A stretch of 58,366 nt of DNA from Bacteroidota bacterium (GTDB lineage Bacteria > Bacteroidota > Ignavibacteria > Kapaibacteriales > UBA2268). Location: positions 1 through 58,366 of the forward strand of contig JBDQHL010000004.1 of NCBI GenBank assembly GCA_040264895.1, given 5' to 3'. Under the pieces are notes generated by a model that searched no databases, was not told where the DNA came from, and saw only the letters and a list, made by a program, of their open reading frames with translations. This document shows, in pieces, positions 1 to 58,366 of the stretch; position 1 is the stretch's first letter, and every line of letters begins with the position of its first letter. Both the position numbers and the translations under genes were made by a program.

Positions 1-1569
1 AAGCAAGATTCGAGTGGTGGACTGACTTTCGATGCCACTGGTGCAGAGAATTACACAACGATATTGGCTATTTCTCCAAGCTCATTGGACGACAAAATGA
101 TATGGGTAACGACAGATGACGGTAAGATTCAGCTGACTACGAATGACGGTGAAAGTTGGACTGATGTGACAAACGGATTGGGTGGTGCTGCTGAGGGCTC
201 TTGGTTGCCACAGGTTAAGCTATCTGTTTATGATAAAGCTGAATGTTTTGTTGTGGCGAATGATTATCGCCGTAATAATTGGGAACCATACTTGCTACAC
301 ACAACTAACTCTGGTCAGAGTTGGACAAACTTAGTGAAAGGCAAGGGCATTGGATCTTATGTTTTATCGTTTATTCAAGACCCAATAGAACCGAACCTGA
401 TGTTCTTAGGTACGGAGTTCGGACTTTTTATTAGCTTTGACAGAGGTGAAAACTGGCAGAAATGGACGGAAGGCTACCCAAGCGTATCGACTATGGATAT
501 GGCGATACAAGAGCGAGAAAATGACTTAGTCATAGGGACTTTTGGTAGAGCTGTTTGGATATTCGATGACATAACACCACTGAGAGAAATAGCTGCAGAC
601 GGAGAAGAGTCTTTGGAAAAACCATTGACATTATTCCCTGTTAATACCTCTTATATGGTAGCTAAAAAGCAACCGTCGGGATCACGGTTTGGTGGAAAGG
701 CAATGTTCGATGGTACGAATGAGCCAACAGGGGCACGCTTTACTTTCTACATAAACAAGCCTAAAAAAGACAAAAAGAAAAAAGATAACAACGACAAAGT
801 AAAAGAAAAAACAGAAAACGAAGACAAACCATCATCAGATTCACTGGCTATTAGAATATATGATAGTATTGGTAATGAAGTTAGAACTATGTACACAAAG
901 GTAGATACATCACTTCAGAGAATGTATTGGAACTATAGTACAAATGGCATACGTAACCCTGGTTCTAAAAAGCCTAAGAACAAGCGAACTCCTCCTAGTG
1001 GTAGACAAGTTTTACCAGGTGATTACAAGGTTGTATTTGAGTATATGAATAGCAAAGACTCTTCGGAATTTGAAGTGAAGTACGACCCAAGAATTGAGTA
1101 CGATATAGCTGATATGCAACAAAGAAATAAGCTATTTGAGTATATGAATAGCAACGTAGTGCAAGCAACAGAAGCCATGGATAAGATAAATGAAGTGGAA
1201 GAGCGTATTTCAATTTATGAAAAACTATTTGAAGCAAATGAAGATTTGGAATTAAATAGCATAAAGAAAGATATGAAAGCTTTGAAAGATAGCATAGAGT
1301 CAATCCGTGGATATTTAAGGGGCAAATCTGGACTAAAAGGTATTGTTAGACGTAATACTAGCTACAATCAGATTATGAATTATGCTGGGTATTATATTTC
1401 TTCTGGAATGGAAGAGCCAAATAGCTCACACAAATTGATGGCAGACAGAGTCGAGCGTATGTCTGATGTGATAGTTGACAAGGTGGAAATTTTCCTAAGT
1501 GAAGAGTGGAAACCACTACAATCAGAAATAGAGAAATTAGATTTTAAATTGTTTGAAAAAATAGAATAA
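1..1569 (+). CDS. BNR/Asp-box repeat (sortilin/VPS10-like) secreted protein, 5' end cut by window edge
   Basis: Frame 1 is open from base 1, with no stop before the first ATG at 64, so the gene is truncated by the window. It has repeated Asp-box-like motifs (TNDGESWTDV, TNSGQSWTNL, FDRGENWQKW), a Lys/Asp-rich low-complexity linker (KPKKDKKKKDNNDK) and a helical C-terminal part. Confidence 0.6.
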   Translation, partial: KQDSSGGLTFDATGAENYTTILAISPSSLDDKMIWVTTDDGKIQLTTNDGESWTDVTNGLGGAAEGSWLPQVKLSVYDKAECFVVANDYRRNNWEPYLLHTTNSGQSWTNLVKGKGIGSYVLSFIQDPIEPNLMFLGTEFGLFISFDRGENWQKWTEGYPSVSTMDMAIQERENDLVIGTFGRAVWIFDDITPLREIAADGEESLEKPLTLFPVNTSYMVAKKQPSGSRFGGKAMFDGTNEPTGARFTFYINKPKKDKKKKDNNDKVKEKTENEDKPSSDSLAIRIYDSIGNEVRTMYTKVDTSLQRMYWNYSTNGIRNPGSKKPKNKRTPPSGRQVLPGDYKVVFEYMNSKDSSEFEVKYDPRIEYDIADMQQRNKLFEYMNSNVVQATEAMDKINEVEERISIYEKLFEANEDLELNSIKKDMKALKDSIESIRGYLRGKSGLKGIVRRNTSYNQIMNYAGYYISSGMEEPNSSHKLMADRVERMSDVIVDKVEIFLSEEWKPLQSEIEKLDFKLFEKIE

Positions 1570-1582
1570 AAGAGAAGTAAAA

Positions 1583-2788
1583 ATGAAAAATGCTTATATA
1601 GTTGATTCAATCAGAACGCCAGTTGGAAAGTTCAAAGGCACTTTGGCTGCCGTAAGACCAGATGATATGGCTGCAATGACTATAGCAGAATTAGTAAAAA
1701 GAAATCCAAGCTTAGACACAAGCACAATAGGTGATGTGATATTAGGCAATGCCAACGGAGCTGGCGAAGAGAACCGCAACGTAGCACGTATGTCACTACT
1801 TTTGGCTGGGCTACCACAGACGGTACCAGGCGAAACGGTTAATCGACTTTGCTCTTCGGGTTTGGCTTCGGCTATTCACGCTACTAGAGCACTGAAGCTA
1901 TCCGATGAGGATGTTATGGTTGCTGGTGGAGTAGAAAGTATGTCTCGTGCACCTTACGTTATGTCAAAGTCAGCACAGCCATGGGGCAATGATGCTCAGA
2001 TGTTTGACTCTGCTTTCGGTTGGAGATTCGTAAACAAGAAACTACACGATATGTACGGTACGGATGGAATGGGCGTAACTGCTGAGAATTTAGTAGAAAA
2101 ATATGGTATAAGCCGCGAAGATCAAGATAGGTTCGCTGCTTGGTCACAGCAAAAAGCAGCTGCCGCAACTGAAAATGGTCGCCTTGCAAAAGAGATAATG
2201 CCAGTAGAAATACCACAGAGAAAGAAAGACCCAATCATATTCGATAAAGATGAGTTTATCCGTCCTGGTACAACGGCGGATGTATTGGGTAAGCTAAGAC
2301 CTGCCTTCAAAAAAGACGGCTCAGTTACAGCTGGGAATAGCTCAGGTCTGAATGATGGTGCTTGTTCGGTGCTATTAGCAAACGAAGATGGACTAGAGAA
2401 AAACGGACTAACTGCAAAAGCGAAGATTATCTCATCGGCAGTGGTTGGTGTAGAGCCAAGAATAATGGGTATAGGCCCAGTAGAGGCTTCGAACCAAGCA
2501 ATAGCGAAAGCAGGACTAACAATGGACGATATGGACATAATAGAGCTGAATGAAGCATTTGCTGCTCAATCACTTGCCTGCACAAGACAATGGGGCTTAG
2601 CTGATGACGACCCAAGGTTGAACCCCAATGGTGGTGCAATAGCTATTGGTCACCCACTCGGTATGACTGGTGCAAGATTGCTCGGCACAGCTATGTATGA
2701 ACTAATTGAGCAAGACAAAGAGTTCGGTTTAGTTACTATGTGCGTTGGCGTTGGCCAGGGTTATGCCGCTGTTATTCAAAGGGTGTGA
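1583..2788 (+). CDS. acetyl-CoA C-acyltransferase / 3-ketoacyl-CoA thiolase
   Basis: 401 aa with thiolase hallmarks: NRLCSSGL (nucleophilic Cys), NEAFAAQ, GGAIAIGHPLGMTGARL, and CVGVGQG near the C-terminus. Confidence 0.9.
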   Translation: MKNAYIVDSIRTPVGKFKGTLAAVRPDDMAAMTIAELVKRNPSLDTSTIGDVILGNANGAGEENRNVARMSLLLAGLPQTVPGETVNRLCSSGLASAIHATRALKLSDEDVMVAGGVESMSRAPYVMSKSAQPWGNDAQMFDSAFGWRFVNKKLHDMYGTDGMGVTAENLVEKYGISREDQDRFAAWSQQKAAAATENGRLAKEIMPVEIPQRKKDPIIFDKDEFIRPGTTADVLGKLRPAFKKDGSVTAGNSSGLNDGACSVLLANEDGLEKNGLTAKAKIISSAVVGVEPRIMGIGPVEASNQAIAKAGLTMDDMDIIELNEAFAAQSLACTRQWGLADDDPRLNPNGGAIAIGHPLGMTGARLLGTAMYELIEQDKEFGLVTMCVGVGQGYAAVIQRV

Positions 2789-2816
2789 TAAGGTTAGTAA
2801 AAGTATACTTTTAATG

Positions 2817-2846
2817 AAAAAGCCACCTTACAGGTGGCTTTTTTTA
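2817..2846. terminator. bidirectional rho-independent terminator between convergent genes
   Basis: Perfect 7-bp stem AGCCACC(2821-2827)/GGTGGCT(2833-2839) with a 5-nt loop. It is flanked by an A-run upstream and a T6 run downstream. Confidence 0.7.
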
Positions 2847-2851
2847 TCTCT

Positions 2852-3181
2852 CTAAGGTACAGGTAAAGAATTATTATATGCTTTGAATCTGCCTGTCATA
2901 GATTCACTTCTGTCACACTCATCATCGACAAGAATGAATTCAACTTCATCGCCACTAAATTCTATATTATTACCTTCCTGAGTATATACATAGTATTCTT
3001 CATCAGAATTAAAATTAATTATAAATACTACAGTTTCTTCTGTACTATTCCCAAAATTTTCAAAGACATCATCAAATTCTTTATACCATGCCCCAATTAT
3101 TGAATCATTACTTGGACTAGTAGAGTCCTCGTTACAACTAACTAATAGTAATGCAAAAAGCAGCAAAATGAAATTTCTCAT
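2852..3181 (-). CDS. small lipoprotein, unknown function
   Basis: 109 aa. Signal peptide with lipobox LLVSC, followed by an acidic Asp/Glu-rich mature part. No family recognised. Confidence 0.5.
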   Translation of the reverse strand: MRNFILLLFALLLVSCNEDSTSPSNDSIIGAWYKEFDDVFENFGNSTEETVVFIINFNSDEEYYVYTQEGNNIEFSGDEVEFILVDDECDRSESMTGRFKAYNNSLPVP

Positions 3182-3629
3182 TATAAACCCTATATGATAA
3201 TTTAAAAATACAATTATGCTAGAGTAAACTAATTCTTATAAATCACAAAAAATATTATATAATGTATGTGACCATTAAACTTGTCGAAATGCCATCTTTA
3301 TATCAATTAAGGATGATGTATCGTTCAGAGCGGGTGTAGCACGTCTATCTGAAAGGAGATTACTGCACCTTGCTTGTAATGAGGGTTGCTCACCCACTTC
3401 TGTCACTCAGAGCGTAGCGAAGAGTCCAGTTATAGTATAACTACAGATATTCAACCCCTAAAGGAGTTGGTTTGTCAGTCAAACAATCGATAAATTAAAA
3501 AAAGGCTTTCACGGCCCTTTTTTTGTTATATTTGAAAGAGTTTTTAATATCTAGAAATAAAGAAATCAAAGATTATGCAGAATCAGAAAAGTGGAAAGAT
3601 GTTTTGGGGGAATGATATTACCCCACAAT

Positions 3630-4610
3630 TCACTCAAAAACGATAATACCACCACTATCTATCTCAATATTGATTTCCTCATAGTCATAGCTAACTTGTG
3701 AATATAGCTTTATCACAGAGCCATGGCACTCTATTTCATACAAATAGCCATTGCCTACAAATCGTTTGTTTGTAATTTTTGCAGGTTGGCCTTCTTCTTT
3801 GAATCTGACACTGTTTGTTGGAATGCAGATTCTATTAGCGTTGCAGTTTATCGCTTCAAAAAAATGTTGGTTGTCGTTTCTTTCTAGTATTGTTGACTCA
3901 GAGAAGTAATTTGCAGAGTGCTCGTTTATTGGTTTGTTATATAGCTCCTCGGGATTTCCTTCGGCTGCTATTTTGCCACCATCTAATAATATCACTTTAT
4001 CAGCCAAATCGAATGAGTCTTCGGCGTCGTGGGTAATCATGATAGTCGGTATTTGCTCTTTGTCTAGTATGGACTTCAAGTCTTCTTTCAGCTTTTCCTT
4101 GGTACTTTTATCTAAGTTACTGAAGGGTTCGTCTAACAATAATAATTTGGGTTTAGCCGCCAGAGTTCTAATGATTGAAATCCTTTGCTTTTCTCCACCG
4201 GATAGCTCGTGTGGGTAGTTCTTTAGCTTGCTTTCTAGTCCGAGCATTGATAGGTAGTCTAATGCTATTTCTTTTTTTCTACCCTTATTTTCGTCTGATA
4301 TTCCAAAAGTTATATTTTGTAATATGTTGAGGTGTGGAAATAGAGTGTGGTTCTGAAACACATAGCCAAAATGTCTGTCCTCTGGTTTGGTATAATCACT
4401 AGAAGAGTTGACCTTTTTACCAGCTATTTCTACTTCACCACTATTTGGAATTTCTAGTCCAGCTATAATTCTTAAAATTGTGGTTTTGCCACTACCAGAT
4501 TTGCCAACTAAGGCAACTCTTTTGCTATTCGACATAGTGAATGAAACACCATGAAGAACTTCTGTGTTACCAAAGCTTTTTACTATATTTTTGACTGAAA
4601 AGTAGCTCAT
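3630..4610 (-). CDS. ABC transporter ATP-binding protein (FbpC/PotA-like, with C-terminal regulatory/TOBE-like extension)
   Basis: Walker A GKSGSGKTT, ABC signature LSGGEKQR, Walker B LLLLDEP and H-loop ITHD. Its start overlaps the stop of the upstream permease by 4 nt. Confidence 0.9.
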   Translation of the reverse strand: MSYFSVKNIVKSFGNTEVLHGVSFTMSNSKRVALVGKSGSGKTTILRIIAGLEIPNSGEVEIAGKKVNSSSDYTKPEDRHFGYVFQNHTLFPHLNILQNITFGISDENKGRKKEIALDYLSMLGLESKLKNYPHELSGGEKQRISIIRTLAAKPKLLLLDEPFSNLDKSTKEKLKEDLKSILDKEQIPTIMITHDAEDSFDLADKVILLDGGKIAAEGNPEELYNKPINEHSANYFSESTILERNDNQHFFEAINCNANRICIPTNSVRFKEEGQPAKITNKRFVGNGYLYEIECHGSVIKLYSQVSYDYEEINIEIDSGGIIVFE

Positions 4611-6148
4611 ACTTTCTTCTTCGATTTAACTAATAGAAAAATTGGAATCATTGATATTATTACTATTGTAAGTGAATAAAGAGACGCCTCTTTTACCATT
4701 TCATTTTTAGCATACTGATATGCTATTGTAGCTACGGTGTCATAATCAAAGGGGCGCAGTATTAATGTTAATGGCAATTCTTTCAGCACTTCTACAAATG
4801 TAACTAAAAGTCCTGTTAATACTGCTGGTTTTATTATATTCCATTCTACCTTCCTGAAAGTGTTGAAATCAGAATAACCCATTAGCTTAGCAGATTCGTA
4901 GGAATTTGTTCCATTCTTATCGGATAGAGACTTGATTGGTGAATAACCAGTCGCCATAAATCTGATATTATAAGCATAGATAAGCACGAATACAGAGCCA
5001 AAAGCAAACAACCCAAAAGTATCATTTATTCCTGATAGGAAATAGAGCATTGAAACCGCAATTATTGCTCCTGGTATCGCATAACCAACAGTTGCAAGTG
5101 AAAGTAGTTTTTTAACAGTCATAAATTTATTTGTTCGCTCGCTATAAACAATAGATATAGAAATAATTACAACTGTTATGGCAGTAATAACTGAAAGTAT
5201 TGCAGTATTGCTAACCGCTGATAGATAATAAGGAATATCAATTTTCGAAATATTATCAATAGCATTATAAACTAACTTCATTATAGGAATTATAAAACCT
5301 ATTAAAACTGGAATAGTGCAGGTGAGCAATACTCCCCACTTCTTCCATCCAGTTATATTTTGTAAATCACTCGGAGGATTGTTGCCCTCTTCATAATACT
5401 TAGCTCTTCTACGGAATAGTTTTTCTATGTAAATGAAAACAAATGCTACAGCAAATAGGAGTAATGCCAAGCGAAGTGCAGTTGGCAAATCATTCATTCC
5501 GAACCAAGTTCTGAAAACCCCTGTAGTGAAGGTTTGGACACCAAAGTAATCCATAGCACCATAGTCATTCAGTAATTCCATATTGACTAAGAATAGCCCT
5601 GAAGCGATAGCAGGTCGTGACAATGTTAGTGCCACCTTTGTGAAAACAGATGCCTTGCTCTTGCCTAATAATTGAGCTGATTCGATAAAGTTTCTGTTAC
5701 TATTTTCAAAAGAATCCAATGCCGTAAGATAGACATAGGGGTAGAGAACAGAAGAAAGTATTGGTATAAGATAGTATATCTTAAAAATGTCAAAGTATAT
5801 GGAGCTAATTTCTAACCCAAATAGGCTATAAAAAATAGAGTAGAATTCACCACCGAAACTAAATATATCGCCATAGATGAATGCTATGATATAAGTAGGA
5901 ATTGAGAGTGGTAGCACCATTGCCCACCTAACAATATTTGACATTGGGAATTTATAATTAGCGATTATCCATGCTGGAATAACCGAAAAGACTAATGTGA
6001 AAATTGAGACACCCAAGGCCAAAATAGTGGTGTTGTAAGTGTATTGCCATATTAATCCATCAAATATATAATCCCAGCCACTACCTGGCTGTTGGCCTAC
6101 AGACAAAAATATGCTAGATAGGGGCAAAAGTATAGCTATTGCGAACAA
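4607..6148 (-). CDS. ABC transporter permease, fused double-TMD type (FbpB / iron(III)- or thiamine-type importer)
   Basis: 513 aa with about 12 predicted TM helices in two repeated halves. It is translationally coupled to the ATPase. The called start is a TTG, and the frame stays open 34 codons further upstream (to about 6250) without an ATG/GTG/TTG, so the true 5' end is uncertain. Confidence 0.8.
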   Translation of the reverse strand: MFAIAILLPLSSIFLSVGQQPGSGWDYIFDGLIWQYTYNTTILALGVSIFTLVFSVIPAWIIANYKFPMSNIVRWAMVLPLSIPTYIIAFIYGDIFSFGGEFYSIFYSLFGLEISSIYFDIFKIYYLIPILSSVLYPYVYLTALDSFENSNRNFIESAQLLGKSKASVFTKVALTLSRPAIASGLFLVNMELLNDYGAMDYFGVQTFTTGVFRTWFGMNDLPTALRLALLLFAVAFVFIYIEKLFRRRAKYYEEGNNPPSDLQNITGWKKWGVLLTCTIPVLIGFIIPIMKLVYNAIDNISKIDIPYYLSAVSNTAILSVITAITVVIISISIVYSERTNKFMTVKKLLSLATVGYAIPGAIIAVSMLYFLSGINDTFGLFAFGSVFVLIYAYNIRFMATGYSPIKSLSDKNGTNSYESAKLMGYSDFNTFRKVEWNIIKPAVLTGLLVTFVEVLKELPLTLILRPFDYDTVATIAYQYAKNEMVKEASLYSLTIVIISMIPIFLLVKSKKKV

Positions 6149-6399
6149 TACTGAGCTAATTAACCATAGCTTTGGCGATGCTTTCCATCTGATTTTTATA
6201 TCTGAGATTATATTTTTAGTGATATTATTATCGAAAATTATGACTTAATTACAGCACAAATTTACATTAATAACAGAAACTAATCTAATTGCTAAAATTA
6301 AATGAATTATGAATAAAAAGTTAATTTTCTAAAGAAAATTTAAAAAAAGATGAATTTGATTTTTATTTAATAAAATAATTTTTATCTTGTAATTAAACT

Positions 6400-6987
6400 T
6401 TGGCACAATTATTTCTAAGGGTTGGCGATTTTGTGAAAAAAATAGACAATGTTTTAGTAGATTTAGAAGTACTAAATGCTCGCTTTGCCTGCGACATAGT
6501 CAAATGCAAGGGTGCTTGTTGTACTTTTGAAGGCGACCACGGGGCTCCAGTTTTAGAAGAAGAAGTCGAAGAGATGGAAAGGAACTATGAAGCAGCTAAA
6601 AAATATCTTGATAAAAGGTCAATTGATATTATTGAAAGAGATGGCTTCATAGAAGAAAAAGAAGATGGAAAATACACCAGATGTATAGAACACAAAGATT
6701 GTGTTTTTGTTTACTATGGTGACGACGACATAGCCAAATGTGCTATTGAAAAAGCATATCACAATGGCGAATCTTCTTTCAGAAAGCCAGTTTCCTGCCA
6801 CTTATACCCAATTAGGGTCGGTGATTTTGGAGGCGATTACTTGTATTACGATAGAATAAAGGAATGCAAGCCAGGTAGATTGAATGGAAGAGCTAACGAC
6901 ATACACCTTGCCGATAGTGTGAAAGAAGCATTGGAAAGAAGATTTGGCAAGGAATGGACAAGCAAATTTTTAGAACAAGTTAAATAA
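6400..6987 (+). CDS. Cys-rich DUF3109-like protein
   Basis: The motif FACDIVKCKGACCTFEGDHGAP and further conserved Cys/His residues resemble the DUF3109 family common in Bacteroidota. The more likely start is GTG at 6433 (MKKIDNVL...). Confidence 0.55.
   Translation: MAQLFLRVGDFVKKIDNVLVDLEVLNARFACDIVKCKGACCTFEGDHGAPVLEEEVEEMERNYEAAKKYLDKRSIDIIERDGFIEEKEDGKYTRCIEHKDCVFVYYGDDDIAKCAIEKAYHNGESSFRKPVSCHLYPIRVGDFGGDYLYYDRIKECKPGRLNGRANDIHLADSVKEALERRFGKEWTSKFLEQVK
6401..6416 (+). promoter_or_regulatory. sigma-54-like -24/-12 motif (TGGCAC-N5-TTTCT)
   Basis: TGGCAC at 6401-6406, a 5-nt spacer, then TTTCT. This is one mismatch from the consensus TGGCAC-N5-TTGCW, at the -12 G. It lies just upstream of the probable GTG start of the DUF3109-like gene that precedes rpoN. 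Confidence 0.2.
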
Positions 6988-7003
6988 TATATGGGGGAAT
7001 ATA

Positions 7004-8785
7004 TTGAAACTTGGATTAAACATGAAAACGAGTCTCTCGCAGACTCTAACGCCGCAGCAGATACAATATCTTAAGTTGCTACAACTGCCTTTGGTGCAGC
7101 TGGAACAACATGTACAGCAAGAGATAGAAGCAAACCCGATGTTAGAAGAATCTTCTTTCGATGAGGATGACTTCGAAGAAATAGAAATAACTCATAATAA
7201 CAGTGATGATGACAACAGCTCAGTTAGGGAAGAGTTGCAGAATAGACCAGAGGAAGCAAAACAGTTTGATGAAAGTAACGACCCTTTTGAGTTTCAAAAG
7301 CTCATGTGGGACGGAACTAAAGACACTGACAGAAATCCTAATTATTCGGCCGATGATTACGACGACGATCAGGATATGCCATTCAAATCTAACACCTCTG
7401 AGTCTGAAAGCTTGGTGTCACAATTGCGATTGCTTAACTTTACCAAAGAAGAATACCTATTAGGTGAGCAAATAATTGGTAATGTTGATAACGATGGTTA
7501 CTTACGACGCGACATGCAAGAGATAGTGGGTGAGACAAACCAAAGAATCGCTGAGCTGAACTTTCACTTAGAGCAAGAGTATAACAAATCTAAAACTAAT
7601 GGCACTGTACAGAAGAATGAGTACACAAACCCCGCATTAGAATATGCTTTAGATGCTTCAGAAAGAGATTATATTAGAACCTCTGATACGAATGAAGAGA
7701 AAGAGGAATCTAATGATGATGTTATTCTTATTAGCGAAGTACTAAATGACGAGACAAGTGAAAATGGAACAGTAGAAAGCAAAGAAGAAAATAATTTTAT
7801 CCCCGTAAAAAACAAAGAACTTTTCGATACTTTTGATGATGTAACGTTAGAACAAGCTGAGAATTTACTTTATTATATTCAACATTTAGATCCTCCTGGT
7901 ATTGGTTCTCGTTCAGTACAAGAGTGTTTGCTTTCTCAATTGGATAACAAATTAGACCCTACTGAATATGAAGATTTAGCATTCGAGATACTTCGTGATT
8001 ACTATGAACAGTTCACAAAGAAGCATTACAAAGCTATAATGAAAGAGCTTTCAATCGGCGAAGAAAGCCTAAAGAAAGTATTAGATGTTATACGTGGTTT
8101 GAACCCCAAACCAGGTGGACACGATTTCCAAAATGAAATTAATACTGTCACCCCTGATTACATGGTTAAAAGAGAGGATGAGACAGGTGAATTGTTAATC
8201 TCACTTAATGATAATACCATTCCTGAATTACGATTGAACAAAGCTTACGAAAAAATGCGTAAGGAAGTGAAGTACAGAAAATACAATCAGGAAACTAGAG
8301 ATTGGATAAGGAAAAAATATGATGACGCTAAGTTTTTGATTCAAGCTATAAAGCAAAGAAAACATACAATGCTTTTGGTGATGACAGCCATAGCTCATTT
8401 ACAAAAAGATTTCTTCGATGTAGGCGAAATGGGAATAAAACCATTGATATACAAAACTGTCGCAGAAGAAACTGGCTTAGATATTTCTACTGTTTGCCGA
8501 ATAGTAAATGGGAAATATGTAAGATCAGATTTCGGTACATTCGAACTAAAATATTTCTTTAGTGAATCACTACCAAATGATGAAGGCGAAGAAGTTTCTA
8601 CAAGAATAATAAAGCAAAAGCTAAAAGAAGTAATTGAAGAAGAGAACAAACAAAAGCCATATAGTGACCAAAAGCTAAGCACTCTTATGAAGGATCACGG
8701 TTTCAATGTAGCAAGAAGGACAATAGCCAAATATAGGGAACAATTAAAAATACCAGTCGCGAGACTTAGGAAAGAACTGTTATGA
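7004..8785 (+). CDS. rpoN: RNA polymerase sigma-54 factor with expanded acidic region II
   Basis: N-terminal region I (SLSQTLTPQQIQYLKLLQLP), a core-binding region, a C-terminal HTH, and the RpoN box ARRTIAKYREQL. The likely true start is ATG at 7022 (MKTSLSQ). Confidence 0.95.
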   Translation: MKLGLNMKTSLSQTLTPQQIQYLKLLQLPLVQLEQHVQQEIEANPMLEESSFDEDDFEEIEITHNNSDDDNSSVREELQNRPEEAKQFDESNDPFEFQKLMWDGTKDTDRNPNYSADDYDDDQDMPFKSNTSESESLVSQLRLLNFTKEEYLLGEQIIGNVDNDGYLRRDMQEIVGETNQRIAELNFHLEQEYNKSKTNGTVQKNEYTNPALEYALDASERDYIRTSDTNEEKEESNDDVILISEVLNDETSENGTVESKEENNFIPVKNKELFDTFDDVTLEQAENLLYYIQHLDPPGIGSRSVQECLLSQLDNKLDPTEYEDLAFEILRDYYEQFTKKHYKAIMKELSIGEESLKKVLDVIRGLNPKPGGHDFQNEINTVTPDYMVKREDETGELLISLNDNTIPELRLNKAYEKMRKEVKYRKYNQETRDWIRKKYDDAKFLIQAIKQRKHTMLLVMTAIAHLQKDFFDVGEMGIKPLIYKTVAEETGLDISTVCRIVNGKYVRSDFGTFELKYFFSESLPNDEGEEVSTRIIKQKLKEVIEEENKQKPYSDQKLSTLMKDHGFNVARRTIAKYREQLKIPVARLRKELL

Positions 8786-9894
8786 GTATGTTAGAAACTA
8801 TATCTGAATTGGAACACCACTTAAGGCCAATGATAGCTTACTTGCCAGCAGATGCTGCATCACGCATAGCCTCGTTAGGTAAAAGAGAGTTTCTAAAAAA
8901 ATATGTTCAAGACTCACTTGACAACAGAGTTGTGTTTAGTGATAATCACTCGGTAAAACTGTGGGATATTACTTTCAACTCACCAATATTCAACGCTGCT
9001 GGTATGTTCAAACTGGGTTATGGTTACCAGGTAGTAGCAAACCAAGGTGCAGGTGCTTTTCTTGCCGGGACTACAACATTTCACAATCGCGAAGGAAATA
9101 TAAAACACAAGGTTAAGCATCCATTTTTGCCATTTCCTCGCTCAGAAGCTGCAATTAACTGGATGGGGCTTCCCAACCCAGGGCACGAAGTAGTTGCTGC
9201 AAGACTTAGTAAAATAAACAAAATGAATGGATGTCCTGTTGGCGCATCATTATCCTACGACTCTACTGATACAAAAGAAATAGCACTTAAGAATATAGTC
9301 AAAGGAATGGAGATGTATATGTTGGCAGACGTTGATTTCATAGAGATAAATGAAAGCTGCCCTAATGTAGAAGGAAAGTCAGTTGACAATAATTTAGAAC
9401 AAGGATTGATAGATAGATTAGAATATATATCAACGAACTTCATTAAGAATACCGAAAGAAATCTACCCGTAATCGTAAAGCTTTCCAACGATACCAATAT
9501 CGCTCAAGTAGAAGAAGTTACAAAATTATTAATTGATATGGGTTATGGTGGTGTTAACTTTGGAAATACATCTACCCGATACAAAGATTTAGAGAATTTT
9601 ATAGACAGAAAAGAAAAACACCATTATTATTACTTTTATAATACTTTTGGTGGGGGTGTGTCTGGCGAACCATTAAAAATGGTTTCTCTTGAGTTAGCTG
9701 AAAAGGCCGCAAGTACAGTATCTGAGATCAGTTTAAGTAATGAATTTCACGTTATCAGAACTGGTGGAATCAGTGAAAAAGCTGATATTTTGGCTTCTGA
9801 AAGAAGGGGAATATCACTCAATCAATGGTACACTGGTTATTTTAAAAACTTTGCTCTGAATGGTCACAAGCTTTATAAAAAATTATTAGACTAA
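8782..9894 (+). CDS. dihydroorotate dehydrogenase-family (class-2-like scaffold) TIM-barrel flavoprotein, divergent
   Basis: DHODH-like blocks: FNSPIFNAAGMFK, INWMGLPNPG, IEINESCPNV, GGGVSGEPLK and IRTGGI. The start overlaps the rpoN stop (ATGA). Confidence 0.6.
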   Translation: MSMLETISELEHHLRPMIAYLPADAASRIASLGKREFLKKYVQDSLDNRVVFSDNHSVKLWDITFNSPIFNAAGMFKLGYGYQVVANQGAGAFLAGTTTFHNREGNIKHKVKHPFLPFPRSEAAINWMGLPNPGHEVVAARLSKINKMNGCPVGASLSYDSTDTKEIALKNIVKGMEMYMLADVDFIEINESCPNVEGKSVDNNLEQGLIDRLEYISTNFIKNTERNLPVIVKLSNDTNIAQVEEVTKLLIDMGYGGVNFGNTSTRYKDLENFIDRKEKHHYYYFYNTFGGGVSGEPLKMVSLELAEKAASTVSEISLSNEFHVIRTGGISEKADILASERRGISLNQWYTGYFKNFALNGHKLYKKLLD

Positions 9895-10826
9895 GTAACT
9901 GCCCAAAGTGAATCAGCGAAAAAATGCCTACAGTCATAGAAGTTTTTTATTTTCTTAAAGCCAGTTTTAGCAGCTAATTCCTCTGTCTGCTGTTCTGTGT
10001 ACTTCTTCGATACTTCCATAAATATGGGTTCAGCATATTCTAATTGAAACTCATGTGCTCCAATTATAACTTTCTGCTTAGCCATACTAATCAGATAGCT
10101 TTTTGCTTCACCTGTAGATGGGTCATAAGTAGGATAATGCTTGAATTTAGTCAAATCAAAATTGCCACCCAACTCATCGTTTATTCTTTGAAGTAAATTT
10201 AGGTTGAACTTGGCTGTAATGCCTGTCCTATCATTGTATGCGTCTAATATTATGTTCGGATCTTTTCTTAGGTCAAACCCAATATATATGTAGTCGTTTT
10301 TGGTTAAGTTTTGGCTGATTGCTTTAAGAAATTCGAATTCCTGCTCATCTTTGAAATTCCCAATATTTGAACCAAGGAATAATACAATTTTTGTTGTATT
10401 TTTTTTAGATAAAGATTCTAATGCTGAAAAATAATCATTGTTGTGGAGGTTAATATTAAGGTTTGGCAAGTCTTTTTTAAAGTTTGATTCTAATCCATCT
10501 AATGCAGATTTGCTAATATCAATGGGTGAATAGATTAAATCTGGCTGATGTTTTAGAAACTCTTTGAGTAGTAGCTTTGTTTTACTACCATCACCTGCTC
10601 CAAATTCGACTATCTCATATTTCTTTGTACTGTCAATTGTGTGGTATATTTCTTCTGATTGTGTTTCCAATATTTCATATTCTGAGTTTGTTAAGTAATA
10701 CTCTGGCATGTCCATTATCATCTGGAATAGTTTACTACCTTCTTGATTATAGAAGTATTTGGATGGTAATTTCTTTGGGTTCTGACTTAGGTGATTTACT
10801 ATATCTTGTAAAAAAGTATCTTGCAT
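9891..10826 (-). CDS. EgtD-like SAM-dependent N-methyltransferase (histidine N-alpha-methyltransferase family)
   Basis: 311 aa. The N-terminal LPSKYFYNQEGSKLFQMIMDMPEYYLTNSEYEIL, the SAM motif IVEFGAGDGSKT and YSPIDIS match the EgtD/Methyltransf_33 pattern. Confidence 0.65.
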   Translation of the reverse strand: MQDTFLQDIVNHLSQNPKKLPSKYFYNQEGSKLFQMIMDMPEYYLTNSEYEILETQSEEIYHTIDSTKKYEIVEFGAGDGSKTKLLLKEFLKHQPDLIYSPIDISKSALDGLESNFKKDLPNLNINLHNNDYFSALESLSKKNTTKIVLFLGSNIGNFKDEQEFEFLKAISQNLTKNDYIYIGFDLRKDPNIILDAYNDRTGITAKFNLNLLQRINDELGGNFDLTKFKHYPTYDPSTGEAKSYLISMAKQKVIIGAHEFQLEYAEPIFMEVSKKYTEQQTEELAAKTGFKKIKNFYDCRHFFADSLWAVT

Positions 10827-10901
10827 TTTGTCTTTGTTGTTTTCAATAAAGATACTGATTAATATTCTAAATATATAAAGTGGAGTGTAATGTGATTAAC
10901 A

Positions 10902-11393
10902 CTAATGACATTTAAAATGTTCAAAGGGTTGATCACAATCATTGCAGAAATATAGTGATTTGCAAGCAGTGGCAGAAAATTCAGCCCTCATCTCTGTATT
11001 GTCAGAGTTGCAGAATGGACAGGCAACAGAGTCGGTATTATTCAGAATATTGTCAATGCTGAATTCATTTGTTTTCCCAGGAGGTGCTATTCCTGATTCC
11101 TTTAGTTTTTCTTTAGCCTCATCACTCATCCAGTCAGTAGTCCATGCTGGAGAAAGTACAGTTTCTACCTTTACTCTTTCTACTCCATTAGCTCTTAGTT
11201 CTTCTACTATTCTTTTTCGGATTTCATACATAGCTGGGCAACCAGAATAAGTAGGTGTTACGGTGATAATAGCTACATCTTCTTCGATTCTGGCTCCACG
11301 CAATATACCCATGTCAGCGATGCTGAGATAAGGAATCTCAGGATCGCTAACATTTTCGAGTATTTTTAATATGTTTTCTTCAGTTATTACCAT
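10902..11393 (-). CDS. paaD: 1,2-phenylacetyl-CoA epoxidase subunit D
   Basis: 163 aa. DUF59/MIP18-like N-terminus (DPEIPYLSIADMGILRG) plus a C-terminal Cys cluster (CPFC...CNDC). Located in the paaABCD gene order. Confidence 0.85.
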   Translation of the reverse strand: MVITEENILKILENVSDPEIPYLSIADMGILRGARIEEDVAIITVTPTYSGCPAMYEIRKRIVEELRANGVERVKVETVLSPAWTTDWMSDEAKEKLKESGIAPPGKTNEFSIDNILNNTDSVACPFCNSDNTEMRAEFSATACKSLYFCNDCDQPFEHFKCH

Positions 11394-12163
11394 TTAGCAT
11401 CAGGCATAGACCTAGGCAGATATTGCATAGCAGCAAGGATATGACCTAAGCTTTCGCTATGTCTTCCATTTCTTCCACCAGACTGCATCCATACATCAGG
11501 ATCCATTTCATCTAGTTCACTTTCTTCTAATATTTTATTTACTGTCTTATAGTACTCATCACGCTTCTTACTCATATCTGGGGCAATCCCTTCATTTATT
11601 AGAAGTTCATCAACTTCATCCGAGTAAAAAAGTTCACCTGAATAACTCCAAAACCAGTCTACAGCATCTTTCATTCTTCTGTGACTTTCTTCTGTGCCGC
11701 CACCAAGTTTTAGCATCCAATCGCGACTGTGGCGTAAGTGATATTTAGTTTCTTTGATTGCTTTAGCAGCTATAGCTTTTAGGTCTTCATCTTTACTGTT
11801 TACTAAGTCGGAGTAGAGTAATATCTCATACACATCGAACAATAGCTGTCTGAATATAGTGTGAGCAAAATCACCATTGTCTTGTTCAACTATTTGAACA
11901 TTGGTGAATTCTCTTTCATTTCTAAAAAATACCAAATCATCAGCACTTGTATTTTCGTTAGTCAACTCTGCTGCTTTCTCATAGTACAACTTAGCCTGAC
12001 CTAATAGGTCAAGAGCTGTATTCGTAGTAGCTATATCTTCTTCCAATATGGGACCATGACCACAAAGCTCAGACAAACGTTGTGACAATATCATTCTATC
12101 GTCTGCTAATCTTATGGTATATTCCCTTACAGCATTTTTTAATTTATCATCAGTGTACGTCAA
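11387..12163 (-). CDS. paaC: 1,2-phenylacetyl-CoA epoxidase subunit C
   Basis: 258 aa ferritin-like helical protein lying between paaB and paaD. It overlaps both neighbours, consistent with an operon. Confidence 0.85.
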   Translation of the reverse strand: MTYTDDKLKNAVREYTIRLADDRMILSQRLSELCGHGPILEEDIATTNTALDLLGQAKLYYEKAAELTNENTSADDLVFFRNEREFTNVQIVEQDNGDFAHTIFRQLLFDVYEILLYSDLVNSKDEDLKAIAAKAIKETKYHLRHSRDWMLKLGGGTEESHRRMKDAVDWFWSYSGELFYSDEVDELLINEGIAPDMSKKRDEYYKTVNKILEESELDEMDPDVWMQSGGRNGRHSESLGHILAAMQYLPRSMPDAKW

Positions 12164-12455
12164 CGTTCACACCTTTTGGAATCTTATAAAATGTTGGGTG
12201 TCGATAAACCTTATCATTTGCTGGATCAAAGAAAGGACCTACATCTTCGGGTGTGCTGGCAACTATATGTTCAGCAGGAACAATCCAGATTGCAACTCCT
12301 TCTTGTCTTCTAGAATATACATCGCGCGCATTTTGTAAAGCATGCTCAGCATCAGTTGCGTGTAGGCTACCTACATGTTGATAAGGGCGACCAGACTTAG
12401 GTTGTACGAATACTTCCCAAAGTGGCCATTGTGTATCTTGATTAGTATCAGTCAT
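12150..12455 (-). CDS. paaB: 1,2-phenylacetyl-CoA epoxidase subunit B
   Basis: 101 aa with the characteristic WPLWEVFVQ...GRPYQHVGSLHA...ARDVYSRR. Confidence 0.9.
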   Translation of the reverse strand: MTDTNQDTQWPLWEVFVQPKSGRPYQHVGSLHATDAEHALQNARDVYSRRQEGVAIWIVPAEHIVASTPEDVGPFFDPANDKVYRHPTFYKIPKGVNVDVH

Positions 12456-12484
12456 AATGTTTTCTTCTTTTGTTATCTTTCTAG

Positions 12485-13420
12485 TTAAGCTACTTTACTT
12501 TTCTTCTTCTTATTATATGCATCTGCAGCATCGCGAACCCATTTCCCATTGTCATGAGCGGCATTCCTGTCAGCTAATCTCTTTTTGTTCATTATTCCAT
12601 TGCCTTTGATGACATTGAAGAATTCATCCCAATCAACTTCACCGAATTCCCATTGTTTGGTTTCTTCATTGTATTTCAAATCTTCGTCAGGAATTGTCAG
12701 GCCACGTGCATGAGCTTGTGGAACAGTCATAGTGATGAACTTTTGTCTTAATGAATCATTACCTTCAGCTTTTATCTTCCACTTAAGTGATTGGTCTGAG
12801 TGAGTAGAATCCTTGTCAGATGGGCCAAACATCATGATAGCAGGCCACCACCAACGATTAAGTGCATCCTGAGCCATTTCTTTTTGCTCTTCAGTTCCTG
12901 CACAAAGCTCAGCTATTATCTCATATCCTTGTCTGTTGTGGAATGCCTCTTCACGGCATATTCTGACCATAGCTCTCGAATAAGGTCCATAGCTAGTACC
13001 GATTAAGCTAACTTGATTTACCATTGCTGCACCGTCTACTAACCAGCCAATAGCACCCATATCTGCCCATGTTAAAGTCGGGTAGTTAAATATAGATGAA
13101 TATTTTGCTTTACCACTATGTAGGTCTGCTAATAATTGCTCTCGTGGTGTGCCTAACGTTTCGGCAGCCGAGTACAAATACAAACCATGCCCAGCTTCGT
13201 CTTGCACTTTTGCCGTAGCGATTAATTTACGTCTCAATGAAGGAGCTCTTTGAATCCAGTTTCCTTCTGGTAGCATGCCAACTATCTCGCTGTGAGCATG
13301 CTGTGACATCATTCGAACTAAGTTCTTACGATATGCATCAGGCATCCAATCTTTTGGCTCTATTTTTTCGCCAGCGTCGATTTTTGCCTGAAACTCTTCT
13401 AATCTTTTAATATCTTCCAT
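12485..13420 (-). CDS. paaA: 1,2-phenylacetyl-CoA epoxidase catalytic subunit A
   Basis: 311 aa di-iron oxygenase pattern (HAHSEIVG...DEAGHG...EEAFH) typical of PaaA. Confidence 0.95.
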
Positions 13421-13561
13421 AATTTTTTCTATGTATGTTAATTTTCGGTTTCTATAATATAATAATTATACGAATTAGTTACAATCTTATTTAAAAGCAA
13501 ATTTTCTAATTCAAATAATTATCCATATATTTAGCTAAATAAATAATTTGGAAAAGATACC

Positions 13562-14546
13562 ATGAAGAGAATTGTACTACTATTACTATTAACCAGTTTC
13601 ATTACTTTGAGTGCAAAAAATGAGATTGTTATTAAACAAAATGTTCAAAGTTTAGTGCAACATGGAGACAATGAAGGTAAGATATTCTTCGTTGCTTTTC
13701 CTTATAATGATTACAAACAACAACCAACTCAAAACTTGGCTATCTATGTTACTTCAAGATTTGACACTGAAGTAACCGTATATAATGAGGAATTAGCTTT
13801 AAATGTGACTAAAAGTGTGAAGAGAGGAGAAACAACAGAATTTTCCTCCGTCAAAGGCGGACTTAGTTGGGATGCAGAAATATATGATTTTGAAGAAGTT
13901 ATTGGCAAAGGTGTTAGGATTATCTCTAAGGACCCAGTAAAAGTCTACGTTTTAAACTCAAAAAATGTCACTAGTGAAGGATATATGGCTGCACCACTTA
14001 GAAAATGGGGAACTGAATATATTCATAATAGCTCTTATGATTTTGATGAAGTGAGAGAGTGGGGTGGTGGATTTGTTGTATTAGCTAGAGATGATGCCAC
14101 CAGTAGACTCGTGGGGTTCGGAGTATCACTCACTTGAATTAGATAGAGGAAAAGATAAGGGTGATTATTTTAGAGTTGTTGCAGGTGAAGATAATGTCAC
14201 GTTCGAAATCGTGTGGTACGATAAAGAAACTAAAGAAAGAATTTCTGATATTGGTCCAATTACACTTCCTAAAAAAGGAAACTGGTTTGAATATAACGGT
14301 GCTGGTGCTATAACTTCAATAGAGGACTCAGGTACTAGAGAAATTAGAATTTTAGACCCTCAACCAATAGTAAGCAACAGATTAAACATAGAGCTACCAA
14401 ATTACTTGAATAATACTTTAACTCTATCTGATATAGAGGGGAATATATTAAGAACGGTAGATGCAAATGGAAGCCAAATATCGATAGATATTTCGGATCT
14501 TTCTAGTGGTGCTTACTTCATAAATATATCAGATGGCAAGAGCTAA
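13562..14546 (+). pseudogene. frameshifted secreted protein (IgGFc-binding-N-terminal-like repeats) with T9SS C-terminal sorting domain
   Basis: Two overlapping ORFs (13562-14137 in frame 2, 14091-14546 in frame 0). The first has a signal peptide and a WGTEY motif. The second repeats WGSEY and ends in a T9SS CTD-like segment (LNIELP...LTLSDIEGNILR...LSSGAYFINISDGK). The frame change must lie between the frame-0 stop at 14082-14084 and the frame-2 stop at 14135-14137. Confidence 0.55.
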
Positions 14547-14627
14547 GTAACTAAGAAGTTTATGATAAAGAGGTAGACTAGTCAACAATAAATGTATGAC
14601 CTTTTATATAGGAGTATTATTATTTTA

Positions 14628-15902
14628 CTACATATCCAATAACAAATCGTGAAACTCACTATACCTACTCAGTTTGTTATTGGCACTCGTTAACAAAAGT
14701 AAAGTTTTTTTATCTAAATCCAAATCTATCCGTTTTGGGTTTAGTTTATTTATATTTTTTAATATAACATTTATTTTAATATCATTCAATTCACAAATAT
14801 ACAGTAAGTCTATTTTTTCACTCGAAATAGATTTATTAATCTCTATATAATCATCTATATTTTTCTCATATACATAGCTCACTGTATCATCGGAGTGGAA
14901 AGTAGTTAGTAAATTTAAATTATGCTTTACTACTAAGCTGGACATATATTTATTAGTTAAGTATAGATCTTCTTTTGATTTAGATACCAACGTATATACA
15001 TAGCACCCTTTCTTTATTGTTATTGCTGGATTATTATCCTTTCGTCCTTCTGTTATGTGTGTTACTTTTTCTGAAGCTTGAAAAGTATTTCTAATTGAGA
15101 CAGGAATTCCGGTTTTCATAGTTGGCTTTAAGGTGTCTGGATGAATTACCTTTGCTCCGAAGAAAGCCATTTTACTTAGGTTAGTTATATTGACATAGTC
15201 CTTAGTTTTGGCGTTTTTTATTATCTTAGGGTCAGCAGTCATAACACCTGATACATCTGTCCATATCTGTAACTCTTCAGCACCTAACTCAGCTGCAAGA
15301 ATAGATGCGGAATAATCTGAACCACCCCTTCCAAGATTGGAGATTTTGCCTTCATTGTTTTTGCATATAAACCCTTGTGTTATAATTATACCAGAGTTTA
15401 AGAGTTTATTTTTAATATCATCAGAACTAGAAAGTAGGTAAACTCCATCAACTTTGTTATAAATCAAATGATCTGTGATATCAAGTAATGAGCATTTATG
15501 GTTTTTAGAATAAAAGCTATAAAAAATACTAGTTGATATCCGCTCACCGAATGATACAATTTTATCAGCTACTTTTTCAGAGATGAATCCTAATAAAGCA
15601 ATACCTTCCATTAACTTTTCTATCGCAGCAATGTATTTTTGTATTTGTTCTTTTTCGGCATCTTTCAGTTCTAAATCATCGCAAATCGAGAATACATTTA
15701 GACTAATTTGTTTTAATTTATTTTTCGCTTCAGATTGATTATGTGGCAGGTATCCAATTAGCTCAATTAGTGCATCTGTTACACCAGCATTTGCTGATAA
15801 AACGACAAGCTTGTTTCCTGGTTGACTTTCAATAGCACTAGCGACTAATCTGATAGACTCAGAAGTTCCAACAGAAGTGCCACCAAATTTCATGACAACC
15901 AT
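14628..15902 (-). CDS. lysC: aspartate kinase
   Basis: MVVMKFGGTSVG N-terminus, GRGGSDYSA and a kinase core. The C-terminal ACT-like regulatory part is divergent. Confidence 0.9.
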   Translation of the reverse strand: MVVMKFGGTSVGTSESIRLVASAIESQPGNKLVVLSANAGVTDALIELIGYLPHNQSEAKNKLKQISLNVFSICDDLELKDAEKEQIQKYIAAIEKLMEGIALLGFISEKVADKIVSFGERISTSIFYSFYSKNHKCSLLDITDHLIYNKVDGVYLLSSSDDIKNKLLNSGIIITQGFICKNNEGKISNLGRGGSDYSASILAAELGAEELQIWTDVSGVMTADPKIIKNAKTKDYVNITNLSKMAFFGAKVIHPDTLKPTMKTGIPVSIRNTFQASEKVTHITEGRKDNNPAITIKKGCYVYTLVSKSKEDLYLTNKYMSSLVVKHNLNLLTTFHSDDTVSYVYEKNIDDYIEINKSISSEKIDLLYICELNDIKINVILKNINKLNPKRIDLDLDKKTLLLLTSANNKLSRYSEFHDLLLDM

Positions 15903-16499
15903 TTACAGCTCCAATATTGGTGCCAGGTGCTCTGCATCAGTTAAATGAACTAATACTTGATCTTCAACCAAAGTAGCAACTGCTTTTTTGGCTTCTTGCA
16001 ATTCTATTTCATGTTTATAAGCAAAATGCCATATATCAATTCCACCATAGTGGATCTCTAATGCAAGAAGTTGGCTGGGAGTAAGTCCTTTTCGCTCTAT
16101 AAATCTTGTTTTTGCTGCTTCTACCATTACATCAGATTCAGCATCTACCATTAATTGAGGTGCAAAGTAGTAATTGTCTATAGTTTGCAAGTCGCAAATT
16201 GGAAATCCACGACCATCTTTTTCTAATAAACGAGGGAGAAATTCTATAGAAACTATGTAAGGATCTTCTTCATCTTTCCATAGGTCATTCCACACAAGAG
16301 TATCTTTTTCTTTTAGCCAGTGGAAAAACTCTATTTCGAACTCTGGTAATCTAAATAACCGAGAATGGTTAAATTCTTGTTTTAGAAGAGTGCCATAATC
16401 TTTTTCCATTTTCAAGAATACATCTTCGGGAATTGTAAGCACACCTTCGTTGTTGACAAGCTTTGCAAAAAAATCTATTATTTGTTCGTTGCTATCCAT
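15903..16499 (-). CDS. hypothetical acidic cytoplasmic protein
   Basis: 198 aa with no TM helix or signal peptide. Its stop codon directly abuts the lysC ATG. No family recognised. Confidence 0.45.
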   Translation of the reverse strand: MDSNEQIIDFFAKLVNNEGVLTIPEDVFLKMEKDYGTLLKQEFNHSRLFRLPEFEIEFFHWLKEKDTLVWNDLWKDEEDPYIVSIEFLPRLLEKDGRGFPICDLQTIDNYYFAPQLMVDAESDVMVEAAKTRFIERKGLTPSQLLALEIHYGGIDIWHFAYKHEIELQEAKKAVATLVEDQVLVHLTDAEHLAPILEL

Positions 16500-16555
16500 A
16501 AATCTATATTTTGTTTTTAACCTATAACGAAGTAAACCTTTACTAATTTGAAGAC

Positions 16556-19141
16556 TTACTCAGCTTTAGCTTCTCCTTTTTCTTTTTCCTCTTTCCATAA
16601 CATAAACAGAGAGCCAAATAATGCTAACACAACTAATATATTAGTGACAAGCGAAGCTGTTTTCCCAGTTTCAAACTTAGGTGATTCGTATATCAATTCT
16701 ATTGTGTGGCTTCCTTTGTCTAATACTAATCCACGCATAAAGTAATTTGACTTGACAATTTCTACTTCATTACCATCTACATAAGCATGCCAATTAGGAA
16801 AGTAAACTTCACTAAGTAACAAAAAGTTTGTTCCAGTAGCATTTGCTTTCAGAGTAATTTTTTCATTCTTATATTCTGTTATCTCTACACTATTTGCTTC
16901 TGTAGTTGGTTGTATGTTATTGTCAATTCCTTCTTCTAAAAATACAATTTTTCTTGGGTCGAAATTCGTAGTCACACCTTGACCATATTGCATTTTTTGT
17001 AGAATAGAAAGTCCATCACTAACGCCAACGCTATCAACAAAGAAAGCCCTTGGCAAATAAGAAGGATTTAGATAAACAAATGCTTGTTCTTGTTGCGATT
17101 GGAACACAGGCCTCATACCAGGTATTTGTCTTCTATCAATTATATATTTTACATTTAGTAAGTTCCACATAAATGGATTAGTAACACCAGAAGTACTTCC
17201 ACCAGAAGTTACATCCATCATATCTTGGTAAACTCTAAGCTTAGCTGAATGGTACCCACCAACATTTTCTAATAACCAAAAAGCTGCCGCATTTGGTGTA
17301 GGCGATACAAAATCAGCTATTCTGAATTTTTCCTCAGTATCTTGCTTGATAAAGTTAATCCAATCTTTGGAGTGGAACACTTGGTCTGTAATCGATCTTT
17401 CTGCGACATCCATTGGGCGACTATCTACCTTCCATAAATCAAATACTAGTATAAATATTAATCCACCCATCAGTATTGGCTTTTTAATCTTATTTGTAGT
17501 AAACAAGTAAATCAGTGCACCAGCTAATAACATTAGAACTGCATTATTGAACCAGTCGCTCATCATATTAGACCAAACAAAATCAGAGTATTCTGTTTTG
17601 AATTGCTCTTTGTACTGATCTGGCATACTTTGTAACATTCTGTTTTTTACAAAATCAGAGTTTGTAACAGAAGACTTGTAGTTAGATTCAAAACCAATAT
17701 TATAAATTACTGCTAATGCAAAGAAAGCACCAATCGTAATTAAAAATATATTCAATGTTTTCTTCTTGTCTTTATCCATTCCTTCTTTTCTCCAGCTAAT
17801 TATGGAAGATACCCCATAGCCAGCTAAAATAGGAAATGCGAAATGAACCAAAGCCAATATCATTGATGGCGCTCGGAACTTATTGAACATAGGCACATTG
17901 TAAAAGAAGAAGTCATAGAGTATTGGCAAGGTATATCCGAATGACAATAACAATGCAAACAATGACAAAAATGCCAAGAACTGCACGAAGACATTTTTCC
18001 TATTTGTAAACACTCCAAATAAAGCCAGGAAGAATATTAGAATCCCCATATAAGGGGCAGAATCTTCTATTGGTTTTTGTCCCCAATAAGTAGGAACCTT
18101 ATTGTTAGGGTCTTGTCTTGCTATTTGTGAAAGTATAGTTCCGCCATTCTCGTCCACATCGTATTCTAATTTCCCAAATCCATAATAGTTGGGAACTAAG
18201 AACCCCATCATTTCACCCGGACTAAATGACCACATAGTTGCGTAATCGTAAGAATTGCCACCGGACTCATCTCTGGCATCATCCCCTTCTTGTACTAATG
18301 GAGCAGAACCACGAGTAGAATGTTCTGTGTAGTCGAGCATAGAGTAATATCTATCGGATGACATGATAAATGCAATAATAGTAGCACCAATCAAATATCC
18401 AGCAACTTTGGCTATACTCATCGGGTCTTTTTTGCTAATTGCGCGGCTGATAATTTCAAAAATTAAATATATACCTAAAGCTAATGCAGAATAGAATATC
18501 ATCTGAACGTGACCTGCCTCCAACATTGTGTGAAGTGACAGAACAAGTAGCAATAAGTAAATCAGACTAAATTTCTCTCGTAGCTTTTCGACAAATATAA
18601 AGGTAAATGGCAGACAAGCAAGTACTATTGGTTTTGTATTGTGTCCTATCATAATCCAGGTAATAACTGCGGTAGAAAAAATTGCAGCAAATGCAGAGAA
18701 GAAAGCCACGGAGGGCAGTTTCTCTTTCGACCTCATCATCCAATATATACCAGCTCCATAGAGTGCAAACCAGAACGCAACCCTTGCGGTGTCGCTGTTG
18801 AATAAGAATTTGAAGATAAGAGCAAAACCAAATATGATCTGATAAGCAAAGTCCCACCATCTGTCACCAGTAGTCAACATAGCCGAATAAGAAGGAGTTC
18901 CACTGAAAATATATGGAACCCAAAGAGGGAATTCACCATCTTGGTCTGCTTTTTCTAAGTAATTGGTAAAAGAGTATGATGCAAGATTATCCGATGCGTT
19001 GAAACCCCCACCTGATATAGCACTTCCTAGGAATATATATACAGATGCAAAAATAAGAGATATAAAAATAATATCCTTCGTTCTGGTGGTCATTGGTTTC
19101 TTTGCACTACTAGATTTTTGCTTAGCCATAGATTTTATCAC
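16556..19141 (-). CDS. YfhO-family large polytopic membrane protein (GT-C-like glycosyltransferase)
   Basis: 861 aa with many TM helices. The C-terminal extracytoplasmic domain (YFPNWHAYVDGNEVEIVKSNYFMRGLVLDKGSHTIELIYES) followed by a final TM helix is typical of YfhO proteins. Confidence 0.65.
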   Translation of the reverse strand: MIKSMAKQKSSSAKKPMTTRTKDIIFISLIFASVYIFLGSAISGGGFNASDNLASYSFTNYLEKADQDGEFPLWVPYIFSGTPSYSAMLTTGDRWWDFAYQIIFGFALIFKFLFNSDTARVAFWFALYGAGIYWMMRSKEKLPSVAFFSAFAAIFSTAVITWIMIGHNTKPIVLACLPFTFIFVEKLREKFSLIYLLLLVLSLHTMLEAGHVQMIFYSALALGIYLIFEIISRAISKKDPMSIAKVAGYLIGATIIAFIMSSDRYYSMLDYTEHSTRGSAPLVQEGDDARDESGGNSYDYATMWSFSPGEMMGFLVPNYYGFGKLEYDVDENGGTILSQIARQDPNNKVPTYWGQKPIEDSAPYMGILIFFLALFGVFTNRKNVFVQFLAFLSLFALLLSFGYTLPILYDFFFYNVPMFNKFRAPSMILALVHFAFPILAGYGVSSIISWRKEGMDKDKKKTLNIFLITIGAFFALAVIYNIGFESNYKSSVTNSDFVKNRMLQSMPDQYKEQFKTEYSDFVWSNMMSDWFNNAVLMLLAGALIYLFTTNKIKKPILMGGLIFILVFDLWKVDSRPMDVAERSITDQVFHSKDWINFIKQDTEEKFRIADFVSPTPNAAAFWLLENVGGYHSAKLRVYQDMMDVTSGGSTSGVTNPFMWNLLNVKYIIDRRQIPGMRPVFQSQQEQAFVYLNPSYLPRAFFVDSVGVSDGLSILQKMQYGQGVTTNFDPRKIVFLEEGIDNNIQPTTEANSVEITEYKNEKITLKANATGTNFLLLSEVYFPNWHAYVDGNEVEIVKSNYFMRGLVLDKGSHTIELIYESPKFETGKTASLVTNILVVLALFGSLFMLWKEEKEKGEAKAE

Positions 19142-19295
19142 AATTGAATTTTAAATAATGAATAAATTACGAAAAAATGATTAAAATAATAACGAGGAGT
19201 CGTTTTTATAAATTTTCTTCAGAATATTAAAATAATCCAACTGTTTGATTATCTTGATGGACATGGAAATCTACAATTTCAATAAAACTTATTAA

Positions 19296-20657
19296 ATGAA
19301 AAAGAAAATAGACCTAGCTAAAAGTGAAGTCCCAATTGCAAGAACTTACCAAGAATTTACAGCAAATGCCTCTTCAAGTGGTATAGTACTAATAATATGT
19401 ACTTTGATAGCTATGATATGGGCAAATTCTCCTTGGTGGGAATCATATTTTGACCTATGGCATACTCATTTCAGAATAGGTATTGGCGACTTTATGTTAG
19501 ATAAAAGTCTTCACCATTGGATAAATGATTTACTTATGGTAGTTTTCTTTTTCTTAGTTGGATTGGAAATAAAGCGTGAAATCCTAATTGGTGAACTTTC
19601 TACTGTAAGGAAGTCAATGTTACCAATTGTTGGGGCGCTCGGTGGGATATTAATCCCTGCAGGTTTGTATGCTGCATTTAATATTGGTGGAGATGGGATG
19701 CACGGCTGGGCAATCCCAATGGCAACTGATATAGCATTTGCATTGGGTATATTGTATATGCTAGGTGACCGAGTACCAAACTCACTGAGAATATTCCTAG
19801 CCGCCCTTGCTATAGTAGATGATATAGCTGCAGTAATAGTTATCGCTATTTTTTATACTTCAACCATTAATCTATTTTATTTGCTTATCAGTTTCTTGTT
19901 CATATTTATTATGTATGTGGGGAATAGAATTAAGGTTATTAACCCATTAATTTATCTCATACTTGGTGGAGTCGTTTGGTTCACAATGTTGAAATCGGGA
20001 GTACACGCTACTATTGCAGGTGTACTGACTGCATTTACTATACCTTCTTATGCTCTTATAGACAAATCTAAATTTGTAGAAAATACAGAGGGGCTTTGGG
20101 ATAAGTTCAAGTCAAAATTATTTAATCAGAAGACTGACTTTTTAACAGAGTATGAAGCTGATGCTTTATACAATATTGACTTATTATCAGATAAGGTTCA
20201 ACCGCTATTACTTAGATTAGAAAGGGGAATAGATGAATATGTGGCTTTTGGTATTATGCCACTTTTTGCACTATCTAATGCTGGTATTCACTTTGAGAAA
20301 TTCTACCTTGGAGTGCTTGTTAACCCCGTAACGGTAGGGGTTTTTGTAGGTTTATTTGTTGGTAAACAAATCGGTGTTTCTATGTTCGTTTGGGCTGCAG
20401 AAAGATTTGGTATTATTAGCTTACAAAAAGATATTCCATTCTCACAATATTACTATGTTTCTATCTTAACAGGAATTGGATTTACAATGTCGCTCTTTAT
20501 TTCTGCGCTTTCATTTGGAAATGGAGCACCTCAAGAGATGTATTCTAAAACAGGAATTCTGTTAGCGTCTATATTCTCTGGTGCGCTGGGTTATATACTA
20601 TTGCGCAGATCCTTGAATAAGCAAGATAGCAAACAAGAACCTGCGGCTAAAGAGTAA
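19296..20657 (+). CDS. nhaA: Na+/H+ antiporter NhaA
   Basis: 453 aa polytopic protein. The conserved LAIVDDIAAVIVIAIFY (DD motif) and LKSGVHATIAGV are present. Confidence 0.95.
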   Translation: MKKKIDLAKSEVPIARTYQEFTANASSSGIVLIICTLIAMIWANSPWWESYFDLWHTHFRIGIGDFMLDKSLHHWINDLLMVVFFFLVGLEIKREILIGELSTVRKSMLPIVGALGGILIPAGLYAAFNIGGDGMHGWAIPMATDIAFALGILYMLGDRVPNSLRIFLAALAIVDDIAAVIVIAIFYTSTINLFYLLISFLFIFIMYVGNRIKVINPLIYLILGGVVWFTMLKSGVHATIAGVLTAFTIPSYALIDKSKFVENTEGLWDKFKSKLFNQKTDFLTEYEADALYNIDLLSDKVQPLLLRLERGIDEYVAFGIMPLFALSNAGIHFEKFYLGVLVNPVTVGVFVGLFVGKQIGVSMFVWAAERFGIISLQKDIPFSQYYYVSILTGIGFTMSLFISALSFGNGAPQEMYSKTGILLASIFSGALGYILLRRSLNKQDSKQEPAAKE

Positions 20658-20674
20658 TTAAAACTAAGCGTTTC

Positions 20675-22522
20675 CTATATCATTCTTTTAGGCGAAAGAA
20701 AATCATCTAACTCTTTCTGTGTCATCAACTCTTTATCTAGAGCTAATTGGTAAACACTATTGTTAGTTGTAAGAGCTTCCTTAGCCAAGTTTGAACATAC
20801 TTCATAGCCAAGCTTTGGTACTAAAGCAGTAACCAAACCAATACTATTTTGAACGGAATGTTTTAGATGATCTTCGTTAGCAGTAATACCATTTACACAA
20901 CGAGTAGCTAAAGTATTTATGCCATTTTTAAGGTGAAGTGTACTTTCGAATATACTTACTGCTATTACTGGTTCCATTACATTTAGCTGCAATTGACCAG
21001 CCTCAGCTGCCATAGTAACTGTTAAATCATTTCCTATCACATTATAAGCTATCTGATTAACTACTTCTGGGATTACTGGATTCACCTTACCTGGCATAAT
21101 TGATGAACCTGGTTGAACCTTTGGTAGGTTGATTTCCCAAAAACCTGCTCTTGGTCCAGAGCTTAGTAACCTCAAATCACTACAGATTTTAGATAGTTTT
21201 ATAGCTAATCTTTTTAATGCAGAAGAATACATAACAAACGCACCAGTGTCTTGAGTAGCTTCTACCAAATCAACTGCAGAACGTAATTTATATCCTGTTA
21301 TTTCCTTCAGATGATTTACAGCAATTTTCTTATATTTAGGGTTAGCATTTAACCCAGTACCTATAGCTGTACCACCTAAATTAATCTCATTGAACAAACT
21401 AGCGTTTTCATTTAGTCTGTCAATTTCTTCTTTCAGTGTGTTCGCAAAAGTAGCAAATTCTTGACCTAAGGTCATTGGAACAGCATCTTGTAGTTGGGTT
21501 CTACCAACTTTAAGTATTCCAGAAAACTCTTTTGACTTTTTGTCAAACTCTTCTATTAGTCCTTTTAATTCAACCTGTAATTTTTCATTGAAGTGGAGTA
21601 AAGTTATTTTCAGAGCTGTTGGGTAAACATCATTTGTTGATTGAGCATAGTTAACGTGATTATTAGGATGACAATACTCATACTCACCCAATTTCTTACC
21701 CATTAACTTTAGGGCTCTATTAGCGATGACTTCATTTGCGTTCATATTTGTAGAAGTACCTGCACCACCTTGGAACATATCAACTATAAAGTGAGTGTGA
21801 TATTTTCCTTGCATTATTTCATCACAAGCTTCAATAATCGCATCTGCTATTTTGGGTTCTAACTCATCTAAGTCTTTATTAGCTCTGGCTGCTGCTTGCT
21901 TTACCATTGCCAATGATTTTATAAATCTTGGGAATAGTCTTAGTGTAATACCACTTATATTGAAGTTCTCGGAAGCCCTTAGCGATTGTATACCATAGAG
22001 TGCGTCTTCGGGAACTAATTTGTCTCCAATCATATCAGTTTCTGTTCTTGTTGCACCAGTAGAATAGCGCATTGCAATATTATCACCACTATATGTATTT
22101 CTCATCCTCCTGGAAATCATTCTAGATGCTGCTGCAATTAATTTTACCATTATCTTGGTATGGTTCTCCATCATTCTGGAGTAATCTTTTCTGTCCAGTA
22201 CTAATAATCTACAGTCAGTGGTTGCTTTAGCAGAAAGTGAGTAGGGGTAATTATCCATTAGAGAACCTTCACCAAATACCTCGTTCTTTTTGAACCTATT
22301 TATTGTCCTAGTAGCACCATTTTCCTTAGTTGAAAATTCAGAAATAGTACCTTTTTGTAAAACAAATAGACAGTCACGGTTTTGACCTTGTTCTACTATT
22401 ATTTCGCCTTTCTTAATTTCTTTTACGTCCATGTGTTGAGCTATTTTTAATCTCTGCTCATCGTTCAATTCATCGAATAATTCTATTCCGAAGAGTACCT
22501 TGGATATTTCTACTGTTGTCAT
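20675..22522 (-). CDS. aspA: aspartate ammonia-lyase with N-terminal cyclic-nucleotide-binding domain
   Basis: Residues from about 150 to 615 match aspartase/class II fumarase (QGGAGTSTNMNANEV, QSTNDVYPTA, GSSIMPGKVNP). Residues from about 10 to 140 show a cNMP-binding/CAP-effector pattern (FDELNDEQ..., KKGEIIVEQGQ..DCLFVLQKGT, FGEGSL, RLLVLDRKDY). Confidence 0.9.
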   Translation of the reverse strand: MTTVEISKVLFGIELFDELNDEQRLKIAQHMDVKEIKKGEIIVEQGQNRDCLFVLQKGTISEFSTKENGATRTINRFKKNEVFGEGSLMDNYPYSLSAKATTDCRLLVLDRKDYSRMMENHTKIMVKLIAAASRMISRRMRNTYSGDNIAMRYSTGATRTETDMIGDKLVPEDALYGIQSLRASENFNISGITLRLFPRFIKSLAMVKQAAARANKDLDELEPKIADAIIEACDEIMQGKYHTHFIVDMFQGGAGTSTNMNANEVIANRALKLMGKKLGEYEYCHPNNHVNYAQSTNDVYPTALKITLLHFNEKLQVELKGLIEEFDKKSKEFSGILKVGRTQLQDAVPMTLGQEFATFANTLKEEIDRLNENASLFNEINLGGTAIGTGLNANPKYKKIAVNHLKEITGYKLRSAVDLVEATQDTGAFVMYSSALKRLAIKLSKICSDLRLLSSGPRAGFWEINLPKVQPGSSIMPGKVNPVIPEVVNQIAYNVIGNDLTVTMAAEAGQLQLNVMEPVIAVSIFESTLHLKNGINTLATRCVNGITANEDHLKHSVQNSIGLVTALVPKLGYEVCSNLAKEALTTNNSVYQLALDKELMTQKELDDFLSPKRMI

Positions 22523-22640
22523 AGTTTGCTAATAGTTTGATTGATTGTTCATTTTATAATTACTAATTGCAACTTACTGATATTTAATATTAATTGGGAA
22601 TAATATTGAATAATATCAGAAAGAATTTTGTTGAGTGATT

Positions 22641-23303
22641 TTAAAAAGTGATTAGATGACCATTTTGCTTTAACCAATCTTTATACATTCTATATTCTGG
22701 TTGAAGTTTTTCTACAGTATCCCAAAAGCTATTTGAGTGGTCCATATACTTCAAGTGCGCTACCTCATGTGCCACAACGTATTCCATTACTTGTAAAGGA
22801 GCTAATACAAGTCTCCAGTTGATATTTATATTCTTTCGACTACTGCAAGACCCCCACCTTGTTTTTGCTGAGCTTATTTTGACTTGCTTGTGTTCTATTC
22901 CAAGTTTATCAGTATATTTTTCTATTAAGTGTATGGCTAATTTTTTGGCTTTTGCTTTATACCAATTGGTCATCGCTTGTTGAATATTGTTTGACTGAGA
23001 AATGGCAATCGTAAATTTCTCTCCATCGAAGTTAACAGCTGGTATTTGTTTTGCTAGAAGAATTGGGTATTGCTTGCCTAAAAAAAAGTATTTATCTGAC
23101 TCATCAAATTTATATTCAATTCTTTTTTTTGAGTTAGCCAAAGCAATTTTTCTAGCTATCCACTGCTTTTTGTTCAGAAGAACTTCTTCTATTTCAGCTT
23201 TGGTAGCTCTGTTCGGAACTCTAAGTGTGAGTTTACCATCTTCACTAATTTCTAAGCCAAATGATCTTCTTTTGGAGCGTATTATAGAATGTGGTTTAAT
23301 CAT
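22641..23303 (-). CDS. YgjP-like (DUF45/M48-related) metal-dependent hydrolase
   Basis: HEVAHLKYMDHSNSFW zinc motif and WGSCS motif. The start was moved to the internal Met (MIKPHSIIRSKRRS) because the longer ORF runs into the azurin terminator. Confidence 0.8.
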   Translation of the reverse strand: MIKPHSIIRSKRRSFGLEISEDGKLTLRVPNRATKAEIEEVLLNKKQWIARKIALANSKKRIEYKFDESDKYFFLGKQYPILLAKQIPAVNFDGEKFTIAISQSNNIQQAMTNWYKAKAKKLAIHLIEKYTDKLGIEHKQVKISSAKTRWGSCSSRKNININWRLVLAPLQVMEYVVAHEVAHLKYMDHSNSFWDTVEKLQPEYRMYKDWLKQNGHLITF

Positions 23304-23351
23304 AAATAGCCGAATTATTTTTTTTAAGTTAAATCTAATCATGATATAAAC

Positions 23352-23387
23352 AAAAAAACTCAACCCTTTGGGGCTGAGTTTTTTTTG
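23352..23387 (-). terminator. rho-independent terminator downstream of the azurin gene
   Basis: Stem ACTCAACCC/GGGCTGAGT (one mismatch) with loop TTTG, flanked by A6 and T8 runs. Confidence 0.65.
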
Positions 23388-23404
23388 TCTTCTTAATGTA
23401 GTTG

Positions 23405-23908
23405 TTATTCTACTATCAGATTTCCTCTCATCATTGCCCAGTGGCCTGGGAATGAACAGATGTACTCGTAAGTACCTGCTTCTGGAGCAGTGAAAGTGAT
23501 AGAAGTTTCTTCGCCACCACCAATTGTTTTTGTGTGAGCTATAACTGCATCAGTACCTTCAGGGATATAGTCGCCTTCAAGACCTACAGTAGTAGCATCT
23601 CCAGAAAATTTAGCAATGTCAGTTCCTTGCTTTAATAATACCCAGTTGTGACCCATAGTTTCTACTGGCATATTACCTGTGTGTTTCAATGTGATAGTTA
23701 CTTCAGCACCAGCTGACACTTTCAGCTCTTTCTTGTTGAACATCATTTGATCATTCCCTTCTATAGTTAATGACACTTCGTTGCTCTCCATTTCTGCAGG
23801 AGCTTCTGTTTTTGTTTCTGGCTCTTTGTCCATTGCGCTATCTCCGCCACCGCCACAAGCAGTTAACAAAGCTACACCAAATACGATTGCTATTAATGAT
23901 TTTAACAT
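23405..23908 (-). CDS. azu: azurin-type blue copper protein, lipoprotein
   Basis: Lipobox LLTAC. The mature part aligns by eye with azurin (GNDQMMFN, MGHNWVL, VIAHTK.IGGGE, CSFPGHWAMMRG copper ligands). Confidence 0.9.
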   Translation of the reverse strand: MLKSLIAIVFGVALLTACGGGGDSAMDKEPETKTEAPAEMESNEVSLTIEGNDQMMFNKKELKVSAGAEVTITLKHTGNMPVETMGHNWVLLKQGTDIAKFSGDATTVGLEGDYIPEGTDAVIAHTKTIGGGEETSITFTAPEAGTYEYICSFPGHWAMMRGNLIVE

Positions 23909-23998
23909 ATTATTACATTTATATTTATTGATAAAAGATATTTATTTACAAAATTATCAAAATAAGGTTGAATTAAAAAAAATGATATTCATAGAGTG

Positions 23999-24313
23999 CT
24001 ATATAAGCTCTATTTTCTCTTCCATGTCTTTTACCCATCCGCTTGGCGCATATTCGGTAATTCTTTCTTTTTCTTCTCCCTCACTCAGGAATACAATAGT
24101 AGGAACTCTACTAATGTTATATTTTTTAATCTCTTCTTTTGGTTTGGTTTTAAACCTGTTTACATTGATTATTTCTATTCTGCTTTCGTCTAATTCATAC
24201 TTTTGTAGAAAGCTTGCAATTTGTGGCATAGCAGATACGCACATAGGGCACCAACTACCTTGAAATACTAGCATTCTTACATCTTTATCTTCAGTTTTTT
24301 GTTTTAAATCCAT
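23999..24313 (-). CDS. thioredoxin-fold protein
   Basis: 104 aa with a WCPMC redox motif, and a cis-Pro region (RVPTIVF) typical of the thioredoxin fold. Confidence 0.7.
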   Translation of the reverse strand: MDLKQKTEDKDVRMLVFQGSWCPMCVSAMPQIASFLQKYELDESRIEIINVNRFKTKPKEEIKKYNISRVPTIVFLSEGEEKERITEYAPSGWVKDMEEKIELI

Positions 24314-24336
24314 TTAAAACTAACCACTATTTTATT

Positions 24337-25077
24337 TCACTTTTTCATTATTGTCTTCTGGACGGTTTTAACAATAATATAGTATAATATAGCAAAAAAG
24401 AGAGCCCAAGTCCAACGGTCACTTAATACGCTGTATTCTTCATAAATAGAGTAACCAGCTATAACTTTGAACAGAAAAATAGTTAAAAATAAGTTGAGTA
24501 TTCCTGCCTTTTCTTGCTTTATTACTTTCCAAAGGGAGAATCTACCTTCGGGTGACTTCCAATTCTTGAAGCTAGGAATAATAGCAGGGGTAACAGATGC
24601 CCATTGCTCGTAATCATTTCCATATTTATCTCGCAAAAACTCTTCTTCAGCATACATAATACGCTCATAATAAAGCAAATACATAAAAATAAAGGCAATG
24701 ATGAACCAAAGATTTATAGTGAAAAGCGCAAGTCCGAGCCACATGAAAAAATTACCGAGGTATAGGGGATGGCGAACAGTTGAATAAATACCAGAACTAT
24801 TTAGCGAGTCAGCAACCTGGCCAACTTTAGTGTTTCTGCCTGATGTGTTCTTGGCAGCAAATCCAACTGAATAAGCTCTTATAAACTGCCCAATAGCTGC
24901 AATTGCTAAAAATAAGAATTCCCAGTTGTTTGTACTAAATGAGCCGAAAGAAATGTTCTTATCTGACAAAGTATAAATATAAACAGCTATTCCAACTACA
25001 ACAATTATAAGTGGTAAGTAGCTTCGGTTTTTAAAAAGAAAATTTCCTTGTGACCTAAACTCTTCTTTGAGTGGCAT
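24337..25077 (-). CDS. ICMT/PEMT-family membrane methyltransferase
   Basis: 246 aa with multiple TM helices and the motif RHPLYLGNFFMWLG typical of isoprenylcysteine carboxyl / phospholipid methyltransferases. Confidence 0.65.
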   Translation of the reverse strand: MPLKEEFRSQGNFLFKNRSYLPLIIVVVGIAVYIYTLSDKNISFGSFSTNNWEFLFLAIAAIGQFIRAYSVGFAAKNTSGRNTKVGQVADSLNSSGIYSTVRHPLYLGNFFMWLGLALFTINLWFIIAFIFMYLLYYERIMYAEEEFLRDKYGNDYEQWASVTPAIIPSFKNWKSPEGRFSLWKVIKQEKAGILNLFLTIFLFKVIAGYSIYEEYSVLSDRWTWALFFAILYYIIVKTVQKTIMKK

Positions 25078-25262
25078 AAATATCGCCTTGTTATTAGACT
25101 AAAGATGGAAACTAAGAAAAATTAGTGAGAAATTATGACTTAGTTTTTCCAAAATATTAGTCTTTAGTCTTGAATTATTATAAATAGAACTTATAACTTT
25201 CAGCTCATTAATGCAAAAATGTATATATTTGAAATTGTATTTATCAAAATATTCAATAAATA

Positions 25263-26705
25263 ATGCCAATCAAACTTTATAACACGCTTTCAAGATCAAT
25301 TGAAGTTTTCAAGCCAATAGATAAGAATGAAATAAAAGTCTATAGCTGTGGTCCCACAGTGTATAACTATGCTCACATTGGTAACCTGCGTGCATTCTTA
25401 TGTGCTGATTTGCTCCAACGTTCCCTGAGTGTGGTTGGTGGTTTTAAGGTAAAGTGGGTAATGAATATTACTGATATAGATGATAAGACTATTCAAAAAA
25501 TAAATGAACCAGAAGCGTGGTTACCCAAAATGGGTGATCGCTCAGAAGATTTAAAACAAAACTTAAAACAGTTCACTAACTATTATAAAAGTGAATTTTT
25601 GCAAGATATCCGCTTGCTTGCTATCAACACATCAGACTTTTTTGAAATGCCCTGTGCTACAGATTACATAGAGCAAATGAAAGATTTGATTTTAGCTATA
25701 TTTGAACAAGGTTTCGCTTACCAGTCCGATGGGTCAGTTTACTTCAATGTAGGTAAGTGGAGAGAAGTAGACAAATATGGTAAGCTAAAAAATATTGATT
25801 TCGAAAATTTCCGTTCGGGTGATCGAGTAGACACCGATGAATATGAACGAGAGCAAGTTAGTGACTTTGTTCTCTGGAAGCAGAAAAAGGAAAATGAGCC
25901 ATATTGGGAATTACAAATAGATGGGAAGATTTTAGAAGGTAGACCTGGCTGGCATTTGGAATGTTCTGTGATGGAACGTGAGTTACTTGGGTTACCATTT
26001 GACATCCATACTGGTGGTATTGATCTTCAGTTTCCACACCACGAAGACGAAATAGCTCAATCGAAAGCTGGATATGGAGTAGAGCCAACAAACTATTGGT
26101 TCCACAATGAGTTTTTGCAAGTAGAAGGAGCTAAAATGAGTAAGTCAGCTGGTAACTTCTTTACTCTAGGTGATTTGATTGACAAGGGGCTGGATCCAAT
26201 TGATATCCGTTTTGCTATGCTTTCTGCTCACTATCGTTCCAAATACAACTTTACTTTTGCTGATGTAGAGGCTGCTGGTAAATCAAGAAAAAGATTACAA
26301 AAATATGTGCACCAATTAATGGAAAACAGAGATGGTCACGATTATATTGATGTAACTCAATTTAGTTATCATTTCTTTCAACATTTGAAAGATGACCTGC
26401 ATACTCCAAAAGCATTAGCGGAGCTATTTAGCTTTGTTAATAATAATCCTGCTCAGGTAATGGGTAAAAATTCAAAAGAAGAAATGATAGAGTTTTTTAA
26501 GAGTTTTAATGAAATCTTCGAAATACTAAGCTTTGAATTGCCAATTGAAGAGGTACCTAGCGAAGTAATAGATTTGGCAGAGAAAAGATTGAAAGCAAAG
26601 AAAGATAAAAATTACGATTTGGCAGATATGATTCGTAATGAAATTAAAAATCGTGGATTCCAACTTAAAGACACTCCAGATGGATATGAGATAGAAAAAC
26701 TATGA
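25263..26705 (+). CDS. cysS: cysteine--tRNA ligase
   Basis: Class I aaRS motifs HIGN and KMSKS, GWHLECS, 480 aa. Confidence 0.95.
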   Translation: MPIKLYNTLSRSIEVFKPIDKNEIKVYSCGPTVYNYAHIGNLRAFLCADLLQRSLSVVGGFKVKWVMNITDIDDKTIQKINEPEAWLPKMGDRSEDLKQNLKQFTNYYKSEFLQDIRLLAINTSDFFEMPCATDYIEQMKDLILAIFEQGFAYQSDGSVYFNVGKWREVDKYGKLKNIDFENFRSGDRVDTDEYEREQVSDFVLWKQKKENEPYWELQIDGKILEGRPGWHLECSVMERELLGLPFDIHTGGIDLQFPHHEDEIAQSKAGYGVEPTNYWFHNEFLQVEGAKMSKSAGNFFTLGDLIDKGLDPIDIRFAMLSAHYRSKYNFTFADVEAAGKSRKRLQKYVHQLMENRDGHDYIDVTQFSYHFFQHLKDDLHTPKALAELFSFVNNNPAQVMGKNSKEEMIEFFKSFNEIFEILSFELPIEEVPSEVIDLAEKRLKAKKDKNYDLADMIRNEIKNRGFQLKDTPDGYEIEKL

Positions 26706-27556
26706 TGAAGGTAAGGATAATAGGTGGTGGTAGTGTAGGAAGTACATTGGCTCTGAAGTTAGAGACAGTTGATTCTATTAACTATCAAATAGTATACAAT
26801 TCGGAAAGTACAAAAGCAAAGTTAACAGAATTAGGACTTACCACAGAGTCAATTGTTAGCTGGGGTGAGGCCGATTTTGATTGCGATATTATACTTATTT
26901 GTGTCAAGGATTCTCAAATAGAAGAAGTAGCCGAGCAGTTAAAAAAATACACAGAAAATTGTTCTCCCTTGGTCCTACATACTTCTGGGGCTAAGAACAA
27001 AGAAGCATTGAAGTCATTGTTAGAAAGTAATTACAGAATAGCAGCAGCTCACCCTTATCAAACTTTTGCTAAAAGCGAAAATGATATTCTAGCTGGTACA
27101 AGTTGGGGTGTAGAGTCAGAATACAATGATAAAGAGCTGATTGAAAAATTTATATCTTTGATTGATGGTAAAACAATTCACTTGAGCAGTAAAGCAATAG
27201 AGAATAGGTCATTATATCATACATCAGCAGTTGCGGCTTCAAACTTCTTGGCTCTTTCAGTAGAATTAGCAAAGAATATAGCTGATGAGGCAGGAATAGA
27301 TTGGGAAAACTTCTTACCCCATATCATGAAAACTACACTGATTAATAATTTGAATGAAGAGAATGATAAGCCAGCTATTACTGGACCAGTTGTTCGTGGC
27401 GACATGGAAACGGTTAGGAATCATGTTCTGGCTTTAGGTGAGTCAGTGAACGGCGTAGTTTATAAGAACATGAGTGAATCGTTAGCTCTTATGGCTTTGG
27501 ACAAAGGGTTAATACCGGGTGAAAAATTTGAAGAAATAATGGAAGCATTAGGTTAA
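26702..27556 (+). CDS. Rossmann-fold NAD(P)-binding protein with DUF2520-like C-terminus
   Basis: N-terminal IIGGGSVGSTLA dinucleotide-binding motif and C-terminal ITGPVVRGD...H pattern. ATGA overlap with cysS. Confidence 0.6.
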   Translation: MMKVRIIGGGSVGSTLALKLETVDSINYQIVYNSESTKAKLTELGLTTESIVSWGEADFDCDIILICVKDSQIEEVAEQLKKYTENCSPLVLHTSGAKNKEALKSLLESNYRIAAAHPYQTFAKSENDILAGTSWGVESEYNDKELIEKFISLIDGKTIHLSSKAIENRSLYHTSAVAASNFLALSVELAKNIADEAGIDWENFLPHIMKTTLINNLNEENDKPAITGPVVRGDMETVRNHVLALGESVNGVVYKNMSESLALMALDKGLIPGEKFEEIMEALG

Positions 27557-27557
27557 T

Positions 27558-28388
27558 ATGTCTATTATAGAAGCAATAATAATTGGATTGGTACAAGGAC
27601 TTTCGGAATTCATTCCTATTAGTAGTACTGCCCATATGACAATAGCTGGGAAACTAATGAATGCTATAAAAGAGCAAAGCCCAGAGCAATGGACTTCATT
27701 TATTGCAGTAGTTCAGTTGGGAACTTTAGCTGCAGTGTTCGTATATTTTTGGGAAGATATAACAACTATACTTAAAGCATTTTTCAAAGACAATTTGGGT
27801 GACAGAAAGTCCTTCAAAAAACAGTCCCACAAAAGTAAGATGGGATGTTATATAATAGTAGGCTCTGTCCCGATTGCATTTGTTGGGTTGCTCTTCAAAG
27901 ATATAATAAGGGGTAGTTTAACAAAAGATCCGTTTGTAATTGGCTCGGCTTTAATTATATTTGCTTTAATTCTATGGCTTTCAGAGATACTTTATAAAGA
28001 AAAATCAGATATAGACTCATTAGGTTGGAAAGAAACCTTAATAATGGGATTCGGTCAAGTTTTTGCTTTGGTCCCTGGTGCTTCTCGCTCTGGGACTACA
28101 ATTACTGCAGGACTTTTTGCAGGGATGAATAGAGAGGCAGCAGCTCGCTTTTCCTTCTTGCTAAGCATACCGGCTATATTAGGAAGTGGATTGCTTGAAT
28201 TTTATGAGGCTACTGCGTATCTTACTTCCGACATGTACGTAACTATAGCAGTTGCTACAGTAGTAGCAGGAATAAGTGGCTATTTTGCCATCGCATTCTT
28301 AATTAATTTTTTAAAGAAAAATACAACTAAACTTTTTATTTATTATAGAATAACTTTGGGAGTAGTTGTGTTATTATTCTTTTTATAG
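27558..28388 (+). CDS. uppP: undecaprenyl-diphosphate phosphatase
   Basis: GLVQGLSEFIPISSTAH and PGASRSGTTI motifs, 8 TM helices. Confidence 0.95.
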   Translation: MSIIEAIIIGLVQGLSEFIPISSTAHMTIAGKLMNAIKEQSPEQWTSFIAVVQLGTLAAVFVYFWEDITTILKAFFKDNLGDRKSFKKQSHKSKMGCYIIVGSVPIAFVGLLFKDIIRGSLTKDPFVIGSALIIFALILWLSEILYKEKSDIDSLGWKETLIMGFGQVFALVPGASRSGTTITAGLFAGMNREAAARFSFLLSIPAILGSGLLEFYEATAYLTSDMYVTIAVATVVAGISGYFAIAFLINFLKKNTTKLFIYYRITLGVVVLLFFL

Positions 28389-28422
28389 AAATCAACATTT
28401 ATTTATTATTTGGAGAAATATA

Positions 28423-29004
28423 ATGAAAAAACTTACACTATTTTTATCACTAACATTATTGATGTTTACAATGAGTAATATTTCAGAAGCAAAAGACGAG
28501 AGATTAGAAAAAACTAAAAAGTATCAAATAGAAATCAAGGTAGAAGGCAAGTCTATTGGTACAATTGATATAGCTCTATGGCCAGATTTGGCTCCTAAAA
28601 CGGTAGCTAATTTTGACAGATTAGTTAAAGATGGTGCTTACGATGGTACTGCATTCCACAGGGTTATTCCAGGGTTTATGATTCAAGGTGGCGACCCAAA
28701 TTCTAAAGATAAACCTAAGAACACATGGGGAATGGGCGACCCAAGCCAACAGAAAGTTCCCGCAGAATTTAGTAACATTAGCCATGAGCGTGGTATTTTG
28801 TCAATGGCTCGTGCCCAAGACATAAATAGTGCATCTTCTCAGTTCTTTATCTGTGTTGATGATGCTACATTCTTAAATAACAAATACACAGTATTTGGTA
28901 AAGTAACTAATGGTATGGATATAGCTGACAAGATTGTCAATATGGAAAGAGATAGCAAAGACAATCCTCTTAAGAAAGTAGAAATGTTCATAACAGCAAA
29001 ATAA
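28423..29004 (+). CDS. secreted cyclophilin-type peptidyl-prolyl isomerase
   Basis: FHRVIPGFMIQGGDP and SQFFI motifs. The start was set at MKKLTLFLSL (signal peptide) rather than the longer ORF start at 28366, which overlaps uppP. Confidence 0.9.
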   Translation: MKKLTLFLSLTLLMFTMSNISEAKDERLEKTKKYQIEIKVEGKSIGTIDIALWPDLAPKTVANFDRLVKDGAYDGTAFHRVIPGFMIQGGDPNSKDKPKNTWGMGDPSQQKVPAEFSNISHERGILSMARAQDINSASSQFFICVDDATFLNNKYTVFGKVTNGMDIADKIVNMERDSKDNPLKKVEMFITAK

Positions 29005-29015
29005 GTAGCTAAAAA

Positions 29016-29621
29016 TTGAAAAAGAATTACTTTCAAGCAGAATTTAAAATTGGTGCAGTCAGCAAAGAGCAGTTTCAAAACGACGGTTTACCCGAAATTG
29101 CATTTGCTGGCCGTTCTAATGTAGGGAAATCATCGCTTATCAATAGCATTGTTTTCCGTAAGAATTTAGCTCGTACATCGGGCACTCCTGGTAAAACCCA
29201 AGAGATTAACTTCTATTTAGTTGATGAGAGTTGGTACTTGGTCGATACACCTGGCTTTGGCTATGCTGCTAAGGGCAAAAAATATCGTGACCAGTGGGAG
29301 AAATTTAACTTAGAGTATATGTCTCAAAGTGAAGATCTGCTATTTGTGTCGGTGCTAATTGATAGCCGCCATGACCCAATGGAAAGGGATTTGGCACTAA
29401 TTGAAGTTTTGGAGAATAGTGGTATAGATTACCTAATTATACTTACCAAGACTGATAAACTTTCTAAAAAATCAATTGCTGATAGAGAAACGCAAATTCG
29501 TGATGTAGTTGCTGCTTGCAACCACGTTATTGATGTGTTACCTTACTCAGCAGTTAACCGTGAAGGACGCGATCAATTAATTGGTATAATGAACCGAAGG
29601 TTGAAAGATGCAAAAAAATAG
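29016..29621 (+). CDS. engB: ribosome biogenesis GTPase YsxC/EngB
   Basis: G1 [10 protein letters not shown]3 DTPGFG and G4 TKTDK motifs. TTG start. Confidence 0.9.
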
Positions 29622-30189
29622 CGTAGCAGAAGAGATAACCGAAAGTATAGAAACCAAGAAACTGTTACTTAGCGAATGCACAGAAAAAATCTACAACACA
29701 GCTAAGCAACTTTCAGAGTGTGTAGAAAACGGTGGCAAGATATTACTTTGTGGGAACGGTGGCAGTGCTGCCGACAGCCAACACATAGCTGCTGAGTTAG
29801 TAGTTAGGTTGCGTAGTAGTGTCAATAGGGCTGCTATTCCTGCTATTGCACTTACGGTGGACACTTCTATACTCACTGCTGGTGGTAATGATATTGGTTT
29901 TGAAAATGTATTCGCAAGGCAAGTTGAAGCGTTTGGACAAAAAGGCGATACGCTAATAGCAATTACAACTAGTGGTAACTCAGAGAATATATTCCGTGCT
30001 GCTAAGGAAGCCAAGAACCGAGGAGTAAATGTAATCGGATTACTTGGCAATGGTGGTGGAAAGCTCAAAGAAATTTGTGATAGCACTGTAATAGTCCCAA
30101 GCAATAACACCGCAAGAATACAAGAATGCCATATTCTGATTGCTCATATATGGTGCAGAATAATAGAAGAAGACAATTATATGAGCTAA
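29608..30189 (+). CDS. gmhA: SIS-domain phosphoheptose isomerase (GmhA/DiaA family)
   Basis: [12 protein letters not shown] motif, TTSGNSEN, 193 aa. Confidence 0.8.
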
Positions 30190-30279
30190 AGAAGAAAAAA
30201 AGTAAATTATTTTTGAAATAATGTGCTTTTTATTTGGTTCGTATATGTAAAATGTATTAATTTTGCACTCTAAAAATAA

Positions 30280-30352
30280 GCCACTTTAGCTCAGTTGGTA
30301 GAGCAGCTGATTTGTAATCAGCAGGTCACTGGTTCGAATCCGGTAAGTGGCT
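30280..30352 (+). tRNA. tRNA-Thr (anticodon UGU)
   Basis: Cloverleaf read by eye. The acceptor stem is GCCACTT/AAGTGGC, and the anticodon stem GCTGA/TCAGC carries the loop TTTGTAA (anticodon TGT). The T-arm is CTGGTTCGAATCCGG. CCA is not encoded. Confidence 0.9.
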
Positions 30353-30363
30353 CACCCTTTGAG

Positions 30364-30396
30364 AAGCCCTTTCATAATTGGAAGGGCTTTTTTTTG
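30364..30396 (+). terminator. rho-independent terminator after tRNA-Thr
   Basis: Stem AAGCCCTT/AAGGGCTT followed by a T-run. Confidence 0.7.
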
Positions 30397-30508
30397 CCTA
30401 TTTGCTAATTATTCTATAAATTCAATTTTATCTTCTAATAAATTATAATTGGGTTTATCATGCTGAACTTATTCCGCTTTATTTCTGCACTCTTATTTTT
30501 GACTCTGA

Positions 30509-30640
30509 TTTACAGCTGTGTGGTTAATTACTTCCCATAAGAAAGGCATAACTTCATTACAATTATCAAGAGATATAGGTGTAACCCAAAAAACAGCTTG
30601 GTTTATGTTGCAAAGAATTAGACATGGTATATCTTGTGGT
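30509..30640 (+). pseudogene. IS1595-family transposase N-terminal fragment
   Basis: The translated segment FTAVWLITSHKKGITSLQLSRDIGVTQKTAWFMLQRIRH matches the conserved HTH region of IS1595/ISXO2-like transposases. It is bounded by a stop upstream and loses similarity downstream, and no DDE domain follows. Confidence 0.5.
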
Positions 30641-30785
30641 TCTTTTACAACACCTTTACTGCTTGTCTTTTTTGCCATTATAGCTCCATATCTTTTTGTT
30701 AAAAATAGGAAAACTATCTCTTAATTTCTAGCCCTTTCTGGTCCCATAGTTTCTGAATGGTTACAAGGTAAATACGATATAAAAA

Positions 30786-30815
30786 CTTCCACTACTTTTA
30801 ATAGTAGTGGAAGGA
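30786..30815 (-). terminator. hairpin plus T-run on minus strand (possible ppa terminator)
   Basis: Perfect 11-bp stem CTTCCACTACT/AGTAGTGGAAG with a 6-nt loop. An A5 run precedes it on the plus strand, which reads as a T5 run after the hairpin on the minus strand. Confidence 0.5.
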
Positions 30816-31056
30816 AAATCGGAACAGGAAATTTATTAACTATGTTACTTTGTAAAACTAATTAAAAAGTAAAAATTATGTGATGGATTACGATAATGGT
30901 AATGTATATGTATTAGACAGAAATGGTGAATGCAAAACAATATATCCGCCAACTGAGAATATTGTAGACTTTGATCTAGATAATGATTATTTATACATAG
31001 CTAATAACAAAGAATTATTCCGCCTCAAGCTAGATTAACCTACCACCCTCACGCTA

Positions 31057-31731
31057 TCAATCAAACTCCACGTCTGGTCTAGTCGATGCAGAAGTAACCG
31101 AAAGACCTGGGAATTTGTCATTGTAGTCTAATCTGGCTCTGCGTATCACTTCGTATGCTTCTTCCTTTCCATATACATCAGTGATTTGAACAGAGTTGTT
31201 GTCCTTTTCGTCTGGGTTTTGTTTGTAAGTAAGGAAATAATGCTTTAGTCTTCTGATTATTGATTCAGGAATTCTATCAATGTCATTTCTCTCGTCATAT
31301 ACCAAATCATCGTTCATCACTGCTATTATCTTATCATCAGCTTCGCCGTGGTCTATCATTCGCATACCTCCAATTGGTCGGCAATTGAGTAATATATCAC
31401 CATAAGGAACAATCCTTTCAGTAATAACACATATATCAAGTGGATCTTCATCGCCAACTATGTCTGTTCTGCCTGTTTTTTCATTGCAATATTCAGCTAC
31501 TTTTTTACCAGCATAAGTCTGAGGCAACATTCCATATAAGGTAGGGCAAACGCTAGAGTAAATCTGAGGTCTATCTATTTTCAGATATCCAGTGTATTTG
31601 TCTAACTCATATTTTACTGTGTCGCCAGGTACTAACTCTATGTACGAAGTGACTATCTTGGGTGAGTCTTCACCAATTGGTACACCATGCCAAGGGTGTG
31701 ATTTGAATATTAATCCGGATTGATTCCACAT
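31057..31731 (-). CDS. ppa: inorganic pyrophosphatase, family I (long form)
   Basis: DPLDICVI, GEADDKIIAV and YELDK motifs, 224 aa. Confidence 0.9.
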   Translation of the reverse strand: MWNQSGLIFKSHPWHGVPIGEDSPKIVTSYIELVPGDTVKYELDKYTGYLKIDRPQIYSSVCPTLYGMLPQTYAGKKVAEYCNEKTGRTDIVGDEDPLDICVITERIVPYGDILLNCRPIGGMRMIDHGEADDKIIAVMNDDLVYDERNDIDRIPESIIRRLKHYFLTYKQNPDEKDNNSVQITDVYGKEEAYEVIRRARLDYNDKFPGLSVTSASTRPDVEFD

Positions 31732-31869
31732 GTTATTTTTTTCCTTATTTGTCTTTTTGGGGATACAAAATTAGAAAAGTGAAAGGAATAAATAACTATA
31801 AAAAACAAAAAAGACTACCCTTAATGGATAGTCTTTTTAACTATTTACTATTCTCTTGTCAAAAAGAGA

Positions 31870-32198
31870 TTATGAGTTGTCAACTACTTCTGCATCAGCA
31901 GCATTTTTCTGTACTGAAGTGATACCATTATCACAACCATCTTCTGATGAGTACATTTGGCTAGAGCCAACAATCTGACCATTAGTCGATTTCAAGTTGA
32001 AGTGGTGCATACCATTTTTAGCTACTTTCTTATCGAATCTTGCCATATCTTGAGAGTTTTTCTTAACTGACTCTATTCCGTTCATACAGCTTGGCTTTGC
32101 TTTGTATCCTCACTTGTAAGAATTACTTGACCGTTTCCAGCTTTTAGGTTGAATTGGAATTCACCATTGCTTCTTTTTGTTACTTCGAACTTTCCCAT
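31870..32198 (-). pseudogene. YegP/UPF0339 (tandem DUF1508) protein interrupted by a 1-nt frameshift
   Basis: The upstream part reads MGKFEVTKRSNGEFQFNLKAGNGQVILTSE and then hits a stop. Shifting one base at the GG run (plus-strand CC at 32108-32109) restores GYKAKPSCMNGIESVKKN, which continues into the called ORF 31870-32085 (the second DUF1508 repeat, NLKSTNGQIVGSSQMY). Confidence 0.75.
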
Positions 32199-32344
32199 AC
32201 TTTGCTCCGTTTTATTATTAAGAATTTCTGAAATTATTTTTTTATCTTTCATAAATTATTAAATTAAATCTAATGTGAAATAAGTAATTATACTCATTCT
32301 AACAAAAAAGTACTTTCTTTAAATTTCAACCATACTAAGGATTT

Positions 32345-33157
32345 ATGAATAAGAACATAGCATATTTTTTACTATTATTCGCTTCAGTAATTTTGCTCTC
32401 AAGCTGCAAGTCGACAAATAGATTTTCTGTAGATCAAGTGAAAACCCCAGCTGAAATTGAACACACAGAGACTGAGACAGATAACCACAATGGGTTCGTT
32501 TCTCTCGATTGGCAAGGTGAGTATATTGGGTTGGAATATTGTAATGACTGTATGAGAAAAAGAAAAGTAGTTACTCTAAGGGGAGACGATAGCTACGAAG
32601 TTTTGATAGAATACATTGGCTCGAGCAAACCATTGATTCAGCGATTTACAGGTAGGATAACATGGAATGCTGAAAGGAACGAAATAACTCTTCAGAATGA
32701 TAATCCTGACATAGGTTACAACAGATTCAAAGTAGAAGAGAATAGATTACTGCCCATAGGTGATGATGTGAAGTTAGTACTAGGTAGCGAGTATATGATT
32801 AAAGTTGAATCAATAGAGTTGACCCACCAGAGATGGCTACTAGTTGAGGTTATGGACACACCTGTAAGGGTAGATATTAATGAATCGAATCAGTTTGCTC
32901 ACATGGAACTAGTTGATAAGGGAAGAGTGCATGGTTATTCTGGTTGTAATAATTTTTCAGGTGAATTTTCCCTCCAAGGAAGAAGAGGAATCAAATTCGA
33001 AAATATATTGGCAACAAGGAAGATGTGCAGAGACATGACAGTTGAAGATAACTATTTGTCAGCATTTGAAAATACTGCTAACTTCGAAATAGTAAAAGGC
33101 GAGCTATTATTTAGGGATAATAATGGCGATGTAATTGCAAGATTCATCTCTTTGTAA
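32345..33157 (+). CDS. lipoprotein with NlpE-N-like and META (HslJ-like) domains
   Basis: Lipobox LLSSC. NlpE-like segment WQGEYIGLEYCNDC. META pattern GYSGCNNFSGEFSL...TRKMC...VEDNYL. Confidence 0.7.
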   Translation: MNKNIAYFLLLFASVILLSSCKSTNRFSVDQVKTPAEIEHTETETDNHNGFVSLDWQGEYIGLEYCNDCMRKRKVVTLRGDDSYEVLIEYIGSSKPLIQRFTGRITWNAERNEITLQNDNPDIGYNRFKVEENRLLPIGDDVKLVLGSEYMIKVESIELTHQRWLLVEVMDTPVRVDINESNQFAHMELVDKGRVHGYSGCNNFSGEFSLQGRRGIKFENILATRKMCRDMTVEDNYLSAFENTANFEIVKGELLFRDNNGDVIARFISL

Positions 33158-33160
33158 ATA

Positions 33161-34028
33161 ATGGATTTGATAACAGGCATAAGAAAAAAGCTTCAAAGAC
33201 CTTACCCTTTCAAACAAGACTTAATTGAAATAGCCAAAATGTCGGTGTTGTTTGGTTTGTTTGTGACTTTCTTTCTATATGCATTTCGTCCCTTTGGTAT
33301 TGATTCTGGGCCATATAGTTTATTCCTAATTTGTCTTAGCTATGGGGGCGTGACTACTTTTGTGGTATTTGGTCTTAATTCTAATCTCAATTATCTTTTT
33401 CCCGATTATTTTTGCGAGGAGAAGTGGACAGTTGGAAGAGAAATATTATGGATTACTATAAATATCAGTCTTATAGGTTTAGCTAATGCTGTACTAACTT
33501 CATATCTAGCTAACATATCTCTTAGCTTAAAACTAATATTAATATTTCAGCTTTATACCGTTCTGCTGGCTTTTAGTGCCTATAGTATTTATAATAACGT
33601 ATAACGAAGCAGTTCATAATAAGAAGTACAAGGCACTATCTGATGATATAAATACACACCGAATAACTAAGAATAATGTCACAAAACAAATTACTTTAAC
33701 TTCAATTAATGAAAATGAAGATTTAAGGATAGGTGCAGATGATCTGGTTTATATTACTTCTGCAGATAATTATATTGAGATATATTATAATTCATCAGAT
33801 CAGTTAAAAAAGAAATTGCTCAGAAACACTCTGAAAAATACTGAGGCCATTTTTATAGATTTTCAGAATATAATAAGATGTCACAAAAGCTATATTGTCA
33901 ATCTGAATTATGTAGTTAATGTAACTGGAAATGCTCAAGGGTATAAATTGCACTTAGAAAATAATGATTTGCTTATCCCAGTTTCAAGAAAGCTGGATGA
34001 TTTTGTAAAAGAAAAGCTTACCAGTTAG
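33161..34028 (+). pseudogene. membrane-anchored LytTR-domain regulator split by a frameshift
   Basis: ORF 33161-33604 encodes 4 TM helices and ORF 33576-34028 encodes a LytTR domain (YITSADNYIEIYY...IRCHKSYIVNLNYV). Removing one T from the T4 run at 33571-33574 fuses them as ...QLYTVLLALVPIVFIITYNE... Confidence 0.7.
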
Positions 34029-34163
34029 CAAACAAAGTTTGCCGTTCGTAAAAAATGCTTTGCCATTCATCCCAAACCTTGCTACACATACCTTTCAGGT
34101 TTGATGAGAAAATGAATTACCCAATATTTGTTTCATAAAAGTTGAACAAATATTGGTTTAAAA

Positions 34164-34799
34164 ATGGGATTAATTCATACTATATTTCTTACTATTCATA
34201 TATCGGCAGGTATTGCTTCACTTGGCTTAGGACTAATACCACTAATCACAAAGAAAGGTGGAAGTCCCCATAAAAAGACCCGAATTTACTTCTACTATGC
34301 TATGTTTATAGTAGCAATTACTGCTCTAATTACTTCTCTTTACGATGGGTTTACTTTTTTTACTCATCTTGGAGTTTTTGCAGTTCATATGAATTACTTC
34401 GGCATTAGGGCAATTAGAAATAAAGAAATGAACCCAAAAGCAATGGACTGGATTGTAAATGCTATAGGATTGGTGAATGCAGTAATGATGATAGCAACTC
34501 TTAAAATTGTGTTGCTTGTTTTTGGGCTGGTTTCTCTTTCCAATGTTTTCTCTATGTTTAGGGTGTACTATATGAAACTGAGAGGAAGGAAAATAAGGAA
34601 ATTAGAGTGGCTGACCCAACACATAGGACTAATGATTGGGGTATATATATCAACTATTACTGCCTTCTTAGTCAACAATGTGAGGATGTTTGATCCTGCA
34701 TGGGTTTTGTGGTTCTTGCCAACGGTTGTTCTAATACCTTTCACTATTTACTGGACTAAGAAGTATGTAAGTAAGCCACGAAAGCAGAGATTAGCTTAA
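34164..34799 (+). CDS. polytopic membrane protein, unknown function
   Basis: 211 aa with about 6 TM helices. No motif recognised. Confidence 0.45.
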   Translation: MGLIHTIFLTIHISAGIASLGLGLIPLITKKGGSPHKKTRIYFYYAMFIVAITALITSLYDGFTFFTHLGVFAVHMNYFGIRAIRNKEMNPKAMDWIVNAIGLVNAVMMIATLKIVLLVFGLVSLSNVFSMFRVYYMKLRGRKIRKLEWLTQHIGLMIGVYISTITAFLVNNVRMFDPAWVLWFLPTVVLIPFTIYWTKKYVSKPRKQRLA

Positions 34800-34885
34800 A
34801 ATAATATTACCAAAAGTTTAGATTTATAAAATTATTTGCTAATTTTAAAAAGATAGAAAAAATAAATCCACTTGGAGTAAGAATT

Positions 34886-35410
34886 ATGTCAACAGCTAAA
34901 ATACCACCGATTAATTTTAAGAAATGGATAGATGAGAACCGCCACCTACTGAAACCACCAGTTGGAAATCAGCAGGTGTACAAAGACGGCGAGATGATAA
35001 TAATGGTCGTTGGCGGCCCAAATGGCAGAAAAGATTACCATTATAATGAGACACCTGAGTTCTTCTATCAAGTAGAAGGGGACATAACAGTCAAGATAAT
35101 AGATGATGGCGAATTCCGCAATGTAAATATTAAGGAAGGTGAAATATTCTTACTACCGGGCAAAATACCTCACTCACCTCAAAGACCGGCAAACACAGTT
35201 GGCTTAGTGATAGAGCAGGTAAGAAGAGATGGCGAAATAGATGCCCTAGAATGGTATTGCGAGAGTTGCCAGAACAAGTTAGCACGTAAAGAATTTGCAA
35301 TGAAAAATATTGTAACAGAACTACCAGTGAAAATGGAAGAATTCTTTGCTGATAAGGAAGCGAGAACTTGCGACAATTGTGGTACTGTGATGGAAAAGCC
35401 AGAGAAGTAA
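34886..35410 (+). CDS. nbaC: 3-hydroxyanthranilate 3,4-dioxygenase
   Basis: Cupin core (HYNETPEFFYQVEGD, EGEIFLLPGKIPHSPQR) plus a C-terminal rubredoxin-like CxxC...CxxC (CESC...CDNC), characteristic of HAAO/NbaC. Confidence 0.9.
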   Translation: MSTAKIPPINFKKWIDENRHLLKPPVGNQQVYKDGEMIIMVVGGPNGRKDYHYNETPEFFYQVEGDITVKIIDDGEFRNVNIKEGEIFLLPGKIPHSPQRPANTVGLVIEQVRRDGEIDALEWYCESCQNKLARKEFAMKNIVTELPVKMEEFFADKEARTCDNCGTVMEKPEK

Positions 35411-35462
35411 ATAATAAAAAAGCTCTACGTTAATTAAATCATAGAGCCTTCTAGTATTAAAC
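35409..35462 (+). repeat. copy 1 of a roughly 50-nt direct repeat containing a hairpin (GCTCTA...TAGAGC)
   Basis: The core AAAAAGCTCTACGtTAATTAAATCATAGAGCcTTcTAGTaTTAAAC matches 36831-36885 with 4 mismatches over about 47 nt. Confidence 0.8.
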
Positions 35463-35472
35463 AATTCAATGT

Positions 35473-36794
35473 TTATCTTTTGATAAACTTCTGAGTTTCG
35501 GTCTTGTTACCTACTTTTTTAGTGATGAAGTAAGTACCGCTGCTTAGTTTGTCAATATTAATAATGTCAATCTTATTTGCATTGAACTTCATCAGTTCTT
35601 CCCCTGTCATAGAGTTGATGGTATAAACAGCATCTGCCGTACTAATTATATCATTTATCTCTATATAGCTTTCCGCTAGGCTAGGTGATATAGTGAAGGA
35701 GTTGGTTTGTTCTGTTAGCTCAACTGATGTTTCTCTGTCGTATCTGAATTTAGAAATATTACTAGATCCTGCAGCTCCCAAGAAAAAATCAAAAATATTA
35801 CTACAAATAACAGTTGTGGAATATATATTATCAGGTGGTATACCATACCATTCTAGTTTATTAGTATTTCTATTGATTACACCTATACTATTGTTTGAAG
35901 TGTTGAGTATCCTTGTTTCATTATCAATAAAAATTAGTTTGTCACTACCATAAACCTCGTTAGGAAGTAACAACTCTCTATCTCCATTTTCTATATTAAA
36001 TCTATATGTCCCACTTCCTTTATCTTCAGGTAGTAGTTTTCTGGAGAAATTCCCTGAAAGATAGACAATATTTTTTCATTATTAGAAAAATAAATATCTC
36101 TCGGGGTACTGTTTCTATGACTACTACCATCAAAAAGCGGATTATTTACTATTAGTTCATCATTTTCTATATCCCTAATTCTTAAGTAAGTATCTCCATC
36201 ATTCATAGCTGCTAGATATTTGCCATCGTGAGATGTCTTTAGAACTGAATACTCTTCACCTCCATATTGAGTATAATCTTTAACTTTCACACCTGTCTCA
36301 TAATTATACGATGTAACCTTATACTTATCTGCATATTGTGCGATATCTTTTATCCAACCCCTTGTGGTAAGATATACAATAGGTCTAATAGGGTCTACAG
36401 CTAATGAAGTGAAGTATAGTAAAATGCTATCACTTTCTTGAGGAATGTAAAATTGATTTAAAACAGTAAACTCCTCATCAGTATTAACTAACCTAATAAT
36501 ACTACCACTTAAAAATAAGAATTTTGTACTGTCGGGTGTAAGTGCAAGCTTAGATATCGAAGACAATGATTGAGACCTTGAATTAATCAAATCACCAGTA
36601 TGAGAATTTCTCTTTTGAATTAAACCGTTTGGCCTTTCTCCAACAAGCATGATTATTTCTTCTTGTCCTTTTAAAAATTCCATGTCCTGTACAGGTGCTT
36701 CTACGCTTCTATTCCAAATTGGAATAATCTCATTAGCAGTGAGCAGGTCTGAGCACAGAAGCAAAGTAAATAGTATAATTAGTATTTTTTTCAT
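35473..36794 (-). pseudogene. secreted beta-propeller-like protein with T9SS C-terminal sorting domain, split by a homopolymer frameshift
   Basis: ORF 35991-36794 has a signal peptide and repeat-rich body. ORF 35473-35973 ends in a T9SS CTD (INDIISTADAVYTINSMTGEELMKF...LSSGTYFITKKVGNKTETQKFIKR). Adding one A to the minus-strand A6 run (plus-strand T6 at 36071-36076) gives a continuous reading ...FSNNEKNIVYLSGNFSRKLLPEDKGSGTYRFNIENGDRELLLPNEVYGSDKLIF... Confidence 0.7.
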
Positions 36795-36830
36795 AGATAA
36801 TTAATTTACGCAAATCAATTGATTAGGTCA

Positions 36831-36885
36831 AATAAATAAAAAAAGCTCTACGATAATTAAATCATAGAGCATTATAGTTTTAAAC
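36831..36885 (+). repeat. copy 2 of the roughly 50-nt direct repeat
   Basis: See copy 1. It lies between the start of the T9SS propeller gene and the stop of the upstream small membrane gene. Confidence 0.8.
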
Positions 36886-36912
36886 TTATTTTAGTAATTA
36901 TCTTATTAGCTC

Positions 36913-37185
36913 CTAAAGAATTAGATAAATATAGAATACAAAAAAGCTGACTATAATTGTAAATAATAAACCAACTGTATTTATTACTTCATAGCGACAT
37001 TCTTCAACTCTTAAATCATGAAAAGCTGGTATCAATAGTAAGTTAATAATTAATGAGATAGGGAAAACTATTATACCAAAACCCATTCGTCCAAAGTTCA
37101 TTAGTAATAGATAAATAGAAAAAGGCAGCCAAAATATATTAGCCACTATTATTAGTACACATATTAATTTATATGAATTTTTCAA
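36913..37185 (-). CDS. small membrane protein (3 TM), unknown
   Basis: 90 aa and very hydrophobic, located directly downstream of trkH on the same strand. Confidence 0.4.
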   Translation of the reverse strand: MKNSYKLICVLIIVANIFWLPFSIYLLLMNFGRMGFGIIVFPISLIINLLLIPAFHDLRVEECRYEVINTVGLLFTIIVSFFVFYIYLIL

Positions 37186-37218
37186 AGACTTGTATAATTG
37201 CTACTTAACAAACAACCC

Positions 37219-38658
37219 CTACTTTTTCCAATAAGACGGAGCAAGCAGTATAATTACTGTTAGTACCTCTAACCTTCCGACTAACATTAGAAATGACATA
37301 AGCCATTTAGAAAAATCGGGCAAAAAGCCGAAATTATCCGTTGGACCAGTTAAGTTAAGTCCAGGACCTATATTGTTGATTGCTGTAATAGCTGAACCAA
37401 TTGCAGTCTCAAAATCCAATCCGAATAGTATTAGCAAGTAAATCGATATTGCTAATATGAATATGTATAAAACAAAGTAGCCGAGTACATCATGCACTAC
37501 CTTGTCATCTATTCGGGTGTCACCAACCTTGATAGGCGATATTGCTTTTGGGTGCAATACTTTTACGAATTGCTTACGTGCGAACTTCAATAATAGCATC
37601 ACCCTAATTATCTTCATACCACCAGAAGTAGAACCAGCCATACCACCACTGAACATAAGAGCCAATATCAATACTTGCGACGCCATAGACCACTGTTCAA
37701 AGTCAGCTGTGGCAAAACCAGTTGTTGTAACTATTGCCAATACTTGGAATAGAACATCACGGATGGCAGGCTCCACTGCACCTTCGTACATACTGTAAAT
37801 ATCAGTGAAGATGAAGACAGATGAAATCAGTACCATAAAGAAGTAGAATTGAAATTCTGTGCTTTTAATAACGCTTTTGAAGTCACCTTTTAGCCAATGG
37901 TAGTGTAGCGAGAAGTTTGTCCCAGCCAAAAACATAAAGAATATAATTACATAATGTATATAGGCTGATTGCCCAGCTATACTTGAGTTATAAGTAGAGA
38001 AACCACCAGTTGCCAAAGTCGCAAATGCATGATTTAGTGAATTGTAAAAATCCATTCCTCCTAACATAAGGAGTACTAATTCGGAAGCAGTGAAAAGTAG
38101 ATATACTCCCCACAGTAGCTTTGCAGTCTGAGTTATTCTAGGCTTCAATCTGTCTGAAATTGGGCCTGGGGATTCCGCTTTGAATAGAGACATACCACCT
38201 ATTCCAAGGAATGGGAGAATAGCTATTGTTAGTACAATAATACCCATACCACCAAACCAGTGAGTTATACTACGCCAAAGCAATATCCCCTTTGGTAAGC
38301 TTTCAATATCGGAAAGTATAGTTGAACCAGTTGTTGTGAACCCAGACATAGATTCAAAGAAGGCATCAGTAAAAGTTGGTATTGCCCCAGAGAGAACATA
38401 AGGCAAGCTGCCGAGCAATGCCATAATTATCCATCCAAAAGTAACAATAGCAAAACCGTCTTTTGTCTTTAAGTCATTCTTCTTATCCGTAGTAATAAAT
38501 GCAAGTGTACCAATAGCAAAACATATTACTGCTGAGATTATTAGCGATTGTGCATCGCCAGAATTATAGTAATACGAAAAGGGCAATGGTAATAGCATAC
38601 CGAAGCCGAGAAAAATAGATAAGAAAGCTAATACTCTAAGTACAATTTTATAATTCAT
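37219..38658 (-). CDS. trkH: Trk-type potassium uptake protein, membrane subunit
   Basis: 479 aa polytopic protein with repeated selectivity-filter-like MSGFTTTGS / ATGGFS / TTTGFA / SGGMK segments. Confidence 0.9.
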   Translation of the reverse strand: MNYKIVLRVLAFLSIFLGFGMLLPLPFSYYYNSGDAQSLIISAVICFAIGTLAFITTDKKNDLKTKDGFAIVTFGWIIMALLGSLPYVLSGAIPTFTDAFFESMSGFTTTGSTILSDIESLPKGILLWRSITHWFGGMGIIVLTIAILPFLGIGGMSLFKAESPGPISDRLKPRITQTAKLLWGVYLLFTASELVLLMLGGMDFYNSLNHAFATLATGGFSTYNSSIAGQSAYIHYVIIFFMFLAGTNFSLHYHWLKGDFKSVIKSTEFQFYFFMVLISSVFIFTDIYSMYEGAVEPAIRDVLFQVLAIVTTTGFATADFEQWSMASQVLILALMFSGGMAGSTSGGMKIIRVMLLLKFARKQFVKVLHPKAISPIKVGDTRIDDKVVHDVLGYFVLYIFILAISIYLLILFGLDFETAIGSAITAINNIGPGLNLTGPTDNFGFLPDFSKWLMSFLMLVGRLEVLTVIILLAPSYWKK

Positions 38659-38673
38659 ATTCTATGCTATTGA

Positions 38674-40014
38674 TTATATAAATAGTGATTCTACGCTGGC
38701 AAATTCTTCTGGTAGTGAGAACACAACAACTCTGTCTCCAGTCTGTATTTGAATGCCCCCTTTTGGAATAATAAGTTCATCTTTTCGGAGTATGGCACCT
38801 ATTACTGCACCGTCTGGAATCTTAAGCTTCATTATTGGCTTTTTGGTTACTTTCGAGCTATCTTTTACTATAAACTCAACAATCTCTGCATCTAACCCAG
38901 GCAACTCAGCAAACTTTGCAATGTCTTTTCCTTTTATCAATCTAGTTATCGCGTTTACGGTAATTTGTTGTTTACTAACTACTGCATCCATATTAAGTGC
39001 AGGTGTTAGTGGTAAGTATTCACTTTTCTTAATTAGTGTTACAGTTCTTTTTACACCCATGTGTTGAGCAACTATACTTGTAATAATATTTGTTTCGTCA
39101 TCACCAGTAATTGCAATGAATTGATCCATAGAATCCAAATTCTCTGAGAGCAATAAGTCTAAGTTTGAGCCATCGCCATTAATGACAAGAGATTTGCTTA
39201 GCTTACTTGCTATTTCAACAGCTTTTTTCTCATCATTTTCAATAATTTTCATATTGATTTCGCCATCGAGCTGAGTAGCCATAAAAGTAGCAGTCAGTCC
39301 ACCACCTATAATTAATATGTCTTCTATATTTTTTTTCTTTTTTCCTAAATAGTCCATTGCTGTATCTAAGTAATTGGGGTCACACACCATATATATTTGG
39401 TCACCTGGTAGCAAAATGTCATTACCCTTAGGTACTATTGTGCTGTGCCCCCTTTTAATGGCTGTAACAGTAAGTGGAGGGTTTTTCAGTTCAATGCTTA
39501 GATCCATTAACTTTTTGTGAAGTAAATTAGAGCTGTTGTCTAATCGTAACCCAAAGAATTTTAACTTACCACCTTCAAACTCGATTAAATCAGTTGCATT
39601 TGACTGCTTTATTAACCTTACTATTGCATCGGCAGTTTCTTTTTCTGGTTGTAGAAAGTGATCAACACCAAGTTCCTCTTTTGTAATAATTGAATCTTCG
39701 GAAAGGTATTCGGGGTTACGTACTCTTGCAATAGTGGTTTCTACACCATATTTTTTTGCTATTTTACACGCAAGTATATTTACCTCGTCATTATCAGTAA
39801 GTGCAGTTAGCACATCTGTTCGCTCCACTCCTGCTTCAATAAGTTTAGCAACACTGCAACCGTTGCCTGTAATAACCATAGCATCAAGAGTATCAGAGGC
39901 AAATTCAGCTAATTCTTCGTTGCTTTCGATTAGTGCTATATTGTGTTTTTCTTTCGAAAATCTTCGTGCAGATTGATATCCAATATCACCTGCACCTATA
40001 ATAATTATTTCCAT
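38674..40014 (-). CDS. trkA: Trk system NAD-binding subunit
   Basis: Two RCK/TrkA-N Rossmann repeats (IIIGAGDIGYQ and IIGGGLTATF), each followed by a TrkA-C domain. 446 aa. Confidence 0.9.
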   Translation of the reverse strand: MEIIIIGAGDIGYQSARRFSKEKHNIALIESNEELAEFASDTLDAMVITGNGCSVAKLIEAGVERTDVLTALTDNDEVNILACKIAKKYGVETTIARVRNPEYLSEDSIITKEELGVDHFLQPEKETADAIVRLIKQSNATDLIEFEGGKLKFFGLRLDNSSNLLHKKLMDLSIELKNPPLTVTAIKRGHSTIVPKGNDILLPGDQIYMVCDPNYLDTAMDYLGKKKKNIEDILIIGGGLTATFMATQLDGEINMKIIENDEKKAVEIASKLSKSLVINGDGSNLDLLLSENLDSMDQFIAITGDDETNIITSIVAQHMGVKRTVTLIKKSEYLPLTPALNMDAVVSKQQITVNAITRLIKGKDIAKFAELPGLDAEIVEFIVKDSSKVTKKPIMKLKIPDGAVIGAILRKDELIIPKGGIQIQTGDRVVVFSLPEEFASVESLFI

Positions 40015-40153
40015 TTTAAAATATTTTTTTCTATATTAAACCTTTCCACTAAAGTAAATTTAGAATTTATTGTAAATAATAAAAATAAAGAGTGCTTATA
40101 AACCATTTTTTACTATTTGAAAATTTAAATTAAAATTCGTAAAATAGATATAC

Positions 40154-40165
40154 TGCAATATTGCA
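40154..40165. promoter_or_regulatory. perfect 12-bp palindrome TGCAATATTGCA in the divergent trkA / cluster promoter region
   Basis: Read directly from the sequence. It sits about 80 nt upstream of the 40245 start and 140 nt upstream of trkA. Confidence 0.2.
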
Positions 40166-40244
40166 TTTCACAAAATGTATATTTACAGTGTGTTATATTT
40201 ATATTTAAAATTGAAACAAAAGTTAAATAATTCAAAGGTAAAAG

Positions 40245-42542
40245 ATGTCTAAAGGCGGTGCTGGAAAGGTATATTTCGTACTTTACTTAGCGGTAGTATT
40301 AGAGCTCCTAATTATTATCGTAGAGAGAGATGAAGCGGAAGAACACCTTCACAAAAAGCAAAAAGAGGCAATGAAGATTGTCCAATCAATCCTTTCGCAA
40401 CTTCAGTCTGGTTCAGGTACTGAAGGTATTAACACAAGACCACAAGATGAGATTACTATTCCACCTCCAGGTGTGAATATTAAAGAAGTGCTTGGTACTG
40501 ATATCAAATCATATAGAAGATATATAGTAGAAGTAGGTGTGACTGATGTTAGTGCAACTTCCGGACAACTGGAAGGTGAACCAAAGAAAGAATACTTAGA
40601 AAGATTAGAAAAATTAGTTCGTTTGGCTAATGTAGAGGACTTAGAATATCAAGTGTTCTACAATAGTAGCCAAGAGACTGGTGCTGTTCCTCCTTTCCCT
40701 GGGGATGATTTTTTCAAGGAAAAGAATTACGATTTCGCTGAGTTTGAATTAGGTAATACTGTTACAGATCCAGAGTCAAATGAAATCTGGGAATTTATCG
40801 GTGTCCAAAAAATATTGATGGACGATAATGCTACTTTCGAATCATTAGATTTAAGTGATATTAGCACCGAACTAATGCACCCAATTTATGACCCAGAAAG
40901 AAGAGTTATACATGGTTCAACTTTTGCGCCAAGTAATACTCCAGAAGATAGCGTTTTCTTCTACTCTGAGGAAGAAACTAAGATGGCTTCTGGAATTTAT
41001 GGTAACAGAGGAACTCTGAACAAGCGTGCATTTGTTGTGAACTTCCAACCGCCAAGTAAAGCTGGTTGGTATAAATTAAGGTTCGTATCAAGAACTAATA
41101 GAATCTTGGGTGTGCGTTCTGACCAAAAAGTAGAAGAACTTGATAAAGAAGCTACTGTTAATATTGGTACAGTACAACTTAAGATAGAAGATCTATTAAA
41201 GGTTAAAAAAGAATTAGGAAGAAAATTAGAAAAATATGATATCCCTGAAGAAGATGTATTAACATCAGCAGGTGGATTCCGTGAATTTGATGAGCAAATA
41301 GATGAAGCTAAAAAGCGTGCTTCTACAGAAGAAGATGCTGGAGATTTGATTGGAAACATCAGATTGTATGGATATATAGTTAAACTATTGACTCCAGGTC
41401 AATCTCAAAACTTTGATCAAAACAAAGGTGATATAGAGTTTAACATACGTGTTATGACTCCTAAGCCAAAAATTGCTGAACCAGTCGTTCAAATTGCTAA
41501 TAATTTCTATAGGTTCGACGACAGCAAAGTTAATTTTAGAATGTCAATTTCACCTTATCAAGGTGATGCAAATGTAATAAGAGGTACTGTTCACGATGCA
41601 GCTGCAGGGCCATCTAGCCAGCCAGTTGCGACGGTAAGCTTTGAAAGAGCAACTGAAGGTACTCCTGGAAGTGGTGGTAGCGTTGATTATATAGGAACAG
41701 TGAGCCAAGAATTAGCAGCTAATGCTAATGGTGGTCCACGTAATTATATATTAAAAGTTAAACACCAATTGCAAGGTAAAGAAGATGAGAAAACTCCAAA
41801 TCTAGTTGTTTTCCCTTCTTTAGTTGAAGAGAAAATAAATGCTCTTAAAAGTAAGTTAGGATTCTTGGCAGTATATGGTGAGCAATTGTTCTTCAACTTT
41901 GAGCCACCTTCGGGTAACAAAATTCAGCCTGAGCAATTTGGTTATTATTTTGAAACTGATGCTGATGCTCAAGATAGAGGCTTGATGACAGGTCTTGGTG
42001 CAACAAGAGCTGACAATCTATACTTCTCAGCTGATATGAAAAAAGCTTCTTTAAGAATAGTGTGGACTGACCCTATAACTAAGCAAGAAGTTGATATATT
42101 CCCTAAACATGAATTTACTATACTTCAAGCTGAGCCAGGTGTAGCAACTATAAATCAACAAAACAGTGTTTCTGTTGACGGCGAAATGCTTAGAGTTAGA
42201 GTATCTGGTATTAACATTACTGCTCCTAAAATTGGACAAGAAGGTAGTGATGCCGAAGCAGAGGTGGATATATCTCTATCTCCTCCACAAGTCAGAATAC
42301 CTGGTTACCAAGCAGTTGGAAAACCAAATATTACAATCAAAGGTGGTAAAGCTCAAATTGACTTAACTCTAAGAGGTGAGCCTGATGATGATGGTAATAT
42401 AAGAGGTACTGTAGAAATTCTTGGCCAAGCAGTTGCGACAAACCCAGTTAATGGTGTTCAGTCAGCTCCTAAGCCAATAAAGATTTCAGTGAGCGTTAAG
42501 CAAAAAGTTGAAGCACAAAATGATTATTACGAAGACTATTAA
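40245..42542 (+). CDS. envelope cluster protein A: N-terminally membrane-anchored, large periplasmic protein, unknown family
   Basis: 765 aa. There is a single TM helix (VYFVLYLAVVLELLIIIV) containing a Glu, then a short coiled segment, then about 700 aa of beta-rich sequence with Ig-like-looking C-terminal modules. There is no signal-peptidase site. Good RBS-like context (AAAGGTAAAAGATG). Confidence 0.7.
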   Translation: MSKGGAGKVYFVLYLAVVLELLIIIVERDEAEEHLHKKQKEAMKIVQSILSQLQSGSGTEGINTRPQDEITIPPPGVNIKEVLGTDIKSYRRYIVEVGVTDVSATSGQLEGEPKKEYLERLEKLVRLANVEDLEYQVFYNSSQETGAVPPFPGDDFFKEKNYDFAEFELGNTVTDPESNEIWEFIGVQKILMDDNATFESLDLSDISTELMHPIYDPERRVIHGSTFAPSNTPEDSVFFYSEEETKMASGIYGNRGTLNKRAFVVNFQPPSKAGWYKLRFVSRTNRILGVRSDQKVEELDKEATVNIGTVQLKIEDLLKVKKELGRKLEKYDIPEEDVLTSAGGFREFDEQIDEAKKRASTEEDAGDLIGNIRLYGYIVKLLTPGQSQNFDQNKGDIEFNIRVMTPKPKIAEPVVQIANNFYRFDDSKVNFRMSISPYQGDANVIRGTVHDAAAGPSSQPVATVSFERATEGTPGSGGSVDYIGTVSQELAANANGGPRNYILKVKHQLQGKEDEKTPNLVVFPSLVEEKINALKSKLGFLAVYGEQLFFNFEPPSGNKIQPEQFGYYFETDADAQDRGLMTGLGATRADNLYFSADMKKASLRIVWTDPITKQEVDIFPKHEFTILQAEPGVATINQQNSVSVDGEMLRVRVSGINITAPKIGQEGSDAEAEVDISLSPPQVRIPGYQAVGKPNITIKGGKAQIDLTLRGEPDDDGNIRGTVEILGQAVATNPVNGVQSAPKPIKISVSVKQKVEAQNDYYEDY

Positions 42543-42560
42543 TATTTCAAAGGTAAATTA

Positions 42561-44306
42561 ATGAACAAAAGTACAATTAAAGTATATGCGGTGTTCCTTA
42601 TCTTATTTGGGTTTGCATTAACTAGTACGCAAGCACAAAGAATAGATGATGTAACTTCCATACTATCTAAGTTCAAAAACTATAGATTTGGTGCAGTGAA
42701 CGTCTACAAAATCACAACTCCAGACGAGTTAAAAGAGATTGTAGAATCTAAAAGGAAGAAAGCCACAAGTGCCGGTGCTGCAGATGCGAAGTGTTTGGAA
42801 GAAGTTGATCCTGCAATTAAGGATATAGTTGAAAAAGGTATTTTGTCTGGGAGCTCTCAAACAGAAATAGCTAGAACTATAATAACTTCAGGATATACTC
42901 CTCCAGAAGCAACAATCTTGGATTGTGTTTACAAGAATTTGTATGACCAATTAGTTGGTGGTGGAGAAGCTACTACACCTAAGGCTTACTTAGTTACATC
43001 TCGTCCTGAAAAAGGGGAACTTCCGGATAGAATCATTGGTATGATTTATATGGAGTTAGACTTTGACCAGGCTCAGAGAGAGATTAGAGAAGATTTAGAA
43101 TTTGTATCTACTGATAATATCTATTCTTATGATAGACTTAAAGATACTAAGATAGATCCTGCTAAGTATGGTTACGAGAATATGTATGACTTAACTTATG
43201 CATATTTGATTCAAGGTAACTTTGAGAACGAAACTATGGCTGCAAGAGCAATTGGTACTGATGTAATTTACCTAGATAAGGTTTACGGAGTATCTCAGCC
43301 ACTGATCAGCAATAATAGAATTAATTCTAGAGATATTCAGATTTACAAAAGAATATCAGCAGGACAACCTGAGAAGTATATAGGTAAAAGCAATATACTT
43401 ACTGCAAGTCCTGATTTGATTAGCTGGATACAATATGACATACAGTACCAAAGAAAGAGAGACGGTTCTATTGCAACTGACTCACTTGGAAACAAATTAA
43501 TAAATCCAAGAAGAGCTAGTAATGATTTCCTACCAAACTTTGGTATTGAACTTAAGTATGGCATTGAAGGTATTAACTATCCTTCTTTCTGGAGTAACAG
43601 AATGACATTGTCTGCTATATGGAAGAATGTGAAATTTGGAGTTATACTACCAACTGATGGTTGGGGATCATTCTCTGAAGATGTATTCAACCAACAACGT
43701 ACTATGACTTATGGTGGTGTTGGTGTAGCTGGTGAGTTAGACTTCCCATTTGCTATCATCCCAAGAAGTGATGTATTTAGAGTCAATTTTGGATATGTAT
43801 TCGGAGATGCTGAACCAGGTCCTGGTACAGCTGGTGCTGATTTAGATCCATTGACATTTAATCAAAACCCATTCCAAAATGATCATCTAATGAGATTTAA
43901 TTTGCAAGCACATTATACTTTTGGTATCAGTGTTGATGAAGATTACTTCATGCGATTTAGTCTTGGTGGTACTGGTTACTCAATGGAAGATTGGGGATAC
44001 AATATTGACTTGGATGATGAAGAACCAGAAGCTTCATTTGAAGAAAGAGGTAGCGAATTCGTTGGCGGTCTTTCTGGTAAATTAGAATTTATGACTACTA
44101 ATAACACTACACCGTTTGGTGGTGGTATTCAGTACTTCGATGAATCATTACAATTCAATGGTTGGGTTCAAGTACCAGTAGTTGAAAACACTTTCTCTAT
44201 TAGATTAGAAGCTAACGGATATGCAGTAGCATTCAGAAAGGAGCCAAGACTTTGGGAAATGAATTCATTGTTAGTCCCTATGGCACGTTTGATCTATGTA
44301 TTCTAA
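42561..44306 (+). CDS. envelope cluster protein B: secreted protein with putative outer-membrane beta-barrel C-terminal half
   Basis: 581 aa with signal peptide (...ALTSTQAQ). The C-terminal roughly 280 aa show alternating hydrophobic/polar strands and Gly/aromatic girdle residues, and end in ARLIYVF (terminal Phe). It begins 18 nt after A. Confidence 0.65.
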   Translation: MNKSTIKVYAVFLILFGFALTSTQAQRIDDVTSILSKFKNYRFGAVNVYKITTPDELKEIVESKRKKATSAGAADAKCLEEVDPAIKDIVEKGILSGSSQTEIARTIITSGYTPPEATILDCVYKNLYDQLVGGGEATTPKAYLVTSRPEKGELPDRIIGMIYMELDFDQAQREIREDLEFVSTDNIYSYDRLKDTKIDPAKYGYENMYDLTYAYLIQGNFENETMAARAIGTDVIYLDKVYGVSQPLISNNRINSRDIQIYKRISAGQPEKYIGKSNILTASPDLISWIQYDIQYQRKRDGSIATDSLGNKLINPRRASNDFLPNFGIELKYGIEGINYPSFWSNRMTLSAIWKNVKFGVILPTDGWGSFSEDVFNQQRTMTYGGVGVAGELDFPFAIIPRSDVFRVNFGYVFGDAEPGPGTAGADLDPLTFNQNPFQNDHLMRFNLQAHYTFGISVDEDYFMRFSLGGTGYSMEDWGYNIDLDDEEPEASFEERGSEFVGGLSGKLEFMTTNNTTPFGGGIQYFDESLQFNGWVQVPVVENTFSIRLEANGYAVAFRKEPRLWEMNSLLVPMARLIYVF

Positions 44307-44334
44307 AAATTGTAAAACAGAAAGAAATATAAAT

Positions 44335-45774
44335 ATGAAAAAAATAACATCTTTAATAATAGTAAGCATTTTGATGATAGCAGGAGCTACTTACACTAGC
44401 AATGCTCAGGCATCAGGTGATTATGACTACGTTGACTCACTAATGACTATAGATTATGAGTTACGAAAAATGTTCCCACGTTGGAAGGTTTGTGAACCGG
44501 ATTTACAATTCCAGATATATCAAGCGTTCTCAATATATGGGTACTCAAAGGACGAATTAAATATAGAAGAAATTGAAGTATTAGCTTCACCAAAGCCTCC
44601 CAGAGAAAGAAATTATGAAATACTTTTACTTTCTTGTGGTGATGCAACAATGAACCCTCAAGAAATAGATCAAAATATAAAGACTATTTCTAAGTATCTA
44701 TCTGGCGATAAGAACTACAATAGATTTGAAAGACCAACTCCAGGTGCTGACCCAAGAACATATTGTTACATTGAGGTTCCACCTGAGGTTCCAGTTAAGC
44801 CATCTGAGGCAACTGCAATTCAAGACTATTTGAGGCCAGAAGATAAAATTCAAGCGATTACTCTATCATTATTTGAGCAATCACTTAAAGTTGGTGAAAC
44901 TGGGTTTTGGCTAAATAATAAAGTTGGTACAGATGAAGTTGGTTACCATTTTTGGTCAGCTGGTGAAAGTAAAATGACTTTACAAAGACCACTAATGAAC
45001 AACACTGACCCTGAAACTCGTGAGTATGTACCAAGATTAATCAATGCATACTTAGGTGGTGCTTACAGACATTCATCTGGTATTGATAACGAAGGAACAG
45101 CTTTTTCTTGGGTAAGTAACAGAATATTGAATTCTGGCCCTGATGGTAAAATTGTTGCAGGTTTTGATGTTCACATGCCTTTCCACCCGCAGTTCGGTAT
45201 AGGTTTGAACTTAGAACTTCCATTTAGCGATTTAAGAACTGAAGCAGTTGCTCCTGGTGACTATGGCACTTATGCAAATACTGATGCTAGCTTTACTGAT
45301 GGAAGAGGTGGTAACGATGATGTTGATGTTCTTGGGGTTGCTCCTTTATTAAGAGAGACTGGTCAAGCGACGTTATTTTATAACTGGTGGTTAGGTTCAG
45401 ATAATACACCATCACATTATTTCAGATTTGATGTTGGTGCAAGTTATGCTCAAGTTGATGAATATTTAATGTATGAAGAAAATTTCTCTTATACTTTAGA
45501 AAGAAACGGAGTTTCTGGACTACAAACTTACAAACCAGATTCATTTGGTGATTGGTTCTATTTCAGAGCTCAGTATAGAAATCAACAAGCATTTCCATTT
45601 AGCTTAAGCATGCAAATATCAAATCAGATATTATTAGCTCAAGCTTATATGCCAATATTTGGGAACTGGTTCTTACTTGAAGGAAGATTCTCTACAATAC
45701 TAAGGGACGAAATCAGACCTTTCGAAATTCAAAACTTCTTTATGATAAGTCCTGTTCTTAGGATAACTATCTAA
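44335..45774 (+). CDS. envelope cluster protein C: secreted paralog of B with putative beta-barrel C-terminal half
   Basis: The start was set at MKKITSLIIVSILMIAGATYTSNAQA (signal peptide); the longer ORF begins at 44296. The C-terminal blocks parallel those of B (for example RPFEIQNFFMISPVLRITI against RLWEMNSLLVPMARLIYVF). Confidence 0.65.
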   Translation: MKKITSLIIVSILMIAGATYTSNAQASGDYDYVDSLMTIDYELRKMFPRWKVCEPDLQFQIYQAFSIYGYSKDELNIEEIEVLASPKPPRERNYEILLLSCGDATMNPQEIDQNIKTISKYLSGDKNYNRFERPTPGADPRTYCYIEVPPEVPVKPSEATAIQDYLRPEDKIQAITLSLFEQSLKVGETGFWLNNKVGTDEVGYHFWSAGESKMTLQRPLMNNTDPETREYVPRLINAYLGGAYRHSSGIDNEGTAFSWVSNRILNSGPDGKIVAGFDVHMPFHPQFGIGLNLELPFSDLRTEAVAPGDYGTYANTDASFTDGRGGNDDVDVLGVAPLLRETGQATLFYNWWLGSDNTPSHYFRFDVGASYAQVDEYLMYEENFSYTLERNGVSGLQTYKPDSFGDWFYFRAQYRNQQAFPFSLSMQISNQILLAQAYMPIFGNWFLLEGRFSTILRDEIRPFEIQNFFMISPVLRITI

Positions 45775-45795
45775 ATTGGTAATTTGATTTAACAA

Positions 45796-45828
45796 GCCCT
45801 TCTGTTTAAAACAGAGGGGTTTTTTTTT
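45796..45828 (+). terminator. rho-independent terminator after cluster gene C
   Basis: Stem CCCTTCTGT/ACAGAGGGG (one mismatch) followed by T9. Confidence 0.65.
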
Positions 45829-45854
45829 ATACTATCTTTCAGTAACTTGCAGCT

Positions 45855-47207
45855 ATGTTAAAAACCATGTATATATTATTATTAACATTCCTATTCTCTT
45901 TAGTTAGTTTATCTGCAAATCAATCAGATACATTAACAAAAGTCCCTTCTGCTAAAGATTCGTTAGCTAAAAAGCAAGATCTGATGCGAACAGCACAAGT
46001 TACCTATGAGCAAAAGGAGATTAAACTTACAATCCAGAATGTCGACATTTCCAATTATCCTATTATTAAGGTAATTGTTGAGGCGTATAATATATATGGT
46101 CAGGCATTAGATACTTTATATTCTGAAGGATTGAGTGTATTAGAAAATGGAAAAGAATACCAAGTGATTTCAGTTGATAAACTATCAATTAATGAAAGAG
46201 TTCCTGTTGATTTTGTTTTTGTAATAGACCAGACTGGTTCTATGCAATCTTATATCGATGCAGTTAGAAAAAAAGTTCGTGATTTGACAGACTTTCTTAA
46301 AACCCGAGGTATTGACTATACGCTTGGATTAGTTTTATTTTCAGATGAAGTTGATAGAGTATATCAACCAACACCAGATGTTAATGATTTCCTTAGTTGG
46401 ATTGGTAGAGTAAAAGCTAGAGGTGGTGGTGATGTTAAGGAGAATGCTCTTGAAGCATTAGAGGCAACTGCTGACCAAATAGAATTTAGACCTGCTGCGA
46501 ATAAGGTAGCTGTTTTAGTGACTGATGCGCCATATCATCAAGCTGGTGAAACTGGAAAAGGTACGAGTGACCATACTACAGAGTCAATAACAAAGAAGTT
46601 ATTTGAAGATCAAGTTAGAGTATTTAGTATTGTCCCACCAAGACTTACAGCGTATAATTATATATCATCGAATACTCGTGGGAACTTCTACGATATAGAC
46701 TATCCTTTTTCAACTATTTTGGATAATTTTTCAAATCAGTTGACAAATCTATATGCATTAAAATACAGAACAAATAAACCAGCTATTCCTGATAGCATTG
46801 ATATTGCAATAATTAATGAAAGAAAAGAAGAGCTAACAAAAAAGACTATTCCAATTGTAGAATTAGGTAGAAAGCTAATTATTGAAAATATGCTGTATCA
46901 GACTGGTAGCTCAAATCTGCCGGATACTGTTCCTGAATTAGAAATAATGACGGAATTTATGAAAAACAGAGAGAATGTAGTTGTTATGATAGAAGGTCAT
47001 ACTGACGCAATCGGAAGCTATGCTACTAATGATAGACTTTCTAAACAGAGAGCTGAAAGTGTTAAGCGTTATCTTATAAAAAATGGTATTGCTAAAAGAC
47101 GAATCAAAACTGCGGGTTACGGCGAAAGAAGGCCAATAGCTTCTAACAAAACTGATTTTGGTAGAAAACTTAATCGGCGAACCGAGATAATAATAATAGC
47201 TAAGTAG
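45855..47207 (+). CDS. secreted vWA-domain protein with C-terminal OmpA-like peptidoglycan-binding domain
   Basis: Signal peptide. The vWA MIDAS region is VFVIDQTGSM, with later TDAPYH. The OmpA_C signature is IEGHTDAIGSYATNDRLSKQRAESVKRYL...NRRTEI. Confidence 0.85.
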   Translation: MLKTMYILLLTFLFSLVSLSANQSDTLTKVPSAKDSLAKKQDLMRTAQVTYEQKEIKLTIQNVDISNYPIIKVIVEAYNIYGQALDTLYSEGLSVLENGKEYQVISVDKLSINERVPVDFVFVIDQTGSMQSYIDAVRKKVRDLTDFLKTRGIDYTLGLVLFSDEVDRVYQPTPDVNDFLSWIGRVKARGGGDVKENALEALEATADQIEFRPAANKVAVLVTDAPYHQAGETGKGTSDHTTESITKKLFEDQVRVFSIVPPRLTAYNYISSNTRGNFYDIDYPFSTILDNFSNQLTNLYALKYRTNKPAIPDSIDIAIINERKEELTKKTIPIVELGRKLIIENMLYQTGSSNLPDTVPELEIMTEFMKNRENVVVMIEGHTDAIGSYATNDRLSKQRAESVKRYLIKNGIAKRRIKTAGYGERRPIASNKTDFGRKLNRRTEIIIIAK

Positions 47208-47217
47208 CCAATTTCAA

Positions 47218-47745
47218 TTAACTACCCTTCAATTCTGTCATTGTGAAAAGAGAATGCAATTTTATTCCTTCTTTCTTCAAATTCTCTTCACCAGTAGATT
47301 CTCTATTAATCACACAAATAGCTTCTTCGACTATTGCACCACGCTCACGTAAATCATTAGCACTAAGTACAATCTGACCGCCGCTAGTCACAACATCTTC
47401 AATTATTAATAATCTTTTCCCTTCTATATTTGGGCCTTCTGCAAGTTTGCAAGTGCCGTACTCCTTTGCTTCTTTTCTAACTAACACCATATCCAAATCA
47501 TCTTGAAGAGAGATAGCTGTAGCTATTGGTATTCCTCCCATTTCTAATGGTGCTAATAAATCGAATTGAAGACCAGGCATTATATCTTGTGATATATACT
47601 TGGCTATATTCTTTAACAAGTTGGGACGTGATTCGAATTGATATTTATCGAAGTATTCGTTGCTCGTAACGCCTGAGCGAAGTTTGAACTCACCAATTAT
47701 GTGCGCAACATCGTATATATTTTTGCAAAGTTCTTGTTTTGTCAT
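47218..47745 (-). CDS. pyrE: orotate phosphoribosyltransferase
   Basis: PRPP-binding motif LLIIEDVVTSGG. The start was set at MTKQELCKNIY, because the longer ORF to 47814 overlaps the upstream gene. Confidence 0.85.
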   Translation of the reverse strand: MTKQELCKNIYDVAHIIGEFKLRSGVTSNEYFDKYQFESRPNLLKNIAKYISQDIMPGLQFDLLAPLEMGGIPIATAISLQDDLDMVLVRKEAKEYGTCKLAEGPNIEGKRLLIIEDVVTSGGQIVLSANDLRERGAIVEEAICVINRESTGEENLKKEGIKLHSLFTMTELKGS

Positions 47746-47756
47746 TGTAAATGTGA

Positions 47757-49097
47757 TTAGTTTAATTCTAAATTTGAGTATAAGTAAATAGTAACAGCAA
47801 TAGCCGCTACACATTGTTTGAAATCTTTCTCGTCTACCTTATCAAAAGTATCAGCAGGGGAGTGGTGATACCAAAAGTATTTACCTTGGTCATCAGTGCT
47901 TAAGCTCATAGCTGGAACACCTGTTTCCACAAGTGGTCCAATATCTACTCCGCCACCACCTTTTGCAACAGTAATTTGTGGGTTGACCTTTTGTAATAAT
48001 GGCTCGAATTTCTTCACTTGCTCGAATAGTTCTTCGGAGCCTGAAAAACGAATATAAAGTGGAGCAAAAGTACCGACATCAAATTCGAATGCCATAGCAT
48101 GCTTTTCGTCAGCAAAGCCTTTAGCGTACTCTTTACCGCCCATTGCACCGTTTTCTTCGTTAGTCCACATTACTGCTCTTAGAGTACGCTTATTGTCCAA
48201 ACCGAGGTCATTTATTAACTTTACGGCTTCCCAGGTAGTCATACATCCTCCACCGTCATCGTGTGCACCTTGTCCAGCATCCCAAGCATCAATGTGACCA
48301 CCAACAGAAATTATTTCGTCAGCCATAGTACTTCCTTTTGCTTCACCCATTACATTATGTGAGATAGCATCTGGATAGTGCTTTGCGTGCATTGTTAAGT
48401 TGATTACTGGGGTTGTACCATTGTCTTGATATCTTTGGAGTAACTCTGCACCTTCTAAAGTTATTGCTGCATGTGGAATTTTAGGTAATGAATCTACATA
48501 AGCCATCATTCCAGTGTGCGGATTGTCCATTCCAGTTGGACTAACTGAGCGTATAAGACTAGCAATAGCACCTGCTTCTGCCGCCCACTGAGCACCGTAG
48601 AATCTGTATTGAACAGTTTGCCCATAACTCACGAATGGTGCATTGAAAAGGACAATTTTCCCTTTTGCTTCGTCTTTTCTTCTTTCTAATTCATCTTTGT
48701 CACGTACTACTAATACTTCTGCAGTTATTCCTTCTTGTGCAGTAGGAACAGAGCCACCAAGCCCCATCATTGTAAGGTCATATTCCATCGGGAATACTAC
48801 TTTAGCAGATTCATAGTGTCTCTTCCAGTTCGGTACGAATACTTCTTGCTTCTGAACATTATGGAGTCCGTCAGCTGTCATTTCTTCGTATATCCAACTG
48901 ATTGCTCGTTCTAATTGATGTGAGCCACTGAGTCGATTGGCGTAATTGTTACATAGGTGTTCTAATCTTTCCCAACCAACAGTGCTTTTGGTCGATGCTT
49001 CTATTATCTTATCTATATCATCTTCATAATCTTCTGGATTGAATTCTTTTGCGAACAATAGGGTAGGCAATAATAAGAGTAATAGTATCTTTTTCAT
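47757..49097 (-). CDS. M28-family aminopeptidase/carboxypeptidase Q-like, secreted
   Basis: Signal peptide, a PA-domain-like insert, and zinc-ligand blocks GGHIDAWDAGQGAHDDGGG and WTNEENG. Confidence 0.85.
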   Translation of the reverse strand: MKKILLLLLLPTLLFAKEFNPEDYEDDIDKIIEASTKSTVGWERLEHLCNNYANRLSGSHQLERAISWIYEEMTADGLHNVQKQEVFVPNWKRHYESAKVVFPMEYDLTMMGLGGSVPTAQEGITAEVLVVRDKDELERRKDEAKGKIVLFNAPFVSYGQTVQYRFYGAQWAAEAGAIASLIRSVSPTGMDNPHTGMMAYVDSLPKIPHAAITLEGAELLQRYQDNGTTPVINLTMHAKHYPDAISHNVMGEAKGSTMADEIISVGGHIDAWDAGQGAHDDGGGCMTTWEAVKLINDLGLDNKRTLRAVMWTNEENGAMGGKEYAKGFADEKHAMAFEFDVGTFAPLYIRFSGSEELFEQVKKFEPLLQKVNPQITVAKGGGGVDIGPLVETGVPAMSLSTDDQGKYFWYHHSPADTFDKVDEKDFKQCVAAIAVTIYLYSNLELN

Positions 49098-49156
49098 ATT
49101 TGTAAAGTTTTGAGTTGATTGAGTACAAATATAAGAAAATCTTATTATTTTAGCTT

Positions 49157-50590
49157 CTACTTTGCAGTAACTTTGAACATTGTTCTTCTGTTTTGCGCTC
49201 TACCTTCTTCTGTGTCGTTCGGCGCAACTGGTTGGCTAAGACCAAACCCACGATATCTAAGTCTGCGGTCTTCTATTCCTTTTCTTATAAGAGCATCCAT
49301 AACTGCTTTTGCTCTTCTTTCAGATAAATCTTGATTGAATTCTTCACCACCAATATTGTCAGTGTGTCCTTGTATTTCTAACCTGATACTTGGCTTAGAC
49401 ATCATAGCATCAATTATCTCATTAAGAATAGGCTCTGACTGAGGTTGCAAATCTGCTTTGTTATATTCGAATAATATAGGTCTTTTGAAGACCTCACCCA
49501 AATCGCTCCAAGGGAATAAATCACTAGTGTCATAGTTGTCAATTGCAACCATTACTGAATCTCTTCCAGGTACAGTTATTTCAGAAAACACTTTGTGGAA
49601 ACCCCAATATTCAGGTGGTTGGTATGTGATAAGATAATATTGCCTTAAGCTATTGTATATATCACGGATTACAGCTATTAGTTCTTGTTTCGATTTTGCA
49701 CGATAGAACCTACCACCTGTGTATTCTGCCATATAGACTAATTCCATATCCTGAGAATAGCCGAATGCTACTGTGAAAATGTGAACTTTTTCTTTCTTGG
49801 CGTATTCTATAACTTTGCCAATATCAACTTTGGAGTAGTTGTCATCTCCATCAGTGAACAGCACTAATACTCTTGGATCATCTTTGCTGGTTTCGCTTAG
49901 GATTTTTATATTCTCCACTACTGCATTTCTCATGGCTGAGAATAATCCTTTTTCTGAGTTTTTCTTTGCGTTGAATAGCTGCTTAAGTGTTGAAGTGTCT
50001 TTGTTCATTGGTACTTTGTAGTCAAACTTATTGTTGAAGCTACTTATACCAATATTATCATAAGCCATTTTTTCATCAATAAGAATATTAGTACCAAGGT
50101 GGATAATGTCGAGTACTGGCTCCATAGAACCGCTGTAATCTATTGTTAGCATTAAGTTATAGGGAATAGAATCGCCTTTGCCGTACTCACGCACTGTGAA
50201 CTCAGGTACATTTTCCATTCGCTTTTTGTATAACTTACCCAACTCTTCATCTAACTGAGTGAAGTAAGTTATGTCTTTGTTCTGCTTATATGGGTCTGCC
50301 ATTTGAGTAGCAAAATTACCAAGTGAGTCATAGACTCTGGTGAACAGGCGTATCTCATCAGGGTAGTCGTCATATTCTAATCGGAATATGTCATAAATCA
50401 GTTGGTTTGGATTGAGTGAGTCAATTGGTTTTGAATCAGAGATGTAAATGTTGTCGTAGTCTACAGTATCAGAAATTTCATAGTCATTATCAATGTCCTG
50501 TTGCATAGCAAAACCCTTTGGTTTCTCTCTGCTACCACAAGCGGAAATTAACACACTAAGAAATATGACAAATAGACTTTTCTTCAACAT
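49157..50590 (-). CDS. lipoprotein with vWA domain and C-terminal OmpA-like domain (paralog of 45855-47207)
   Basis: Lipobox LISAC. MIDAS region LTIDYSGSM, with later FTDGDDN. OmpA_C signature IQGHTDNIGGEEFNQDLSERRAKAV...NRRTMF. Confidence 0.85.
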   Translation of the reverse strand: MLKKSLFVIFLSVLISACGSREKPKGFAMQQDIDNDYEISDTVDYDNIYISDSKPIDSLNPNQLIYDIFRLEYDDYPDEIRLFTRVYDSLGNFATQMADPYKQNKDITYFTQLDEELGKLYKKRMENVPEFTVREYGKGDSIPYNLMLTIDYSGSMEPVLDIIHLGTNILIDEKMAYDNIGISSFNNKFDYKVPMNKDTSTLKQLFNAKKNSEKGLFSAMRNAVVENIKILSETSKDDPRVLVLFTDGDDNYSKVDIGKVIEYAKKEKVHIFTVAFGYSQDMELVYMAEYTGGRFYRAKSKQELIAVIRDIYNSLRQYYLITYQPPEYWGFHKVFSEITVPGRDSVMVAIDNYDTSDLFPWSDLGEVFKRPILFEYNKADLQPQSEPILNEIIDAMMSKPSIRLEIQGHTDNIGGEEFNQDLSERRAKAVMDALIRKGIEDRRLRYRGFGLSQPVAPNDTEEGRAQNRRTMFKVTAK

Positions 50591-50594
50591 ACTT

Positions 50595-51254
50595 TTACTT
50601 CTTTAGCCCCATAGCCATTCCGTCGCCAACAGTTACTAAGCAAGTGTCGTAATCAGGGCTTTCGTTGAGCATATCGTTGAATTGCTGTATTGCCATTACG
50701 TTGCCTGGTTCACTTTTAGGATTTTTTTTTGCTATATGACCGAAGCCAAGTGCATTGTCAGCAGCGAATACTCCACCCTTTCGAATGTGAGGAGTAGTTG
50801 ATTCGAAATAGCCTTTGTAGCCCTTTTTGTCAGCATCTACAAATACGAAGTCAAGTTCAAAATCTGGTTTCCAATCTGCTAGGAATTCTTTAGCATCTTG
50901 GTTTATAACTTCTATTACATTTTCCAAACCAGCTTCTTTTGCTTTTTGCTCTATAAATTTTGCATTCTTTTCATTTATCTCAACAGCTATTAGCTTCCCA
51001 TCTGCTGGTAGTGCCCTTGCCATAGTGATAGCCGAGTAGCCAGCGAGTGAGCCAATTTCCAATACATACTTAGCATTGATAGACTTCAGGTAGAATTGCA
51101 AGAACTTGCCCTGCTCTTCTGATATACAGATTTCGGGTATCCCCGCTTCTGTTGCATCTTGTTTTAAATTTTTTAGAAAGTCATCTTCTGATGAAAAATT
51201 ATCTTGAAGATAACCGTATATTTCTGGTGTTACTTGTGTTGGGTTCGATGACAT
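50595..51254 (-). CDS. class I SAM-dependent O-methyltransferase (family 3, caffeoyl-CoA OMT-like)
   Basis: VLEIGSLAGYSAITMA SAM motif and DFVFVDADKKGY. 219 aa. Confidence 0.8.
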   Translation of the reverse strand: MSSNPTQVTPEIYGYLQDNFSSEDDFLKNLKQDATEAGIPEICISEEQGKFLQFYLKSINAKYVLEIGSLAGYSAITMARALPADGKLIAVEINEKNAKFIEQKAKEAGLENVIEVINQDAKEFLADWKPDFELDFVFVDADKKGYKGYFESTTPHIRKGGVFAADNALGFGHIAKKNPKSEPGNVMAIQQFNDMLNESPDYDTCLVTVGDGMAMGLKK

Positions 51255-51271
51255 ATTATTATTCCTTTATC

Positions 51272-52219
51272 TTATGGTCTAGTTCCTAATCTTAGATTGA
51301 CGTTGACTCCGTGCTCTTCTATTTTCTCTACAAAAGTACCCAGATTATACATAACCGTGTCTAATCTTTCGGCAAGAGCTTTGTCGTATATCAGTTTGTT
51401 CAGAAGCGATTCGTTATTCTGAATGTCGTCAATTATAGCTCTCACATCGGCAGAGATTTTGTTGATATCTTCGAGGCTCGTGTCAGCTTTATCTACCAAT
51501 GTTACGGCTTTTTCTGATACCTGTTTCATATCGGCGATTATCTGTTCTATATTAGGTGATTGTCTCTTCACAGCCGTGTTCAGCTCTTCCGAAAATTCAG
51601 CCAGATTGCTGATGCTTGAGTTTATTTCAGCTTCGTTGTTAGTTACAATTCTGTTGATACGGGTCATTGTCTCTGACGCGTCATCCATTGTGGAACGTAG
51701 GTTCGCCATTAGCAATGTGTCTCCGAGCAGCCCATTAGCGTTTACAATCAGAGTGTCTAAACCTTTGATTATACTTTTCAAATCATCGCTAACTTCACCC
51801 ACATCGGCAATTAAATCTCCCAAATCGGCTGCTGTTCTTCCTCTTATAACAAAATCAGTTGTGATAGCTGAGCCAGAATTACCAGGGAATATCTCTAATT
51901 TTTTACCACCAGTTATCTCTAATATCGATATTCTTGCTCTTGCATTTGTGGTGATATCGTCTATTCTGTCGAGAGTTGCAGTTATCAGTACAGAGTCCAC
52001 GTTGTTCTCTATTGAGGAAACTTTACCACGCTCAACTCCGTTGACTACAACAGGTGCAGAGGGTTTCATTCCACCAGAGTTGGGGAACATGAACTGGACA
52101 GTTTTTTCGGTGCCGCTTAGTGAGAAATTTTCGCCAAGCATAACACCTACGACTAACATAACTATTCCAGCTAAGGCAACTAAGCCGACTATAAATTCTC
52201 TTTTCTTATCTGATTGCAT
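51272..52219 (-). CDS. MCE/MlaD-family protein
   Basis: N-terminal TM anchor, an MCE beta-barrel segment (FPNSGGMKPSAPVVVNGVERGKVSSI) and a long helical C-terminus. Confidence 0.75.
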   Translation of the reverse strand: MQSDKKREFIVGLVALAGIVMLVVGVMLGENFSLSGTEKTVQFMFPNSGGMKPSAPVVVNGVERGKVSSIENNVDSVLITATLDRIDDITTNARARISILEITGGKKLEIFPGNSGSAITTDFVIRGRTAADLGDLIADVGEVSDDLKSIIKGLDTLIVNANGLLGDTLLMANLRSTMDDASETMTRINRIVTNNEAEINSSISNLAEFSEELNTAVKRQSPNIEQIIADMKQVSEKAVTLVDKADTSLEDINKISADVRAIIDDIQNNESLLNKLIYDKALAERLDTVMYNLGTFVEKIEEHGVNVNLRLGTRP

Positions 52220-52529
52220 AAGCTTTCGATTTTTGTTTTTTATATCACTAAACCAGTTGGTTTAATCTGTAAATTAATAATTTATTTACTTTTATCCTTT
52301 AATTTAAGTGAATTTGTGATTTTGGGGGTGTTGAATTAGAAATTTTAGAGATGTGCTGAGTACATTTTTTAAGACTGGTCGTTGAGATTACTTCGGCAAT
52401 GCTCAGCACAGGAACTTCGTTCCGAAAGATTGATTTTAAATCCCAGCCTATTTTGTCAAGGAGGTGTAAATCCTCCCGACCTCCTATATGTAATACGCTA
52501 AAAAAGGTTGACACATTTAAGGAGTATAG

Positions 52530-52913
52530 ATGTCAAACTATAGATATACATTAGAGTTCAAGAAGCAAGTAGTCAGAGATATAGAATCTGGTAAATATAA
52601 GACAGCAGAAGAAGCGAGAAGAATATTAGAAATTGGTGGTAAGATGACTGTTTTAAAATGGGTAGCTAATTATGGTAAAAATGTTAAATTAGCAGACACA
52701 GATAAAGTAACAAAAATATTAGATATACGAATGAAAGAAAATAGTAAAGAAGATAAGATTAGAATTCTTGAAAAGCAACTAGAAGAGTTGAGAGAAGCTA
52801 AGACGGATAAAGATATAGAACTAGAGTTTTACAAGGCAGCATTTGAAGTGGTTAAAGAAGATTACGGTATTGATCTAAAAAAAAAGTATGGTTCAAAGCT
52901 ACGCAAAAAATGA
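52530..52913 (+). CDS. IS3-family transposase OrfA (HTH plus leucine-zipper)
   Basis: 127 aa. It has an N-terminal HTH-like region and a coiled coil (ILEKQLEELREAKTDKDIELEF). The slippery A9G run lies near its 3' end. Confidence 0.75.
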   Translation: MSNYRYTLEFKKQVVRDIESGKYKTAEEARRILEIGGKMTVLKWVANYGKNVKLADTDKVTKILDIRMKENSKEDKIRILEKQLEELREAKTDKDIELEFYKAAFEVVKEDYGIDLKKKYGSKLRKK

Positions 52914-53683
52914 GAATGAAATCTCATTATAGTTTATCTAAGATTTTAAGAATAATCTCATATTCAAGACAAGCTTATTACAAATCTAAAAAGCGGATGA
53001 ACCAAAAGAATATTTATAAAAGTATTATTCTTTCATTTGCTGAAGATATGATCAAGTTATTTCCTAAAATGGGTATAGACAAGCTTTATTATAGTATTAA
53101 GGGTAAGCTGGAAGCATTATCAATAAAGTATGGAAGAGACAAGTTACGTTTAGAGCAAAACAGAAAAGAAAGAAAAAATCCGTATTTTATAATGTTTATG
53201 AAGGAAAGTCAAAGTTTGTAAATAGAGTGAAATGTAATGAGCCTAATAGCATCAATCATCAATGGCATATAGACATAACACAATTAAAGTACAAGAATAT
53301 GAATCTGTATATGACAGTAATTCTAGATGGTTACAGTAGAAAAATAGTTTCTCATGTAGTGTCTAACACGTTAAAGAGTCAAGAGACATCGCTAAAAGCA
53401 TTAGAAAAAGGATTGCTCTACGGTGTTCCTGAAACTATACATAGTGATAGAGGTTTGCAGTTTGTATGCAATGACTGAGAAGAAGCATTAGAGAACTTTA
53501 ATATAAATAGTAGTTATAGCCAGAAAGGAACACCAACTGAAAATGGTAAAATAGAAAGAGTATTTAGATCAGATTGAGAGAAAGATAGATTTATACAATC
53601 AAAAAAGACCACACCAATCACTAAATTATTCTACACCAAATAAAGTTTTTTATAATAATAACTGTCAACCTATACTAGCGTAA
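52910..53683 (+). pseudogene. IS3-family transposase OrfB (DDE/rve), disrupted
   Basis: The rve core is recognisable (WHIDITQL, ILDGYSRKIV, HSDRGLQF, GKIERVF, YNQKRPHQSLNYSTP). It is spread over at least 3 frames, with in-frame stops at 53219-53221, 53476-53478 and 53575-53577 and an apparent internal deletion before YNQKRPH. Confidence 0.75.
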
Positions 53684-53877
53684 GACAATATCAAGGAGGA
53701 GTTAGAATATGGAAGTCCTCCCTGATAAGGGAGGATTTAGGATGGTTTAGTCACATACAATAGCGGAGGACAATGACTCGTTTAACGAGTGGCAATCTCA
53801 CAACAATATAGATTTCTTTTTTCTATCAAATAATACTTATTTTAGTAGTAACAAAAAATGAGATAAAGAAAATAAGA

Positions 53878-55149
53878 ATGAAAATAGCAGTATTAGGGTT
53901 GGGTTATGTGGGATTGCCACTTGCTGCAGCCATAACAAAATTAACAAATCACAATGTTCTTGGATTTGATATAGACAATAGCAAAGTGGAAGCAATTGTC
54001 GCTGGCAATAGCCCAATAGATGATGAGCAGTGCGAAAAAGATTTGAAAGAAATTACTCTTAAAGCAACGAGTAATTCTGATGAAATAAAGTCAACGGATG
54101 TGTTTATTGTTTGTGTGCCTACGCCTGTGCTAGATGACTATACACCAGATTTGACCCCCGTTAAATCTGCAATTATTGAAATTTGCAATCACTTAGAAAA
54201 AGGGAATATTATAATAGTTGAATCAACCATTAACCCTGGTGTTTGCGATGAGGTATTGATCCCCCTTATAGAAGAAAAGACTGAAATGAAAGCAGGTGTT
54301 GATTTCGATTTGGCTCACTGCCCAGAACGAATAAACCCAGGTGACCCAAAGTGGAATGTATATAATATTCCGAGGAATATTGGCTCTACTTCTGTTGATG
54401 CGACAAAAGTAGTAGCAGATTTGTACCGCGAGTTTATTTCTGCTGAGATAAATGAAATGCCAAATCTGAAAACTACAGAAGCAACAAAGATAATTGAGAA
54501 TACTTTCAGGGATATTAATATTGCATTTGTAAATGAGCTTGCAAAATCTTTTGATGTGTTGGATATTGATTTGAAGACTGTAATTGATGCTGCTTCTAAT
54601 AAACCATTTGCTTTTATGGCTCATTATCCGAGTTGCGGAGTTGGTGGACATTGTATACCTGTTGACCCTTATTATCTAATCGAACGAGCAAAGCAAAGTG
54701 GATTTGACCATAAGTTCTTGAAGTTGGCGCGTGAGATAAACAACTCTATGCCACATTACACAATTAATTTACTTTCCGAAGAGCTGAATAATTTTAGCAA
54801 ATCTATAAAAGGGACAAAAGTAACACTTCTTGGTCTGTCTTATAAAGCAAATGTTGGTGATTTGAGGCAAAGTCCTTCTACTACAATGATTAAGGAATTA
54901 GAAAAACGTGGTGCTGAACTAACTATATATGATCCATTCTTTCCAGATAAGTCATCAGTTAGTAGCTTAGATGAGGCGTTGAGGGACTCTTTCGCGGTTG
55001 TACTTGCAACAGATCACAAGGAATTTAAAGGTATTACTGCTGAAAAACTTGATAAACATGGTGTTAAAGTATTAGTTGATGGCAAAAATTGTATTGATAT
55101 GAATAGTTTCGATGGAACAGGTGTAGCTTATAAAGGAATTGGTAGATAA
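53878..55149 (+). CDS. UDP-sugar (UDP-glucose/UDP-ManNAc/GDP-mannose family) 6-dehydrogenase
   Basis: MKIAVLGLGYVGLPLA Rossmann motif, a catalytic Cys region (GVGGHCIPVDP) and a C-terminal UDP-binding domain. 423 aa. Confidence 0.9.
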   Translation: MKIAVLGLGYVGLPLAAAITKLTNHNVLGFDIDNSKVEAIVAGNSPIDDEQCEKDLKEITLKATSNSDEIKSTDVFIVCVPTPVLDDYTPDLTPVKSAIIEICNHLEKGNIIIVESTINPGVCDEVLIPLIEEKTEMKAGVDFDLAHCPERINPGDPKWNVYNIPRNIGSTSVDATKVVADLYREFISAEINEMPNLKTTEATKIIENTFRDINIAFVNELAKSFDVLDIDLKTVIDAASNKPFAFMAHYPSCGVGGHCIPVDPYYLIERAKQSGFDHKFLKLAREINNSMPHYTINLLSEELNNFSKSIKGTKVTLLGLSYKANVGDLRQSPSTTMIKELEKRGAELTIYDPFFPDKSSVSSLDEALRDSFAVVLATDHKEFKGITAEKLDKHGVKVLVDGKNCIDMNSFDGTGVAYKGIGR

Positions 55150-55174
55150 TTTTTTTAAACAATAAGGTTGAGCA

Positions 55175-56437
55175 ATGAAAAAGTATATTGGTTATTTGGT
55201 GTTTGCTCTTCTTGTTTCTGTTGCTACTATATTAATATCTCATCTTGTCCAACCTCAAATCAGTTTCAATGACGGTCTTGGTTGGGACGGTGTAAAATAC
55301 ACCAAAATTGCTCACGATTTTGTTGAGGAGGAGACTATCTCTACCAAAGCACCTTTTGTGTACCGAATTGGTGTACCTTATTTGGTATCTATCATAAGTC
55401 CAAATGATACGACTATAGGTTTTCTGATCATTAATTGGCTATTCAGCATAATTAATGCTGTGTTGCTCGCTATTCTGCTTTCACGGTTTACTAACAAGAA
55501 ATGGATAGTGTATTTTCTGACATTCTTGTTCATCACCCAATGGCACAATTACTTCCGATTTGGTAGCTTCTATCCTGTACAAGTAGATGCTCTAGCGTTA
55601 ACAATAATTCTATCATCTATTTTCATCCTTCTAAAGAATGGTATAAGCAAAAGAGATGTAGCTGCAATTTCAATTCTTACTTTCTTAGGAGTTTTTGTTC
55701 GAGAGATAGCGGCATTACCTGCGCTTTTGTTAGTTTTAAAATCATTTGGTATTTCAGGATTTGATATAAAATCATCAAAGGCAAATTGGAAATCAAATAG
55801 AAGTCTAATTAAAACATCTGCATTTATACCAATTCTTATATTTATATTAGTTACCGCTTTTATTCGTGTTGGTGTGGAGCCAACAAACACCTATAAATTT
55901 TATAATGCTGCTCTTGGGATTCTCTATACAAAGGCACTGTTTACCTATATACACTCTTGGATTGTTAGCTATGGTTCTATTTTATTTATACCAATTCTAT
56001 TTAGAAATCAAACAAAGCAGTTTTTGAGAACTAATCCCGTGTTAGGGAATTTGCTAATGTTGATTCTAGTATTATCATTTGTTGGTGGTGCAGATACATC
56101 TAGGTTAGCTTATTGGGGCTTTCCTGTTGTGCTAGCTTGTATAGCTTGGGTTATGAATAGAATTAAAATAGAAAATAACTATAAGCTATTTTTCTTGATT
56201 ATTATTGTAGCGCAATTTGTAGCTCAGAGGATTATGTTTATTATTCCAGATTATCCCAGTGAGATGACTACCACTAATATGATACTCGTACCTTTTGGTA
56301 ATGACTTTCCGTATTTAAATCTATTTCCTGCTCATTCGGAGTTAGTTCCGAGAGTAGTAGGTTTTTTACAATGGGTTGGAGTATTTATAGTTTTATTATT
56401 TGTAAAAAATAAGACAAAAAAAAGCCACTCTAAGTAG
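55175..56437 (+). CDS. polytopic membrane protein, possible GT-C-type glycosyltransferase or polymerase
   Basis: 420 aa with at least 10 TM helices. It lies immediately downstream of the sugar dehydrogenase. No diagnostic motif recognised. Confidence 0.45.
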   Translation: MKKYIGYLVFALLVSVATILISHLVQPQISFNDGLGWDGVKYTKIAHDFVEEETISTKAPFVYRIGVPYLVSIISPNDTTIGFLIINWLFSIINAVLLAILLSRFTNKKWIVYFLTFLFITQWHNYFRFGSFYPVQVDALALTIILSSIFILLKNGISKRDVAAISILTFLGVFVREIAALPALLLVLKSFGISGFDIKSSKANWKSNRSLIKTSAFIPILIFILVTAFIRVGVEPTNTYKFYNAALGILYTKALFTYIHSWIVSYGSILFIPILFRNQTKQFLRTNPVLGNLLMLILVLSFVGGADTSRLAYWGFPVVLACIAWVMNRIKIENNYKLFFLIIIVAQFVAQRIMFIIPDYPSEMTTTNMILVPFGNDFPYLNLFPAHSELVPRVVGFLQWVGVFIVLLFVKNKTKKSHSK

Positions 56438-56443
56438 AGTGGC
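56416..56443 (-). terminator. hairpin GCCACTCT/AGAGTGGC with T-run on minus strand, shared by convergent genes
   Basis: 8-bp perfect stem (56424-56431 and 56436-56443) with loop AAGT. The plus-strand A8 run upstream reads as a T-run after the hairpin on the minus strand. It overlaps the last codons of 55175-56437. Confidence 0.6.
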
Positions 56444-56460
56444 TAATAGAATAATCTATT

Positions 56461-57000
56461 TTAATCATGTTGGACAAAAGCTCCTATATCAGTAGCCATT
56501 ATGATTGACATACCGCCAACCTTTTTAACTTTACCTTGTATTGTAACTAATTCTTGATCTACTACACGAGCTAAGTTTTTCCAATCATAATTACCAGCTG
56601 CATTGTAAACCATGTAGAATTGTCCATTAGTAAGGAAACCAACGTATTGGCCAGCCATTACTAATTCCTTAACTCTACCAGCATTCAACGCTTCGTAATT
56701 TCCAGTAATAGCATCAGTTAATTTTACTACTTTACCTGTCCATCCACCTTTAGTGAATTTAGTTGTAGCATCACCAACTTTCTTTTTTACTTCATCAACA
56801 GCTTTTTCAGCACCTTCAGCCATGTCGTTTGCTGCATCTTCGGCCATTTCGTTTGCTGTTTCTTCTGCGTCTTCAGCCATTTCATTTGCAGTATCTTCAA
56901 CTTGTTCAGATAAAGATTTCTCTGGCTCGTCTTTGTTTTCATTGCCACCACAAGCTAGTAGTAAACCAGATAGCAATAGTACTAATAGTATCTTTTTCAT
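56461..57000 (-). CDS. lipoprotein with acidic ANEMAEDA repeats and a C-terminal domain paralogous to the next gene
   Basis: Lipobox LLLACG. Imperfect 24/33-nt tandem repeats at 56819-56899 encode ANEMAEDAEET/ANEMAEDA/ANDMAEGA. The C-terminal roughly 100 aa align with 57012-57359. Confidence 0.6.
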   Translation of the reverse strand: MKKILLVLLLSGLLLACGGNENKDEPEKSLSEQVEDTANEMAEDAEETANEMAEDAANDMAEGAEKAVDEVKKKVGDATTKFTKGGWTGKVVKLTDAITGNYEALNAGRVKELVMAGQYVGFLTNGQFYMVYNAAGNYDWKNLARVVDQELVTIQGKVKKVGGMSIIMATDIGAFVQHD

Positions 57001-57011
57001 CTTTTTACTCC

Positions 57012-57359
57012 TTACTTATATGATGTTGCAATAATATAACTTACACCATTCGAAGACTTTACATTACCTTCAATGGTTACTTGTTTACCAGCGTTTCGTA
57101 CTAAGTTTTTTGCATCTACATTACCAGCTGCATTTAATACATAATAGAGCTTTCCATTAGAGTTGAATACTAGCGGTTGCCCTGCTTTGTATAATTCTTT
57201 TGCTCTATTAATATCTACGCCACCATCTTGACCTAAAACTTCAGAAGTAAGACTAACAGTCTCACCTGTGATTCCCGATTGTGCATTGATATCAACTTGA
57301 GTTAGTGCAAGACCAACCAAAGAAACTGATACCAAAATTGCTACGAATAATTTTCTCAT
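57012..57359 (-). CDS. small secreted protein, paralog of the C-terminal domain of 56461-57000
   Basis: Signal peptide. Shared blocks are RAKELYKAGQPLVFNSNGKLYYVLNAAGNVDAKNLVRNAGKQVTIEGNVK against RVKELVMAGQYVGFLTNGQFYMVYNAAGNYDWKNLARVVDQELVTIQGKVK. Confidence 0.6.
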   Translation of the reverse strand: MRKLFVAILVSVSLVGLALTQVDINAQSGITGETVSLTSEVLGQDGGVDINRAKELYKAGQPLVFNSNGKLYYVLNAAGNVDAKNLVRNAGKQVTIEGNVKSSNGVSYIIATSYK

Positions 57360-57378
57360 TTTTTATACCTTTTTATTA

Positions 57379-58296
57379 TTATTTCTTAGCGTAAGGAAAA
57401 CCAGCGTTAGCTTGGTAAGAGATAGTTACTTCAACGTATTGGTCATCACCAGTACCTTGTAGGAAAGAACCATCAACTGATTTTACAAACAACTTAGCAT
57501 AGTTGTAAGTATCACCATTTGGAACTCTTGCATACATTACTACACCAGCTTTTTGTCCTGAAGAAGCAGCAGATAAGTCTTCTACTCTTGCAGAGAAAGA
57601 TTTTGTATCTAATGTTTCAGACTCAAATCTGTCATTTAAACCGTCAGCAGGGTATAAAACTGAAGAGATTTCTGCAGACATAGTTGCAGTAGCAGCACCA
57701 TTATAAGCTGTCATAGAAGCAGAACCAAAGTTTACTTCGCCAGAAGTTTTAGTGTCTAAAGCTAAGTTCCACATTGCGATATCTGAAACAGTCATTAATT
57801 CTGGCTCTTCAAATGTATCATCATATAATTTTAAACCACTACCAAATGAAGATGTATGAGAATAAACTTTAATAGTCTCTGCATCAATCATATCAAATCT
57901 CATTGCAGGTGCCCAATTAATTGATACAACTGTTGAAGATTCACCATTAGTATAATTTGTAACTACTTCAAAAGTATAAACTTTGTCTTCATCTAATCCA
58001 GTTACCGGGAAAGGAGCTCCCGCATCATCTGCATCCATAGTTGGTGCATCAACTGATCCAGTGCCTTCTGGGTAATAAGTTACTGTATAGTTCTGAAATA
58101 AATCAGTGTCCAAATCACCTGGTGCATTCCACATAAGGTGAACTGTTGCTTCGTCAGCCGACGTAGCCATTAAGTTAATCGGTGCACTTGGTGTTTCGTC
58201 TTCAGTAGGACCTACTGAGTCTTCTTCACAAGCGTTAAACGCGAACATAACTGCTACTAAAGCAGCTAATAATGAAAATCTTTTTATCATATTCAT
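57379..58296 (-). CDS. lipoprotein with fibronectin type III-like domain
   Basis: Lipobox-like FNACEED. FN3 pattern PSAPINLMATSADEATVHLMWNAP...YTVTYYP...VTGLDEDKVYTFEV. The C-terminal beta-rich domain is unknown. Confidence 0.6.
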   Translation of the reverse strand: MNMIKRFSLLAALVAVMFAFNACEEDSVGPTEDETPSAPINLMATSADEATVHLMWNAPGDLDTDLFQNYTVTYYPEGTGSVDAPTMDADDAGAPFPVTGLDEDKVYTFEVVTNYTNGESSTVVSINWAPAMRFDMIDAETIKVYSHTSSFGSGLKLYDDTFEEPELMTVSDIAMWNLALDTKTSGEVNFGSASMTAYNGAATATMSAEISSVLYPADGLNDRFESETLDTKSFSARVEDLSAASSGQKAGVVMYARVPNGDTYNYAKLFVKSVDGSFLQGTGDDQYVEVTISYQANAGFPYAKK

Positions 58297-58366
58297 AAAA
58301 AAATTCCTCCAATAAAAATGTTAATAAAATATAATTTTTGTTTCTTATTCTAAATTTATAAATAAT

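Follow-up and report, generated by a model that had tools for sequence, protein, structure and literature searches.

A conserved envelope gene cluster of Kapabacteria-type bacteria encodes a near-invariant glutamate-bearing membrane helix and two predicted outer-membrane barrels

Results

The window analysed here, the whole 58,366-nucleotide stretch of contig JBDQHL010000004.1, contains four genes on the + strand, which we call A to D. Gene A (40245-42542) encodes a predicted bitopic inner-membrane protein of 765 residues, gene B (42561-44306) and gene C (44335-45774) predicted secreted proteins of 581 and 479 residues, respectively, and gene D (45855-47207) a predicted periplasmic protein of 450 residues. 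These genes had been reported in a preliminary description of the sequence, and their strand, sizes and coordinates were recovered from the list of open reading frames with one correction. The 492 residues given there for C correspond to an existing reading frame from an upstream ATG at 44296; homologues of C start at MKKITSL, which makes 44335 the likely start. The spacers are operon-like, with 18 nt between A and B and 28 nt between B and C (counted from 44335), and their medians in related loci are 49 nt and 33 nt.

An intrinsic-terminator-like hairpin with a 13-bp stem and a T9 run (45794-45831, + strand), which had also been described before, lies between C and D. A similar hairpin and T-run was found in the C-D spacer of 40 of 64 related loci, and it may serve in termination or attenuation. 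Upstream of A, a promoter-like block (40104-40148, + strand) contains TTGAAA (40117-40122) and TAAAAT (40140-40145) separated by a 17-nt spacer. This sigma-70-like match (score 10/12) lies within blocks that are invariant in eight aligned relatives, while the intergenic DNA around them is variable in the same alignment, and the conserved block probably acts as a promoter. A 12-bp palindrome upstream of A (40154-40165) was kept in the closest relatives only and was therefore not counted as part of the system. A mobile-element origin of the cluster was also rejected, as its GC content (0.345-0.362) is that of the window and housekeeping genes surround it.

Gene A was present in 252 of 185,579 species genomes, all of them uncultured MAGs. 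Order and strand of the four genes were identical in all of the approximately 60 related loci whose length allowed a comparison, so that the arrangement is not due to chance; a lack of conserved adjacency, which the preliminary description had named as refuting its reading, was not seen. The flanks differ among these loci; depending on the locus, trkA/trkH, a gene for an HD-domain protein or other genes lie upstream. Deep variants from genomes of 49-63% GC retain A with two or three barrel paralogues downstream, and the order of A and then barrels persists across genomes of 35% to 63% GC. D is missing in some of the deep variants (loci L083 and L087). Among 78 loci, no inner-membrane partner, stator-like gene, T9SS gene or gliding gene was a conserved neighbour of the cluster.

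The same synteny would be obtained if A to D were co-regulated but independent envelope proteins that form no common machine, B and C being ordinary diffusion or specific channels, A a periplasmic scaffold or adhesin-like protein and D a general tether between outer membrane and cell wall. The dispensability of D in some variants, a second vWA-OmpA paralogue near the cluster and the generic nature of all fold matches given below (Ig repeats, porin-like and exporter-like barrels, an OmpA domain) agree with such a reading. However, an order of A and then barrels that is kept over so wide a range of GC content while the flanks change is not readily explained unless the genes are functionally coupled, and the extreme conservation of the transmembrane helix of A (see below) would be unexpected for a passive scaffold. 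We consider independent proteins to be on the unlikely side; in that case the gain would be a modest one in annotation.

In the AlphaFold2 model of A (pLDDT 81), residues 6-56 form a single long helix that includes the transmembrane segment. It is followed by an alpha/beta region (approximately residues 67-313), a helical segment (314-382) and three or four Ig-like beta-sandwiches (396-754), in line with the one N-terminal transmembrane helix and about 700 residues outside the membrane that had been described. An N-terminus of only eight residues, a hydrophobic stretch at residues 9-26 and an acidic flank behind it fit an N-in bitopic topology. The transmembrane helix VYFVLYLAVVLELLIIIV (codons 9-26; 40269-40322, + strand) contains Glu20, which was invariant in an alignment of 61 diverse family members together with Y10, F11, L13, Y14, L15, A16, L21, L22, I24, R28, D29, A31 and E32. 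Column entropy was 0.17 bits in this helix versus 2.5-2.9 bits in most periplasmic segments, and conservation was lowest in the distal Ig-like domains (2.8-2.9 bits). The membrane helix with its Glu, nearly invariant and by far the best conserved part of A, is the most telling feature; neither this conservation nor the relationship between B and C reported below had been part of the preliminary description. A type IV prepilin-like or TatA/B-like N-terminus was considered and rejected, since Glu20 does not occupy position +5 relative to a Gly cleavage site and the sequence, as read, has no Gly/Pro hinge.

The family of A comprises 617 homologues (217 clusters at 50% identity) among 1.84 billion representatives. 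Searches with A, B and C, both as single sequences and as profiles, gave no match in Pfam, NCBIfam, PDB sequences, PADLOC or PHROGs, the latter two covering anti-phage defence and phage proteins. Judged from these searches, the three proteins appear to belong to no described family, as had been suspected. No Pfam family recurred at E<=5 in the 61 diverse members of the A family, and in foldseek searches of PDB and BFVD with the whole model of A the matches listed were generic tandem-Ig proteins only. AsmA and DUF490 (TamB/AsmA-like) had no Pfam match in A or in the 61 family members, and the discrete alpha/beta and Ig-like domains of the A model differ from the long beta-taco fold of such proteins. 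The module at residues 251-382 of A also occurs in proteins annotated with a T9SS sorting domain. No mention of the A-D cluster was found in the literature searched on T9SS or gliding in Kapabacteria or Ignavibacteria.

B and C, as well as D, carry type-I-like signal peptides without a lipobox Cys (..TQA|Q in B, ..SNA|Q in C and ..LSA|N in D). C (324 homologues, no Pfam family) has an N-terminal alpha/beta domain with conserved Cys53, Cys101 and Cys144. In its AlphaFold2 model (pLDDT 86), about 15 beta-strands follow from residue 174 on and form a barrel-like domain (174-478). Foldseek matches of C in the PDB were exclusively outer-membrane barrels, all of them weak, led by OmpU (E 5.8e-4), AlgE (probability up to 0.97), Wzi, FapF, OmpG and TbuX, with TM-scores of 0.2-0.43, sequence identities of 7-10% and E-values of 6e-4 or weaker. 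Together with the signal peptide, the modelled strands and these matches place C in the outer-membrane beta-barrel fold class as a prediction.

B (103 homologues, no Pfam domains) consists of an N-terminal domain of about 300 residues followed by a barrel-type C-terminal domain. Residues 378-579 of B aligned with residues 261-479 of C in a profile-profile comparison (hhalign, 93%, E 3e-7), and both share the C-terminal motif R..P.WE....F..SP. Direct BLASTP of B against C detected no similarity, so that the paralogy of the two proteins is visible by profile-profile comparison only. The alternating-hydrophobicity score of B was 0.97 in residues 320-581 versus 0.51 in residues 30-320, and the C-terminal residue F581 was kept in at least 90% of homologues. 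Homology to C, the terminal Phe and the alternating hydrophobicity point to the same fold class for B, and the barrel-like C-terminal parts that had been suggested for both proteins thus find support, in the case of B from its sequence. Across 74 members of the B/C family no Pfam family recurred at E<=5, and the sole barrel family encountered was OMP_b-brl_2, in one member (E 0.12). The proteins that C matched best by fold (AlgE, Wzi, FapF, OmpG and FadL/TbuX) are all monomeric and build outer-membrane beta-barrels from 12-18 strands; unlike B and C, they possess neither the family-specific N-terminal domains nor the shared motif.

Since AlgE (0.93-0.97), Wzi, FapF and BcsC are among the matches of C with the highest probability, B and C might be pores for export of a polymer across the outer membrane (exopolysaccharide, amyloid or surface fibre), with A as a co-polymerase-like or guiding component in the inner membrane and periplasm. 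Yet these matches are weak (E 1e-3 to 3e-2, TM-scores 0.2-0.4), genes for glycosyltransferases, polymerases, Wzx/Wzy, ABC exporters or amyloid subunits are not conserved neighbours, and A has, with its eight residues, nearly no cytoplasmic part. A role in polymer export is very improbable.

D consists of a signal peptide, an N-terminal beta-rich region, a vWA domain with MIDAS-type residues and an OmpA-like peptidoglycan-binding domain. Pfam matches were obtained to VWA, VWA_2, VWA_4 and OmpA, and both domains scored above the gathering cut-offs (VWA, residues 119-259, 41.9 bits, cut-off 23.8; OmpA, residues 348-441, 79.8 bits, cut-off 27.2), which bears out the earlier assignment of D as a vWA-OmpA_C protein. 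The MIDAS and peptidoglycan-binding residues D125-x-T127, T223-D224, GHTD384 and N440-R441-R442 are kept in 63 orthologues. The OmpA-like module is the standard one of Pal, YiaD, PorE and the C-terminal domains of MotB/ZorB, with GHTD...NRRTE retained, and it accounts for the only PADLOC and PHROGs matches of D (OmpA/MotB-like domain). D stayed below the cut-off of all named NCBIfam equivalogs; its OmpA domain matched PorE (65 bits, cut-off 600) and Pal_lipo (65 bits, cut-off 125) weakly. Orthologues of D scored 400-900 bits versus 50-70 bits for other vWA-OmpA paralogues. In contrast to other vWA-OmpA or OmpA_C anchors, D and its orthologues are a separate group that is linked to A-B-C. The cluster as a whole encodes predicted envelope proteins only, as had been described.

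GldM and PorM are bitopic inner-membrane proteins with a very short cytoplasmic N-terminus, an important transmembrane helix and a periplasm-spanning chain with terminal Ig-like domains (PMC5790014; PMC8986121). In its model A shares the bitopic N-in topology and the periplasmic Ig-like beta-sandwiches, a resemblance in architecture only, whereas GldM/PorM have the helical domain D1 where A has alpha/beta domains. GldM_N and GldM_C of Pfam and the GldM model of NCBIfam did not match A at E<=1, none of the 61 family members matched GldM at E<=5, and GldM/PorM structures were absent from the best 50 of 241 foldseek matches of the whole A model at E<=0.001. PorP/SprF, PorV and PorQ profiles of Pfam and NCBIfam did not match B or C, nor did such Pfam profiles match the 74 members of their family. 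Profile matches to GldM/PorM, PorP/SprF or porins, the other outcome that the preliminary description had named as refuting, thus did not occur. The gldK-gldL-gldM-gldN or porKLMN operon context is absent around A, which has barrels as downstream neighbours.

An accessory or alternative T9SS-gliding module, with a GldM/PorM-like arch (A), PorP/SprF- or PorV-like barrels (B and C) and a PorE-like anchor (D), would account for the similar parts list, the recurrence of the 251-382 module of A in proteins annotated with a T9SS sorting domain and the weak PorE match of D. The organism does encode T9SS cargo, as had been noted, namely a Por_Secre_tail open reading frame at 14091-14546 of the window, which is the only link to T9SS. 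The failure of every member to match the profiles named above and the lack of GldM/PorM structures among the best 50 fold matches of the whole A model speak against such a module, as does the absence of gldK, gldL and gldN from the neighbourhood. Nothing was found in support of the link to T9SS or gliding that the preliminary description had raised, no such gene being a conserved neighbour, and we regard a T9SS-type module as most unlikely.

Discussion

The analysis shows the order and conservation of genes A to D, the domains they encode and the folds predicted for them, and from these we infer localisation, physical contacts, energy coupling and a cellular role for the proteins. Our tentative reading, to which we give a little less than an even chance, is that A, B, C and usually D constitute a lineage-specific envelope module of Kapabacteria-type bacteria that bridges inner membrane, cell wall and outer membrane. 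A would be held in the inner membrane by its one N-terminal helix, and its chain of domains of about 700 residues would cross the periplasm, with the Ig-like repeats last. For B and C we propose a new family of outer-membrane beta-barrels, in which the two are diverged paralogues that each carry an N-terminal domain of their own. D may bind peptidoglycan by its OmpA-like domain and expose a metal-dependent vWA binding surface, and together the four proteins would tie or bridge the three layers.

In favour of this envelope module we count the co-linearity of about 60 loci with unrelated flanks, the deep variants, the short A-B and B-C spacers, the models of A and C, the barrel-only matches of C, the B-C paralogy, the signal peptides and the C-terminal Phe of B. 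The domains of D with their kept metal-site and peptidoglycan-binding residues and the low entropy of the transmembrane helix with its invariant Glu20 are counted likewise. Counted against it are the lack of a stator-like or other inner-membrane gene as a conserved neighbour, the poor conservation of the distal Ig-like domains of A, which would face B and C, the absence of D from L083 and L087, the terminator-like element between C and D, the low TM-scores of C (0.2-0.43) and the fact that co-regulated independent envelope proteins would yield the same synteny.

As the helix with the buried Glu is far better conserved than the periplasmic domains, A probably functions through a specific contact within the inner membrane. 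It may associate with itself there or dock into a partner whose gene lies elsewhere, for which an ion-driven stator is a candidate by analogy to GldM in GldL, TolA in TolQR and TonB in ExbBD. TonB and TolA signal via a conserved polar residue of a single transmembrane helix. The Tol-Pal and TonB-ExbBD systems resemble the A-D cluster: in them, too, an inner-membrane protein with one transmembrane helix that contains a conserved polar residue reaches across the periplasm, the partners in the outer membrane being predicted ones for A, and Pal is, like D, an OmpA-type peptidoglycan binder. Unlike D, which has a type-I signal peptide without a lipobox and a vWA domain in addition, Pal is a lipoprotein.

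It is therefore conceivable that A is dedicated to TonB/TolA-like energy transduction, with its Glu helix docked in a proton channel of the ExbBD/TolQR type whose genes lie elsewhere and with its arm gating or energising B and C for substrate uptake or export. The invariant buried carboxylate in the best conserved helix of A, where TonB and TolA likewise have their polar residue, argues for this, the length of A suits a periplasm-spanning arm, and the extra N-terminal domains of the barrels could be plug or docking modules. However, TonB_C and TolA in A and Plug and TonB_dep_Rec in B and C had no Pfam match at E<=5 (61 A and 74 B/C members), and TolB domains were not matched either; the signature sequences of Tol-Pal and GldKLMN/T9SS are, as had been stated, not visible. 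In addition, exbBD and tolQR are not linked to A-D, and conservation is poor at the distal end of A. Dedicated energy transduction of this kind is distinctly unlikely. We judge equally improbable a bolder version in which A-B-C(-D) would be a previously unrecognised trans-envelope machine confined to Kapabacteria and coupled to the ion motive force, with the Glu20 helix of A inserted into a stator whose genes lie elsewhere and the periplasmic arm of A passing movement or a conformational change on to a heteromeric pair of novel outer-membrane barrels; such a machine would be analogous, not homologous, to GldLM, TolQRA and ExbBD-TonB.

The gliding and spore-coat complexes Glt and Nfs of Myxococcus combine bitopic inner-membrane proteins with paralogous outer-membrane barrels. 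Compared by description only, their parts list is similar to that of A-D, but genes of an AglRQS-type motor are not found near the cluster and A, B and C have no Pfam or NCBIfam match.

Kapabacteria-type bacteria are common inhabitants of sediments, bioreactors and hot springs. If A to D form one complex, an entire class of uncultured relatives of the Bacteroidota would possess a new link between the two membranes and the cell wall, and three protein families would be added to the catalogue of envelope machinery. The B/C family would broaden the known range of outer-membrane barrels, and the Glu20 helix of A offers a sharp, testable handle on an inner-membrane partner. In locus L001, the two genes upstream of the cluster encode an HD-domain protein and a small barrel-like protein.

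Organisation and transcription signals of the gene cluster

The four envelope-protein genes are located on the + strand of the window in the order A (40245-42542, 765 aa), B (42561-44306, 581 aa), C (44296-45774, 492 aa) and D (45855-47207, 450 aa), and the positions and strand given in the preliminary description agreed with the ORF listing. Because homologues of C begin at an internal methionine (MKKITSL), its real start is likely 44335, yielding a product of 479 aa. The intergenic gaps are 18 nt (A-B) and 28 nt (B-C). A hairpin of 13 pairs followed by nine T's separates C from D (45794-45831), and a hairpin plus T-run was present in the C-D spacer of 40 of 64 loci, which suggests that A-B-C form one transcript and that D is expressed separately or via read-through. 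Upstream of A, eight relatives share an invariant stretch of sequence that includes a promoter-like block (TTGAAA-17-TAAAAT, 40117-40145). Between this block and the start codon of A, a perfect 12-bp palindrome was found (TGCAATATTGCA, 40154-40165), which is partly retained in the closest relatives (loci L003 and L004) and missing from the 76%-identity group.

The GC content of the cluster (0.345-0.362) is like that of the remainder of the window. Housekeeping genes, among them those for a phosphoribosyltransferase, an M28 peptidase and an MlaD protein, flank the cluster, with trkA/trkH-like genes upstream on the opposite strand.

A, B and C represent undescribed families

Searches of Pfam and NCBIfam at E<=1 and of PADLOC and PHROGs placed A, B and C in no family, and PDB sequences gave no match, whether the query was a single sequence or a profile built from 79-105 homologues. 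Scanning each of 61 A-type and 74 B/C-type members likewise yielded no recurrent Pfam family at E<=5. The three proteins constitute undescribed families; the preliminary description, too, had assigned them to none. One A homologue with 76% identity (P0004) is named 'chemotaxis protein CheY-P-specific phosphatase CheC' by JGI; it has no recorded Pfam domain, and none of the A-family members scanned matched a chemotaxis family, so this looks like an annotation error.

In a collection of 5.8 billion proteins 617 homologues of A were detectable, all of them hypothetical and from MAGs labelled Kapabacteria, Kapaibacterium, Ignavibacteria or Chlorobiota. A profile search recovered only 217 clusters in 1.84 billion cluster representatives, which marks A as a genuine but narrow family. 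It is encoded in 252 of 185,579 species genomes, and none of the 80 A loci listed belongs to an isolate genome.

An HMM scan of the listed loci revealed the order A, B, C, D on a single strand in all loci of sufficient length (about 60), so that the conserved neighbourhood sought after the preliminary description was found. When all flanking ORFs were clustered, nothing beyond A-D was conserved: A was counted in 78 loci, B in 76, C in 66 and a vWA-OmpA cluster, in which D and its paralogues fall together, in 62, followed by trkA in 21. Deep variants, from genomes of 49-63% GC, encode a shorter A (541-641 aa) with an unchanged N-terminus. Two of them lack D, L083 (A of 541 aa, barrels of 564 and 462 aa) and L087 (556, 560 and 472 aa), and two retain it, L088 (A of 586 aa, 564 and 421 aa, D of 420 aa) and L086 (A of 641 aa, B of 669 aa, B' of 462 aa, C of 515 aa, D of 446 aa). 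Therefore, the invariant core is A plus two or three paralogous barrels, with D as a usual but dispensable addition. The four-gene unit is robust and confined to its lineage, an uncultured class. That A-D are unrelated envelope proteins sharing only their regulation is unlikely.

Conservation of A is concentrated in its membrane helix

An AlphaFold2 model of A, built from a 95-sequence alignment (pLDDT 81), comprises one long helix (residues 6-56; membrane span, 9-26), mixed alpha/beta domains (~67-313), a helical segment (314-382) and three or four beta-sandwich domains (396-754). Foldseek searches of PDB and BFVD, the follow-up to the preliminary description, gave, among the matches listed, only generic tandem-Ig proteins with TM-scores <0.2 (including KIT, ICAM, cadherins and phage Ig-like proteins), and GldM/PorM was absent among the 50 matches listed.

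Mean column identity over 61 diverse A proteins was 27%, and the first 45 positions hold nearly all invariant residues (Y10, F11, L13, Y14, L15, A16, E20, L21, L22, I24, R28, D29, A31, E32, L35 and I45); beyond the N-terminus only F263, G308 and N393 are invariant. Column entropy was 0.17 bits in the membrane helix (9-26), 0.88 bits in the juxtamembrane helix (27-56), intermediate (~1.8-1.9 bits) in two conserved patches (251-325 and 367-410) and 2.5-2.9 bits in most periplasmic segments, the distal Ig-like domains among them. This pattern, the most informative feature of the cluster, is not that of a passive anchor. By analogy, an invariant carboxylate buried in a single-pass helix is reminiscent of proteins working inside a membrane complex. 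Examples are the Asp of TolR/ExbD/MotB and the polar residue of TonB/TolA. The Glu of GldL, with the GldM helix, is another (PMC8986121). Clustering of the flanking ORFs of related loci revealed no stator-like gene linked to the cluster. We regard it as doubtful that A-B-C-D form a new ion-driven trans-envelope machine.

Parts of A also occur elsewhere. A conserved beta-hairpin-plus-helices module (residues 251-382, window ~40995-41390) was found by profile search inside P0463 and P0466 (794 and 814 aa; E 4e-19 and 4e-17). NCBI annotates one of the two as 'T9SS type A sorting domain-containing protein', so that putatively secreted proteins also make use of the module. Stand-alone proteins of ~390 aa from a 29% GC organism, P0430 (L085, 10001-11194) and P0437, match residues 64-406, have a different, non-conserved membrane helix and lack B, C or D neighbours, and the separate proteins P0413 and P0414 match only 398-756, behind a signal peptide. 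Together, the four could be a split or repurposed version of A. In L078 (9001-11128), two overlapping ORFs (9001-10518 and 10490-11128) take the place of an intact A, owing to a frameshift, pseudogene formation or assembly error.

B and C are barrel-like, D is a vWA-OmpA protein

The AlphaFold2 model of C (pLDDT 86) opens with a small alpha/beta domain that has conserved cysteines and continues with ~15 beta-strands from residue 174 to the C-terminus. The Foldseek matches listed were nearly all outer-membrane barrels (OmpU, AlgE, Wzi, OMPLA, FapF, OmpG, TbuX and porins), apart from a few low-probability OpgG matches. This agrees with the barrel-like C-terminal half described for C in the preliminary description. 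All matches were weak (best E 5.8e-4, TM 0.2-0.43, identity 7-10%); the model of C is barrel-like without a close solved relative. That A-D serve as a polymer-export pore set is very unlikely.

In profile-profile comparison, B 378-579 aligned with C 261-479 (probability 93%, E 3e-7), the part of C modelled as 10-11 strands. The alternating-hydrophobicity score of B was 0.97 at 320-581 versus 0.51 in the N-terminal 300 residues, and that of C 1.21 in strands versus 0.73-0.75 outside strands and in the N-terminal region. B ends in a conserved Phe, and a C-terminal motif, R..P.WE....F..SP....[FI], is common to B and C and present in all deep variants. By these features, B and C are diverged paralogues of one new barrel family.

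D, the only cluster member with known domains, contains VWA (residues 119-259) and OmpA (348-441) domains that both exceed Pfam gathering scores, and falls in the broad vWA-plus-OmpA_C class, below the cut-off of every named OmpA-type equivalog in NCBIfam. Across 63 orthologues, conservation extends to the residues of the metal site (D125-x-T127-G-S, T223-D224) and to those for peptidoglycan binding (GHTD384, N440-R441-R442), and D carries a type-I signal peptide without lipobox. Taken most simply, these features would make D a wall-bound protein of the periplasm that has a metal-dependent binding face. Some 2 kb past the end of D, the opposite strand encodes a second vWA-OmpA protein (477 aa, 49157-50590, - strand), which has a lipobox (LISAC). 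Similar paralogues occupy the same relative position in, e.g., L003, L004, L033, L039, L044, L047, L077 and L079, and score 60-73 bits against D.

A candidate envelope-spanning module

The folds in A-D are of common types. The analysis established gene order, conservation, domain content and predicted folds; localisation, contacts, energy coupling and cellular role are inferred. We tentatively favour an envelope-spanning module, in which A would be anchored and functionally engaged in the inner membrane and span the periplasm, B and C would form a pair of outer-membrane barrels, and D would tie the assembly to peptidoglycan and bind a partner via its vWA metal site. Against this module stand mainly the poor conservation of the distal domains of A, the loss of D in some lineages and the weak structural matches of C. 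A sharper version, with A-D as a dedicated TonB/TolA-like energiser, is rather improbable.

In architecture the module is closest to GldM/PorM-centred T9SS cores, Tol-Pal and TonB-dependent systems, so that the likeness to Tol-Pal and T9SS noted in the preliminary description held at this level, but A-D failed every sequence-based and gene-context membership test run for these systems. A-D are outside these families and, by analogy, may work like one of them.

The assumption that the organism uses T9SS cargo signals was borne out by a Por_Secre_tail signal in the window (ORF 14091-14546). An accessory role of A-D in T9SS or gliding is highly improbable.

Other features of the window

The ORF bearing this sorting domain overlaps a preceding one (13562-14137), and the two (13562-14546, + strand) could together be a single T9SS cargo gene interrupted by a frameshift or sequencing error. 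In an unusual regulatory fusion of 615 aa (20675-22522, - strand), a cyclic-nucleotide-binding domain precedes a lyase of the class II fumarase/aspartase type (Lyase_1 plus FumaraseC_C). Aromatic and tryptophan catabolism in the organism is hinted at by genes at 9891-13420 (- strand) and 34886-35410 (+ strand). These are PaaA/PaaC-like (twice) and PaaD-like genes of the phenylacetate-CoA oxygenase type, together with genes for a 3-hydroxyanthranilate dioxygenase and a histidine-specific methyltransferase (Methyltransf_33, EgtD-like).
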